From NCBI RefSeq assembly GCF_964355755.1, contig NC_092678.1, positions 20,353,365 to 20,417,364 on the forward strand: DNA of 64,000 nt, read 5' to 3'. This document shows positions 1 through 64,000 of this stretch, piece by piece (the stretch's first letter is position 1; each line of letters starts with the position of its first letter). Under the pieces are notes generated by a model. The model made no database searches, was not told the DNA's origin, and saw only the letters and a program-made list of their open reading frames with translations. The DNA comes from Antedon mediterranea (Eukaryota; Animalia; Echinodermata). The position numbers and the translations under genes were made by a program.

Positions 1-975
1 GCTCAATTTTTAACTGGGCCGGATCAGCTAGATCTGCTTCCTACTACCTGGTCTACTTGCTTGATGCATGAGTATCCGCTTTTTTGGAGAGTAAACTAAG
101 CCTATTTTAGGCCTACTTAGACGATCGGGACACCATACATGTGGACGGCGATCGGACCTTGTTTTGCTTCAATATTTACAGCCGATTTTGTAGAACGTTT
201 TAGGTTTAGATTGTTTAGGAGTTTTGGTTGATAGGATGGGTTTTGTTATTTATGGGCCAATCGTCTAGTAGTAGTAGGCTAGCTAGGCCCATGGGCCCCA
301 TTGTTTTAACGTAGCCATCGTGGCATGGAATCCCTATAGTCAGAATGGCTCTCGCCTATTAGGCTAGGCCTAGAGTAGTATTGTACGTGAAGCCGATAAT
401 ACGATCTGTACTATAGAGGTATAAAAATAGTATACTTTATGACTCCGTAATCTGTACTAAATTTTGTATTTCATTAAATGTCAAATAAATATATGCTACT
501 ACTGTTATTATTACACTTTAGGCCTAGCTTAGAAAATCTACAAAAAAATGTATTTCACAATGATCGGGTGGTCGTCGTTTGACAGGGAAGAGAGATGTAA
601 ATTAGGCCTAGTTGACAAACACAACGTACATGACGTCGCGAGTTTGGAATCCACTGGTGACGTGATTTTGTGAATATCTCATGAATATTAATGAGCTTCC
701 CTAAGCTGCTGAAAAACAGACTTGCCATGAATTTACCCTAAAATGTATATGAAATTTAATTTTTTAAATTTCTCGTTATTACTTCTTCATTCTGACATGT
801 CTATATTGTTATATTTTTTTTAATTTAATAAATAAACGATATTTAAAAGCAATTTTAAACCCAGAATCCCCCTTTAAGCAAAATATCTTTGGTTTTTTTA
901 AATATTTTTCTGCTATTTAATGTTTACATTTCGTTGTTTCTTTATTTATTATTCCTGATTTGTCCTTTTTTACAG

Positions 976-3900
976 CCGAAACCACTGTGCTAACATCACC
1001 AAGTAAGATGTCAAAGACAACAGTGATATCTGAATCTCCTACCGACCCAGAGAAGAAGAGTTCTCCGTGGAAAAATATATACCTTCTGCCGATTCTATGT
1101 AATAAACTTAATATAGTTTCTGATAATTTCACATGTAGAATAATAACTACTAGTTTAATGTAGTACTACTTAAATAACTACACATTTTTTTTTTTTTTTT
1201 TCTGAACCAATCTCTTTGTCTATGTGTACATACAGACACAAAATAAAAACAAAAATCTTGTTAAATTACTCCATAAAATTTACTGCAGAACTTCACATTT
1301 TTCTTGCAGAAGTGCTAACCTATCGTTACCTATGCATACTGTAATTATAATTTATTTGGAACAACAGCACTCTACAGAGAACTTAATTAAAATAAAATAC
1401 ACCTTCAATATTTATAGAAATATCAAGTACAGGTGCAAGAACATTTTTTGGTTCCAAACATCAATTGCAATCGACAGAATTTGCTCAAGCATTGCCAATT
1501 CCTTCAGTCTAATATTCTGGAGGTCAGGTCATGAGGAAAGGATCTTCAGTAGTAGAATTATTTAGGTTACATAAGCTGTCTTTATTGTTATCATCCGACC
1601 AGCTTAATATACATTGTAATGTATTGGACTGCAATTTTAATTTTAAACTTGCACTTTCGAACCCTATACATTGTGGTGCAACTATGTTCTTCTCCTGACA
1701 TGCATAAACAGTGATACTTATTGTGGTCTACAGTACTTGATAATCAAGAGAATGCAGTGTATTTTAAACTTTGTTATATTTTTAGTATTTTTACTCATCA
1801 TCGGCATAATCGTTCTTTGTTGCAAGTTTAATGAGAAGTTTCGGAAATTTTTGGAAAATCTCTTTCCTGGCTATTCCTTTGGTAAGCTGTTTTTTCTATT
1901 ACTTTAAAAAAAAAATTATATGAAGAATTTTCCCCATCATTCTCTTTGCTCCAACCCATACACGGAAGATAAATGCAAGCAATGCGTCTACAATAAGCAC
2001 TGCTCTTTTCCAATAGTGTACCAAGTTTTTTATTGTACATGGTAGACGGTAGTCTGGGTTCCAGACGAAGTTTTGTCTTAATATTAGTAAAAAGATAAAT
2101 ATTTTGGCACATATGGCGTTTCATACGTATACTACTTGATTTTTTTCAGACAAAAATCGCGGTCGAAATAAAAAAAAATAAAAAAAAAAAAAAGATAATA
2201 CAGACTTGGGGCAAGTCTAGGTAGACGGCTTAACAACCTGAAGGATGAGGCAATAAGGGAACTGTACCTTTTCACATGCCAGTCCAATTCATGAATACAC
2301 CATTGTGATTTTTGGCCACTTCCCCTCTCGCTAGAGATTTAAAGGAGTATCTTTGTACCATGCCGACGTTTTTATCTGTGTTTATTATTACAATTGTATA
2401 GTAATGAAATAAATAAAATATAATTGTTAACAAACTCAACATTTTTCTTACCTGCAATCAAAAAGCCTAGCTGAAAAAATTATTTATTTTGTTGTATGTT
2501 TTTTGGAAAACTGAAGTTTTAATTTTTTTCTTTTAGGCTTAATACATAAAAAATTTGCAGAGGGTGATAATAAAATCCAGGATGAGAAATCTGATATCAC
2601 ACTGGTTAATATGGCAGGTAAAAATTTACTTAATAAAATGTATTAAATAACAACATAATAAACAATGACACTACAGAACAGATGACTTGTATTGTCCAAA
2701 TAAACTGGAAATATTGAATATCGAAACGTGGCAGGCTCTAGTTAAAATTTATAATTTAAACTTACGATACTTTTATAGTATTGTATATTCAGGAGTAGCC
2801 GCTGCATAATCTCTTTGCTTTTCTTCCTTATATGTATCTATACTCTATGTTCAATTATTTATACTAACATATAATTATTATATTGATACTTATAACATAA
2901 CAGTTAAATATGTAAATGTAACAATTAATGAATAACCAATCTACTACACGATAATCTAATCTATACACAAGATCATTATTCCAAACTATTACACTAATAG
3001 TTAAATATCTTATTTCTATTTCTGAAAATACATTTCAATCTTCTATCTACTAAAGCTGAAGTATAGTCATATCTTGGGACCATTCTATAGTCACCACCAG
3101 ATAGGTTTTCTTCATCAGTGCTTCTATGAATAGATGTTCTGTTGAGCGCAGGAACGCTAGTTGACAATACCCAATTTAAAAACTCCTACAAAATGTAAAG
3201 TACAGTGATCTCTGGAATGGTGCCATAATATAGTTGTTAATGTAATGTTATTTAAAGAAAAAATTACATGCAAACCTCTGTCCGTTTTTTCTTCATCTGA
3301 GAAGGAAAATGCATTAGTAAATTGATTTTAATATTTTTTTATTTTTTCCCCAAATTGATGATTAAATAATGATTTTATTGTTTTTTAAAGGTGGTGAGGA
3401 CAGTGTACCAAGTGACGAAAAAAAATCACAAGGTATAATGTTTTGTAATTTTTACAATTATAAAACCACATGATTCCTTCATGTTCATTCATCTAAAACC
3501 TCCAATACCTACTGTAATCTCAATTCATGTCAAGCAAACATTATAAAGTTTTGTTTCCACACAAGTGATTTCAATATAATAGGGTTTTAGCTATAGATAA
3601 TAAACTGTACAAAAGCCATTATGTATTTTCCTAGATTTTCTATCAATTGACTATTCTTTTCACAAAAAAAATAAATAAAAATAGTTTTTGTCCAGGTTTT
3701 TTTTTTAAACTTATCACTTGACATTATTTGGGTTCCACATAGAGACTTATACGCTCGTATTCCTAAACCAAACTTTAGTCGTAGTTCGAAGTTCGACTTG
3801 AAAAAGTCCTAGTTCGAGCTATTACTTCAATTTTGATTCATAAACGAAGTAATCAAAGTTTGCAGTTCGACTTAATGAAGTCGAGCTTTTAGTCGAGTTG

Positions 3901-6900
3901 CACACATCTGGGTAACAAAGGCTATACATTGGCCAATGACAAGAAAGTATTTGAGGAGGCAGACGAAATTTTGCTCATTGATATAACTTTCCATTTTCTT
4001 ACAAAAAGTTTTACGCATCAGGACTATAATACATGAAAAATAATTTTAATTGTTAATTATTAGAACAAGATCAGTATTAATTAATAACAGTGAAGTACTT
4101 TTGATTAACAACAAACAAAATCTTCAAAATATATTTAGGAACCATGGCTTATTTTCTAGGCCTCCAACAAAGTATGATCGCGACGAACCACGTACTTCAT
4201 AGTGTGACAAGAAAGCGCTAGGCCCCCTAAACATTCCATCGCGTGGTGAGTTTCCGCATCTCCCATTGTCGCTATAGCGTGACGTAGTTCAAAAATAATA
4301 ATGTAATTTGTATAATACGGTTGTAAATAAACATGATTTAAGCATAAACCAATGTATATTTAAGTAAGCTAATATAAAAATAGATATTTCATTCTTCAAT
4401 ATCTGGCCAATATTACAACTCAATGACTGTTTAACCTTGTTTAAATACCATTTATTTGGTGATTTAGCCTGCCCCCTCGAGGACTAAAAAAATCGATCAA
4501 AATCCATCTCGATTTAAGCCCGGTTTAAGAAGACGGGCGATAGAGTCTAATCAGACTATGGTTTCTGCAAAATAAATTTCACATTGTGCACAGGTTCAAC
4601 TTGGAAATATGAAATATCGTGGCCAAACATACTGTATGTAATCAATATTGGGCATCAGCATCTAAACAAGGTGTGGCCTATTCTGATGTGTATTGTGGAA
4701 AGTGCATCACCAAAAAATTATTTTAGGTAACCAAAAGGAGTGTAGAGAGACTATGAGGATACTTGTAATGTAATTCAATACAATCAGGAGAAACAATAAA
4801 TGTGGAAACTCCCGCGATTAACGCGAGACTTGATAGTGCTACACACCTACTAACTTAGCTATATATAATACTGTATTCGAAGTGTCCAAAATGGCTTTTG
4901 TCAGATATCCCATGTTTATTTGCAATTCTTTATATAGATTACAGTATACAATTTTGACTCTAGTAATGAATATGAATAAAATTAAATCAATTTTTCATTT
5001 GTTTATTATACAGAAACTATGAGTGCATCATGTAAAAATGATGTTGACAAGCCTAAAGGTTAGTTTAAACTCTTACCTTTTATAAAAAGAGTATAATATG
5101 CAAAGATTTATTTAAATAAAACTAATTACCTAATGATAGTTTTTCTTAGTTAGACAATAACTATTTTAATCTAACTGGTTACTGAAAAAGGGAGAGGATT
5201 GGGGGAGGTAGAGAGAGGATTGGGGAGGTAGAGAGAGGGAGAGGAACTCTAACATCTCTAATATGTAAAGATGGATAAAGGTAAATGCAAGAAAACTGAA
5301 AAAGTTTCATTAACCAAGACCCAAATTCTTTTTGTTTTTGTAATTAAAACGCTTTTATATGGCCCTTTGTCAAAAAAAATGTAATCAATCATTTTGACAA
5401 TTAAAAAGATATGTGTAATATTGAAATTATATTATTATTATTTAGCGATTGAGGAACAAGAGCCACTTATGAAGTCTGATGACGTTTTCGTCAAAAAAGG
5501 TAGTGGAAATTTAGGGAAATCTGCTGCTTTAAAAAAGAGGTTTCCAAGACAACGTTCCTCGACCTCCAGCCTTCCTGATGTACCAGAAAACAGTCAATTA
5601 TCAGTGGTTCTACGAAAATGGTGCTATCGTAAGAATTAAGATCATTCAATATTCTTCTGATTTGCGTTCTTTAAAAAATTAAACATAATGTGTTTTAACT
5701 TCTATGAATGATTGCTTAAAACACTTTTTTGTTTTCATATAGTGTACCTATACTTTGTTTTTATGGTATACAGTAATGCCTAAATAGATTTCTGTCATTT
5801 GATGATAAAAAATAAGCACCCTATTTTTGTCGGCGGAAGATAAATAAAAAAATAAAATAATAGATCCTTAAATTTTATGGCCTGTCACTTTCACTTTCAT
5901 TTTTAATTACTCTTTTTATTTTATTTATTTCTTGGATTACTTTTTTTATGTGAAGCGCATTTATGACATTAAAAGTCCAAATTTATTATTATTATTGAAT
6001 AAAAACAGATATTTTATATTCATAGAGGATAGGGCAAGAGTTGAACCGGAACATGTTTCTGAAATCTCAAAACACATTGGGAAAGAAGTAGCAAGGATTG
6101 GTTTCATGCTTGGCTTAACAAATGGGGAAGTGGAAACTATTGAGCATAACCACAAGTCAGATCTTTCTAGACAGAATTTAGTAGTTTTGCAGATATGGTT
6201 GGAAAAGAGAGGTGTTTCTGCTACGAAAAGTGTTCTTGCACGTGCTCTTAACAGTATTGGAAGACCCGAACTTGCATTAAAACATTTATGGACTGACCAA
6301 GAATGGAAACAAGGTAATTCCTTTAGTTCGAATGTTTGTTTTCATGAAAAAGATGTATATTTAAAGCTATGACCATAGAGATAATATTGAATAACTAGAC
6401 CGTCAACTCTAACACAATCACATCTCTTTTTAACATGGAGAGGAACCATCAAAATATTGCTGCATCGCATTAGCTGTGCCGTGCCTACTACTTGGCCATT
6501 CACTACTATATCTCTGTTATAGTATGTTAACTGTATCAAATGTATTCTTAATAGTTAATTTTATAAAAAATGTACTGTATTTAAAACAAATATGGGTCCT
6601 TGCCCTGTCAAATTACTAATTGTCTCTTAGGTAACTCTTGAGTAGATTAGTATATATCTCTAAATAGCCATGACAGATTTTTTTTTTTTCGACTGTCAGA
6701 ATATTTAAGTTTTTTTTATATGTTCACCTATATTTAACATTAATTTAATTTAGGGATTCAAGCAGTCAATAAAGAATCAACGTTTTGGAAAAGAAGAAAA
6801 AGTCGGGAATTGGTGATCAAACTTGATTCTGGTTAGTACTTGTTCAACTTCATTGACCAATTATAATTTTCAAGCCCTACTCCTCCAAACCTACAGTACT

Positions 6901-7857
6901 GTACCTTTCTATAAAACTTTATATAAGAAATTGTAATCAGACCTAAGCCATATTAAAATTGACCATTCTACTGTATTCTCTCCAGTGTCTGTCTGTAAGT
7001 TTTTAGGTTTTTTAAGTCTTTTAGTGTGTAAATTTTAGATGGACAGATAAATTACAATCTGTTTTTTATTTCTTTATTTAAAATTGTATTTTATAGATTA
7101 TTTTGATGGCAAGGATTGGGAAATGCAAAGCACATGGCAAGGTATCTGGGAAATTATGTTAGAAAATGACTTTGGGAATTTCAGACAACTCAAATTAGCT
7201 TGCGGTGCCGTAGAATTACAACAGCCACCCCTTGAAGGTGAAGAAAGCTGTCCATATTTTAAGGGGAATCTTTGCTTGGATCAAAAGGCTGAACAATTGA
7301 TTGATTCAGAGTTTATACATCTGAAGCCAGTTTGTGTATCAGATGGCGTTAACTGTTTATTCTCTGCTGCATCTGTTATCTACTATGGTTCAGAAGATAA
7401 TTTTCTTGAGTTAAAACTACGTACAGTTATTGAGTTGGCCTATCACAAAGATCACTATATGAGACAAAGAGCACTTATCAAGTGTATAAAAGCGGAGTAC
7501 GCACTGACCAAGTTAGAAGAGAATGATGTATTAACCAAACCTAAAGATGTAGAAGCAAACTTTGAAAATTCTATCCGGCAAACATTAAGTGAACAAAACC
7601 TCTTCAGCCTGCAGGGAAACTCCATCCAGCTGTTCGGCCTTGCATCAGTTTTAAACTGCAATATTCAGTCCGTCTTTCCTACAATTGGTGCATCTGAAAC
7701 AAGCCCTTTGAATGTACTTATCACTCCACGTAAGGAACAAGAAAATCCAGCAACAGTTTTCATTATGTGGTCTAGGCACACACCATTACCTGAAGATGGA
7801 CAGTTTGTTCCTAATCACTTTGTCCCTCTTCTTCAAGAACCACCAACCACAAATTAG
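976..7857 (+). CDS. 5'-incomplete spliced gene: type I transmembrane protein with cytoplasmic death domain and C-terminal vertnin-like OTU-fold domain. Predicted exons 976-1098, 1786-1881, 2537-2617, 3391-3432, 5014-5058, 5446-5628, 6026-6313, 6754-6831, 7097-7857 (~564 aa visible)
   Basis: Each exon has a pyrimidine-rich AG acceptor and a GT donor. All introns are phase 1 and the joined frame is open to TAG at 7855-7857. The TM segment IYLLPILLFLLIIGIIVLCC forms across the exon 1/2 junction and is followed by basic KFNEKFRK. Confidence 0.75.
3752..4539. mobile_element. Putative non-autonomous DNA transposon (MITE, possibly PIF/Harbinger-like) in an intron
   Basis: Imperfect terminal inverted repeats gctcgtattcctaaacc (3753) and ggtttaagaagacgggc (to 4538), flanked by ATA on both sides. 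Confidence 0.4.
6026..6313 (+). CDS. Death-domain exon
   Basis: HVSEISKHIGKEVARIGFMLGLTNGEVETIEHNHKSDLSRQNLVVLQIWLEKRGVSATKSVLARALNSIGRPELA follows the death-fold pattern (LGL...I..IE...Q...L..W....G..AT...L..AL..IGR.ELA). Bounded by catag| and |gtaatt. Confidence 0.85.
7097..7857 (+). CDS. Terminal exon encoding a vertnin-like OTU (cysteine protease/deubiquitinase-fold) domain
   Basis: Motifs DGVNCLFSAAS, ELKLRTVIEL, LFGLASVLNCNIQSVFP, LNVLITPR, VFIMWS and PNHFVPL resemble vertnin/OTU-like domains. Confidence 0.75.
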
Positions 7858-9930
7858 TCTTCTGGTTATTCACACACAGAATAATTGTCCCTAGTTAGTT
7901 TTATTGAAATCAACTGTTGAGGGCGCTATGTTTTTTTTTTACCTTGGTCGCATTTTGCCCTTGCATGGTCTTTTTTCGGAGAAAATTTAGAGTTTTTGAG
8001 TAGTAGTTAACTGAGTTTAAGTAGTTTGACTGAAAAAAAAAATCTTTTGCGATCGAGGTTTAAGATAAAAAAAAAACTAATTCTTTCCTTGTTGAAAAAT
8101 TTCAAACCCACCTTAATTTTTATTTGATCCGTCTACAAACAAGTGTCCTTTAAAATTTTATTTTGGCCAGAATTTTCTGATATTCAACTTTCTATGCAAG
8201 AAAATATGGTAAGGGTGGTTAAAAGATTGAATGCAAAACCTTGAAGTAGTTTTTCATTTGAATACTGTTATTGTAAAGTAATCGTGTTATTTTTTATTTA
8301 AAAAATCCTTACTACAGTACTATAACTACTACTGTTTGGGATAACAGAAGGTAAAGGCTGATTTTAACCTCAAAATAAAAAAATAAAAATTATATTAACA
8401 ATTTTTAGAATTAATTAAGGTTTTATAAATGGTATTAGTAGAAGTATATAATATATTCATTACAATGGCTGATTTATTGATATTTTTGAAAAAGTAAAGT
8501 ATTTTTGAAATATATTTTCAATTACTATATGACAGTAGATAAAAGTTTACAATATAATTGGAAAAATTTTATATTCCTTTGAGTTGAACTAAACATTTTA
8601 AATGTAAAAAGCAAAAGTGGGCTTATGTTAAAATGGAACTGAAAGAAACTTTGTTGACATAAGTGATCCGAGAAACTGACTTCAACTGACCACAAAGCTA
8701 TGCAAACTATGTCGACATAAGCTGAGTTGAGTTGCGGATCTGATAGGAACAAAAAAAAAACTGTGGTTCATGTTGACATGGTATTTGTAATCACGACCAG
8801 TTGTAATGTCAGCAAGGATTGTGTGCCTATTGGTTCCACTCCTCAATTACAGATTGCGTCACGTATGCAGTATGGGTAACCATGACTAGATAGAATCCGT
8901 TCCATACTTGGTACACTAGATATTTTGCTTCTCCAATGGCGACACGTGTCCTATTGTTACTTTCCATACATAAGAGCTTGTATACTACTAGTTACTTTCA
9001 GATAAGTTTTACTGTTTATGTCGGTGTATATATTAACTTAATACTGAAGTCTGTATAACAGGTGATATTGAACAAATTCCAATATCAATCATTCCTAATG
9101 AAAATCTGTGTTTTGTGTGTTTAAAAAACAAATTAGAAATAGTTTTTAAAATGACAATGTGTACAGTATTTGTAATGTTACTTATGTATGTGTTACTTAA
9201 AAATATAAGTATTTGGATGTTACTTTTAGTAAACAAGAGTCACTCAACGCATCAGTGTATCTCTACATACATTTATTACTGTATCATGTTCATCACATGT
9301 GCCACCTACAGTATATCATGGTTAGATCAAGGTTAGATCAAGATTACAAAATGATGCATGTGATACATATGTGACACTGTATCACAGAATTTGCCTATGA
9401 TACTGGACAAGGTACAGATACAGTACTGAGAATTAAGTATATAACTTTACTACACATATCTTTCATTTATAGCTGCTTTTATATTATTGGCAACAAAATA
9501 GCTATACATATCAATATATTTTATTTTCAATATATTATGTGGATTGTGATTTTTTTAAAATTGTGTGTTATAAGCGTTAATGTGGAAACAGAAATATTAA
9601 TTTTGTATTCTTGTAGTTTAATAACAAATATATAACCAATGTAGATAAGTATTATTTTTTTAATTGACAAAACCTGCAATTGTAACTAATTAAATATATA
9701 GCAATTATATTTATGTATTGTATTAATTAACTGTCTTTCTTACATCATATTCTACACACATTATGCATGGTAGACGGGAAACAAGATATTTTTTAATTGA
9801 ATTGTAAAGAAATTGTAAGTTTTTTTTTAACCAATAATTTATGATACCATACATTAATATCAATTTTATAACTTTAAAAATATAAAAATATTTTAAATTT
9901 GCATATTTTCACATGTAGATAAGTTATATG

Positions 9931-10222
9931 CAACACCGGCGCAGATCCTTGGGGTGGGGGACATGTCCACTCACATATTATTTAGTGGGGATATTCCCCC
10001 TCACTTTTCAACAGCAAAATCATTAAATTGTTGATGAAATAGAAAGTAAGACTTTATGACATGCATGACGTATTTGTATGTAATTTCAGAAAATACAGTA
10101 TCTAAGAAGAATAGATTTTGCGTGAATATAACTAGTGGTGCATCGGCCACCTGGCCCCCCCAGCCTAAAGTATTTCATTTTTTTACATCCCCCCCAATAT
10201 TTAAAACGGATCTGCGTCGTTG
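9931..10222. mobile_element. hAT-like MITE
   Basis: Imperfect TIRs caac..ggcgcagatcc / ggatctgcgtcgttg with an 8-bp target duplication gttatatg (9923-9930, 10223-10230). Confidence 0.65.
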
Positions 10223-10827
10223 GTTATATGTACACAGATTAGAATATGTTTGTCTTGTCACTTGACCCAATGTTGATTCCCAATGAGGCCACTTTTATAT
10301 ATAGAGGATAACATTACATGCTATTCTAAGTCTTTAGCGCAACAAAAGTATTTCAGAAAAATATTTAAAAACAACATTTCTGGTAATCTATAGCTTGTGA
10401 TTGGTCAGTTATTGCATCATTGTGTTGCCTCCTATGGAAACCATTGCTTTATAATAATTCAATGCAATTGGTGCTAAATAATAGTTAGATAAATTGTTTT
10501 GATGTTTTATTATTCATCATTTTAATAATATATTTGCACTGCCCAGCTATAATATTTTGCCATTATTATAATTATGTGTTCAATTAATGTATGGTGATGC
10601 TGTCTTGTAAATAACTTACTAAAGAAGTGTCGATTATTTTTGGGGGTGGCGAGGGGGATATAATTACTCATTCCATGTGTTTTCCACTTTACATGTTCAT
10701 AGAGTTTTTGTCCTATATTATTTGAACATATTATGAAATAATAGAATGTCTTATATCAAAAGTAAAAAATAATTAAATTTTTTCTGTCGTAAATTTTCTC
10801 ATATGTTTTATTTAATTTTAATCGTAA

Positions 10828-10915
10828 CAGTAGAGTCCCTCCATGGGGGGACACCCTGTTGAGGGGACAGTTTGATGGGCGTCCAGATGGTGTCCCCTTA
10901 ATAGGGGTTCTACTG
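10828..10915. mobile_element. Small degenerate Tc1/mariner-type MITE
   Basis: Ends cagtagagtccc / ggggttctactg are imperfect inverted repeats. The TA flanks are degenerate. Confidence 0.35.
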
Positions 10916-12122
10916 CATTTTCTTTAGCCGTTTAGAATAGTGTTATCTTTCTATATTTAAATTATGCTTAATTCTGATATATAAGTGGACAGAAAACAAG
11001 GTTGGTTTGTTTGATATAATGGTTTCAAACAAATAAATGTCATGGTTTTAAGTATTTACTTTTGTTAACTGCCTGCTAAAAATAATTTAACGTTTACTTT
11101 TTGTTTTAGGTTTTTATGTAAATGATAAACAGAGAAATACTATAATATAGAACTTCTACTATTGGACTCTATTAAAGGGGATGATAATTGTTGGGTACCA
11201 AAGGTGTCCTGTTTTTCTATTTGTGTGTGTATATGTAATTCCACAGTTAAACTGAACGTTTTTATATGATTATTAAATTAAATTATAATAAGTTTTATTA
11301 TACACAATTTAGATACATGAAAGAATTCTGTTGAATGTGTTATTTTTTATAATGGGTAATTATAACTGTTTATAAGATTTTACTTTAAAAAAGTTGCCAT
11401 TAAAACTGTTTTCATGCTAAAAAGTGAAGTAGTTTTATCCCAAGGATATCCACAAAGTATATTATAGAAATAGTTTAGCTGGTTGAAGATAATTTTTATG
11501 TTTAGGAAATATACCCATGCAAATTCCAAATCTGTAGGTTATTTTAGATGGTATTTTGTTTATAAAGTGACAATTTTTGTGGCGCCTGCACCCCATCCAT
11601 GATCAGCTCTGATAAGGGACCGAACGGAAAAGAGTTCATACTCAATGGTTAAGGGTTAAAGGTTAATCAAAGATTAAGTACCTTGATATAAATTGTCACA
11701 ATCAGTACTACACTGTATTCTGACATTTTATTTTTTATGTTACTGAATTTTTACTTTAAAATATGTATAAGTAATGTAATTGCAATAATTTTATATGAAT
11801 ATAAAAATTATTAAATACTTTTCTCATCATAATAATTGTTGTTATTGTTCTAATTATAGATACCCCTATTCAGACATCCGTATTAAACGATAAAGAGAAA
11901 TGTATGTTTTCACACTACAGCCACCCACCCCTCTTATGGTCCTAAAAGTGTCTCCTTAATCGGTGTTATAACAAGGCTTTCAAACAACAGGTCACTGAGC
12001 TCGGCTTACCAAAATAGGAACTCGCAACATTCCTTTGATCTGATGTCTGGCTGCGACAAACACCAACAGTACTGCACTATGTACTATGTACATACTGTAT
12101 TCTTCGCGACGCGGTGTCTGAT

Positions 12123-12949
12123 GTATGGAACGCCGTTTACGCAACATTTCGATGATATGAATTTTATGATGTGATATGTGAATGAAATGCATCGATATGA
12201 ATTGAATGGCGCGATATATAAATGAAATGTTTTGAATTGAATGCTGTGAATTGAATGTTTTGAATGAAATGTTTTGAATGAAATGTTTTGAATGAAATGT
12301 TTTGAATGAAATGTTTTGAATTGAATGTTTTAAATGAAATGTTTTGAATGAAATGTTTTGAATGAAATGTTTGAATTGAATTGAAAAGTCAAACTATTGG
12401 TGGCGTATGTCATTCTCGCTCGCGATTATTTTCTCAACCTCTTAGGCCTAAGCCTGGGTACCCTCATCTCCTTTCTTCCACGCTGCCTTTACAGAGAATC
12501 CTAACAGACCTGGGTTCGGAAATATGTATTCCAATGTTTCAGGTCTGTTAGGGAGTCTCTGTAAAGGATTCATATTGATGACAGCGTTGAAAGGAGATGA
12601 GGGTACCCATGCTTAGGCCTATTAAGAGGTTGAAAAAAAAATCGCGAGCGGGAATGACATACGCCGCCAATAGTTTGACTTTTCAATTCAATTCAAACAT
12701 TCATTTTCATTCAAAACATTTAATTCAAAACATTTCATTCAAAACATTTCATTCAAAACATTTTATTCAAAACATTCAATTCAAAACATTTCATTCAAAA
12801 CATTTCATTCAAAACATTCAATTCAAAGCATTCAATTCAAAACATTTCATTCATATATCACGCCATTCAATTCATATCGATGCATTTCATTCACATATCG
12901 CGTCATAAAATTCATATCATCGAAATGTTGCGTAAACGGCGTTCCATAC
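12123..12949. mobile_element. 827-bp foldback (palindromic) non-autonomous transposon with internal 14-bp repeats
   Basis: The arms are near-perfect reverse complements over ~390 bp (gtatggaacgccgtttacgc...gcgtaaacggcgttccatac) and contain (gaatgaaatgtttt)n. 4-bp TSD tgat at 12119-12122 and 12950-12953. An empty paralogous site lies at 57675-57700. Confidence 0.9.
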
Positions 12950-13139
12950 TGATGTGTAGAACTGATCGTGTCGCAGTCACAGATAAACCCTTTGATCTCT
13001 GCAACTCAACATCCTGTTGTTATAATTGCCTTGGTTATATACTGTAGGGCCTATTTGCAATCGATGATTTGAATGAAATCGTTCAATCTTTATAAGGTAC
13101 CGAATAATTTTGCAAAACAATGATTTAGTCCGGGTATCC

Positions 13140-13450
13140 TATGACGTCACTGACGCTCTCTTCTCTACCGCTATGATCCACACCTGGAGCGTTAGCGATG
13201 CAAATACAAGTATGTGATTGGCCATAGGAGTACGAACAATACGATTCACAGGTGTATGGGTCTTGAATTGTGGAAAATGAAAAGCAAATTGATTGAAAAG
13301 GTTATTGAAATAGGCCTTTATCGTAATGGAATCATAATGTGTTTTTGTTTGTGGAATATATGCGCACTTTTGAGCAAGACCGAAGTAGTGTGGATGTACA
13401 GTACGGATAATGCAAAACGATGCATGGCTGTTGCTGAATTATAGGTAAGA
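13140..13450 (+). promoter_or_regulatory. Candidate promoter and non-coding first exon upstream of the GPCR array
   Basis: TGACGTCA (CRE-like) at 13142-13149, ATTGG (reverse CCAAT) at 13217-13221 and a strong donor AG|GTAAGA at 13444/13445. Confidence 0.35.
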
Positions 13451-14206
13451 TTTAAAAAATATTTTATTTGTGTAATGATTTGATTAATTCCAGGCCTCGA
13501 ACGCAGTATATATTCTTTACAAAGGTGATTTTTGGATGTGTAAAGACCTTTATATTCTCAGAAATGTGTAGGCTAGATGTCTAGATCGTCTCCGTTTAAA
13601 GACAATCCAATTGTGCCTGGCAATATTTTGTTGTTTAAACAAACATAATATCTGGATTATAATGTATGATACCGACTGTAGAACCATGGAATATTGTTAT
13701 TTTTTATTAGTATTTAGGATATATTATACAATTGATTAGTTTTCTAACAATACAATGACGTCACTTGGTCTTTTTGATATTAGACTTTAGGAGTACACAA
13801 ACGGTGTATGCGCATTATTTAATTTGTATACTTCAATAAGGTTGTAGAATAAACATAACACGATCTAAGTCCACTTCAGCATAATGTGTACAATTTTTGT
13901 CATATTCATTCATATTTAATTTGACTGAATTTGCTGACGCTGGCGTATATTATGTTTCACGCAGGCCAACAAATCAAATTATGAAATCAATTATTTATTG
14001 CATTATATAAAAAAAAAAAACATTAATGTATACAAAACAGTGCATTTGTACAGTTTTTGGTTCATTTGTGGAATTGTACATTTAGTAAAGCATCGGTACT
14101 ATTATCTTGGAATCATCGATTGATATGTAAGCAACTTCATCTTTCTTTCTTGCTGAACATTGTTTTCTCCAGTTATGTGTACCATCAATCGGAACATTAT
14201 TTGGTC

Positions 14207-14635
14207 ATGATCTCTCTCAGAAGACTTTCCGGTAACAAAATCCTTAGCTTTGTTTATGATCTCTCTCAGAAGATATTTTCAGCAACAGAACTGTTTGCTT
14301 TGTTTATGATCTCTCTCAGAAGATATTTTCAGCAACAAAGGTGTTGCTTTGTTTATGATCTTTCTCAGAAGACATTTTCAGCAACAAAAGTGTTGCTTTG
14401 TTTATAATCTCTCTCAGAAGACCTTTTCAGCAACAAATGTGTTACTTTGTTTTATAATTTCTCTCAGAAGACATTTTCAGCAACAAAAGTGTTGCTTTGT
14501 TTATGATCTCTCTCAGAAGACCTTTTCAGCAACAAAAGCGTTGCTTTGTTTATAATCTCTCTCAGAAGACCTTTTCAGCAACAAAAGTGTTGCTTTGTTT
14601 ATGATCTCTCTCCAGAAGACTTTTTAAGCAATAAA
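14207..14635. repeat. 49-bp minisatellite, ~8-9 copies
   Basis: Unit tttgtttatgatctctctcagaagac(a/c)ttttcagcaacaaaagtgttgc. Related ~3-copy array at 25455-25590 and a single unit near 22720-22755. Confidence 0.95.
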
Positions 14636-16459
14636 ATTGGTTGCTTTATTTTACCGTACGATTTACACGTTGATGTTATAACTGTAAACACACATTTCCG
14701 TATGATCTTTGCTCAACATTGTTCTCTCCAGTTATATATATCATCAATCGGAACATTATTTGTTTTTTCTTTTTCTTGGATTGAATTAAATAACTGTTAA
14801 TATAACAATAATCATTTCCTTTTCAACCTGTTTTTTTTTTCAGCATTTGCTGAACTTTTGGCTCTCTTCTGATTTCTGTTATTGTTATTATAACAAATGG
14901 TACCAACTTGGAAAAATTGTGTATATAAAACTACGGTCAATTACAGTTTACGACCATTAAAACTGGACTTGTGTGATCTTGAATGGCACTTATTATTAAT
15001 TGAATCTTTTCTGATTTCTATTATTTTCATTATAATCAAGAGGTAAAACTTGGTACCTGTTATCTTGATTTGGACTACGGAGTCGGTATTTTCTAAATTT
15101 CTTTATTGGCTAGCTCTTTCCTGCTTTCAAATTTTTTTGCGACGTGTGTGTGGCTTCGTAAGCTTTCCAAATTAAAATATCCTCTTCTTTTGTAATTATA
15201 TCATTTTAAACATACAACATTAAAGCTATCGAACTTTTGTTTTGTATTGGCGATAAAATGAACAATTCATCTGAGGACAAAAATATAGATTGTGCACATA
15301 TAGTAATACTTACAAATGTATGGATAATGATATCATTGTGGATTATTATCAGTAATTTATTTGTTATTGCGGTAACTATCTGGAAAAAACTGTACACTAA
15401 CTTGGCAAAACGTATCCAGTTCACTTTAAGTATAACTGATTTTTTTTCTGGATTTTGTGGTAGTCTCTGGCCAATTTACAGATTTTTTCTGAAAACACAA
15501 ACATCCTATAATTTACTGGAATATTTTTTGTTGTGCCTTGTGTTCGTATCACAATTACAGTTGTGTTTATTAACAATCGAAAGATACGTAGCAATAGTGT
15601 ATCCGTTTCGTCATCATCAACTGATGACGTCACGTGTTGTAAATACTGGAATTGCAGCAACGATTGTATCAGGATTATTTATGCTCATACCGGGTGGTTT
15701 CATTACTTTTTACACTAACCCATCAGTTTCTTTCTTAATCATCGATACAATAAGGCTTATAATTCTGCTATTAATATGCGTCTTCAATGTCGTCATTTAT
15801 TTCAAAGCCAAAAAGCAACAACAGAAAATTGCCGCAATAGAGAATCTTGTGATAAAATCGAAACGAATAAGAGAGTCTATATCGTGCCTAGCTTACCTGT
15901 ATAAACCGACAATAGCCCGTGCTCTCCAGAGGGAGGGCTTAGATACGAAAGTGAAAAGTTCCTAGAACACCCCTGCATTATAATGGACCCGTCCGCAACC
16001 ACGCCCTCATGTGGGAACGTACCAACGTACCACCGTCATCATTTTCTTTCGTAACGTGAGAGCGTTACGTCGTATGATACCAAGTGTTAGGATTGTACAC
16101 TGTACATACTATACAAAGAGTTCTATTACGCTGATTACTAGTTGACTTGGCCAGGATATTGAGTGTATTCCCACGGCCTGTTGCAGTACCAGCAGTTGAT
16201 ATTGTTCATATATCGTTGATCCGTTTTAAGTCGGGGTCTTCCTTAGATATAAGGAAGATTAAAAAGGAGAAAACAACACCCACTTCGTTGGATTTTAGGC
16301 CGGAACGGCCACGCTACCGGAAGACAAAGGAAAGCAATTTGCATTGCCACCTGGACTGCCTCAGCTGAGGCGTGGACGCACTGTTGCGTGAAACAACAAC
16401 AAAGCCGTCGTCAGGTTGTATTGTTCTTTATCTTGCTAGGTTGCGTTCTGTGCCCGGAT

Positions 16460-17882
16460 ATGCCTAAGTCTGAATGTTGGCAATGCAGGGGCCAGCGTGC
16501 GACAGTCAAGTGGGACCGCCACTTGCTGTGCATTCACTGCCGCACCTGTAGCCAGGAGTCGCCGTGCGACGTTTTTTGTACGTTGGACGGCTTCGCGGTT
16601 CCGGACGTCCGTTGGGGCGTGCGCGGGTGGTAGACCCCGCACCCGTGGAGGTTCAGGTGGAGCCCCCGGCCCCGCTAGTAGAGGAGACCGCGCGCTTGCA
16701 ACGGCCGCTGCGCCTCCACCGCAGAGTGGTACGCAGGACGATGGTTTGTTCCCACCCGTACTGGAGGCCATCGCAGCAGCGGTGCGAGCTCTACCGAGGG
16801 AGGTTGTGCCCTCGGCATCCTCGCCTAATTATCCTCCTGTGCCAGTTCTGCCTCCGCAGTACTTTCAAGGTCGAGGGACGCACCCATCGCCGGATGTCGG
16901 TGGGTACGACAGTTACAGGACCATGACCTCGCTGCCTAGTGAGGATCGCTCCGAGGTTGCACAGGGTGGAGACGGTTTGCAGGCTCTTGTCAATCGTGTG
17001 GTTCCTGCTGTACTTTCGTACATTTGAGTAGAGTACGCCTATGACGCGCCGACGCCCGCGCCGGCTTCGAAGAGGTACTCTACCTTTGGAGTGCGTGCTC
17101 CATTGAAGCGGGTCACGACTTGTCCAGTTGCGCCGCTGGATCCCGAACTTGTCGCTAGGGTAGAGGCTATAGCGAAGGAGCCTAAAACCCGTAGAGCTGC
17201 ATCTCAAGATCTCGCAGCAGCCTTCCCGCTTCCGCAGGACCAGTTTTCAACGCTATATATCGGCACCACCGATCCCGGATGCAGCGAAAGAAGCGTGCGC
17301 GCGAGGATCAAGGTCTCGACGCCAACGGCAGATTTCTGTCTCCTTCGGCCGCCAGAACTGAGGAGGCGCTAATCGCGGTCGACCGTGGCGCACGCGAGAC
17401 GTTACGAACGGTCTCGATGTCGGGCTACCTTCTGTCATTCCTCGCGGATCCGGACCATCCACGGCACCTTGACGCGGACGTGATCTGCTTGCTTCAGCAG
17501 TTTACGGGCCTGGTCGCGGACCAACAAGTGACAATTTCAATGACCTCGGCCGCCGTGCGGAGGGTCAATTGACCGCTTCACAACTAGCGAGTCGTTCGGT
17601 GCTGTGGATCTCTTCTACGGTAATTTCGCCGAGAAGAAAAATAAGTGGGCTCGCGAGCGAGAGGCACGTCGCGAGATGAGATCACGCAAAACGCCTCCAG
17701 CCCCACTGCCGGTGGTGCCATCGATCTCACATCCGCCGCCGTCGGTCCGTAATCAGTCTGAGGTTGGGCAGACTCCTGGGCCGTCGCGACCCCGTAATTC
17801 CCGCCCCGCGCGTGGCGGTAAGCCGGGTAGGGGAGCACGTCGGGACCGCGGTTCGCGACGTGGTGACCGCAGGTGCCGGTAA
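16460..17882 (+). pseudogene. DIRS gag-like ORF1 (frameshifted)
   Basis: Cys/His-rich N-terminus MPKSECWQC...HLLCIHCRTCSQESPCDVFC and a basic Arg/Gly-rich C-terminus. Split over several frames. Confidence 0.65.
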
Positions 17883-17884
17883 CG

Positions 17885-19800
17885 TGCAGGCGAGGTCCGT
17901 GCCGTCCGGGGCCGGACCAGTGGGAGGTCGTCTCCTACGGTTTGTCCGAGAGTGGGAGTAGCTGATGGTAGACAGCTGGATTTTCTCCACACTTAGCTAC
18001 GGCTACCGCATAGAATTTACGAGCCCTCCAGTGTGTGGAGGTCCTCGTCCGACCACAATCCCCAAAGATCCAATAAAGCAACGAGTGCTTATGGACGGGA
18101 TTGCCGCGCTGCTCCAAAAAGGAGCCGTAGTAAGGGTCGAAGAACATCATGCGGGCTCGGGCCACGAATCAACCGTATTCTTAACCAAGAAGTCCTCGGT
18201 GGACTGGCGACCAATTATAAATCTAAGACGTCTGAACAAACGATTTATTCGGCCCCGCAGGTTTCGGATGGAGACAGTCTCATCGATCCTGTTAGGGCTA
18301 AGACGAGGAGACTGGGCCGCATCGACAGATTTAAAAGATGTGTACTTTCACGTACCAATCGCAAAAGAAGACCAACGTTGGTTGCGGTTTCGAATCAACA
18401 ATTGTCTTCACCAGTTCGTCGCGATGTCGTTCGGCCTATCAACGGCTCCGCGCGTGTTCACGCGCACAGTTCGAGCGCTCGGTGCGTTCTTTCACAAGCA
18501 CGGCATTCGCATATTCATGTATCTAGACGACTGGTTAATCGTGGCTCAGTCCAAGGACCGGCTGGTGAGCAGTCTCAATTGTGTCCTTCTCGTAACGGAA
18601 CGCGTAGGGTTCATAGTGAACCGGGAAAAGTCGTGCCTGGTGCCGACTCAGCATCCCATGTATCTCGGAGCGCAGATAGATCTCGTGTCGGGCAGAGTGT
18701 GCCCCTCACAGAAACGAGTAACCTAAGCCCTTGCTGCTATACAAGGCCTGATTACCGCTTCCGCTCCGACAGCATACGACTGGCTGAGAACGCTAGGTTT
18801 CCTAGCCAGCTTTGTAGTTCTAGTTCCGTTTTGTCGGCTACGGATGCAGCCGCTGTAGTTCATCTGTTAGCCTTCTACCGGCCAGGTTCAGACTCATTAG
18901 ACAAGTGGTCCCGATGTCGGCGTTCATTGTAACGCACCTCCAATGGTGGCTAACGGACGGCCGATTGTTAGTGGGCAGATCAATTCAGAGATCAATTCCG
19001 GACACCCGAATAGAAACGGACGCGTCCGAAGCGGGTTGGGGCGGTTGCTCCTCCAGAGTCACGTCTCCGGCGTTTGGAGTGCCGAGGAGGCGTTAGCCCA
19101 CATCAATCTCTTAGAACTTTGGGCAGTAGACCGAACGTTGAAAGCGCTACTTCCAAACATAAAAAATTCACACGTCCATGTCTGCTCGGACAACACAACC
19201 GTGGTCGCGTACATCAACCGACAAGGAGGCACGGAGTCTCCGACTCTTTGCTACCACACATGGACGCTCATGCACTGGTGCATCGCGCACAGAATAACGC
19301 TGACTGCATCGCATATTCCGGGCAGCCAGAATGAGTCGCGGACACGCTGTCCCGACTCGCTTTACGCCCGACCGAATGGCGTCTGTTGCCGAGCATAGCC
19401 ACTCAAATATTCGACCACTTCGGACGGCCGCACATAGATAGACCTGTTTGCGACGTCAGAGAACACGCAGCTCCCGACATTCTGCAGTCGATTCCGGGAT
19501 GCACGTGCGTGGGCGGTGGATGCCCTGTCCATGTCATGGGACGGTTTATGGGCGTACGCGTTCCCGCCGATATCGATCATACCAATAGTTCTGACTCGCA
19601 TTCAGCGCTTCCGATGCCGAGTTCTGTTGATCGCACCGTTCTGGCCTCGTCAAGCGTGGTATCCGCTTCTTGCCAGTCTTCTTTACGATCACCCGCTGCG
19701 TCTTCCGGTCCGCGCGGATCTACTGACGCAAAATCGTGCGAGGTTCTCGACGATCAACCTACAATCCCTGAACCTGACTGTTTGGCCATGGTCAGGGATC
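17885..19800 (+). pseudogene. DIRS pol: reverse transcriptase, RNase H and methyltransferase-like domain (frameshifts and stops)
   Basis: WRPIINLRRLN, DLKDVYFHVPI, FGLSTAPRVFT, YLDDWL; ETDASEAGWG, HINLLELWAV, SDNTTVVAYINRQGGT; DALSMSW...AYAFPP. Confidence 0.9.
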
Positions 19801-20640
19801 AGCTCAGAGACTCGGGCATATCATCTGGAAGAGAGTCGACTCTCACTGTCTACAACAGCCGTCTACGACACTTCTTTCGCTGGTGCGGACAAGATAACAT
19901 AGACCATAAGGCGATATCCTTGGGTCAGATCTGCGCTTTTCTGCATTACCTGTACGAATCAGGCTTGCAAGTGCGCACGGTGTCAGGCTACCGGTCAGCG
20001 ATTGCGGCCATTACGCCGCCATTCAAGGATGGCTCGACGGTTTTCAACTTCCGCAGTAATCACGCAGTTGTTACGCGGTATGTTCAGAGAGCGACCTCCG
20101 TCTAAGGTCTTAGTTCCACGTTGGGACGTTAACGTCATTCTATCCGCACTCACTCGCCCGCCATTTGAGCCAATGAGCAAGGCTTCATTATATAATCTCT
20201 CGCTTAAGACAGCGTTTCTGGTGGCGTTGTCCTCATGTAAACGCTGAGGCGAGCTACATGCGCTCACGCTAGAGCCAGGCCATATACGATTTGAGCATGG
20301 TGGAGTCCGGTTATTATTCAGGAAGGACTTACTGGCCAAGTCCCAGACGTTAAATTTTTCGCCGGCTGTGTTCGTTCCATCAATGTCCGCATTCTCGGGG
20401 GTAGTAGAGGACACATCCTGGTGCCCGGTAAGAGCACTCAAATTCTACATCCACCGTACAGAGACGTTGCGAGAGGGTATATCTCACTTATTCGTCACAT
20501 CGGTGCCCCCGTATCGGCCGGCCGCAAAATCCACGATTGCAACTGGGTCGTGGCAGCGACTCGGGCCGCTTATGAATCGTCCAGCACTTCGCGTTGTACG
20601 CTGGCGGTTCTATATCAGACATTATGACAGCGGCATGGTG
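19790..20640 (+). pseudogene. DIRS tyrosine recombinase (decayed)
   Basis: STLTVYNSRLRHFFRW, TVSGYRSAI, PRWDVNVIL, LKTAFLVALSSCKR*GELHAL, CPVRALKFY. Stop at 20245-20247; the C-terminal HxxR/Tyr region is not recognisable. Confidence 0.85.
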
Positions 20641-23249
20641 GCGGACACAGTCTACGTTTACTGGGCATTATTTAAGGGACATTTCTGCAACCATGGCGCC
20701 AGTAGCAGCAGCGGTGCTAAAGCCTAGGTTATAGGTATGTACACCTCGCTTGCTCTGCTCTTTGTTAACTTACTCCCACCGCCGACTAGTTCTAGTCCGG
20801 TGCTAATCTGGCTATTGTCGGTTTATACAGGTAAGCTAGGCACGATATAGACTACACAAACCAGTAGTGGTGTTAGTAGTCTATGAGTGCTAGCTTACCT
20901 GTATAAACTCCCTCCCGCCGTCCCCGCAGTCAAGTACGCGGAAAATGATGACGGTGGTACGTTGGTACGTTCCCACATGAGGGCGTGGTTGCGGACGGGT
21001 CCATTATAATGCAGGGGTGTTCTAGGAACTTTTCACTTTCGTATCTAAGCCCTCCCTCTGGAGAGCACGGGCTATTGTCGGTTTATACAGGTAAGCTAGC
21101 ACTCATAGACTACTAACACCACTACTGGTTTGTGTATTTCAGAGCTACGAAAACAACTCTGATCGTCGTCGGCACATATTTTATATGTATTTTCCCATTT
21201 TTGATATATTTTTGGTTTAACTCTCTATTGGAAGTCATCTATGGTGAAACTATGCGCGATAGCACAGTATTACTATTTTTATTTGCAGTTACGTATTTAA
21301 ACTCCGGTATGAATCCTATCGTGTATTCGTTTAGGAATGAGCAATTTATTAACTTTGTTCGTTCTCTGTTTAATTAATTTTAAAGACGTTTAATTAATTG
21401 TAAAGGCAAAGAATGGATTTCCACTGGAAATTCAATAAGAACAAACAGGAAGCAATTTTGTAAAATTTAAATCAATCCACATAGTGTAAAGAGAGTAAGT
21501 ATTCTATTTTCCGTTAAGCACTTTTACTGGCTATGTGCGCTATATAAATTGTTAGACTGTCGTAATTAGTATATGAAACACTCACAATTCTAGAGAAAAT
21601 TTTGAAGAAAGATAAACTAATAATGCGCCTCGGAGCAAAATAAATGTTCGCTTTTTGTGCAGTAGTAATTCATTACAGAGCTTGTCTTAACTACTATTAC
21701 TGTATAAATAGATACAGATAGATTTTGAGTCAATTGGCCAATCGAAAATCAGTAAAGCGTTTAGATGGAGGAGACTGATCGTTTCGCAACTAGAGGTAAA
21801 CCCTTTCATCTGGCCGAGCTCAGCGTCCTGTTGCTAGATTGCCTTGTGTTAAGGCGGCAATCAGTCTCAACAACAAACTGCAATGATATCCATGATGGAA
21901 AGTTACCTTAGAAAACTACGCAACATTCGTGGATCGATGATCCTATATTAATTAAACTCTACAAATTGAATTTAAAATGTACTGGATAATAAACCGTAGG
22001 TAGGCCTACATCCGTCTGGACAAGAGAACCTAGAACATCTTTCGAGACGAGTAGGAGCCGGTGGAGGGGGGGGGGGGTGTTCCACGGTGTACTAGCTCAC
22101 ACATCCACTATCGTGGACAGTCGGATTAGCGCTAGACAGCACTGATTGATATTTAGGGTTAAGAGAGAAGCATGTAGCTGAAAAGTGTAAAATGGAAGTT
22201 CAAAGCGCCATGAGCGATGACCATTTGAAAATATTTTCTACAAATTAAATGAATTTGTCTTCTAATAAATTGAATGAAATTTGAAATAAAACATTTCGGC
22301 CTTCATGTGAAATCTTCAATGTCAGCAAATGTGTCTCGTCCTCCTCTCCTCAGTCACCGCACGCCTCTCGTTTTACTACATGACGCTTTCCACTATTTTG
22401 TTTTTCCATTTTCCTCTGTTATATAGGCTGAGTGGTTTTATGTTTTGTCTATTCAATGGCCTACAATTTCATTATTGCAATATATTGAATTAATGTTAAA
22501 TTGACTAAAATTGATTGAATTTGCTTACAATAACAAAGATTAAATTTCATGCATACATTTCAAATGTAATGGTTGTATTTATTGAATTGCAGAATACCAT
22601 AAATGTAGGCCAATATAAAACAGAACTTTCTAAAGTTCCAGTATCATTTCTTATACTGCCCTCTTTGCTGAACACTGTTCTCTCCAGTTTTTTCTGCCGT
22701 CAATCAGTCTATTTGTGGACAAGAAAACTTTTCAGCAACAGAACTGTTTGATTTGTTTATCCATAATTTGTTTATCCGTAATTTCTCTGCTCTCTGGTTT
22801 ATCGTACAATTGAATACTTGCATTTTACTGAGGAAATTTATTTAAAAATCGTTTCTATTTATCTTAAACGGGAGTTAGTCAATGATTTCTGAACTTCTTC
22901 ATTTGCTCTTCCCGGCTTCATGTTATTTAAATTGGATTGAATTAAATACGGTAACTGTTAATATTAATATAACAGTCGTCAATTCTCTTTCTATTGGACA
23001 TTTTATATAAGAAATCTTACGATCAGTAAAGCTGGCTATTGTGAACTAGAAGGAAGCTTCATTTGCTTCATTCTGCTTTCTTCTTTTACTTGAATTGAAT
23101 GAAATAACTGTTGATGTAACACTCGTCATTTACTGTTTACGACCAATTAAAGTTGTACTTCTGTCATCTTCCTTCCTATGCAATTATACAAAATCAACGT
23201 ACCGCATTAAACTATAGAACATTGTTATATTGTTATTTACGATAGTAAG

Positions 23250-24107
23250 ATGAATAACACCAACTTGGACGAAATACTAGATGTTAATCATTTAATAATA
23301 CTCGCAAGTATAAATCTTGTGATATCACTGTGGATAATTGTCAGTAATTCATTCGTTATCACGGTCACTATTTGGAAAAAGCTTTACACTAACTTGGCAA
23401 AACGTATCCAGCTCAGTTTAAGTATAGTTGACCTAGTGTCTGGATTTGTTGGTAGTGTGTTGTCTATAGATGTATTTTTTCTGAGAACAACAATATCCCA
23501 AATTGTACTGGAATATACGTTAGTGTGTCTGGTGTTCGCATCACAGCTAATGTTGTGTTTATTAACACTTGAAAGATACGTAGCAATAGTCTATCCGTTT
23601 CGTCACCATAAACTGATGACGTCACGTGTTGTTAATACTGGAATTGCAGCAACGATTGTAGTTCTGCTTATACCTGGTGGTTTCATTACTTTTTCCACTG
23701 ACTCGTTAGTTTCCTTCTTTGTCATCGATGGAATACGCCTAATAATTTTGTTTCTTACGTGCATCTTCAATATTATCATTTATTTTAAAGCAAAAAAGCA
23801 ACAACGGAAAATTGCCGCAATAGAGAATCTTGTGATCAAATCAAAACGCATAAGAGACTTCAGAGCTACAAAAACCACTCTGATTGTGGTCGGCATATAT
23901 TTTATATGTATTTTCCCATTTTTGATATATGTTTGGTCTAACTATCTATTGGCGGTCATCTATGGCGAAAACGTGCTTGATAACATGTTATTCCAATATT
24001 TATTTTTAGTTACTTATTTAAACTCTGGTATGAATCCTATCGTATATTCGTTCAGGAATGATAAATTTATTAAATATTTTCGAGCTTTCATTCATTCAGG
24101 ACCATAA
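23250..24107 (+). CDS. Class A (rhodopsin-like) GPCR, odorant-receptor-like, 285 aa (subfamily A)
   Basis: Seven hydrophobic segments; SLSIVD, ERYVAIVYPF, RATKT, CIFP and NSGMNPIVYSFRN motifs. Confidence 0.92.
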   Translation: MNNTNLDEILDVNHLIILASINLVISLWIIVSNSFVITVTIWKKLYTNLAKRIQLSLSIVDLVSGFVGSVLSIDVFFLRTTISQIVLEYTLVCLVFASQLMLCLLTLERYVAIVYPFRHHKLMTSRVVNTGIAATIVVLLIPGGFITFSTDSLVSFFVIDGIRLIILFLTCIFNIIIYFKAKKQQRKIAAIENLVIKSKRIRDFRATKTTLIVVGIYFICIFPFLIYVWSNYLLAVIYGENVLDNMLFQYLFLVTYLNSGMNPIVYSFRNDKFIKYFRAFIHSGP

Positions 24108-24954
24108 CGCTCTCTGAATGAAGATTTATAGCATAAGTTTTATATTGTGTTAATCTTTATTAATCATAATATTGGGATTCGGCATGCGGCAGCATGTGAA
24201 GCGCACGTGTAAAAGTAGGCCTACCTCAGCAATACTAAAAAAAAAATATGTAAATGTAAATACTCAAGGTATTAAACTTAAACCTGTAAGGAAGCATTTT
24301 CAGTAGGCCTAATACAACTTTTGTGTTTAAAGAACAATGTACCACATTGAACATTAAGACATTTGCCCTTTTTATGACGACCAGAGTAGCAGTAACATTT
24401 TTACATAATCTAGACTAGCTCTTCTTCTAGGCTTATAGGTCAGAACCATTAAACAGTTGTGACTTAAACTGTTACGCTGTGCTAAAATCCTTGAAATAAC
24501 TCAATATTTATAGGCTAGAATCGTCGAGAAACCAACTGCAGTCACAGATCCTACAAACATTTCGTCCAAACGCCAAAAAGATAATTATATGGATTCAATT
24601 TTGGTCAATGTTTTTATGAACTAAATTTCTATACTGAGCGAGTTGATGCATTGTAAACACTGTGGCAAGCTATTTTACAGGATTTTCCTTGTCCATAGCT
24701 GGATAATTCATCACATTTTATATTGGCATATAATTTTGTTTTACCAATTGTCGATACTGTTCGTTTAATGGTTTAATAATAGTCCGCCAGAATGGCGAGA
24801 TGTTTTGAGGTAAATCGGGTGTGTTTGTTCCTTTCTATATTTATTTGTTAGCAGGATTACTCAAAAAATTATTTCCCGATTTTCATAAGATTATAAAGGA
24901 TGGTTTATAGTGGTATGGGAACACGTGATTCAATATGCCTGGGCGGGGTTTGCG

Positions 24955-25075
24955 TTCATATAGTTTATTCTGAAGCTAAAAAGCAACAAAGAAAGATCGA
25001 CGCAATAGAGAATAGTGTCATCCGAGCATTACCAAACTACGAAAACAACTCTGATAAATCTCGGTACTTATTATA
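24955..25075 (+). pseudogene. Short GPCR remnant (ICL3/TM6)
   Basis: VYSEAKKQQRKIDAIENSVIR, followed by an out-of-frame actacgaaaacaactctgat matching (A)TKTTLI. Confidence 0.7.
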
Positions 25076-25454
25076 TTGTTTTGTTTTATAGTTCAATAAA
25101 GTTGGAATATGTAGGCTAAAAATAATGTAATCCGAGTCAACTTTAGCATATTTGTACAATTTATTCATATTCATTCATATCCAATTGTATTGAATTTACT
25201 GACGCTGACGAAGATTATGTTTCATGCGGGCCTGCAAATCAAGTATCAAATTGTTAATTTATTGAATTACAAAAACACATTAATGTATATAAAAGATTTA
25301 AAGTTCTAGGTTAATTTGTTAAATTGTTCTTTTACTAAAGCATGTATAATTCTGGAAATTATTGATTGATAAACACATCACTTGTCTTTATGTTTTTTGC
25401 TGCTGAACACTGTTCTCTCCAGTTCTTTATACCATCGTACGATAAATTTGGTAA

Positions 25455-25590
25455 TAATCTCTCAGAAGACCTTTTCAGCAACACAATTGTTTGTTTTGTT
25501 TTCGATTTCTCTCAGAAGACTTTTTCAGCAACAACATTGTTTTGCTTTGTTTTCGATTTCTCTCAGAAGACTATTTTCAGCAACAAACTT
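25455..25590. repeat. ~50-bp minisatellite (~3 copies) related to 14207-14635
   Basis: Repeated ctctcagaagac..ttttcagcaac units. Confidence 0.85.
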
Positions 25591-25808
25591 TGTTACCGTC
25601 TTTTCCATTAAAACTGGACTATTGTGATTTTGAACCGGATTCTCGTCAGCAATTTCCTGAATTTCTTCATTTTCTATATCCTGCATTTTATAATTGTGCG
25701 CTGTAAGCTTTCTAAATTAAATTATTTTCTTCTTGTAGGCCTAATTTACCCTTTCTAAACATATCGCATTAATTATTGTCAAACTTTGTTTTGTTTTGGC
25801 AATAAAAA

Positions 25809-26675
25809 ATGAACAATAATTCTGAAGACACAAATATAGATTTTGCGCATAAAGTATTACTTACAAGTGTATGGACAATTATATCATTGTGGATAATAGT
25901 CAGTAATTCATTCGTTATTGCGGTCACTATTTGGAAAAAACTGTTCACTAACTTGGCAAAACGTATCCAGTTCAGTTTAAGTATAACTGATTTTATTTCT
26001 GGATTTGTTGGTAGTCTGTGGCCAATTTACAGATTTTTTCTGAAAACACCAACATCGAAAAATGTACTGGAATATTTGTTGTTGTGCCTTGTGTTCGTAT
26101 CACAATTACAGTTGTTTTTATTAACAATCGAAAGATACGTAGCAATAGTGTATCCGTTTCGTCATCATCAACTGATGACGTCACGTGTTGTAAGTACTGG
26201 AATTGCAGCAACGATTGTATCAGGATTATTTATGCTCATACCTGGTGGTTTCATTACTTTTTACACTGACCCATCAGTTTCTTTCTTATTCATCGATACA
26301 ATAAGGCTTATAATTCTGCTGTTAACATGCGTCTTTAATGTTATCATATATTTCAAAGCAAAAAAGCAACAACAGAAAATTACCGCAATAGAGAATATGG
26401 TGATCAAATCGAAACGCATAAGCGATTTCAGAGCTACAAAAACCACACTGATCGTCGTCGGAACATATTTTATATGTATTTTCCCATTTTTGATATATTT
26501 TTGGTTTAACTCTCTATTGGAAGTCATCTATGGTGAAATTTTTTTTCGCGATAGCACAGTATTACTTTTTTTATTTGCAGTTACGTATTTAAACTCTGGT
26601 ATGAATCCTATCGTGTATTCGTTTAGGAATGAGCAATTTATTAACTTTGTTCGTTCTCTATTGAATAAACATTAG
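25809..26675 (+). CDS. Class A GPCR, 288 aa (subfamily A)
   Basis: Intact 7TM ORF with ERYVAIVYPF and NSGMNPIVYSFRN. Confidence 0.92.
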   Translation: MNNNSEDTNIDFAHKVLLTSVWTIISLWIIVSNSFVIAVTIWKKLFTNLAKRIQFSLSITDFISGFVGSLWPIYRFFLKTPTSKNVLEYLLLCLVFVSQLQLFLLTIERYVAIVYPFRHHQLMTSRVVSTGIAATIVSGLFMLIPGGFITFYTDPSVSFLFIDTIRLIILLLTCVFNVIIYFKAKKQQQKITAIENMVIKSKRISDFRATKTTLIVVGTYFICIFPFLIYFWFNSLLEVIYGEIFFRDSTVLLFLFAVTYLNSGMNPIVYSFRNEQFINFVRSLLNKH

Positions 26676-27704
26676 GCAGATCATATAGGCCTAGGATAAT
26701 AACAAACAAATAATTTATTTTATGTTTAAGAAGTAGGAGTTAACTACATTTACATTCCTTTTTGTAAACAACAAGACACCTGAGGAACTTGAGGTTCATA
26801 TGCCATATAGGCTGAAGATAATTGCAATTGCATTCATTAATATTTTTTGATATTCTATATTTGTTATCATTCTATTTTGTCAGTATTGATGAACTATTTG
26901 CGATGAAAATTATACCTAGTGTTATTGTTTACAAATATTTATTTTATTTTACTTTCTTAATTAAATTAAATTCAATGGAATTGAAATTCGACATGAAATC
27001 CAATCTTCGTTTCCATCAGTAATGTATTTAATATAACGTAGTCGTTGATACTTGGAGACATAGCAACAATACACACACAATAGGCTATATTTGGAATAAG
27101 ATTTGTAAATATGTAAACTGCACTGCACTGCAAAAAGATGACAAAATTAATGTAAATTGGAATTTTCATAATTGATGTATAAGTTTTGTATTTTTCACGT
27201 TTTACATTTCGCATTTAATAGTTCAATTATTAAATTATAAAACAATAATGTAGAACTCTTGTTTGTTGTAGCATTCACTGTACCTGAATTTAAAATATTA
27301 TATTTAATATTCTTTACATCATTGATGTAGGTACATCATACTATTCTTTTTCCTTTGCTGAACTACTTATCAGATTCTACTTTTCTAGTGATCATTTTGG
27401 GATTTCTGCGAGGTTTAAAGTAAATTAATGTGAACCAGTAGGCCTACTAAACTTGACTTTGATACTTTTAGCTACAACTCGACTCTACAACTCACTATGT
27501 TGGTCGGTTGGTCGGTCGGTAAACACTAACTTGAGCACGCAATTGCAGCCATGTATATGACCTTGTTTTTTACTGTATAAAGGCGCTTAAAGACTGATAT
27601 TGTATTTATTGTCTTACATTGAAATTTAAATTGTCGACGTTTCCATCGCTGAACAGATGTGAACTGAACTCTGGTCAGTAATTCCTCAATTGCTTTTTCT
27701 CTCT

Positions 27705-28295
27705 CAAACGAAATATTTATAAGAACTGTGAGAAAGCAAAGAAACAAGGACGTGTGTAGGGTCAGCGACTGTCACTAGTCAAAAACCGAGTAGTAGCGTG
27801 TAGGACAGCAAGAGTAGTTGTTATATTGGCGCTTCAGTAGCATAAAGAAAAGTAGGAAGACCAAACGAAATCTTTATTTGAACTGTGGGAAAGAAAAGAA
27901 ACAAGAGAAACAAAGACGTGTGTAGTGTCAGCGACTGCCACTAGCCAAAGGCTGTGTAGCGTATAGGACAGCAAGAGTAGTTGTTATATTGGCGCCTCAG
28001 TAGCCTAAAGAAAAGTAGGAAGACCAAACACATCTTTATAAGAACTGTGGAAAAGAAAAGAAACAAAGACGTGTGCAGAGGCAGCGATTATCTGCAGCCA
28101 CGGGCTGGGTAGCGTGTAGGACAGCAAGAGCAGTTCTGATTTACTGGTGCCTCAGTAGCCTAACGAAAAGTAGGAAGACCAAACAAAATAGTTATAAGAA
28201 CTGTTGGAAAGAAAAGAAACAAGGACGTATGCTGCCGGCCAGAGGCAGCGACTGCCTGCAGCCAACTGCTGAGAAGCGCGTAAGACAGAAGTACC
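27705..28295. repeat. ~157-162-bp tandem repeat (~4 copies) upstream of a subfamily B receptor
   Basis: Recurring aagaaaagtaggaagaccaaac...aagaactgtgggaaagaaaagaaacaaggacgt...taggacagcaagagtag. Also at ~30590-30870, ~32830-33230 and ~37975-38365. Confidence 0.85.
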
Positions 28296-28367
28296 AGGCC
28301 CTATTGTTCTTGGATAGAAGGAATTAATATGATTTACAACGTATCCCTTCTTTGTAAATAAAGAATA

Positions 28368-29225
28368 ATGAATAACACAACTGAGGACAAGACACTAAAT
28401 GGTACTAATTCATTAATAATGGTATGTGTGTGGATAGGGATAGCCTTGTGGATAATTTTCAGTAATTCACTTGTTATCGGAATCACTCTCTGGAAAAAGC
28501 TTTACACTAACTTATCAAAACGTATCCAGTTTAGTTTAAGTATAGTTGACTTGATAACTGGATTAATAGGAAGTGTATGGGCATTGCAAAACCGTTTACT
28601 GAATACATCAATAATTGGATTACTAATGGATTGCATTTTCTTGTGCCTTGTGTTCATATCACAGCTACTTCTGTGTTTATTATCAATCGAAAGGTACGTA
28701 GCAGTAGTCTATCCGTTTCGTCATCATCGACTGATGTCTTCACGTGTTGTAAATACTGGAATTGCAGCAACGATTGTAACAGGAATACTCGTTTTCGTAG
28801 CTGGTGGATTCATAATAGTTTATGTTGACATGACAGTGTTTGCTATAATCTTCGATGCGACACGTTTAATAATTCTGACGTTGACATTCGTATTTAATTG
28901 CATCATTTATTTTAAAGCTAGAAAGCAACAACATAAAATTACCGCAATAGAGAATGCTGTCATCAGATCAAAACGCAAACAAGACTACAAAGCTACGAAA
29001 ACCACTTTGATTGTTATCGGCACATACTGTGTATGTGTATTCCCATATTTGGTGTATTTTCTGTCTCACTCTATATTAGAAATCATCCGTGGCGAAAAAG
29101 CTTATGACGACATAACTGCAGTTATGCTAGTGGCAGTTACGTATTTAAACTCTGGTATGAATCCTATCGTGTATTCGTTTAGGAATGAGCAATTTATTAA
29201 CTTTGTTCGTTCTCTGTTTAATTAA
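28368..29225 (+). CDS. Class A GPCR, 285 aa (subfamily B)
   Basis: Intact 7TM ORF with family motifs. Confidence 0.92.
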   Translation: MNNTTEDKTLNGTNSLIMVCVWIGIALWIIFSNSLVIGITLWKKLYTNLSKRIQFSLSIVDLITGLIGSVWALQNRLLNTSIIGLLMDCIFLCLVFISQLLLCLLSIERYVAVVYPFRHHRLMSSRVVNTGIAATIVTGILVFVAGGFIIVYVDMTVFAIIFDATRLIILTLTFVFNCIIYFKARKQQHKITAIENAVIRSKRKQDYKATKTTLIVIGTYCVCVFPYLVYFLSHSILEIIRGEKAYDDITAVMLVAVTYLNSGMNPIVYSFRNEQFINFVRSLFN

Positions 29226-29578
29226 TTTTAAGGATTAACTAGACTATAGGCCTACGACTCGGAGAAAATTAAATGTTTGCTTTTTGTGAAGTAGCAATGG
29301 GGAATGATTCATTACAAGTATGCCTACAAGAGCTTTCCTTTATATAGCAACTACAATATTTTATAGATCATATTTGCCAATACTTTTTTTTTAATTCTGT
29401 ATTTAGAAGTTTTTACCGTTTTGGTATACACTGATGTCTGTTACTAAACATTCTGAGGAAGCCAATTGACAATTTGAAAATCAGTTAGGTGTTTAAGGGA
29501 GGGGACTGATCGTTTTGCAACTAGAGGTAAACCCTTTTCTCAATTGAATCATTCACGTCATTTGTTATTTACATTAAA

Positions 29579-29755
29579 ATGAATAATACTACAGAGAACG
29601 ATCTCAATTTTGCTGACACAATAATATTTCCAGGTATAAGGATAGTGATATCATTGTGGATAATTGTCAGTAATGCTGTTGTTATCGCGGTCACTGTTTA
29701 GAAAAAGCTGTATACTAACTCTAACTTTGCAAAACGTATACAGTTCAGTATAAGC
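29579..29755 (+). pseudogene. 5' GPCR fragment
   Basis: MNNTTENDLNFADTIIFPGIRIVISLWIIVSNAVVIAVTV* (TGG>TAG), then KKLYTN. Homology stops at the start of TM2. Confidence 0.85.
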
Positions 29756-30944
29756 AATTATACATTAATTGCAATAAATTAATATTTGTGTTTTCTATAT
29801 TTATTGTCACATCCATTCAGCATTGATGAACTCTTTGCGATGAAAATTATATCTAGTGCTGTTGTTTACATTTGACACATACATCTATTTCATTTTAATT
29901 TCATCATTACATTAAATTCAATGGAAATAAAATTCTACATGAATTCCAATCTTCATTTTCATTAGTAAATGTATATAATATAATTTGTTATTTGTTGATA
30001 CTTGGTGGAGACATAACAACAATACACACACACAATAGGCTATATTTGGAATAAGATTTGCAAATGGACATTCAACCGTGTAAACTGCACTGCACAAAAT
30101 TGATGTATAAGTTTTGTATTTTTCACGTTTTATATTTCGCATTTAATAGTTCAATTATTAAATTATAAAACAATAATGTAGAACTCTTGTTTGTTGTAGC
30201 ATTCACTGTACCTGAATTTTAAAATATCATATTTAATATTCTTTACATCATTGATGTAGGCACATCATAATATTCTCGTTCTTTTGCTGAACTCACCAGA
30301 TTGTGCTTTTATACCATCATTCAGCATATTGGGTTGGTCACCAGAATTTCAATGGTTGAGAGATTTTCTAGTGATCATTTTGGGATTTTCTGCGAGGTTT
30401 AAAGTAAATAATGTGAACCTGTACTAAACTTGACTTTGATACTTTTAGCTACAACTTCAATGTTTTTACTGTATAAAGTACGCTTAAAGATTGATTAGTG
30501 TTGTCTTACATTGAAATTGTCGACATTTCCATCGCTGAACTCGTGTGAACTGAACTCTTGTCAGTAATTCCCCAATTGATTTTTCTCTCTCAAACGAAAT
30601 CTTTATAAGAACTGTGGGAAATAAAAGAAACAAGGACGTGTGCCGACGAAGTGACTGTCACTAACCAAAGGTCAAGTAGTTCTTTGTAGTAGTTCCTACT
30701 AGAGTAGTTCTGATATTGGCACCTCAGTAGTCTAAAGAAAAGTAGGAAGACCAAACGAAATCTTTATATGAACTGTTGGAAAGAAAAGAAACAAGGACGT
30801 ATGCTGCCGGCCATAGACAGCGACTGCCTGCAGCCAAAGGAAGAGCTGAGAAGCGCCTAGGACAGAGGTGTCAGATCCTATATTACTTGGAGAGAAGGAA
30901 TTAATATGATTTACAACGTATCCATTGATTGAAAATATAGAATA

Positions 30945-31795
30945 ATGAATAACGCAACTGAGGACAAGGCACTACATTTTAATAATGCAATAGCATGTAT
31001 GTGGATAGTGATATCCATTTGGATAGTTTTCAGTAATTCAGTTGTTATCGGGATTACTCTCTGGAAAAAGCTTTACACTAACTTGTATCAACGACAACGT
31101 GACAACGTATTCAGTTCAGTTTAAGTATAGTTGACTTGATAACTGGAATAATTGGAAGTGTATGGGCATTGCAAAACCGTTTACTGAATACATCAATAAT
31201 TGGATTACTAATTGGTTACATTTTATTTTGCCTTGTGTTTTTATCACAGTTACTGCTGTGTTTATTATCAATCGAAAGATACGTAGCAATAGTCTATCCG
31301 TTTCGTCATCCTCGACTGATGTCACCACGTGTTGTAAATACTGGAATTGCAGCAACGATTGTAACAGGAATACTCGTTTTCATAGCAGTCTATGTTGGCG
31401 GGTCAGTTTTTGCTATAATCTTCGATGCGACACGTCTAATTATTCTGACGTTGATATTCGTATTCAATTGCATTATTTATTTTAAAGCTAGAAAGCAACA
31501 ACGACAGATTACCGCAATAGAGAATGCTGTGATCAGATCAAAACGCACACAAGACTACAAAGCTACGAAAACCACTTTGATTGTTATCGGCACATACTTT
31601 GTATGTGTATTCCCATATTTGGTGTATGTTCTGTCTCATTCTATATTAGAAGTAATCCGTGGCGAAAAAGCTTATGACGACATAACTGCAGTTATACTAA
31701 TAGTAGTTACGTATTTAAACTCTGGTATGAATCCTATCGTGTATTCGTTTCGAAATGAGCAATTTATTAACTTTGCTGTTTCTCTGTTTAATTAA
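30945..31795 (+). pseudogene. Frameshifted subfamily B GPCR
   Basis: Net +14 nt at ~31087-31104 (aacttg tatcaacgacaacgtgac aacgt vs aacttg tcaa aacgt in 33306) gives an early TAA. An 18-nt in-frame deletion also removes the end of TM4. Confidence 0.88.
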
Positions 31796-33305
31796 TTTTA
31801 AGGATTAACTAGACTATAGGCCTACGACTCGGAGAAAATTAAATGTTCGCTTTTTGTGAAGTAGCAATGGGGAATGATTAATTACAAGTATGCCTAAAAG
31901 AGCTTTCCTTTATAGCAACTAAAATATTATATACATCATAATTATTTTGCCACTACTTTTTTAAAATTCTGCATATAGAAGTACCGTTTTGGTATGCACT
32001 GATGTCGGTTACTAAACATTTTGAGGAAGCCAATTGACCAATGGAAAATCAGTTAAGTGTTTAAGGGAGGAGACTTATCGTTTCGCAACTCAATTGAATC
32101 ATTCACGTCATGTGTCAGTCACTTCTATAATCTCAAAATTACCTAGTGTTATTGTTTACGTTTGACACATCCATTTATTTCATTTTAATTTCATAATTAA
32201 ATTAATTTCGATGGCAATGAAATTCGACATGAAATCCAATCCTCATTTCCATCAGTAAATGTATTTAATATAGTTTAGTCGTTGATACTTGGAGACATAA
32301 CAACAATACACAGACACAATAAGCTATATTTGGAATAAAATTTGTAAATGAACATTCAACCGTGTAAACTTCACTTTAACAAGATGACAAAATTAATATA
32401 AATTGGAATTTTCAAAATTGATGTATAGGCCTAAGTTTTGTATTTCACGTATTACATTTCGCATTTGATAGTTTAATATTATAAAAACAATAGCGTAGAA
32501 CTCTTGTTTGTTGTAGCATTCACTGTACCTGAATTTAAAATATCATATTTAATATTCTTTACATCATTGATGTAGGCACATCATACTATTCTTGTTCCTT
32601 TGCTGAACTACATCAGATTCTACTTTTCTACCATCATTCAGCATAGGCTTATTGGGTTGGTCACCAGAATTTCAACTAGATTTTTTTACTGTATGAAATA
32701 CGCTTAAAGATTGATATTATATTAATTGTCTTACATTGAAATTGAAATTGTTGACGTTGACATTTCCATCGCTGAACTCGTGTGAACTGAACTCTGGTCA
32801 ATAATTCCTCAATTGTTTTTTCTTTCTCAAACAAAATCTTTATAAAAACTGTTGAAAAGAAAAGAAACAAGGACGTATGCTGGCGGCCAGAGGCAGCGAC
32901 TGCCTGCAGCCAAAGGCCGAGTTCCATGTAGGACAGCAAGAGTAGTTGTTATATTGGCGCCTCAATAGCCTAAAAAAAAGTAGGAACACCAAACGAAATA
33001 TTTATAAGAACTGTGGGAAAGAAAATAAACAACGACGTGTGCAGAGGCAGCGATGCATGTTGGACAGCAAGAGTACCGTAATTGTAATATTGGCGCCTCA
33101 GTAGCCTAAGGAAAAGAAGGAAGACCAAGCAAAATATTAGAACTGTTGGAAAGAAAATGAACAAAGATGTATACTGCCGGTCAGAGGCTAGACAGCGACT
33201 GTCAGGAGCCACAGGATGAGAAGCGTTTAGCACAGATGTTGTTTTTCTTGGAGAGAAGTAATTAATATGATTTACAACGTACCCATTGATTGATAATAAC
33301 GAATA

Positions 33306-34157
33306 ATGAATAACACAAATGAGGACAAGACACTAAATGGTACTAATTCAATAATAATGGTATGTGTGTGGATAGTGATATCCTTGTGGATAATTGTCAG
33401 TAATTCACTTGTTATCGGGATCACTCTCTGGAAAAATCTTTACACTAACTTGTCAAAACGTATCCAGTTCAGTTTAAGTATAGTTGACTTGATAACTGGA
33501 ATTATTGGAAGTGTATGGGCATTGCAAAACCGTTTACTGAATATATCAATAATTGGATTACTAATGGATTGCATTTTCTTGTGCCTTGTGTTCATATCAC
33601 AGCTACTTCTGTGTTTATTATCGATTGAAAGATACGTAGCAATAGTCTATCCGTTTCGTCATTGTCGACTGATGTCTCCACGTGTTGTAAATACTGGAAT
33701 TGCAGCAACGATTGTAACAGGAATACTCGTTTTCATAGCTGGTGGATTCATAACAGTTTGTGTTGACGTGTCAGTTTTTGCTATAATCTTCGATGCGACA
33801 CGTTTGATAATTCTGACGTTGACATTCGTATTCAATTGCATCATTTATTTTAAAGCTAGAAAGCAACAACATAAAATTACCACAATAGAGAATGCTGTCA
33901 TCAGATCAAAACGCAAACAAGACTACAAAGCTACAAAAACCACTTTGATTGTTATCGGCACATACTTTGTATGTGTATTCCCATATTTGGTGTATTTTCT
34001 GTCTCACTCTATAGTAATCCGTGGCGAAAAAGCTTATGACGGCATAACTGCAGTTATGCTAGTGGCAGTTACGTATTTAAACTCTGGTATGAATCCTATC
34101 GTGTATTCGTTTAGGAATGAGCAATTTATTAACTTTGTTCGTTCTCTGTTTAATTAA
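33306..34157 (+). CDS. Class A GPCR, 283 aa (subfamily B)
   Basis: Intact ORF, close paralog of 28368. Confidence 0.92.
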   Translation: MNNTNEDKTLNGTNSIIMVCVWIVISLWIIVSNSLVIGITLWKNLYTNLSKRIQFSLSIVDLITGIIGSVWALQNRLLNISIIGLLMDCIFLCLVFISQLLLCLLSIERYVAIVYPFRHCRLMSPRVVNTGIAATIVTGILVFIAGGFITVCVDVSVFAIIFDATRLIILTLTFVFNCIIYFKARKQQHKITTIENAVIRSKRKQDYKATKTTLIVIGTYFVCVFPYLVYFLSHSIVIRGEKAYDGITAVMLVAVTYLNSGMNPIVYSFRNEQFINFVRSLFN

Positions 34158-35630
34158 TTTTAAGGATTAACTAGACTATACGACTCGGAGAAAATTAAAT
34201 GTTCGCTTTTTGTGAAGTAGCAATGCTGAATGATTAATTACAAGTATGCCTACAAGAGCTTTCCTTTATAGCAACTAAAATATTATATACATCATAATTA
34301 TTTTGCCACTACTTTTTTAAAATTCTGCATATAGAAGTACCGTTTTGGTATGCACTGATGTCGGTTACTAAACATTTTGAGGAAGCCAATTGACCAATGG
34401 AAAATCAGTTAAGTGTTTAAGGGAGGAGACTTATCGTTTCGCAACTCAATTGAATCATTCACGTCATGTGTCAGTCACTTCTATAATCTCAAAATTAGCT
34501 AGTGTTATTGTTTACGTTTGACACATCCATTAATTTCATTTTAATTTCATAATTAAATTAATTTCGATGGCAATGAAATTCGACATGAAATCCAATCCTC
34601 ATTTCCATCAGTAAATGTATTTAATATAGTTTAGTCGTTGATACTTGGAGACATAACAACAATACACAGACACAATAGGCTATATTTGGAATAAAATTTG
34701 TAAATGAACATTCAACCGTGTAAACTTCACTTTAAAAAGATGACAAAATTAATATAAATTGGAATTTTCAAAATTGATGTATAGGCCTAAGTTTTGTATT
34801 TCACGTATTACATTTCGCATTTGATAGTTCAATATTATACAGTCAGCAGTGGTTAGGAGACTGAACTAACTGAACTGTGTATGTCAAGTTAAGAAATAAT
34901 ACACGCAGAGCGCTTGATGTTATTGTAAGTTGTAGGCTAGGTCTTTTCTAAGTGTTCAGTATAGTATAGCAAAATACGAAGATAATTGGAATATTCTATT
35001 TCTATCACATGTCACACAATATAGATGATTTCTTTAACGTTACAACTATTAAACCTAATAATATAGGGTTACGTTTAACACATATAGTGTTCAATATTGT
35101 TTTACTATAATTCAATAATTGCACTAATAATAGGTAAATTTGTACATAAAAGACAATATAATTATATCACCTTCAGATATTGTGTTTAATACAATTTAGT
35201 AATATTTACAGAAGTTACAGTTTTACAATTTTTAAATCTGTTGTCCTAATTAGGTTAGCTGATATTTAGTAGCAATCTCTTTCAGTGGGATTAGTTCCTT
35301 TCAGCCGAACATTGTAGGCCTACTGTAGGCCTACTCTTCAGTACTTTCTCATCGGCACACTCGTGGGTAACCACTAGCAAAAACACCGTTGTTTTCGTCA
35401 GAATGAATGCTTATGCAGGCCTAACAAGAGTCTTCATTTCTATTTCACGACTGTTTATAAGCTGAACTCCGTGATGTTGAACTTTGAACTTGAACTTAAA
35501 TCTCATCCTCGGTAATTTGCTTCATTGAATTGCCTGCTTTTTGACTATTTTATTTCGCAGCCTGTGTTCTCATTTTTTCGCTTTCTGTTTACTTTGATAT
35601 CAACATACCTCATGCTATCAAACTTTTGAA

Positions 35631-36500
35631 ATGAATAACACAACTAGTTATGAAGACGAAATATCAACTGTTAGGCCTACTAATATAGTAATGTGTACTT
35701 GGCTTGTGATATCGTCGTGGATAATTTTCAGTAATTCAGTTGTTATTGCTGTCACTATTAGGAAAAAACTTTACACTAATTTGGCAAAACGTATCCAGTT
35801 CAGTTTAAGTATAGTTGATTTAATATCTGGAATAATTGGTAGTATATTGTCAATGTGTAGAATTTTATTGCAAAGATCAATATTTGAAGAAATATTTGAC
35901 ACTGTTTTTCTGTTTCTTGTCTTCATATCGCAACTACATCTTGGGTTATTAGTAATCGAAAGATACGTAGCAATAGTTTATCCGTTACGTCACAATCAAA
36001 TAATGACATCACGCGTTGTGAATATAGGAATTGCAGTGACGTATATTATAGGGTGTTTTATCTTCATATCTAGAGTACTTTTCATAGTTTTTTCCAAGGA
36101 TTGGTTATTTTTATTGACGTGTTATACAATAAATCTAATACTTCTGCTGTTAATATGTGTCTTTAACGTTATCATTTACTGCAAGGCTAGACGACAACAA
36201 AATAAAATCGACGCAATGGAAAATTCTGTAATCCGATCAAAACGCAAAAAAGACTACAAAGCTACGAAAACAACTACAATAATTGTGGGCACATATTTTG
36301 TATGTATTTTTCCACTTGTCGCATATTTACTGTATCAGTCCCTATCTGATATCATTTCTGGTAAAAACTCTTTTGATAATATTGCAATCGCAATACTATT
36401 AACAATTACTTTTATAAACTCTGGTTTAAATCCGATCGTGTATTCTTTTAGAAATAAGCAATTTGTTAATTATTTTCGTTCTTTGTTCAGTAATATTTAG
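35631..36500 (+). CDS. Class A GPCR, 289 aa (subfamily C)
   Basis: Intact ORF with LHLGLLVIERYVAIVYPL and NSGLNPIVYSFRN. Confidence 0.92.
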   Translation: MNNTTSYEDEISTVRPTNIVMCTWLVISSWIIFSNSVVIAVTIRKKLYTNLAKRIQFSLSIVDLISGIIGSILSMCRILLQRSIFEEIFDTVFLFLVFISQLHLGLLVIERYVAIVYPLRHNQIMTSRVVNIGIAVTYIIGCFIFISRVLFIVFSKDWLFLLTCYTINLILLLLICVFNVIIYCKARRQQNKIDAMENSVIRSKRKKDYKATKTTTIIVGTYFVCIFPLVAYLLYQSLSDIISGKNSFDNIAIAILLTITFINSGLNPIVYSFRNKQFVNYFRSLFSNI

Positions 36501-37398
36501 GCTGTATTATTTACCAGTTATAATACTGAATGTTGATGAGTTGGATGGTCAGAATTATTCTTGAATTGAAAAAAAAAAATGACTTCTATGTTTTTAGAGC
36601 CGGAGCCGAGTTCAATAGAGCAGTAAACTTTTCATCGAATGAAATATTCTCTCCATTCAATGATCATAACACATTCATTATTTGTTTTATAACACACTTA
36701 CTGTTCTATAATAAAATATCCATCAAAAACAATTGACGAAGGCTAGGTCGACAACCTAGGCAATTTAAAATGGCATTGCTCCAAGTTTTGATGACACGTG
36801 ATGCTTAATTGACCAATCAAATGTGTTATTACTGTCACTCTGTTACACATTGTACTTATACTATTCATTATTATTTTTACTTATTGTTATAATTAAAAAA
36901 TGAAATAGAATATTCCTCAAGGTTAACAATTGATTTAATACAATTATGGTATTGTTAGCCTCTGCTACGTTTTTTTTTTAGCTTTTGTAATCATTTTTTT
37001 TCACAAGACAATTATAACATTGTAGGTATCTCAATTGAATCAATTGAATCTAATGTCAACAGCAAGTCAATGACTATTAATGTCTTAAAAGACGGTTATT
37101 TCAAAGGAAGAAAAATAACCATTGGTGTCGAAGCGTTTTTTCTTGGTGTCTTCATGCTCTTTCAGTGAACATTGTACGCTATGTTCTTTGCTTCATTTCT
37201 CACACCATTGTAGGCCAACTCTCAATTTCCTTCTGAAATCGGCCGGTAACATTAGCAGCAACAACAAATTCGTACGTTTGGATTAGAATCAGTAAATTTT
37301 AAGATTCAAATCAATCGTCATTTTCATTGCACAACAATTAGTATGAACTTGTACTCATTTGAACTTGAAGTGGACTCTCATTATAGTAGGCATGTTAA

Positions 37399-37957
37399 GG
37401 TGCATATTTTAAGCAAATCCTTCAAATTGTGATAATATTTTGAAACTTTGCACAGTTACTCATTAGGGTGTCAAAAACATTAAATGGAAGGGTTGCACAA
37501 AATTTGGTCAGAGGAAAGCCGTCATTTTGGATTTCAAAATGGCGGACCCCCAAATTTTCACTTTTCAGGTGCATCTCTGCTAAAAAGGCACCTAGAGTTC
37601 TGAGTTTAGGTGCAAATTATATGGTAATGGGGTCACCAAACATATTGGTATAACTAACATTTTGATTGCATGGCGGCCATGTTGGATTTCAAAATGGCGG
37701 ACTTCAAATTTTCACTTTGTAGGTATATCTCAGCTAAAAAGGTACACAGAGTTCTGAGTTTAGGTGCAAATTATATGGTAATGGGTTACCAAACATATTG
37801 GTATAACTAACATTTTGATTGCATGGCGGCCATGTTGGATTTCAAAATGGTGGACCCCAAATTTTCACTTTGTAGGTATATCTCTGCTAAAAAGGTACAT
37901 AGAGTTCTGAGTTTAGGTGCAAATTATATGGTAATGGGTCACCAAACATATTGGTAT
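37399..37957. mobile_element. Truncated DNA-transposon-like fragment containing ~154-bp tandem repeats (~2.8 copies)
   Basis: Starts after TTAA with GG. Repeats of ggatttcaaaatggcggac...catggcggccatgtt. Interrupts a D/E-type upstream region. Confidence 0.55.
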
Positions 37958-38447
37958 TAAAAGAAAAGTATCTAAAGAAAAGTAGGAAGACCAAACAAAA
38001 TATTTATAAGAACTGTGAAAGCAAAGAAAGAACGACATGTGCAGAAGAAGCGACTGTCACTAGTTCCAGTAGTAACGTGTAGGACAGCAAGAGTAGTTGT
38101 TATATTGGAGCCTCAGAAGCCTAAAGAAAAGTAGGAACACCAAACTAAATATTTATAAGAACTGTGGGAAAGAAAAGAAACAACGACGTGTACAGAGGCA
38201 GCGATGCATGTAGGACAGCAAGAGTAGTTAATTGGTTGGTAGATATTGGCGCCGCAGTAGCCTAACGAAAAGTAGGAAGACCAAACGAAAGAAAAGAAAC
38301 AAGGAAGTATGCCATAGGCAGCAACTGTCTGCAGCCAAAGGCTGAGAAGCGCGTAGAACAGAGGTACCAGGCCCTATTGTTTCTTGGACAGCAGGAATTA
38401 ACATGATTTACAACGTAGGCCTATCCATTGATTGAAAATAAAGAATA

Positions 38448-38722
38448 ATGAATAACGCAACTGAGGACAAGGCACTAAATGTTGATAATGCAATAGCAGG
38501 TGTGTGGATAGTGATATCCTTGTGGATAATTGTCAGTAATTTAGTTGTTATCGGGGTCACTCTCTGTCAAACGTATCCAGTTTAGTTTAAGTATAGTTGA
38601 CTTGATAATCGCAATACTATTAACGGATACTTATATAAACTCTGGTTTGAATCCCATCGTTTACTCTTTTAGAAATAAACAATTTCTTCATAATTTTCGT
38701 TCTGTGGTCAGTAACATTTTGA
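38448..38722 (+). pseudogene. Chimeric deleted GPCR: subfamily B 5' end fused to subfamily C TM7
   Basis: MNNATEDKALNVDNAIAGVWIVISLW...SLSIVDLI joined directly to IAILLTDTYINSGLNPIVYSFRNKQF. Confidence 0.85.
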
Positions 38723-38772
38723 CTCTTGACTTATTTACCAGTCAAAATAAAGAACGTATCAAACTGATAAAT

Positions 38773-38937
38773 AAATGATAACGGTGGTATGTTGGAACGT
38801 TCCACATGAGGGCGTGGTTGCGGATTAGACCATTATGGTCCAGGAGTATCTTAGAAACTTTTCGTATCTAAGCCCTCCCCTCTAGAAAGCACGGGCTATT
38901 GTCGGTTAATCCTGGTAAGCTAGGCACGAAATAAACT
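38773..38937 (-). mobile_element. Diverged solitary DIRS left terminal repeat
   Basis: Reverse complement matches 15875-16045 with several substitutions and indels, and ends in the left-end-specific taggcacga.ata.ac. Confidence 0.85.
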
Positions 38938-40016
38938 GACAAATTGAGGCGAAACAGAGTTATATAGAGCAGTCAATTTTTCATCGAATGAAATATTCTC
39001 TACATTCAACGAATACAAAACATTAATTATTTGTTTTATAACACACCTACTGTTCTAATTTCTAATTCAGTAAACTTTTTATTCAATGTCCATCATAAAT
39101 CCTTGATTTAGGTCGAGAAGCTAGGCCATTTAAAATGGCATTTCTCCGAATTTTGGACGCACAGTTACAGACGGCGTGCATAAATGCCAAATGACACGTG
39201 ATGAGTAATTATTTAATCAAATTTGTTATTGCTGTCACTCTTGTACTATCTGTTAAACATTGTACTCACATTCTTTTCATTATTATTTTATATATTTTTA
39301 TATTAATAAACTATGCACTATTATTAGTGAATTATGCTTAACGAAATATAATATTCCTCACGCTTAGCAATTGATTTTATTAAAATCATAGTATTGTTAG
39401 CTTCAGCTACGTTTTTTGTATCTTTTGTAATTATTTTGTCTGGCAGAAGTTAGGCAATATCGGTCTATGTCATTTATAACATTGTAGCTATCTCAATTAA
39501 AGCAATACCGTGTATATCACCAATGCCAACAGCAAGTCAGTGACTATCAAATGTCTTAAAAGACGGTTACTTCAGAAGAAGAAAAATAACCATTGGTGTC
39601 GAAGCGTTATTCCTTGTTGTCTCCGTGTTGAACATTGTACGGTATAGTTCTATACTTCATTTCTCACCATTGTAGGCCAACTATCAATTTCTTTTTAAAA
39701 TCGGTCGGTGACGTTAGCAGCAACAACAACAAATTCGTACGTTTTATTTGTGTATACCCGGAGTTGATACAGTAAAAACACCAATTATCATATTCATTGC
39801 AACCACTATGAATTTGTATTCATGTGAACTTGAAGTGTACTCTCAACAGTAATTCCGGATAAATAACAGTGTTGCCGGAGGGGTCCTTATGGTGGTGAAT
39901 TGAGCAGTACAATACAGTGTATGTCGGTGCTCTCTAAGAATTAATGCATTCTCGTTCTCTGCCAATTTAGTTTGATTTCAACACACCAACTACACCTTTA
40001 GGCCTAAACATTAAAA

Positions 40017-40907
40017 ATGGATAATATAACCAGCTATGAAAATACAGTAGAGAATATCACTATAGATGTGATAACAATTGGAAGTGTATGGATAGTAATA
40101 ACAGTGTGGATAATTTTCAGTAATTCATTCGTTATTGCGGTCACTATTTGGAAAAAGCTGTACACTAACTTGGCAAAACGTATCCAGTTTAGTTTAAGTA
40201 TAGTTGATTTAATATCAGGAATAGTTGGAAGTTTGTGGATAACACAGAGACTTTCAGGCCCACTGAATGGATCCATGTTCCCATTTCTACTGGACCGTAC
40301 TTTGCTGTATTTGTTGTTCATATCACAATTACAGTTGTGTCTATTAGCAATTGAAAGATACGTAGCAATAGTCTATCCGTTTCGTCACTATCAGCTGATG
40401 ACGTCACGAGTTGTAAATATTGGAATTGCAGCTACGATTGCAATAGGAACGGGTATGTTTATACTAGGAGGATTCATTATAATTTGTACGAGTACGTCAG
40501 TTTTTCTTGTAATCCTTGATACAGCACGTCTTATAATTGTAGTGTTGATATGCGGCTTTAATATTATTGTTTATTTGAAAGCTAAAAAGCAACAACGGCA
40601 GATTGCCGCAATAGAAAATGCTGTAATCAGATCAAAACGCAAACAAGACCATAGAGCTACGAAGACAAGTATGATAATTGTAGGCACCTATTTTGTATGT
40701 ATCTTTCCATATTTGGTATATTTGTTGTCTTGCTCTTTATATGAAGTCATAAATGGTGATAAAACATGCGATGGAACAACATCAACTTCACTTTTAGTTG
40801 TTACCTATTTAAACTCTGGTATGAATCCTGTTGTGTATTCATTTAGGAATAAACAGTTTCTTAAATCGATTCGTTCTCTTTTTAATAGAAATACGTTTTA
40901 TCATTAA
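40017..40907 (+). CDS. Class A GPCR, 296 aa (subfamily D)
   Basis: Intact ORF with NSGMNPVVYSFRN. Confidence 0.92.
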   Translation: MDNITSYENTVENITIDVITIGSVWIVITVWIIFSNSFVIAVTIWKKLYTNLAKRIQFSLSIVDLISGIVGSLWITQRLSGPLNGSMFPFLLDRTLLYLLFISQLQLCLLAIERYVAIVYPFRHYQLMTSRVVNIGIAATIAIGTGMFILGGFIIICTSTSVFLVILDTARLIIVVLICGFNIIVYLKAKKQQRQIAAIENAVIRSKRKQDHRATKTSMIIVGTYFVCIFPYLVYLLSCSLYEVINGDKTCDGTTSTSLLVVTYLNSGMNPVVYSFRNKQFLKSIRSLFNRNTFYH

Positions 40908-41389
40908 AAGACGGAATGGATTTATGGACACACACTAAAGTAAAAACAAACAGACTTCAGCGTCAAGAAATGTGACCAATTACGACATGATGTATAATCC
41001 GAACTGTCGCTTGCCATTGGTCAACTCACTTTTTCTATTAAACAAGTTAAACAGTTAACAATAAAAATAAACCTAATAATATCTAGTGTTACGGTTAACA
41101 CTTTATACGTTAAATTATTGTTATATCATAATTCAATCACTGAATCAGTAACAGGTCAATGTGTACATGAAAGACGATATCACATTGTGTTTAATACAAT
41201 TTAGTACTTTTAACAAAAGTTACTGTTTTGGCATCTGTTGTGAAGGTAATTCATTTATTATATTATACGGTAAACAATAGTGTGTAAAAGTATAAATCTC
41301 TTTCTTGTTTTAGTATCTCATAGGACGTAAATTTACTCTCCAGTTCTTTGCATCAGTATTGTTGTGAGTCACTGCCGTTGTTTTCTTTG

Positions 41390-41917
41390 TTTCTGAAGGT
41401 AGAATACTTATAATAATTGATCGAATTATCTTATTTATCCTGATTTCAAGTGGTAGTTTTACTTCTGTGATGTTGAACTTTAACTGACCTCTATAACCTT
41501 TCTGAAGATTGAATACTTATCATAATATAGGTCGAATTAACTTCTTTATTTCCAGTTCAAGTTTTCTTCTGTGGTATTGAACTTTAACTGACCTCTATAA
41601 CCTTTCTGAAGATTGAATACTTATCATAATATTGGTCGAATTATTATCCTTATTTCCAGTGCAAGTTTCCTTCCGTGATATTGAACTTTAAACTTTAACT
41701 GACCTCTAAAACCTTTCTGAAGATTAAATACATATCATAATATTGGTCAAATTAACAATCCTTATTTTCAATGCAAGTTTCCTTCCGTGATGTTGAACGT
41801 TGAACCTTAACTGACCTCTATAACCTTTCTGAAGATTGAATACTTATCATTGGTTGAATTTTAACATCCTTATTTCCAGTGCAAGTTTTACTTCTGTGAT
41901 GTTGAACTTTGACCTCT
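41390..41917. repeat. ~105-bp tandem repeat (~5 copies)
   Basis: Unit ttgaactttaactgacctctataacctttctgaagattgaatacttatcataatattggtcgaattaac...caagtttccttc.gtgat. Also at ~46460-46693 (~2 copies), ~51880-52410 (~5) and ~55385-55922 (~5). Confidence 0.9.
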
Positions 41918-42074
41918 AATCAGGTAATGTATTACTCGTTTCATTGGGTCGTCTGCTTTCTGTCTGTTGTTTCGCACACTCTGTTCTCGAGTACGTCATT
42001 CTCTTCTCTGTCAAGTTAGATTGATATCAACATTCCATACAGAGCGATTTAACTTTCGTTTTACCGACGCTAAA

Positions 42075-42368
42075 ATGAATAACATAACATGAAGAAGAAA
42101 ATAAAATTGTTAGAAATATAGTATTACTTACTGTATGGCTCATGATATCATTGTGGATAATTGTCAGTAATTCATTCGTTATTGCGGTCGTCACTATTTT
42201 GGAAAAACTTTACACTAATTTGGCAAAACGTATCCAGTTCAATTTAAGTATAGTTGATTAAATATCTGGAATAAGTCGTAGTATATTGTCAATGTTTAGA
42301 GTTTTAATGTAAAGATCAATAGTTGAAGACATTTTGACACTATTTTTCGGTGTCTTGTCTTCATATCA
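42075..42368 (+). pseudogene. Truncated subfamily C GPCR pseudogene
   Basis: Homologous to the 5' part of 56018, with early frameshift and stops. Ends at tcatatcaa. Confidence 0.85.
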
Positions 42369-42523
42369 ATTCAATTCAAGAAACATTTATAGACCAAAAA
42401 TATTATATTATAACAATGGTTGGCATATAATATATATAGTCGAAAGACTACAAAAGGCCCAATGGGCCTGTCGCTGTAGTACCTCATACATTATACAAAT
42501 AACAATAATTATACAACACTTAA
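42366..42523 (-). mobile_element. Probable 3' tail fragment of a non-LTR retroelement (also at ~49444-49593 and ~52830-52989)
   Basis: The minus strand ends in an aataaa-like signal plus (ttgaa)n. It replaces the 3' two-thirds of the GPCR. Confidence 0.5.
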
Positions 42524-42712
42524 TTTAGGTCGAGAAGCTAAGGCCATTTAACATGGCATTTCTCCGACTTTTGGACGCAGAGTAGAACAGTTACAGACGG
42601 CGTGCATAAATGCCAAATACACGTGATGAGTAATTAACCAATCAAATTTGTTATTGCTGTCACTCTTGTACTATCTGTTACATAATTTATTGTACTCACA
42701 TTCTATTCATTA

Positions 42713-42762
42713 TTAGGTTATATGCATGATATGCATATAACCTCTTGATTCTGTCAAAATCT

Positions 42763-42845
<83 letters not shown>

Positions 42846-44252
42846 TTCTTTCCTTAGCACTATTTGTCCGTGAATTATCTTGGCATCAGTTTCATCTATC
42901 TAAGTCAATTTTTCAGAGTTTATTCCTTATGGCCAGGAATCGATGTGGTTATGTTTTCACGATGCGCAATCAAAAATTACGCGGTCTACGCGCGATTTAA
43001 CGAAATCACGTTTGTAATCATATCTTCACAAACATGAATCACTTTTAAACAAAATTTGGTACTCATAAATTTCAGGTCATATTTCATCATATGGCAATAC
43101 AATTACGTGCGTAGCGCATATAACGCATGCGTACGCGCGCTTAAAATGTTCAAAATTGTCAGAATTTATTTTCGATGAAATTAGAGTACGTTTCAGGCAA
43201 TTTTAAGCGTTTAAAAAATTGCCATGAGTGCGCAAATTTTTGCACGCGCACTGCGCGTCAAACGTTAATGCGCACTGTTTGTGTCCGATTACTGTTGTAT
43301 AACCTTTCTTTAATAATATCATCATATTTTATTCACTTTTCAACGCGAAACAGCGTTATACGAGCACGTCAAAAGTGACGGGCTACGCACGTGTAAGTTA
43401 ACAAAATGGTGAAAATATGCTAAATTTTAAAATTAATATATATCGTTAGAATGCTCGGGAACACCTATTTTTTATTTAATTTTCTTGAAGTGTATGTATC
43501 ATATGTATGATTTATTATGAAATTAGAAGAACAAAAGTTGATTAAGTCATCATTAATGGCATATTAAATTTAACAAAATTAATTTCGACAATCAAACAAA
43601 TTATAACATTTTCTTAGGCCAAAATAACAAACTTAACGTTAACTTTCTTCCTTAAGAAGTTCATATATTAAAGTTAAAAGTATATAGTTTGACAGTGCAT
43701 CATTTTTTTTAATTTTTAAAGATGTCATCATAGTAAAACATTATAATTCATTGCGGTATGTAATAATCTATCTGCACCAAAGTGGTTACTGCATAGTAAA
43801 TACACGGAGGAATCTTTCCATAACTTTTAGTCAGTTGTGTATGGCTCGGTGGTCTTTGCTCGTGTCTATAGCATTCAAGTACCGAGATCGAGTCTCACCT
43901 TGGGAAACGAAACAAAATAAGTTTTTTTTTATTATCCGTATTGTTTGTTCAAATTTATTTCTTAGTGTATAGATTATACACATGATTTATAATGAAATCT
44001 AGATAAAAATTAACTTATGTCTTTATTATTATGTAACAACAAATGTGGTTTATGACATTATACGCATATGGATCTTTGATCGGATTGTGATACCGGCTAT
44101 GGTGTTCGCGTTAGCAAGGTCCTATCATATATTATAAATAATTAAAGATTCTGAGAAAATCAATCAATCAATATATATTTTAAAAATCAATTATCTTTAT
44201 TTAAATCAATGCATATAACCTATAATTCGTCATAGTGACGAATTAAATCTAG
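42713..44252 (+). mobile_element. Non-autonomous Helentron-associated (HINE/DINE-1-like) element
   Basis: Absent from paralogous sites (~49775, ~53170). Sub-TIRs aggttatatgcat / atgcatataacct, an internal partial inverted repeat, (TTTA)n at 42772-42846, 3' hairpin taattcgtcatagtgacgaatta and terminal CTAG. No TSD. Confidence 0.85.
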
Positions 44253-44969
44253 TTATATTATTTATTTTTATATTAATAGATTGAAATATTATTAGTGAAT
44301 TATGCTTATTGAAATATAATATTCCTCACAGTTAGCAATTGATTTTAATAAAATCATAGTATTGTTAGCTTCAGCTACGTTTTTTGTATCTTTTGTAATT
44401 ATTTTGTCTGGCAGAAGTTAGGCAATATCGGTCTATGTCAATTATAACATTGTAGATATCTCAATTAAAGCAATAGTGTATATCACCAATGTCAACAACA
44501 AGTCAGTGACTATCAAATGTCCTAAAAGACGGTTACTTCAGAAGAAGAAAAATAACCATTGGTGTCGAAACGTTATTCTTTGTTGTCTCCATGTTGAACA
44601 TTGTAGTGTATAGTTCTACACTTCATTTCTCACCATTGTAGGCCAACTATCAATTTCTTTTTGAAATCGGTCGGTGACGTTAGCAGAGCAACAACAAATT
44701 CGTACGTTTTATTTGTGTAAACCCGGAGTTGATACAGTAAAAACACCAATTATCATATTCATTGCAACCACTATGAATTTGTATTCATGTGAACTTGAAG
44801 TGTACTCTCAACAGTAATTCCGTAGACATGTTGCCGGAGGGGTCCTTATGGTGGTGAATTGAGCAGTACACTACAGTGTATGTCGGTGCTCTCTAAGAAT
44901 TAATGCATTCTCGTTCTCTGCCATTTTAGTTTGATTTCAACACACTAACCAAACTATTAAACATTAGCA

Positions 44970-45860
44970 ATGGATAATATAACTAGCTATGAAAATAAAG
45001 TTGAGTATTTTACTATAGATGTGATAACAATTGGAAGTGTATGGATAGTAATAACAGTGTGGATAATTGTCACAAATGCATTCGTTATTGCGGTCACAAT
45101 TTGGAAAAAGCTTTACACTAACTTAGGAAAACGTATCCAGTTCAGTTTAAGCATAATCGATTTAATATCAGGAATATTTGGCAGTGTGTGGATAACGCAG
45201 AGAATGTTAGGCCTACTGAATGGATCCCTGTTCCCATTCCTACTGGACGGTACTTTGCTGTATTTGGTGTTCATATCACAATTACAGTTGTGTCTATTAG
45301 CAATCGAAAGATACGTAGCAATAGTGTATCCGTTTCGTCATCGTCAACTTATGACTCCGCGCGTTGTAAATATTGGAATAGCAGCTACGATTGCAACAGG
45401 AACGATAATTTTCATACTAGGAGGATCCATTACAATTAATATCAGTACGTCGGTTTTTTTGCTAATCCTCGATACATCACGTCTTATAATTCTGGTGTTG
45501 ATATGCGGCTTTAATATTATTGTTTATTTGAAAGCTAAAAAGCAACAACGGCAGATTGCCGCAATAGAAAATGCTGTAATCAGATCAAAACGCAAACAAG
45601 ACCATAGAGCTACGAAAACAAGTATGATAATTGTAGGCACCTATTTTGTATGTATCTTTCCATATTTGGTATATTTGTTGTCTTGCTCTATATCTGAAGT
45701 CATATATGGTGATATAACATGCGATGTGACAACATCAATTGCACTTTTGGTAGTTACCTATTTAAACTCTGGTATGAATCCTGTTGTGTATTCATTTAGG
45801 AATAAACAGTTTCTTAAATCGATTCGTTCTCTTTTGAATAGAAATACATTTCATCATTAA
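44970..45860 (+). CDS. Class A GPCR, 296 aa (subfamily D)
   Basis: Intact ORF. Confidence 0.92.
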   Translation: MDNITSYENKVEYFTIDVITIGSVWIVITVWIIVTNAFVIAVTIWKKLYTNLGKRIQFSLSIIDLISGIFGSVWITQRMLGLLNGSLFPFLLDGTLLYLVFISQLQLCLLAIERYVAIVYPFRHRQLMTPRVVNIGIAATIATGTIIFILGGSITINISTSVFLLILDTSRLIILVLICGFNIIVYLKAKKQQRQIAAIENAVIRSKRKQDHRATKTSMIIVGTYFVCIFPYLVYLLSCSISEVIYGDITCDVTTSIALLVVTYLNSGMNPVVYSFRNKQFLKSIRSLLNRNTFHH

Positions 45861-46849
45861 AAGACGGAATGGATTTAGGGACACACACTAAAGTCAAAAC
45901 AAACAGCAATGACCAAAAAATGGAACTCTCAAAGTTAACTTCTAAAATATCTTCGTACAACCACATTTTAATGAAACTCGGAAAACTATAATATTTCACT
46001 CGCTGTATATAGTAATATGGAAGAATATTTAACTAAATGTGATCAATTACGACATGGTATAATCCGAACTGTCGCTTGCCATTGTTCAACTCACTTTTTC
46101 TATTAAACAAGTTAAACAGTTAACAATAAAATTAAACCTAATAATTTCTAGTGTTACGGTTTAAACATATACGTTAGATTATTGTTTTTTTTTCATAATT
46201 CAATCACTGAATCAGTAACAGGTCAATGTGTACATGAAAGACGATATCACATTGTGTTTAATACAATTTAGTACTTTTAACAAAAGTTACTGTTTTGGCA
46301 TCTGTTGTGAAGGTAATTCATTTATTATATTATACGGTAAACAATAATGTGTAAAAGTATACATCTCTTTATGGTTTTAGTATCTCATAGGACGTTTTAC
46401 TCTCCAGTTCTTTTCATCAGTATTGTTGTGAGTCACTGCCGTTGTTTTCTTTGTTTCTGAAGGTAGAATAACTGACCTCTAAAACCTTTCTAAAGATTAA
46501 ATACATATCATAATATTGGTCAAATTAACAATCCTTATTTTCAATGCAAGTTTCCTTCCGTGATGTTGAACTTTGAACTTTAACTGACCTCTATAACCTT
46601 TCTGAAGATTGAATACTTATCATTTTGGTTGAATTTTAACATCCTTATTTCTAGTGCAAGTTTTAGTTCTGTGATGTTGAACTTTGACCTCTAACCAGGT
46701 AATGTCTTACTCGTTTCATTGGGTCCTCTGCTTTCTGTCTGTTGTTTCACACACTCTGTTCTCGAGTACGTCATTCTCTTCTCTGTCAAGTTAGATTGAT
46801 ATCAACATTCCATACAGAGCGATTTAACTTTCGTTTTACCGACGCTAAA

Positions 46850-47143
46850 ATGAATGACATAACATGAAGAAGTAAATAAAACTGTTAGAAATATAGTATT
46901 ACTTACTGTATGGCTCATGATATCATTGTGGATAATTGTCAGTAATTCATTCTTTATTGCGGTCGTCACAATTTTGGAAAAACTTTACACTAATTTGGCA
47001 AAACTTATCCAGTTCAATTTAAGTATAGTTGATTAAATATCTGGAATAAGTCGTAGTATATTGTCAATGTTTATAGTTGTAATAGAAAGATCAATAGTTG
47101 AAGCAATTTTGACACTATTTTTCGGTGTCTTGTCTTCATATCA
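46850..47143 (+). pseudogene. Truncated subfamily C GPCR pseudogene (copy of 42075)
   Basis: Same lesions and same end point as 42075. Confidence 0.85.
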
Positions 47144-47154
47144 ATTCAATTCAA

Positions 47155-49443
47155 AAGCGACCATATGGTGTTACAATTTTCATTGGATCTTGTAAGAGAT
47201 GACAGAATTGAACCAAATATTCGAAGTTACAGGCATGGTAACTATGATTTGCTGCGCGAGAAAATTGGTTTGGTAGATTGGGATGTGGTTTTCAATGACA
47301 AATCAGGTATTCAATCGTGGGACGAATTCGAGCATATTCTTGTGAAGAATATTGATGAGTGTATCCCGATGAGGAAGGTTTGCCACGGAAGAAAACCTCT
47401 TTGGATGAACAAAAAAATTGAAAAGCAGATTGCCAAAAAGAATAAATGTTGGAAACAGTATGTAAAGGCCAAGAGAAAACAAAAAGTATGTGTGTCAGCA
47501 AAATGGTCGAAGTTTGTCCAAGTAAGAAATCAAACAGTAGATCTGATTCGATGTAGTAAATCTGACTTCGAAAATAAAATAGCAATTGAGATCAAATCTA
47601 ATGAAAAGTCTTTTTGGAGGTATCTCAGTTCTCAGATCAATATAAAGTCTGGTATACCCAACTTAACTGATAGTAATGGAAGGCATGTGTCTGATGACAA
47701 GGATAAGGCTGAGTTGCTAAACACGTTTTTTAGTAGTATATTTGTCGATGAAAATTTTTCGAATGTACCGGCTATTGATGACATTTCAGAGGATTTTTTA
47801 TCTCATGTTGACTTTCCTTGTGACGAAATCTTAAATATTTTATCAACGTTGAATATTACTAAAACAGCTGGACCTGATGGTATTCACCCACGCATCTTAG
47901 TCGAACTAAAGGATATCATTTGCTATCCCCTCCATATTATTTTTACGAAATTGTTTCAAGAAGGAGCCGTCCCTAATAGTTGGAAACGGGCTACAGTGGT
48001 ACCGATTTTTAAAAAAGGAGTGAAGTCTGACCCAAGCAACTATAGACCTGTGAGTTTAACTTCGGTAGTTGGTAAAATTATGGAGAGAATTATCAGGAAG
48101 GAATTATTGGACTTTCTTGAACATCACTCACTTATTTGTTATGAGCAATTTGGTTTCCGGCAAGGTCGTTCCTGTGCTTTACAATTACTTGATGTTCTTG
48201 AAAACTGGTTTTCTTATTTTGATAATCAGGATTGTTTTGATTGTATCTACCTTGACTACAAGAAGGCTTTCGATAGTGTGCCTCATCATAGACTCCTTCT
48301 GAAAATGAGTGCATTGGGTATTAGAGGTAAACTTCTAAACTGGTTTCAAGAATTTCTTAACGATAGACAACAACGGGTTAGTGTCAATGGATGTGTTTCA
48401 GATTGGGCTGATGTTCGTAGTGGTATCCCGCAAGGAAGCGTCGTTGGACCTGTTCTTTTCATTATGTTTATAAATGATTTACCTTCTGTTATTTCCTCCT
48501 CTGTACGCATGTTTGCAGATGATACTAAATTGTATAGAGTAGTTAACACTGTGAATGATGCTCAAGTTCTACAAGAAGATTTAGAGAAAGCATGTGACTG
48601 GTCTGACAAATGGCAATTACCTTTTAACGAGGGTAAGTGCAAAGTAATGCACTTTGGGAAGAAAAACAACAAACATCTGTATGCCATGCGTGGTTTCTCA
48701 TTGAATGAAGTTGATCATGAAAAAGACCTCGGTGTTACTATTGACTCTAAACTTGTTTTTAATGTACATGTGGCAGATGTAGCAATGAGAGCAAATCGGA
48801 AGTTGGGCATGGTATATCGAGCTTTCAAGTTTTTAAATATGGATGGGTTTCTTCGTTTATATAAAGCTATTATTCGTCCGACCTTGGAATACTGCAACGT
48901 TGTTTTTAACTCGCTACATTGTAAGGAGGAAGACCTATTGGAAAAAGTCCAAGAACGTGCCACCAAGCTTATTTTTTCCATTCGTCATTTACCTTATTCA
49001 GAAAGGCTGAAAATTCTCAACCTACCTACTCTCGCATACAGAAGGCAAAGAGCTCATTTGATACAGATTTTTAAAATTTTACATGGAGTGGATAGTATTT
49101 CTGCTGATTCTTTTTTTGAGCGTGATGAAGATGTTAGAACACGTGGTCATTCTTTTAAATTAAAATTTAAGATCTCACGCACAAATTGGATGAGGGACTC
49201 ATTTGGTCGAAAAGCTATTATATTATGGAATTCGTTATCGGAGGATGTAGTAGCTTCAAGATCAACCAATCAATTTAAGTCCGGTCTTAAACGGGCATGG
49301 TCCAACCACCCTCTTAAATTTGCGCCATATTCAAGAGTTGATGTAATTATCAAGAGGGGCTTATAGGCATAGCATAGCCTCGACTCCGGACCCAGCATTG
49401 CTGAGCTCCGGAAACAAGTAAACAAGTAAGTAAACAAGTAAGT
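47155..49443 (+). mobile_element. 5'-truncated CR1-clade LINE
   Basis: 7-bp TSD aattcaa (47148-47154, 49444-49450) and a 3' (aaac)aagt repeat tail. Empty sites at ~42370 and ~52835. Confidence 0.92.
47165..49366 (+). CDS. LINE ORF2 remnant: reverse transcriptase, open for 733 codons, endonuclease lost
   Basis: AGPDGIHPRIL, NYRPVSLTS, QFGFR, DYKKAFDSVPH, GIPQGSVVGP, FADDTK, RTRGH. Begins just after the endonuclease-terminal SDH codons. Confidence 0.9.
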   Translation: MVLQFSLDLVRDDRIEPNIRSYRHGNYDLLREKIGLVDWDVVFNDKSGIQSWDEFEHILVKNIDECIPMRKVCHGRKPLWMNKKIEKQIAKKNKCWKQYVKAKRKQKVCVSAKWSKFVQVRNQTVDLIRCSKSDFENKIAIEIKSNEKSFWRYLSSQINIKSGIPNLTDSNGRHVSDDKDKAELLNTFFSSIFVDENFSNVPAIDDISEDFLSHVDFPCDEILNILSTLNITKTAGPDGIHPRILVELKDIICYPLHIIFTKLFQEGAVPNSWKRATVVPIFKKGVKSDPSNYRPVSLTSVVGKIMERIIRKELLDFLEHHSLICYEQFGFRQGRSCALQLLDVLENWFSYFDNQDCFDCIYLDYKKAFDSVPHHRLLLKMSALGIRGKLLNWFQEFLNDRQQRVSVNGCVSDWADVRSGIPQGSVVGPVLFIMFINDLPSVISSSVRMFADDTKLYRVVNTVNDAQVLQEDLEKACDWSDKWQLPFNEGKCKVMHFGKKNNKHLYAMRGFSLNEVDHEKDLGVTIDSKLVFNVHVADVAMRANRKLGMVYRAFKFLNMDGFLRLYKAIIRPTLEYCNVVFNSLHCKEEDLLEKVQERATKLIFSIRHLPYSERLKILNLPTLAYRRQRAHLIQIFKILHGVDSISADSFFERDEDVRTRGHSFKLKFKISRTNWMRDSFGRKAIILWNSLSEDVVASRSTNQFKSGLKRAWSNHPLKFAPYSRVDVIIKRGL

Positions 49444-50502
49444 AATTCAAGAAACATTTATTGACCAAAAATATTATATTATAACAATGGTTGGCATATA
49501 ATATATATAGTCGAAAGACTACAAAAGGCCCAATGGGCCTGTCGCTGTAGTACCTCATACATTATACAAATAACAATAATTATACAACACTTAATTTAGG
49601 TCGAGAAGCTAAGGCCATTTAACATGGCATTTCTCCGACTTTTGGACGCAGAGTAGAACAGTTACAGACGGCGTGCATAAATGCCAAATGACACGTGATG
49701 AGTAATTAACCAATCAAATTTGTTATTGCTGTCACTCTTGTACTATCTGTTACTTAATTTATTGTACTCACATTCTATTCATTATTATATTATTTATTTT
49801 TATATTAATAGATTGAAATATTATTAATGAATTATGCTTATTGAAATATAATATTCCTCACAGTTAGCAATTGATTTTAATAAAATCATAGTATTGTTAG
49901 CTTCAGCTACGTTTTTTGTATCTTTTGTAATTATTTTGTCTGGCAGAAGTTAGGCAATATCGGTCTATGTCAATTATAACATTGTAGATATCTCAATTAA
50001 AGCAATAGTGTATATCACCAATGTCAACAACAAGTCAGTGACTATCAAATGTCTTAAAAGACGGTTACTTCAGAAGAAGAAAAATAACCATTGGTGTCGA
50101 AACGTTATTCTTTGTTGTCTCCATGTTGAACATTGTACTGTATAGTTCTACACTTCATTTCTCACCATTGTAGGCCAACTATCAATTTCTTTTTTAAATC
50201 GGTCGGTGACGTTAGCAGCAGCAACAAAAAATTCGTACGTTTTATTTGTGTAAACCCGGAGTTGATACAGTAAAAACACCAATTATCATATTCATTGCAA
50301 CCACTATGAATGTGTATTCATGTGAACTTGAAGTGTACTCTCAACAGTAATTCCGTAGACATATTGCCGGAGGGGTCCTTATGGTGGTGAATTGAGCAGT
50401 ACACTACAGTGTATGTCGGTGCTCTCTAAGAATTAATGCATTCTCGTTCTCTGCCATTTTAGTTTGATTTCAACACACTAACCAAACTATTAAACATTAG
50501 CA

Positions 50503-51393
50503 ATGGATAATATAACCAGCTATGAAAATAAAGTTGAGTATTTCACTATAGATGTGATAACAATTGGAAGTGTATGGATAGTAATAACAGTGTGGATAAT
50601 TGTCACAAATGCATTCGTTATTGCGGTCACAATTTGGAAAAAGCTTTACACTAACTTAGGAAAACGTATCCAGTTCAGTTTAAGCATAATCGATTTAATA
50701 TCAGGAATAGTTGGCAGTGTGTGGATAACACAGATACTTTCAGGCCTACTGGAGGGATCCATGTTCCAATTCCTACTGGACTGTACTTTGCTGTATTTGG
50801 TGTTCATATCACAATTACAGTTGTGTCTATTAGCAATCGAAAGATATGTAGCAATAGTCTATCCGTTTCGTCACCATCAGCTGATGACGTCACGAGTTGT
50901 AAATATTGGAATTGCAGCTACGATTGCAATAGGAACGGGTATGTTTATACTAGGAGGATTCATTATGATTTGTACGAGTACGTCAGTTTTTCTTATAATC
51001 CTTGATACAGTACGTCTTATAATTGTAGTGTTGATATGCGGCTTTAATATTATTGTTTATTTGAAAGCTAAAAAGCAACAACGGCAGATTGCCGCAATTG
51101 AAAATGCTGTAATCAGATCAAAACGCAAACAAGACCACAGAGCTATGAAGACAAGTATGATAATTGTAGGCACCTATTTTGTATGTATCTTTCCATATTT
51201 GGTATATTTGTTGTCTTGCTCTATATCTGAAGTCTTTTATGGTGATATAACATGCGATGGAACAACATCAATTGCACTTTTGGTCGTTACCTATTTAAAC
51301 TCCGGTATGAATCCTGTTGTTTATTCATTTAGGAATAAACAGTTTCTTAAATCGATTCGTTCTCTTTTGAATAAAAATACGTGTTATCATTAA
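50503..51393 (+). CDS. Class A GPCR, 296 aa (subfamily D, mosaic)
   Basis: Intact ORF. Confidence 0.92.
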   Translation: MDNITSYENKVEYFTIDVITIGSVWIVITVWIIVTNAFVIAVTIWKKLYTNLGKRIQFSLSIIDLISGIVGSVWITQILSGLLEGSMFQFLLDCTLLYLVFISQLQLCLLAIERYVAIVYPFRHHQLMTSRVVNIGIAATIAIGTGMFILGGFIMICTSTSVFLIILDTVRLIIVVLICGFNIIVYLKAKKQQRQIAAIENAVIRSKRKQDHRAMKTSMIIVGTYFVCIFPYLVYLLSCSISEVFYGDITCDGTTSIALLVVTYLNSGMNPVVYSFRNKQFLKSIRSLLNKNTCYH

Positions 51394-52568
51394 AAGACGG
51401 AATGGATTTATGGACACACACTAAAGTAAAAACAAACAGACTGTCAGCGTCAAGAAATGTGACCAATTACGACATGATGTATAATCCAAACTGTCGCTTG
51501 CCATTGGTCAACTCACTTTTTCTATTAAACAAGTTAAACGGTTTACAATAAAATTAAACCTAATAATATCTAGTGTTACGGTTTACAAATATACGTTAGA
51601 TTATTGTTTTATCATAATTCAATCACTGAATCAGTAACAGGTCAATGTGTACATGAAAGACGATATCACATTGTGTTTAATACAATTTAGTACTTTTAAC
51701 AAAAGTTACTGTTTTGGCATCTGTTGTGAAGGTAATTCATTTATTATATTATACGGTAAACAATAGTGTGTAAAAGTATACATCTCTTTCTGGTTTTAGT
51801 ATCTCATAGGACGTTTTACTCTCCAGTTCTTTGCATCAGTATTGTCGTGAGTCACTGCCGTTGTTTTATTTGTTTCTGAAGGTAGAATACTTATAATAAT
51901 TGATCGAATTAGCTTATTTATCCTGATTTCAAGTGAAAGTTTTACTTCTGTGATGTTGAACTTTAACTGACCTCTATAACCTTTCTGAAGATTGAATACT
52001 TATCATAATATAGGTCGAATTAACTTCCTTATTTCCAGTTCAAGTTTTCTTCTGTGGTATTGAACTTTGAACTTTAACTGACCTCTATAACCTTTCTGAA
52101 GATTGAATACTTATCATAATATTGGTCGAATTAATATCCTTATTTCCAGTGCAAGTTTCCTTCCGTGATATTGAACTTTGAACTTTAAATGACCTCTAAA
52201 ACCTTTCTGAAGATTAAATACATATCATAATATTGGTCAAATTAACAATCCTTATTTTCAATGCAAGTTTCCTTCCGTGACGTTGAACGTTGAACTTTAA
52301 CTGACCTCTATAACCTTTCTGAAGATTGAATACTTATCATTTTGGTTGAATTTTAACATCATTATTTCCATTGCAAGTTTTAGTTCTATGATGTTGAACT
52401 TTGACCTCTAACCAGGTAATGTCTTACTCGTTTCATTGGGTCGTCTGCTTTCTGTCTGTTGTTTCGCACACTCTGTTCTCGAGTACGTCATTCTCTTCTC
52501 TGTCAAGTTAGATTGATATCAACATTCCATACAGAGCGCGATATAACTTTCGTTTTACCGACGCTAAA

Positions 52569-52832
52569 ATGAATAACATAACATGAAGAAGTAAATAAAA
52601 CTGTTAGAAATATAGTATTACTTACTGTATGGCTCATGATATCATTGTGGATAATGGTTAGTAATTCATTCGTTATTGCGGTCGTCACTATTTTGGAAAA
52701 ACTTTACACTATTTTGGCAAAACGAAATATCTGGAATAAGTCGTAGTATATTGTGAATGTTTAGAGTTTTAATGGAAATATCAATAGTTGAAGACATTTT
52801 GACACTTTTTTTCTGTGTCTTGTCTTCATATC
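52569..52832 (+). pseudogene. Truncated subfamily C GPCR pseudogene (copy of 42075)
   Basis: Same lesions as 42075 plus an extra internal deletion after gcaaaacg. Confidence 0.85.
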
Positions 52833-53895
52833 AATTCAATTCAAGAAACATTTATTGACCAAAAATATTATATTATAACAATGGTTGGCATATAATATAT
52901 ATAGTCGAAAGACTACAAAAGGCCCAATGGGCCTGTCGCTGTAGTACCTCATACATTATACAAATAACAATAATTATACAACACTTAATTTAGGTCGAGA
53001 AGCTAAGGCCATTTAAAATGGCATTTCTCCGACTTTTGGACGCAGAGTAGAACAGTTACAGACGGCGTGCATAAATGCCAAATGACACGTGATGAGTAAT
53101 TAACCAATCAAATTTGTTATTGCTGTCACTCTTGTACTATCTGTTACATAATTTATTGTACTCACATTCTATTCATTATTATATTATTTATTTTTATATT
53201 AATAAATTGAAATATTATTAGTGAATTATGCTTATTGAAATATAATATTCCTCACAGTTAGCAATTGATTTTAATAAAATCATAGTATTGTTAGCTTCAG
53301 CTACGTTTTTTGTGTCTTTTGTAATTATTTTGTCTGGCAGAAGTTAGGCAATATCGGTCTATGTCAATTATAACATTGTAGATATCTCAATTAAAGCAAT
53401 AGTGTATATCACCAATGTCAACAACAAGTCAGTGACTATCAAATGTCTTAAAAGACGGTTACTTCAAAAGAAGCAAAATAACCATTGGTGTCGAAACGTT
53501 ATTCCTTGTTGTCTCCATGTTGAACATTGTACTGTATAGTTCTACACTTCATTTCTCACCATTGTAGGCCAACTATCAATTTCTTTTTGAAATCGGTCGG
53601 TGACGTTAGCAGAGCAACAACAAATTCGTACGTTTTATTTGTGTAAACCCGGAGTTGATACAGTAAAAACACCAATTATCATATTCATTGCAACCACTAT
53701 GAATGTGTATTCATGTGAACTTGAAGTGTACTCTCAACAGTAATTCCGTAGACATGTTGCCGGAGGGGTCCTTATGGTGGTGAATTGAGCAGTACACTAC
53801 AGTGTATGTCAGTGCTCTCTAAGAATTAATGCATTCTCGTTCTCTGCCATTTTAGTTTGATTTCAACACACTAACCAAACTATTAAACATTAGCA

Positions 53896-54791
53896 ATGGA
53901 TAATATAACCAGCTATGAAAATAAAGTTGAGTATTTCACTATAGATATGATAACAATTGGAAGTGTATGGATAGTAATAACAGTGTGGATAATTGTCACA
54001 AATGCATTCGTTATTGCGGTCACAATTTGGAAAAAGCTTTACACTAACTTAGGAAAACGTATCCAGTTCAGTTTAAGCATAATCGATTTAATATCAGGAA
54101 TAGTTGGCAGTGTGTGGATAACGCAGAGAATGTTAGGCCTACTGAATGGATCCCTGTTCCCATTCCTACTGGACGGTACTTTGCTGTATTTGGTGTTCAT
54201 ATCACAATTACAGTTGTGTCTATTAGCAATCGAAAGATACGTAGCAATAGTGTATCCGTTTCGTCATCGTCAACTTATGACTCCGCGCGTTGTAAATATT
54301 GGAATAGCAGCTACGATTGCAACAGGAACGATAATTTTCATACTAGGAGGATCCATTACAATTAGTATCAGTACGTCGGTTTTTTGCTAATCCTCGATAC
54401 ATTACGTCTTATAATTCTGGTGTTGATATGCGGCTTTAATATTATTGTTTATTTGAAAGCTAAAAAGCAACAACGGCAGATTGCCGCAATTGAAAATGCT
54501 GTAATCAGATCAAAACGTAAACATGACCATAGAGCTACGAAGACAAGTATGATAATTGTAGGCACCTATTTTGTATGTAGGCCTATCTTTCCATATTTGG
54601 TATATTTGTTGTCTTGCTCTATATCTGAAGTCATTTATAGTGATATAACATGCGATGGAACAACATCAATGGCACTTTTGGTCGTTACCTATTTAAACTC
54701 CGGTATGAATCCTGTTGTTTATTCATTTAGGAATAAACAGTTTCTTAAATCGATTCGTTCTCTTTTGAAAAAAAATACATTTCATCATTAA
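53896..54791 (+). pseudogene. Subfamily D GPCR with a 1-nt frameshift
   Basis: T6 at 54380-54385 versus T7 in 44970 (45454-45460). Also carries an in-frame 6-nt insertion (Arg-Pro) in TM6. Confidence 0.75.
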
Positions 54792-56017
54792 AAAACGGAA
54801 TGGATTTATGGACACACACTAAAGTCAAAACAAACAGCAATGACCAAAAAATGAAACTCTCAAAGTTAACTTCTACAATATATTCGTACAACCACATTTT
54901 AATGAAACTCGGAATACTATAATATTTCACTCGCTGTATATAGTAATATGGAAGAATATTTAACTAAATGTGACCAATTACAACGTGATGTATAATCCAA
55001 ACTGTCGCTTGTCATTGTTCAACTCACCTTTTCTATTAAAAAAGTTAAACAGTTAACAATAAAATTAAACCTAATAATATCTAGTGTTACGGTTTACACA
55101 TATACGTTACATTATTGTTTTATCATAATTCAATCACTGAATCAGTAACAGGTCAATGTGTACATGAAAGACGATATCACATTGTGTTTAATACAATTTA
55201 GTACTTTTAACAAAAGTTACTGTTTTGGCATCTGTTGTGAAGGTAATTCATTTATTATATTATACGGTGAACAATAATGTGTAAAAGTATACATCTCTTT
55301 CTGGTTTTAGTATCTCATAGGACGTTTTACTCTCCAGTTCTTTGCATCAGTATTGTCGTGTGTCACTGCCGCTGTTTTCTTTGTTTCTGAAGTTAGAATA
55401 CTTATAATATTGACCGAATTAGCTTATTTATCCCAATTTCAAGTGAAAGTTTTACTTCTGTGATGTTGAACTTTATCTGATCTCTATAAACTTTCTAAAG
55501 ATTGAATACTTATCATAATATTGGTCGAATTAACATCCTTATTTCCTGTTCGAGTTTTCTTCTGTAATATTGAACTTTGAACTTTAACTCACCTCTATAA
55601 CCTTTCTGAAGATTGAATACTTATCATAATATTAGTCGAATTAACATCCTTATTTCCAGTGCAAGTTTCCTTCTGTGATGTTGAACTTTAAACTTTAACT
55701 GACCTCTTATAACCTTTCTGAAGATTGAATACTTATCATAATATTGGTTGAATTAACATCCTTATTTCCAGTTCAAGTTTCCTTCTGTGATGTTGAACTT
55801 TAAACTTTAACTGACCTCTTATAACCTTTCTGAAGATTGAATACTTATCATAATATTGGTTGAATTAACATCCTTATTTCCAGTGCAAGTTTTACTTCTG
55901 TGATGTTGAACTTTGACCTCTAACAGTTAATGTCTTACTTGCTTCATTGGATCGTTATTTCGCACTCTGTTCTCGAGTACGTCATTCTCTTCTCTGTCAA
56001 GTTTTACCGACGCTAAA

Positions 56018-57177
56018 ATGAATAACACTACTGGCAATGAAGAAGAAATTAAACATTTTAGAAATATACTATTACTTACTGTATGGCTCATGATATCATT
56101 GTGGATAATTTTCAGTAATTCATTCGTTATTGCAGTCACTATTTTGAAAAAACTTTACACTAATTTGGCAAAACGTATCCAGTTCAGTTTAAGTATAGTT
56201 GATTTAATATCTGGAATAATTGGTAGTATATTGTCAATTTGTAGAATTTTATTGCAAAGATCAATATTTTAAGAAATATTTGACACTGTTTTTCTGTGTC
56301 TTGTCTTCATATCAACTACATCTTGGGTTATTAGTAATCGAAAGATACGTATCAATAGTTTATCCGTTACGTCACAATCAAATAATGACATCACGCGTTG
56401 TGAATTTCATTTCATTTCATTTTATTGCATATCAAAATCGCAGCCAATGGCTGAATTACATGATACTTACAAATATAAAAACATTTAAAACAGGCATAAA
56501 ACAGAATATAAAGTGTACGTACAAATCAAAGAACAAATAAAAGTGGAATCAAACATATTGCACAAGAAAAATACATAAAAATACAAATTTAGCTAAAATT
56601 TATTTACAAATTAAAAAATTTAATTAAATAAGGGAAATATGGAAATTGATTATTTATTAATACAAGATTATGAAATTTGATAAAATTAGAAAATGTGAAT
56701 ATAGGAATTGCAGTGACGTATACTATAGGGTGTTTTATTTTCATATCTAGATTATTTTTTATATTTTTTTCCAAGAATTGGTTATTTTTCTTAATGTTTG
56801 ATACAATCAATCTTATACTTTTACTGTTAATATGCATCTTCAATGTTATTATTTACCGCAAAGCTAGAAAACAACAACTTAAAATTGATGCTATGGAAAA
56901 TATTGTAATCAGATCAAAATGCAAAAAAGACTACAAAGCTACGAAAACAACTACAATAATTGTGGGTACATATTTTGTATGTATTTTCTCGTCTGTCGTA
57001 TATTTACTGTATCAATCCATATCTGATATTATTTCTAGTAAAAACTCTTTTAATATAATTGTAATTTCCATACTAATAACAGTTACTTATATAAACTCTT
57101 GTTTGAACCCGATCGTGTACTCTTTTAGAAATAAGAAATTTGTTCACTATTTTCGTTCTTTGGTCAATAGTTTCTAA
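56018..57177 (+). pseudogene. Subfamily C GPCR with a nonsense mutation and a retro-insertion
   Basis: TAA at 56270-56272 (GAA in 35631) and a 288-bp insertion after TSRVVN. Confidence 0.9.
56406..56693 (-). mobile_element. Short non-LTR retroelement 3' fragment
   Basis: 7-bp TSD tgtgaat (56399-56405, 56694-56700). The minus strand ends aataaaa(tgaaa)n. Confidence 0.8.
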
Positions 57178-58491
57178 ACGATCTATTATGTCGGTCAATG
57201 CAGTACTTTATTGACATGTACAAAATAATTATAAGCAAAATATTATAAGCAAATATTTGTACTTTTATTTACACACCTCTTGTTACATGACGTTGTACAT
57301 CATCTGTACTCGTAATCAACACAGAGTTACATATCTATTTATGCCCGTTATGCATTACGTCATTCTGTAATTACTCACGCATGACGGAGTGTAACTAGTG
57401 CCATCACAGCCCTATATCTATTATTATATACCTGTATATGGTATCATACTAGCCTATATTCACCAAACAGAATAGTAAAAAGGTGTCAAATTACTGTGAT
57501 ACATAGATGCATAGAGAGATGCATAACCTGTATATATAATAGTATTTAGTTTTACCAAGGCAATCTAAAAACAGGATACTTGTGAAGATAGCAATTCATA
57601 ACAGTCCTTTGATCTTATGTCTTGCTGCGACAAATACCAAAAGTACTGTACTATGTACTTATTCTCTGCGGCTCGCGGCGCCTGTTGCATAGCACTGATC
57701 ATGTCGCAGCCACGGATAAACCCTTTGATCCCAAGAGCTTAACATCTTGTTGTTAGATTGCTTTGGTTTTACAAGGTAGACATCTGTGACATTTTGCTCA
57801 AAAGTAACTGCTCCTGAATTAGTTTATTGGACTGATTTCATTATTGTGCTTAGATGGTTAGTAAATCATTCACATACGTCTGTTTTTCTAAATTGATGGC
57901 TTCTTTAATACAATTATCTAATAATATATGTTACACATTGTACTGATACAATTCATTATTTAAATTTGTTTATAATTAATAAATTGAACCATTAGTGGTG
58001 AGCTATGCTTCGAAATACAATATGCCTCACTGTTAGCAATTTTGTTTAATACAATTATAGTAATGTTACAGTTCTGGTATGTCATGATAATGTCAACAGC
58101 AAATCAATGACTGTCAAGTGTCTTTATTGAAGAAGAAGAAGAATAAGATGACAAACCATTGATGTGGAAACGTTATTTTTTGGCATCTTCATGCTCCTTT
58201 ACTAACCATTGTACGCTACAGTTTTATACCTCTTTACTCACCATCGTACTCGCAAGCTCAACAGCTGCAACAAACGCCTACTGTTATGTTTTTCTCTGTG
58301 TATATGCAATCAAGTATTGGATACAGTACTTTATATCTTAATGTTCGTAACAATCGTCACTTTCATTGCACAATTACGTCTGGACTTTTGTGATCTTGAA
58401 CTAGACTCCTCTCTCAAGGAACTAATTAATGAATTCTGGTTCTTCTCTGTCATTTTACTTTTTACTTGTCACTTTCCACCGAACAATAAAA

Positions 58492-59370
58492 ATGGATAAT
58501 GTAACTAGCTATGAAGATACAACAGTAAATTTTAGTTATATGTTAATACTTGGAAATATATGGATAATGATATCATTGTGGATAATTGTCAGTAATGTAT
58601 TTGTTATTGCGGTCGGAATTTGGAAAAAGATGTACACTAACTTGGCAAAACGTATCCAGTTCAGTTTAAGTATAGTTGATTTAATATCTGGAGTGATCGG
58701 TAGCCTGTGGGTGATGCAAAGATTTTTACTGAGAAGGTCAAGATTCATTTTTTTACTAGATTGTACTTTGTTGTATATGGTGTTTATTTCACAGCTACTA
58801 CTGTGCTTATTAACAGTCGAAAGATACGTAGCAATAGTCTATCCGTTTCGTCACCATCAGCTGATGACGTCACGTGTTATCAACACTGGAATTGCGGCTA
58901 CAATAGTAACAGGAATCTTCATGTTCATTGCTGGAGGATTCATTGCATCTATCAACCTACCTGCTTTCTTCTTAATGTTCGATACTGTGCGTCTGATAAT
59001 TCTTGTGTTAATATGCGTATTCAATCTCATTATTTATTTCAAAGCTAGGAAGCAGCAACTACAGATTTCAGCAATAGAGAATTCTGTCTTCAAATCAAAA
59101 CGCATGAAAGACTACAAAGCCACGAAAACAACTATGATAATTGTCGGCACTTACGTTGTATGTGTCTTTCCATATTTGGTATATATTCTGTCTCATTCTG
59201 TATACAAAATTATTAATGGTGAAAAAATATACGATGACATAGTCGCAGTGTTACTATTAACAGTTACCTATTCAAACTCTGGCATGAATCCAATTGTGTA
59301 TTCGTTTAGAAATGAGCAATTTCGTAATTTGATTCGTTCTCTTGTAAATAAAACGACGTGTCTCTGTTGA
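58492..59370 (+). CDS. Class A GPCR, 292 aa (subfamily E)
   Basis: Start MDNVTSYED chosen by homology with paralogs; intact ORF. Confidence 0.9.
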   Translation: MDNVTSYEDTTVNFSYMLILGNIWIMISLWIIVSNVFVIAVGIWKKMYTNLAKRIQFSLSIVDLISGVIGSLWVMQRFLLRRSRFIFLLDCTLLYMVFISQLLLCLLTVERYVAIVYPFRHHQLMTSRVINTGIAATIVTGIFMFIAGGFIASINLPAFFLMFDTVRLIILVLICVFNLIIYFKARKQQLQISAIENSVFKSKRMKDYKATKTTMIIVGTYVVCVFPYLVYILSHSVYKIINGEKIYDDIVAVLLLTVTYSNSGMNPIVYSFRNEQFRNLIRSLVNKTTCLC

Positions 59371-60090
59371 AGACATGAAAATAAATTTGTTTTGCAATTA
59401 AATAAAATAAATTTCACATCAAAATCTTCTAACATTCTATCAAGAACCAACTGCAACAATCATAAACAGATGAAATTCTACTGAAAGCAATCCTTAGATC
59501 ATAATAATAATTATCAAACCGCGCAAACTGGAACTTCTTGTACTATTATCTTGTAATATTGAGAAATTCATCTTGTTCTTGTTTTAGTTCCTTAGCAGAA
59601 CATTGTACTCTCCAGTTCTTTTAGCTCATTTGCGGGTCACGTCAAGTGAAACTCTTAGTTTTCCTTGTCACATAATTAGTGAAACTATGTAAGGCCTAAA
59701 TAATATAACAATCCTCGTTTCTAACGCACACCCATTAAAACTGAACTTCTATAATGCTGAACTTTGAACCGGAACTGAACTCATACAGTGACTCTAAACC
59801 TGTTCTATTGGCTCGTCTGTTTTTCCTGTTATTTTGCGTTCAATGCTCTTCGACACTCAAGTACCGTCTTTTCCCGCGCGGCGTCTGTTAAGTTGCATGG
59901 GACTGATCGTGTCGCAGCCACAGATAAACCCTTTGATCCCAAAATCTCAGCATCCTGTTGTTAGATTAACTTTGCTCAAAAGTAGCTACTTCTGAATCAG
60001 TTTATTGGACTAATTTCATTTTTGTACTTGTTGTCTTAGATGGTTAGTAAATCATTCACATACGTCTGTTTTTCTAAATTGATGGCTTCT

Positions 60091-61304
60091 TCTATATATA
60101 AATTTACATAAGGGCAAAATTTGGTAAATCGCGCGTTATTTCTAGAATGTTTACTCGATGGTATATAAAGTTGGTTCGTACTTTCGGTACTGATTTTATC
60201 TACCTGAAGTAACCCTGTTTAATATTTAAATTGAGTTCGATAATTAGTTATTGACAGTTAAAACGAATTTCGGTTCAACTATTTGCCCCAAATAGGGGTG
60301 TCTTCCGATCATGGTATACACTGTCTAATGGATGTCCATCTTGAAAAATACCCGCACACAATAATACGAGGATGCTTCGCATTTCTCTATCTCCTCCTAC
60401 GATAATTGATTTTAATGGCTGAAACCCGATTGAACAGCTGGACTGGAGTACAGCATCATAATGTAGAAGACAGGCCGATGTTCTTTAAAAAATACAATTT
60501 TGATAGATTTAATATGCGTTTATACAAATGTATTGATTTGCGATGGATGGAACATTTCACATTATTTGGTTTAACCATGGAGATATAGGTTTAACACAAG
60601 TAGGTAAATGTATAGGCCCTTAAAGAATAAACTTAAAACCTTAAGATATAGTATTGCAATACTGCTATACAATAGGCCTACTGTAAATACCTGTTAACCA
60701 TTTTTGGTCGCCATTTGAATCGCAAATTTCTTACTGTGAGTGTTGGTACTGTTAGATATAATATAAACATATATAAAAATAAACTGTATTACTGTGAGTG
60801 TGGGAGGCCCTACTGTTTATAAACACATAATATACAAATAAACTATATTACTGACAGTTGCTTCTCAACGTTTGTTAATAAATAAATAAATAAATAAATA
60901 CAAATAAACGTCGTAGTGGTGTATCGTCACATGTACTTTACTATTTCAATCGACTAGGACAGTGACAGTTTTAACAAAGTATTAAATCGCAAATGTTTTA
61001 CTGTATTTAGTGGTATATTATTATTTTATAGGCCTATATAAAACATAAACAAAAATATTTCGATGCTGAGTGGATAAAGAATATATTTTAAAATGGTTCC
61101 TCTTTGTACATTCCCTCAACCTTAATGTTAAATACAAGACAAAAATTGGGTTTTTTTAAAATGAGTCCAAAAATCAAAAATTTGGTTTCTTTTTCGGAAG
61201 TAATTCCTAGGGTGCTAATTTTAGTTGACTGCATAAATCATTGTTTCTATGTATGCGTTTCTGTAAACGACAATGTATTGTAGTCCTAGTTAGCCACGAC
61301 CTAG
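60091..61304 (+). mobile_element. Putative non-autonomous Helitron
   Basis: Absent from the paralogous site at ~57900. Starts TCTATATATA, ends CTAG, no TSD. The hairpin is weak and the insertion site is not canonical A|T. Confidence 0.55.
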
Positions 61305-61964
61305 ATAATACAATTACCTTAATAATAATATGTTACACATCGTACTGACACAATTCATTATTTAAATTTGTTTATAATTAATAAATTGAACCATTAGTGG
61401 TGAGCTATGCTTCGAAATACAATTTGCTTCACTGTTAGCAATTTTGCTTAATTCAATTATAGTAATGTTACAGTTCTGGAATCTTTTATAATTATTTTAA
61501 CTGGCAGAGGTTCGGAGACATCGGCCTATATAAATTATAAATTGTAGATATTTCAATTAAAGCATATCAACAGCAAATCAATGACTGTCGAGTGTCTTTC
61601 AAAGACGTTATTGAAGAAGAAGAATAAGATGAAGAACCATTGATTTTGAAACGTTATTCTTTGGCATCTTCATTCTCCTTGACTGACCATTGTACGCTAC
61701 AGTTTTATACCTTTTTACGCACCATCGTACTCGCAAGCTCTACAGCAACAAACGCCTACTGTTTTGTTTTCTCTTTGTATGTGCCTACCCGTCCAATTAC
61801 GCATTAGATACAGTATGTTAAGGTTTGTAACAATCGTCACTTTCATTGCACAATTACGTCTGGACTTTTGTGATCTTGAACTAGACTCCGCTCTCAAGGA
61901 ACTACTTAATGCATTCTGGTTCTCTGTCATTTTACTTTGATTTCAACACACCGAACAATAAAAA

Positions 61965-62843
61965 ATGAATAATTTTACTATCTATGAAGATACAACAATG
62001 AATTTCAGAAATGTGATAATACTTAGAAGTGTATGGATAATAATATCATTGTGGATAATTTTCAGTAATTCATTCGTTATTGCGGTCGGTATTTGGAAAA
62101 AGATGTACACAAACTTGGCAAAACGTATCCAGTTCAGTTTAAGTATAGTTGATTTAATATCTGGAGTGATCGGTAGCCTGTGGGTGATGCAGAGATTTTT
62201 ATTAAAAAGGTCAACATTCATTTTTTTACTGGACTGTACTTTGTTGTATATGGTGTTTATTTCACAGCTACTGCTGTGTTTATTAACAGTCGAAAGATAC
62301 GTAGCAATAGTCTATCCGTTTCGTCACTATCAGCTGATGACGTCACGTGTTATCAACACTGGAATTGCGGCTACAATAGTAACAGGAATCGTCATGTTCA
62401 TTGCTGGAGGATTCATTGCATCTATCAACCTGCCTGCTTTCTTTTTAATGTTCGATACTGTGCGTCTGATAATTCTTGTGTTAATATGCGTATTCAATCT
62501 CATTATTTATTTCAAAGCTAGGAAGCAGCAACTACAGATTTCAGCAATAGAGAATTCTGTCATCAAATCAAAACGCGTGAAAGACTACAAAGCCACGAAA
62601 ACAACTATGATAATTGTCGGCACTTACGTTGTATGTATCTTTCCATATTTGGTATATTTTCTATCACATTCTATATACGAAATTATTCATGGTGAAAAAA
62701 CATACGATGAGATAACGGCAATGTTATTATTAACAGTTACCTATTTAAACTCGGGAATGAATCCAATTGTGTATTCGTTTAGAAATGAGCAATTTCGTAA
62801 TTTGATTCGTTCTCTGGTAAATAAAACGATGTGTCTCTCTTAA
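61965..62843 (+). CDS. Class A GPCR, 292 aa (subfamily E)
   Basis: Intact ORF, close paralog of 58492. Confidence 0.92.
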   Translation: MNNFTIYEDTTMNFRNVIILRSVWIIISLWIIFSNSFVIAVGIWKKMYTNLAKRIQFSLSIVDLISGVIGSLWVMQRFLLKRSTFIFLLDCTLLYMVFISQLLLCLLTVERYVAIVYPFRHYQLMTSRVINTGIAATIVTGIVMFIAGGFIASINLPAFFLMFDTVRLIILVLICVFNLIIYFKARKQQLQISAIENSVIKSKRVKDYKATKTTMIIVGTYVVCIFPYLVYFLSHSIYEIIHGEKTYDEITAMLLLTVTYLNSGMNPIVYSFRNEQFRNLIRSLVNKTMCLS

Positions 62844-63389
62844 TGACAAAGAATTAAATTCATTTCGAAATTGAATAAAGTGAATTGCATATCAAAATCT
62901 GCTAACATTATATCAAGAACCTACAACGATCATACTGAAAACAACCCTTAGGTCATAATATTTATCGAACCTCAAATTGGAACTTCTCTTGTAATTATTG
63001 AGAAATTCATCTTGTTCTCGTTTTAGTTCTTATAGCAGAACATTGTGCTCTCCAGTTCTTTTAGTAGCTCATGTGTGAGTCACGTCAAGAGAAACTTTTA
63101 GTTTTCTTTGTTACATAATTATTGAAAAATAACGTAAGACCTAGATGATAATAACAATCCTCGCATTAAAAGTTGCTTCTGTAATGTTGAACTATGAACC
63201 GGAACTGAACTTATGTCAGTAACTCCTAAACTACTATTGGTTCGTCTGCTTGTGACGTTGTGTTCTGTTAGTTTGCGTTCAGTGCTCTTTGAAACTCAAG
63301 TACCGTTTTTTCTCCGTGAATGTTACTTTGATCGCAACAACACCAAACTAAGTTATCAAACTTTGTGTTGTTAGGGCCTACTTGATAAA

Positions 63390-64000
63390 ATGAATAATAC
63401 TACAGACTTTAGGGACGAAATACTAGATTATACTAATGTAATAATACATACAAGTGTATGGCTAGTGATATCGTTGTGGATAATTGTCAGTAATTCATTC
63501 GTTATTGCGGTCACTATCTGGAAAAAGTTGTACACTAACTTGGCAAGACGTATCCAGTTCAGTCTAAGTGTTATTGATTTAATATCTGGAGTCATTGGTA
63601 GTATATTGTCGTTGTATAGAGTTTTTGTGGAAATACCCATTATAGAAACTTTATTTGACTGTATTTTTCTGTGTCTGGTGTTCATATCACAGCTGCATCT
63701 TGGGTTGTTAGTAATCGAAAGGTACGTGGCAATAGTCTATCCGTTACGTTATAATCACATAATGACATCACGCGTTGTAGACATTGGGATTGTAGTCACG
63801 AATATAATAGCGTTTTTAATGTTCATACCTGGTGTATTCATCATCGTATTTTCAAGCGATTGGTTATTTTTCTTGATGTTCAATACGATTAATCTTATAA
63901 CTCCGATGTTGATATGCGTTTTCAACGTTATAATTTACCGCAAAGCTAGGCAACAACAACGAAAAATCGACGCAATGGAAAATATTGTGATCAGAACAAA
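63390..64000 (+). CDS. Class A GPCR (subfamily C-like), cut by the window end
   Basis: MNNTTDFRDEILDYTNV...LHLGLLVIERYVAIVYPL...KARQQQRKIDAMEN, open to the window edge. Confidence 0.88.
   Translation, partial: MNNTTDFRDEILDYTNVIIHTSVWLVISLWIIVSNSFVIAVTIWKKLYTNLARRIQFSLSVIDLISGVIGSILSLYRVFVEIPIIETLFDCIFLCLVFISQLHLGLLVIERYVAIVYPLRYNHIMTSRVVDIGIVVTNIIAFLMFIPGVFIIVFSSDWLFFLMFNTINLITPMLICVFNVIIYRKARQQQRKIDAMENIVIRT

Follow-up and report, generated by a model that had tools for sequence, protein, structure and literature searches.

The window analysed here is a 64,000-nt stretch of the Antedon mediterranea genome (NC_092678.1, 20,353,365-20,417,364, forward strand), and all coordinates are given as positions within it. 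As the initial annotation had proposed, nine exons assembled at AG/GT splice sites form a single open frame of 564 aa with one terminal stop (Table 1). AG acceptors are present at all nine exons and GT donors at the eight upstream ones, and the intron phase is 1 throughout. The RefSeq model P0001 (Antedon) agrees with the window frame at 515 of the 524 residues that follow exon 1 (98% identical).

Table 1. Features of the receptor gene, as positions within the window.
Feature	Position	Strand	Basis
Exon 1, Ser/Thr/Pro-rich stalk and start of TM helix	976..1098	+	splice sites; X1 contig
Exon 2, remaining TM helix, Cys-Cys and basic juxtamembrane residues	1786..1881	+	donor joined to 2537 in X1; AF2 helix
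Exon 3, cytoplasmic linker, predicted disordered	2537..2617	+	splice sites, X1, AF2
Exon 4, cytoplasmic linker, 42 nt	3391..3432	+	splice sites, X1
Exon 5, cytoplasmic linker, 45 nt	5014..5058	+	splice sites, X1
Exon 6, linker and beginning of death-domain lead-in	5446..5628	+	splice sites, X1
Basic/Ser motif RxxSSxSxLP in exon 6, common to paralogues and Anneissia	5547-5576	+	alignment
Exon 7, death domain	6026..6313	+	Pfam PF00531, RIPK1 match, AF2
Exon 8, death domain-OTU linker, 26 codons	6754..6831	+	splice sites, X1
FWxRxxS motif in exon 8, conserved	6783-6803	+	alignment
Exon 9 (terminal), entire vertnin-like OTU domain, 252 aa, and stop codon	7097..7857	+	AF2, Foldseek, VIA-align
Asp61 of OTU exon, near-invariant; candidate third catalytic residue or helix cap	7279..7281	+	family alignment
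Cys loop DGVNC; putative catalytic Cys86 at 7354-7356	7342..7356	+	alignment
Putative catalytic His240 in PNHFVPL, strand start in model	7816..7818	+	family alignment, AF2
Two AATAAA hexamers, candidate polyadenylation signal	8374..8387	+	sequence motif

Splicing was followed in X1, one sequencing run whose RNA type is presumed and whose contigs carry no strand or expression-level information. These contigs skip seven of the eight GT..AG introns exactly, and a single 600-nt contig connects the death exon to the OTU exon by way of exon 8, while DNA-like runs read through the same two introns unspliced. Of the three junctions singled out for checking by the initial annotation, 6313/6754 and 6831/7097 are thus joined in X1; the third, 1098/1786, which lies within the TM helix, is bridged by no X1 contig and rests on the RefSeq model. 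No one X1 contig covers the span from TM to OTU, two contigs sharing ca. 29 nt in exon 7. At the upstream end, an X1 contig over 975-1083 shows 0 differences, and the 29 nt ahead of that match fall outside 900-8000.

The locus had been annotated as a single-pass death-domain receptor, a description that is upheld. Hydropathy yields one peak, of 3.15, at aa 34-52 of the window frame, spanning the exon 1/2 junction, and the AF2 model places the TM helix at residues 172-191 of P0001. Exon 7 matches Pfam Death PF00531 (E 3.1e-9, 37.3 bits, cut-off 22.6), its best PDB sequence match is the RIPK1 death domain (E 5.2e-6), and it is modelled as a helical bundle with pLDDT mostly >90. The linker from the TM to the death domain is long and predicted to be disordered. 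P0001 carries an N-terminal ectodomain, composed of a signal peptide and a TNFR cysteine-rich region, which is missing from the window frame; residues 1-144 gave no tblastn match in the window, and the exons for the signal peptide and cysteine-rich region are upstream of it, where the ectodomain had been expected. The TNFR_c6 match of P0001 (E 5.7e-6, 27.1 bits) is slightly below the cut-off of 29.4 bits, which is exceeded by that of Anneissia P0004 (30.0 bits). In addition, P0001 has an N-terminal hydrophobic helix. The full-length AF2 model, with a pTM of 0.48 and a low-confidence ectodomain, is silent on domain contacts. A scan for TRAF-binding motif patterns gave no site common to the four full models. 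Judged by its predicted features, the protein is a TNFR-type receptor with a signal peptide, cysteine-rich ectodomain, single TM and cytoplasmic death domain.

The last exon, according to its model, has an A20/VCPIP1-like OTU fold and belongs to the vertnin-like family. The AF2 model (pLDDT 90.6, pTM 0.90) finds A20 as its top Foldseek match (E 1.1e-5), with VIA-align Z scores of 13.7 for VCPIP1, 12.3 for TRABID and 11.6 for both Cezanne and A20. Exon 9 against Pfam OTU gives E 0.01 and 16.8 bits, under the curated 23.3-bit cut-off; the profile of the vertnin-like family matches Cezanne (1e-9), OTUD1 (4e-9) and A20 (1.7e-5) by sequence. The top ESM Atlas cluster is OTU-like (score 0.95), PF02338 being present in 44% of its members. 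The best match outside the crinoids, at 36% identity and E 4.5e-17, is a frog protein named as vertnin, and this match, together with the modelled fold and its structural neighbours, bears out the vertnin-like OTU domain annotated at 7097-7857. The window frame ends 12 residues past His240, and P0001-P0004 contain neither a zinc-finger Pfam match nor an HTH family match.

With regard to the catalytic residues, the initial annotation stands for the Cys and His and calls for correction on the Asp at position -4 from the Cys, which is better not equated with the conserved family Asp. Cys86 falls in a column that holds Cys in 133 of 135 family rows and His240 in one that holds His in 137 of 139; among crinoids the Cys is present in 6/6 rows and the His in all four rows long enough to include it. 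The six vertnin rows have lost the Cys in six cases and the His in five. The family loop has Gly(-2) in 132/134 rows and Asp(-3) in 122/134, in place of which the window has Val84 and Gly83, giving DGVNC versus GDGNC. Since the two align gaplessly, the Asp of DGVNC is not a displaced conserved residue, and the alignment suggests that the "shifted Asp" is better taken as a substitution from GDGNC. Reading DGVNC as an insertion is less economical, as the upstream Val/Ile column aligns gaplessly and both Antedon paralogues have His where the window has Asp, four residues before the Cys, although a compensating indel may have hidden such an insertion. The Anneissia loops read NGNC (P0004), DGNC (P0010) and DDNC (P0009), of which NGNC recurs in six of the 129 non-crinoid relatives with Cys and His intact. 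The Cys loop of OTU enzymes shapes the proximal-ubiquitin site, according to the portion of PMC3705208 consulted. From sequence, the Antedon changes of Asp(-3) to Gly and Gly(-2) to Val would make a weaker or altered activity more likely.

Other positions were compared in the same alignment. R106K is common to all three Antedon copies, and five of the six vertnin rows deviate there too. Asp61 is present in 119/123 non-crinoid, non-vertnin rows, in 7/7 crinoid rows and in 6/6 vertnin rows; being equally kept in the dead vertnins, it may be structural. The profile alignment does not place it on Asp70 of A20, itself given only as a candidate in the available part of PMC10284599. The residue at His+2 is Val, as in A20. 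Over the four copies 82 of 183 core positions are invariant, so the retention of Cys and His argues only modestly for selection on catalysis.

The initial annotation had called for a search of other genomes, and the death domain and OTU were found together in three Antedon and three Anneissia RefSeq gene models. XP_033123451 is an Anneissia accession with such an OTU. Comparison of P0001 with Anneissia P0004 gives the highest identity in the OTU core (104/184, 57%), followed by the death domain (47/94), the cysteine-rich region (35/95) and the linker (39/127). The Anneissia models P0009 and P0010 stop short of the His. The fusion was encountered in two crinoid families only, so its reach is limited. 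A profile built from 7 crinoid sequences, for which 7,993 candidates were scored, returned four Antedon proteins only and missed its own Anneissia inputs, and thus provides no evidence of the fusion's absence elsewhere; a near-length search returned one distant protein. The fusion proteins are present in RefSeq as "uncharacterized"; CDD has a vertnin-OTU model, so automated annotation may already show the two domains together. No description of a death-receptor/OTU fusion was found in the literature, and the term "OTU" is missing from the main texts checked on TNFR evolution, in line with the earlier remark that the architecture was unfamiliar among characterised proteins.

The HGKxxxDG motif, which we take to be of transposase type, is present in 27 of 145 non-crinoid matches to the OTU domain, and Helitron, DDE_1, hAT and MULE Pfam domains occur in one non-crinoid match each. 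By these sequence features, the vertnin-like OTU family is often carried in transposon-like proteins. The crinoid OTU domains form their own clade with support of 100/100. Tree tests reject neither a sister relationship to vertnin (p-AU 0.635) nor one to the coral clade (0.69); for the first tree 4 of 154 rows were dropped as short or duplicate, and the two later trees used 56 chosen rows. OTU domains are described as cargo of Helitron-like elements in the part of PMC11417382 seen. A mobile OTU family associated with transposons is the probable source of the domain, which a feather-star ancestor would have acquired in one event as a single terminal exon; the receptor gene would then have multiplied separately in Antedon and Anneissia.

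Functionally, we judge the chances evenly balanced that this is a crinoid TNFR-type death receptor which removes ubiquitin from the signalling complex it forms, via its C-terminal OTU, the activity of the latter being putative. With a modelled OTU-fold domain inside its tail, the receptor would likely act as editor of its own ubiquitin signal, and the built-in ubiquitin-editing module suggested by the initial annotation is plausible. A TNF-like ligand is presumed to cluster the receptor, whose death domains would then attract adaptors that also bear death domains and are ubiquitinated in turn. Some 28 residues away from the death domain, the OTU could then trim the adaptor ubiquitin chains, and by analogy with mammalian TNFR1 the trimming may shorten NF-kB output and bias the cell towards apoptosis; loss of ubiquitination from the TNFR1 complex promotes the death complex, as stated in the section of PMC6609852 consulted. 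The DGVNC loop in Antedon would alter rate or linkage preference and not abolish activity. A search for measured DUB activity in members of the vertnin-like family found none. A broader reading is put forward more tentatively and short of an even chance, namely that feather stars possess enzyme-linked TNF receptors in which an active, transposon-derived deubiquitinase sets the switch between survival and death. Under that broader reading, corals would have coupled the same OTU family to death domains independently, mobile elements would repeatedly supply ubiquitin editors to death-fold signalling in animals, and active invertebrate members would show the role of vertnin's ancestor.

A rather unlikely reading, though a serious competitor to self-deubiquitination, is that the domain acts, at least in Antedon, as a pseudo-enzyme, a ubiquitin- or partner-binding scaffold that does not cut and follows the path of vertnin and OTULINL. 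The replacements of Gly(-2) and Asp(-3) are fixed in the three Antedon copies and absent from the 129 intact relatives, and Gly(-2) has become Asp in Anneissia P0009. Vertnin and OTULINL, the latter located at the ER and nuclear envelope, are listed as inactive OTU homologues in the excerpt of PMC10318531 available, and A20 is credited with non-catalytic scaffold roles in that of PMC13368651. However, Cys, His, Asn239, Trp224 and Asp61 are kept across copies that have diverged by ca. 30% and across two crinoid families, the decay of vertnin began with loss of the very Cys and His that crinoids retain, and the AF2 model has high confidence near the Cys loop (block means 90-96). It is improbable that the domain is an active protease acting on something other than ubiquitin, which would cut the receptor's own tail to free the death domain or remove a ubiquitin-like modifier. 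An altered Cys loop could imply an altered substrate, the linker from TM to death domain offers a long, predicted-disordered stretch, and polyproteins are among the substrates of OTU-like and related viral enzymes of the papain fold (PMC10318531, same excerpt); yet among the four full models no Gly-Gly is common to the cytoplasmic linkers and none lies between the death domain and the OTU, and every one of the nearest solved folds belongs to a ubiquitin-specific DUB of the A20-like group.

Two further alternatives concern whether the OTU exon matters to the receptor at all. That it is a functionless, transposon-captured passenger tolerated at the C-terminus appears very improbable, despite its encoding by one terminal exon, the frequency of the family in transposon-like ORFs and an Antedon paralogue model, P0156, with a death domain and no OTU. 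The OTU is the region best conserved between the two crinoid families and is open in every full model, two of the four differences in the best-matching X1 contigs of this exon are silent, and protein identities suggest a dN/dS well below 1 across crinoids. Least probable, to a degree that makes it hardly credible, is an exon-stitching artefact uniting separate receptor and OTU genes; the unbridged 1098/1786 junction, the reliance on one presumed-RNA run and the gap in TM-to-OTU contigs would permit it, but one contig links the death and OTU exons over two exact GT..AG introns that DNA-like runs retain, and six RefSeq gene models from two species unite the domains.

Whether mammalian TNF receptors signal inflammation or death depends on ubiquitin chains, which are removed by the separately recruited CYLD, OTULIN and A20. 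If the crinoid OTU is active, the protein would represent a TNFR that is itself catalytic, and a receptor whose own chain includes an OTU would serve as a natural test of tethered, receptor-proximal deubiquitination. The protein also opens a practical route into the large vertnin-like OTU family, represented in humans by a pseudo-enzyme, while Antedon, with its altered loop, and Anneissia, with a near-canonical one, form a pair for watching enzyme specificity change or decay.

TNFRs are not known to have intrinsic enzyme activity. The signal peptide, cysteine-rich ectodomain, stalk, one TM and death domain are shared with the death receptors of the TNFR superfamily (TNFR1, Fas, p75NTR and the death-domain-bearing TNFRs of sea urchin, amphioxus and coral), to which the crinoid protein adds a 252-aa OTU-fold domain after the death domain. 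For the sea urchin, 13 TNFRs, 3 of them with a death domain, are reported in the part of PMC4979521 seen. The nearest folds are those of the A20-like OTU DUBs A20/TNFAIP3, Cezanne/OTUD7B, TRABID and VCPIP1 (Z 11.6-13.7 over 180-202 residues, rmsd 3.6-5.2), in which, as in the crinoid model, the Cys is at a helix start and the His at a strand start; A20 also shares HFVPL around the His. Identity to these enzymes is only 11-19%, zinc fingers are absent from the crinoid protein and its loop is DGVNC instead of GDGNC. Furthermore, the A20-like DUBs are soluble and recruited to receptors, whereas the crinoid OTU is part of the receptor chain. Vertnin (VRTN) is of the same OTU subfamily and has the N-terminal helical extension and invariant Asp in common with the crinoid domain, but possesses C-terminal HTH repeats and no TM or death domain; it is without catalytic residues, according to PMC10318531 in the excerpt cited above. 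Transposon-borne OTUs (Helitron-like; HGKxxxDG, DDE_1, hAT and MULE ORFs) belong to the same family, mostly with an intact DGNC...NHF, whereas the crinoid domain is encoded by the last exon of a host receptor gene rich in introns, and no transposase remnant was seen in the receptor protein. The uncharacterised Montipora foliosa XP_068700045/6 resemble the crinoid protein in combining a vertnin-like OTU with death domains. Their OTU comes first and is followed by two death-like repeats, the loop is a canonical DGNC, neither isoform has a TM or TNFR domain and they fall in a separate clade, all of which points to a fusion that probably arose independently.

The receptor gene comprises nine exons (see table), with AG acceptors at all nine, GT donors at the first eight and introns exclusively of phase 1. 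Joined, they form one open frame of 564 codons with a stop at 7857, bearing out the nine-exon, single-frame splicing put forward in the initial annotation. Hydropathy analysis places a single strong hydrophobic segment of the window frame across the exon 1/2 junction, while exon 7 encodes a death domain (Pfam, E 3.1e-9; RIPK1 as top PDB sequence match) and exon 9 matches the Pfam OTU profile only below threshold (E 0.01).

Coordinates of the receptor gene and of other features of the window
Feature	Position	Strand	Details
Receptor gene, exons 1-3	976-1098, 1786-1881, 2537-2617	+	AG/GT sites, open frame
Receptor gene, exons 4-6	3391-3432, 5014-5058, 5446-5628	+	AG/GT sites, open frame
Receptor gene, exons 7-9	6026-6313, 6754-6831, 7097-7857	+	AG/GT sites (exon 9: AG only), open frame
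Interspersed repeats in introns	1-900, 2050-2230, 3750-4500		very high contig depth
Insertion polymorphism	2048-2231		missing from contigs of DNA-like runs
7TM receptor array	15210-64000	+	tandem, ~15 similar intronless ORFs of ~290-310 aa, some frameshifted or truncated
7TM ORF (sole one scanned)	25806-26675		Pfam 7tm_1, E 5.7e-21
GC-rich insert	~16000-21000		directly after truncated first 7TM ORF (15210-15965)
Reverse transcriptase in insert	17962-18726		RVT_1, E 2.4e-19
LINE-like ORF inside array	47102-49366	+	754 aa; reverse transcriptase domain, E 4.1e-32

Splicing was compared in four sequencing runs; none of the five runs has RNA on record, the RNA label of X1 being a guess. In X1, one contig of 505 nt runs from exon 2 into exon 7 with the five intervening GT..AG introns removed, and another of 600 nt connects the death exon with the OTU exon and lacks both introns between them, so that 7 of the 8 junctions are joined in this one run by two contigs (overlap ~29 nt) that carry neither strand nor level information. 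Two of the junctions singled out for checking, 6313/6754 and 6831/7097, are among those joined; the third, 1098/1786, is bridged by no X1 contig. Contigs of the other three runs, all from one sample, cross such introns unspliced (e.g. X5, 6073-7380). The 7TM array further along the window looks like a chemoreceptor-type expansion, and the ORFs of its GC-rich insert presumably resemble a DIRS-type retroelement.

The OTU exon matches P0001, an Antedon mediterranea "uncharacterized protein" in RefSeq, at 98%, and beyond exon 1 the window frame and P0001 are identical at 515 of 524 residues. The ectodomain was expected upstream of the window, and P0001 supplies it: its N-terminus, the residues of which do not occur in the window, has a hydrophobic helix and a cysteine-rich region matching TNFR_c6. 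At 976-1035 the stalk exon is about 15 codons longer in the window than in P0001, with X1 agreeing with the window version; the mucin-like stalk varies in length here. The RefSeq isoforms P0001 and P0007 differ in their first ~65 residues only, a region upstream of the window. This suggests that the exons encoding the signal peptide and the beginning of the cysteine-rich region are duplicated and used alternatively, which might vary ligand binding.

Further Antedon models combine a death domain with an OTU (P0002, P0003) or have the death domain only (P0156). P0003, with two tandem death domains before its OTU and neither signal peptide nor TM, may reflect merging or incompleteness of the model, or else represent a soluble protein. 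Anneissia japonica, of another crinoid family, is represented by one full-length counterpart (P0004) and by the partial models P0009 and P0010, each of the three on a 509,537-base contig. The OTUs of the three Antedon models group together (100/99) within a crinoid clade (100/100), which points to one gain of the OTU followed by separate expansions in Antedon and Anneissia. The linker motifs RxxSSxSxLP and FWxRxxS occur in both genera and resemble what we take to be basophilic kinase sites, a possible switch.

The OTU fold proposed for exon 9 was recovered in a confident AF2 model (70-row alignment; pLDDT 90.6, pTM 0.90), in which a helix begins at Cys86 and a strand at His240. The nearest structures are A20, ranked top by Foldseek, and VCPIP1, first in VIA-align (Z 13.7, 189 aligned, rmsd 3.6), followed by TRABID (Z 12.3), OTUD3 (12.0), and Cezanne and A20 (11.6), rows less than 1 Z apart counting as tied.

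Conservation was counted over 141 non-crinoid, non-vertnin rows of the vertnin-like OTU family, with filled rows as denominators: Cys 133/135, His 137/139, Gly(-2) 132/134 and Asp(-3) 122/134. The window OTU retains the putative catalytic Cys and His, as first read. Of the 26 positions that are strongly conserved it keeps 22, against a family median of 24, and it departs at D83G, G84V, R106K and Y193F, the first three in common with both Antedon paralogues. A shift of the Asp in DGVNC is the less economical reading; this Asp aligns with the variable family position -4, where both paralogues have His. The Antedon copies lack the canonical Cys loop of OTU deubiquitinases; the Anneissia loops read NGNC (P0004), DGNC (P0010) and DDNC (P0009). 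Asp61 of the OTU exon, near-invariant in the family and kept in vertnins also, may on alignment be the third catalytic residue. For A20, Asp70 may have this role (PMC10284599).

By analogy with the TNFR family, a TNF-like ligand would cluster the receptor and the death domain would bring in adaptors. The mammalian TNFR1 complex carries ubiquitin chains that drive NF-kB and that DUBs counteract; when its ubiquitination is compromised, a caspase-8 death complex forms (PMC6609852). The OTU, fixed 28 residues past the death domain, would act on the receptor complex without recruitment, and for this reason we favour a self-editing receptor, death-biased or self-limiting, at about even chances. Since the Cys loop of OTUs also forms the proximal-ubiquitin site (PMC3705208), the GV change in the Antedon loop could shift the preference for particular linkages. 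Just as well, it could weaken catalysis, in which case the OTU would be a pseudo-enzyme, the main alternative, though rather less likely. Less likely than both are three other readings. A protease with a non-ubiquitin target is improbable. A functionless passenger exon is very improbable; the OTU core is, by residue identity, the best-kept region between P0001 and P0004 (OTU core 104/184, death domain 47/94, cysteine-rich region 35/95). An exon-stitching artefact is scarcely credible.

A search of 1.84 billion representatives returned 539 OTU matches at E <= 0.001, the best 150 of which are listed; the top five are crinoid proteins, followed by a named frog vertnin. A Pfam scan of 147 of the listed matches found a death domain in three (two partial Anneissia models and one Montipora coral protein) and a TNFR domain in none, and a strongly hydrophobic segment, N-terminal, occurs in 1 of the 145 non-crinoid matches listed. 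The motif HGKxxxDG, which we take to be transposase-type, is present in 27 of these 145, and Helitron, DDE_1, hAT and MULE domains appear in single listed matches each, making a mobile donor plausible for the single-exon OTU. The trees are compatible with more than one sister group of the crinoid domains. The HGKxxxDG ORFs among the matches listed (P0016, P0005, P0025 and 24 more) are a large unnamed family of ~1000-1300 aa, mostly free of Pfam matches, whose vertnin-like OTU is intact and lies towards the C-terminus.

By three tested features the protein is a TNFR-type death receptor, with an OTU-fold domain; the architecture is real and conserved, and apparently undescribed. Neither a TNFR with an OTU domain nor a crinoid family of such receptors was found described in full-text searches of the literature, mostly outside subscription journals. 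"OTU" does not occur in the main text of the TNFR-evolution papers PMC4979521, bioRxiv 10.1101/2024.07.27.603686 and 10.1101/2021.12.26.474206, nor in that of a sea-cucumber review; the literature consulted also included PMC10318531, PMC13673367, PMC11417382 and PMC13368651. The Montipora foliosa protein (P0013/P0157) differs in having a canonical-loop vertnin-like OTU first, two death-like repeats after it and no TM, and with related stand-alone OTUs it forms a well-supported clade; it is probably an independent fusion. The crinoid protein most likely works in the manner of a death receptor that carries an A20-type editor in its own chain, with putative DUB activity.
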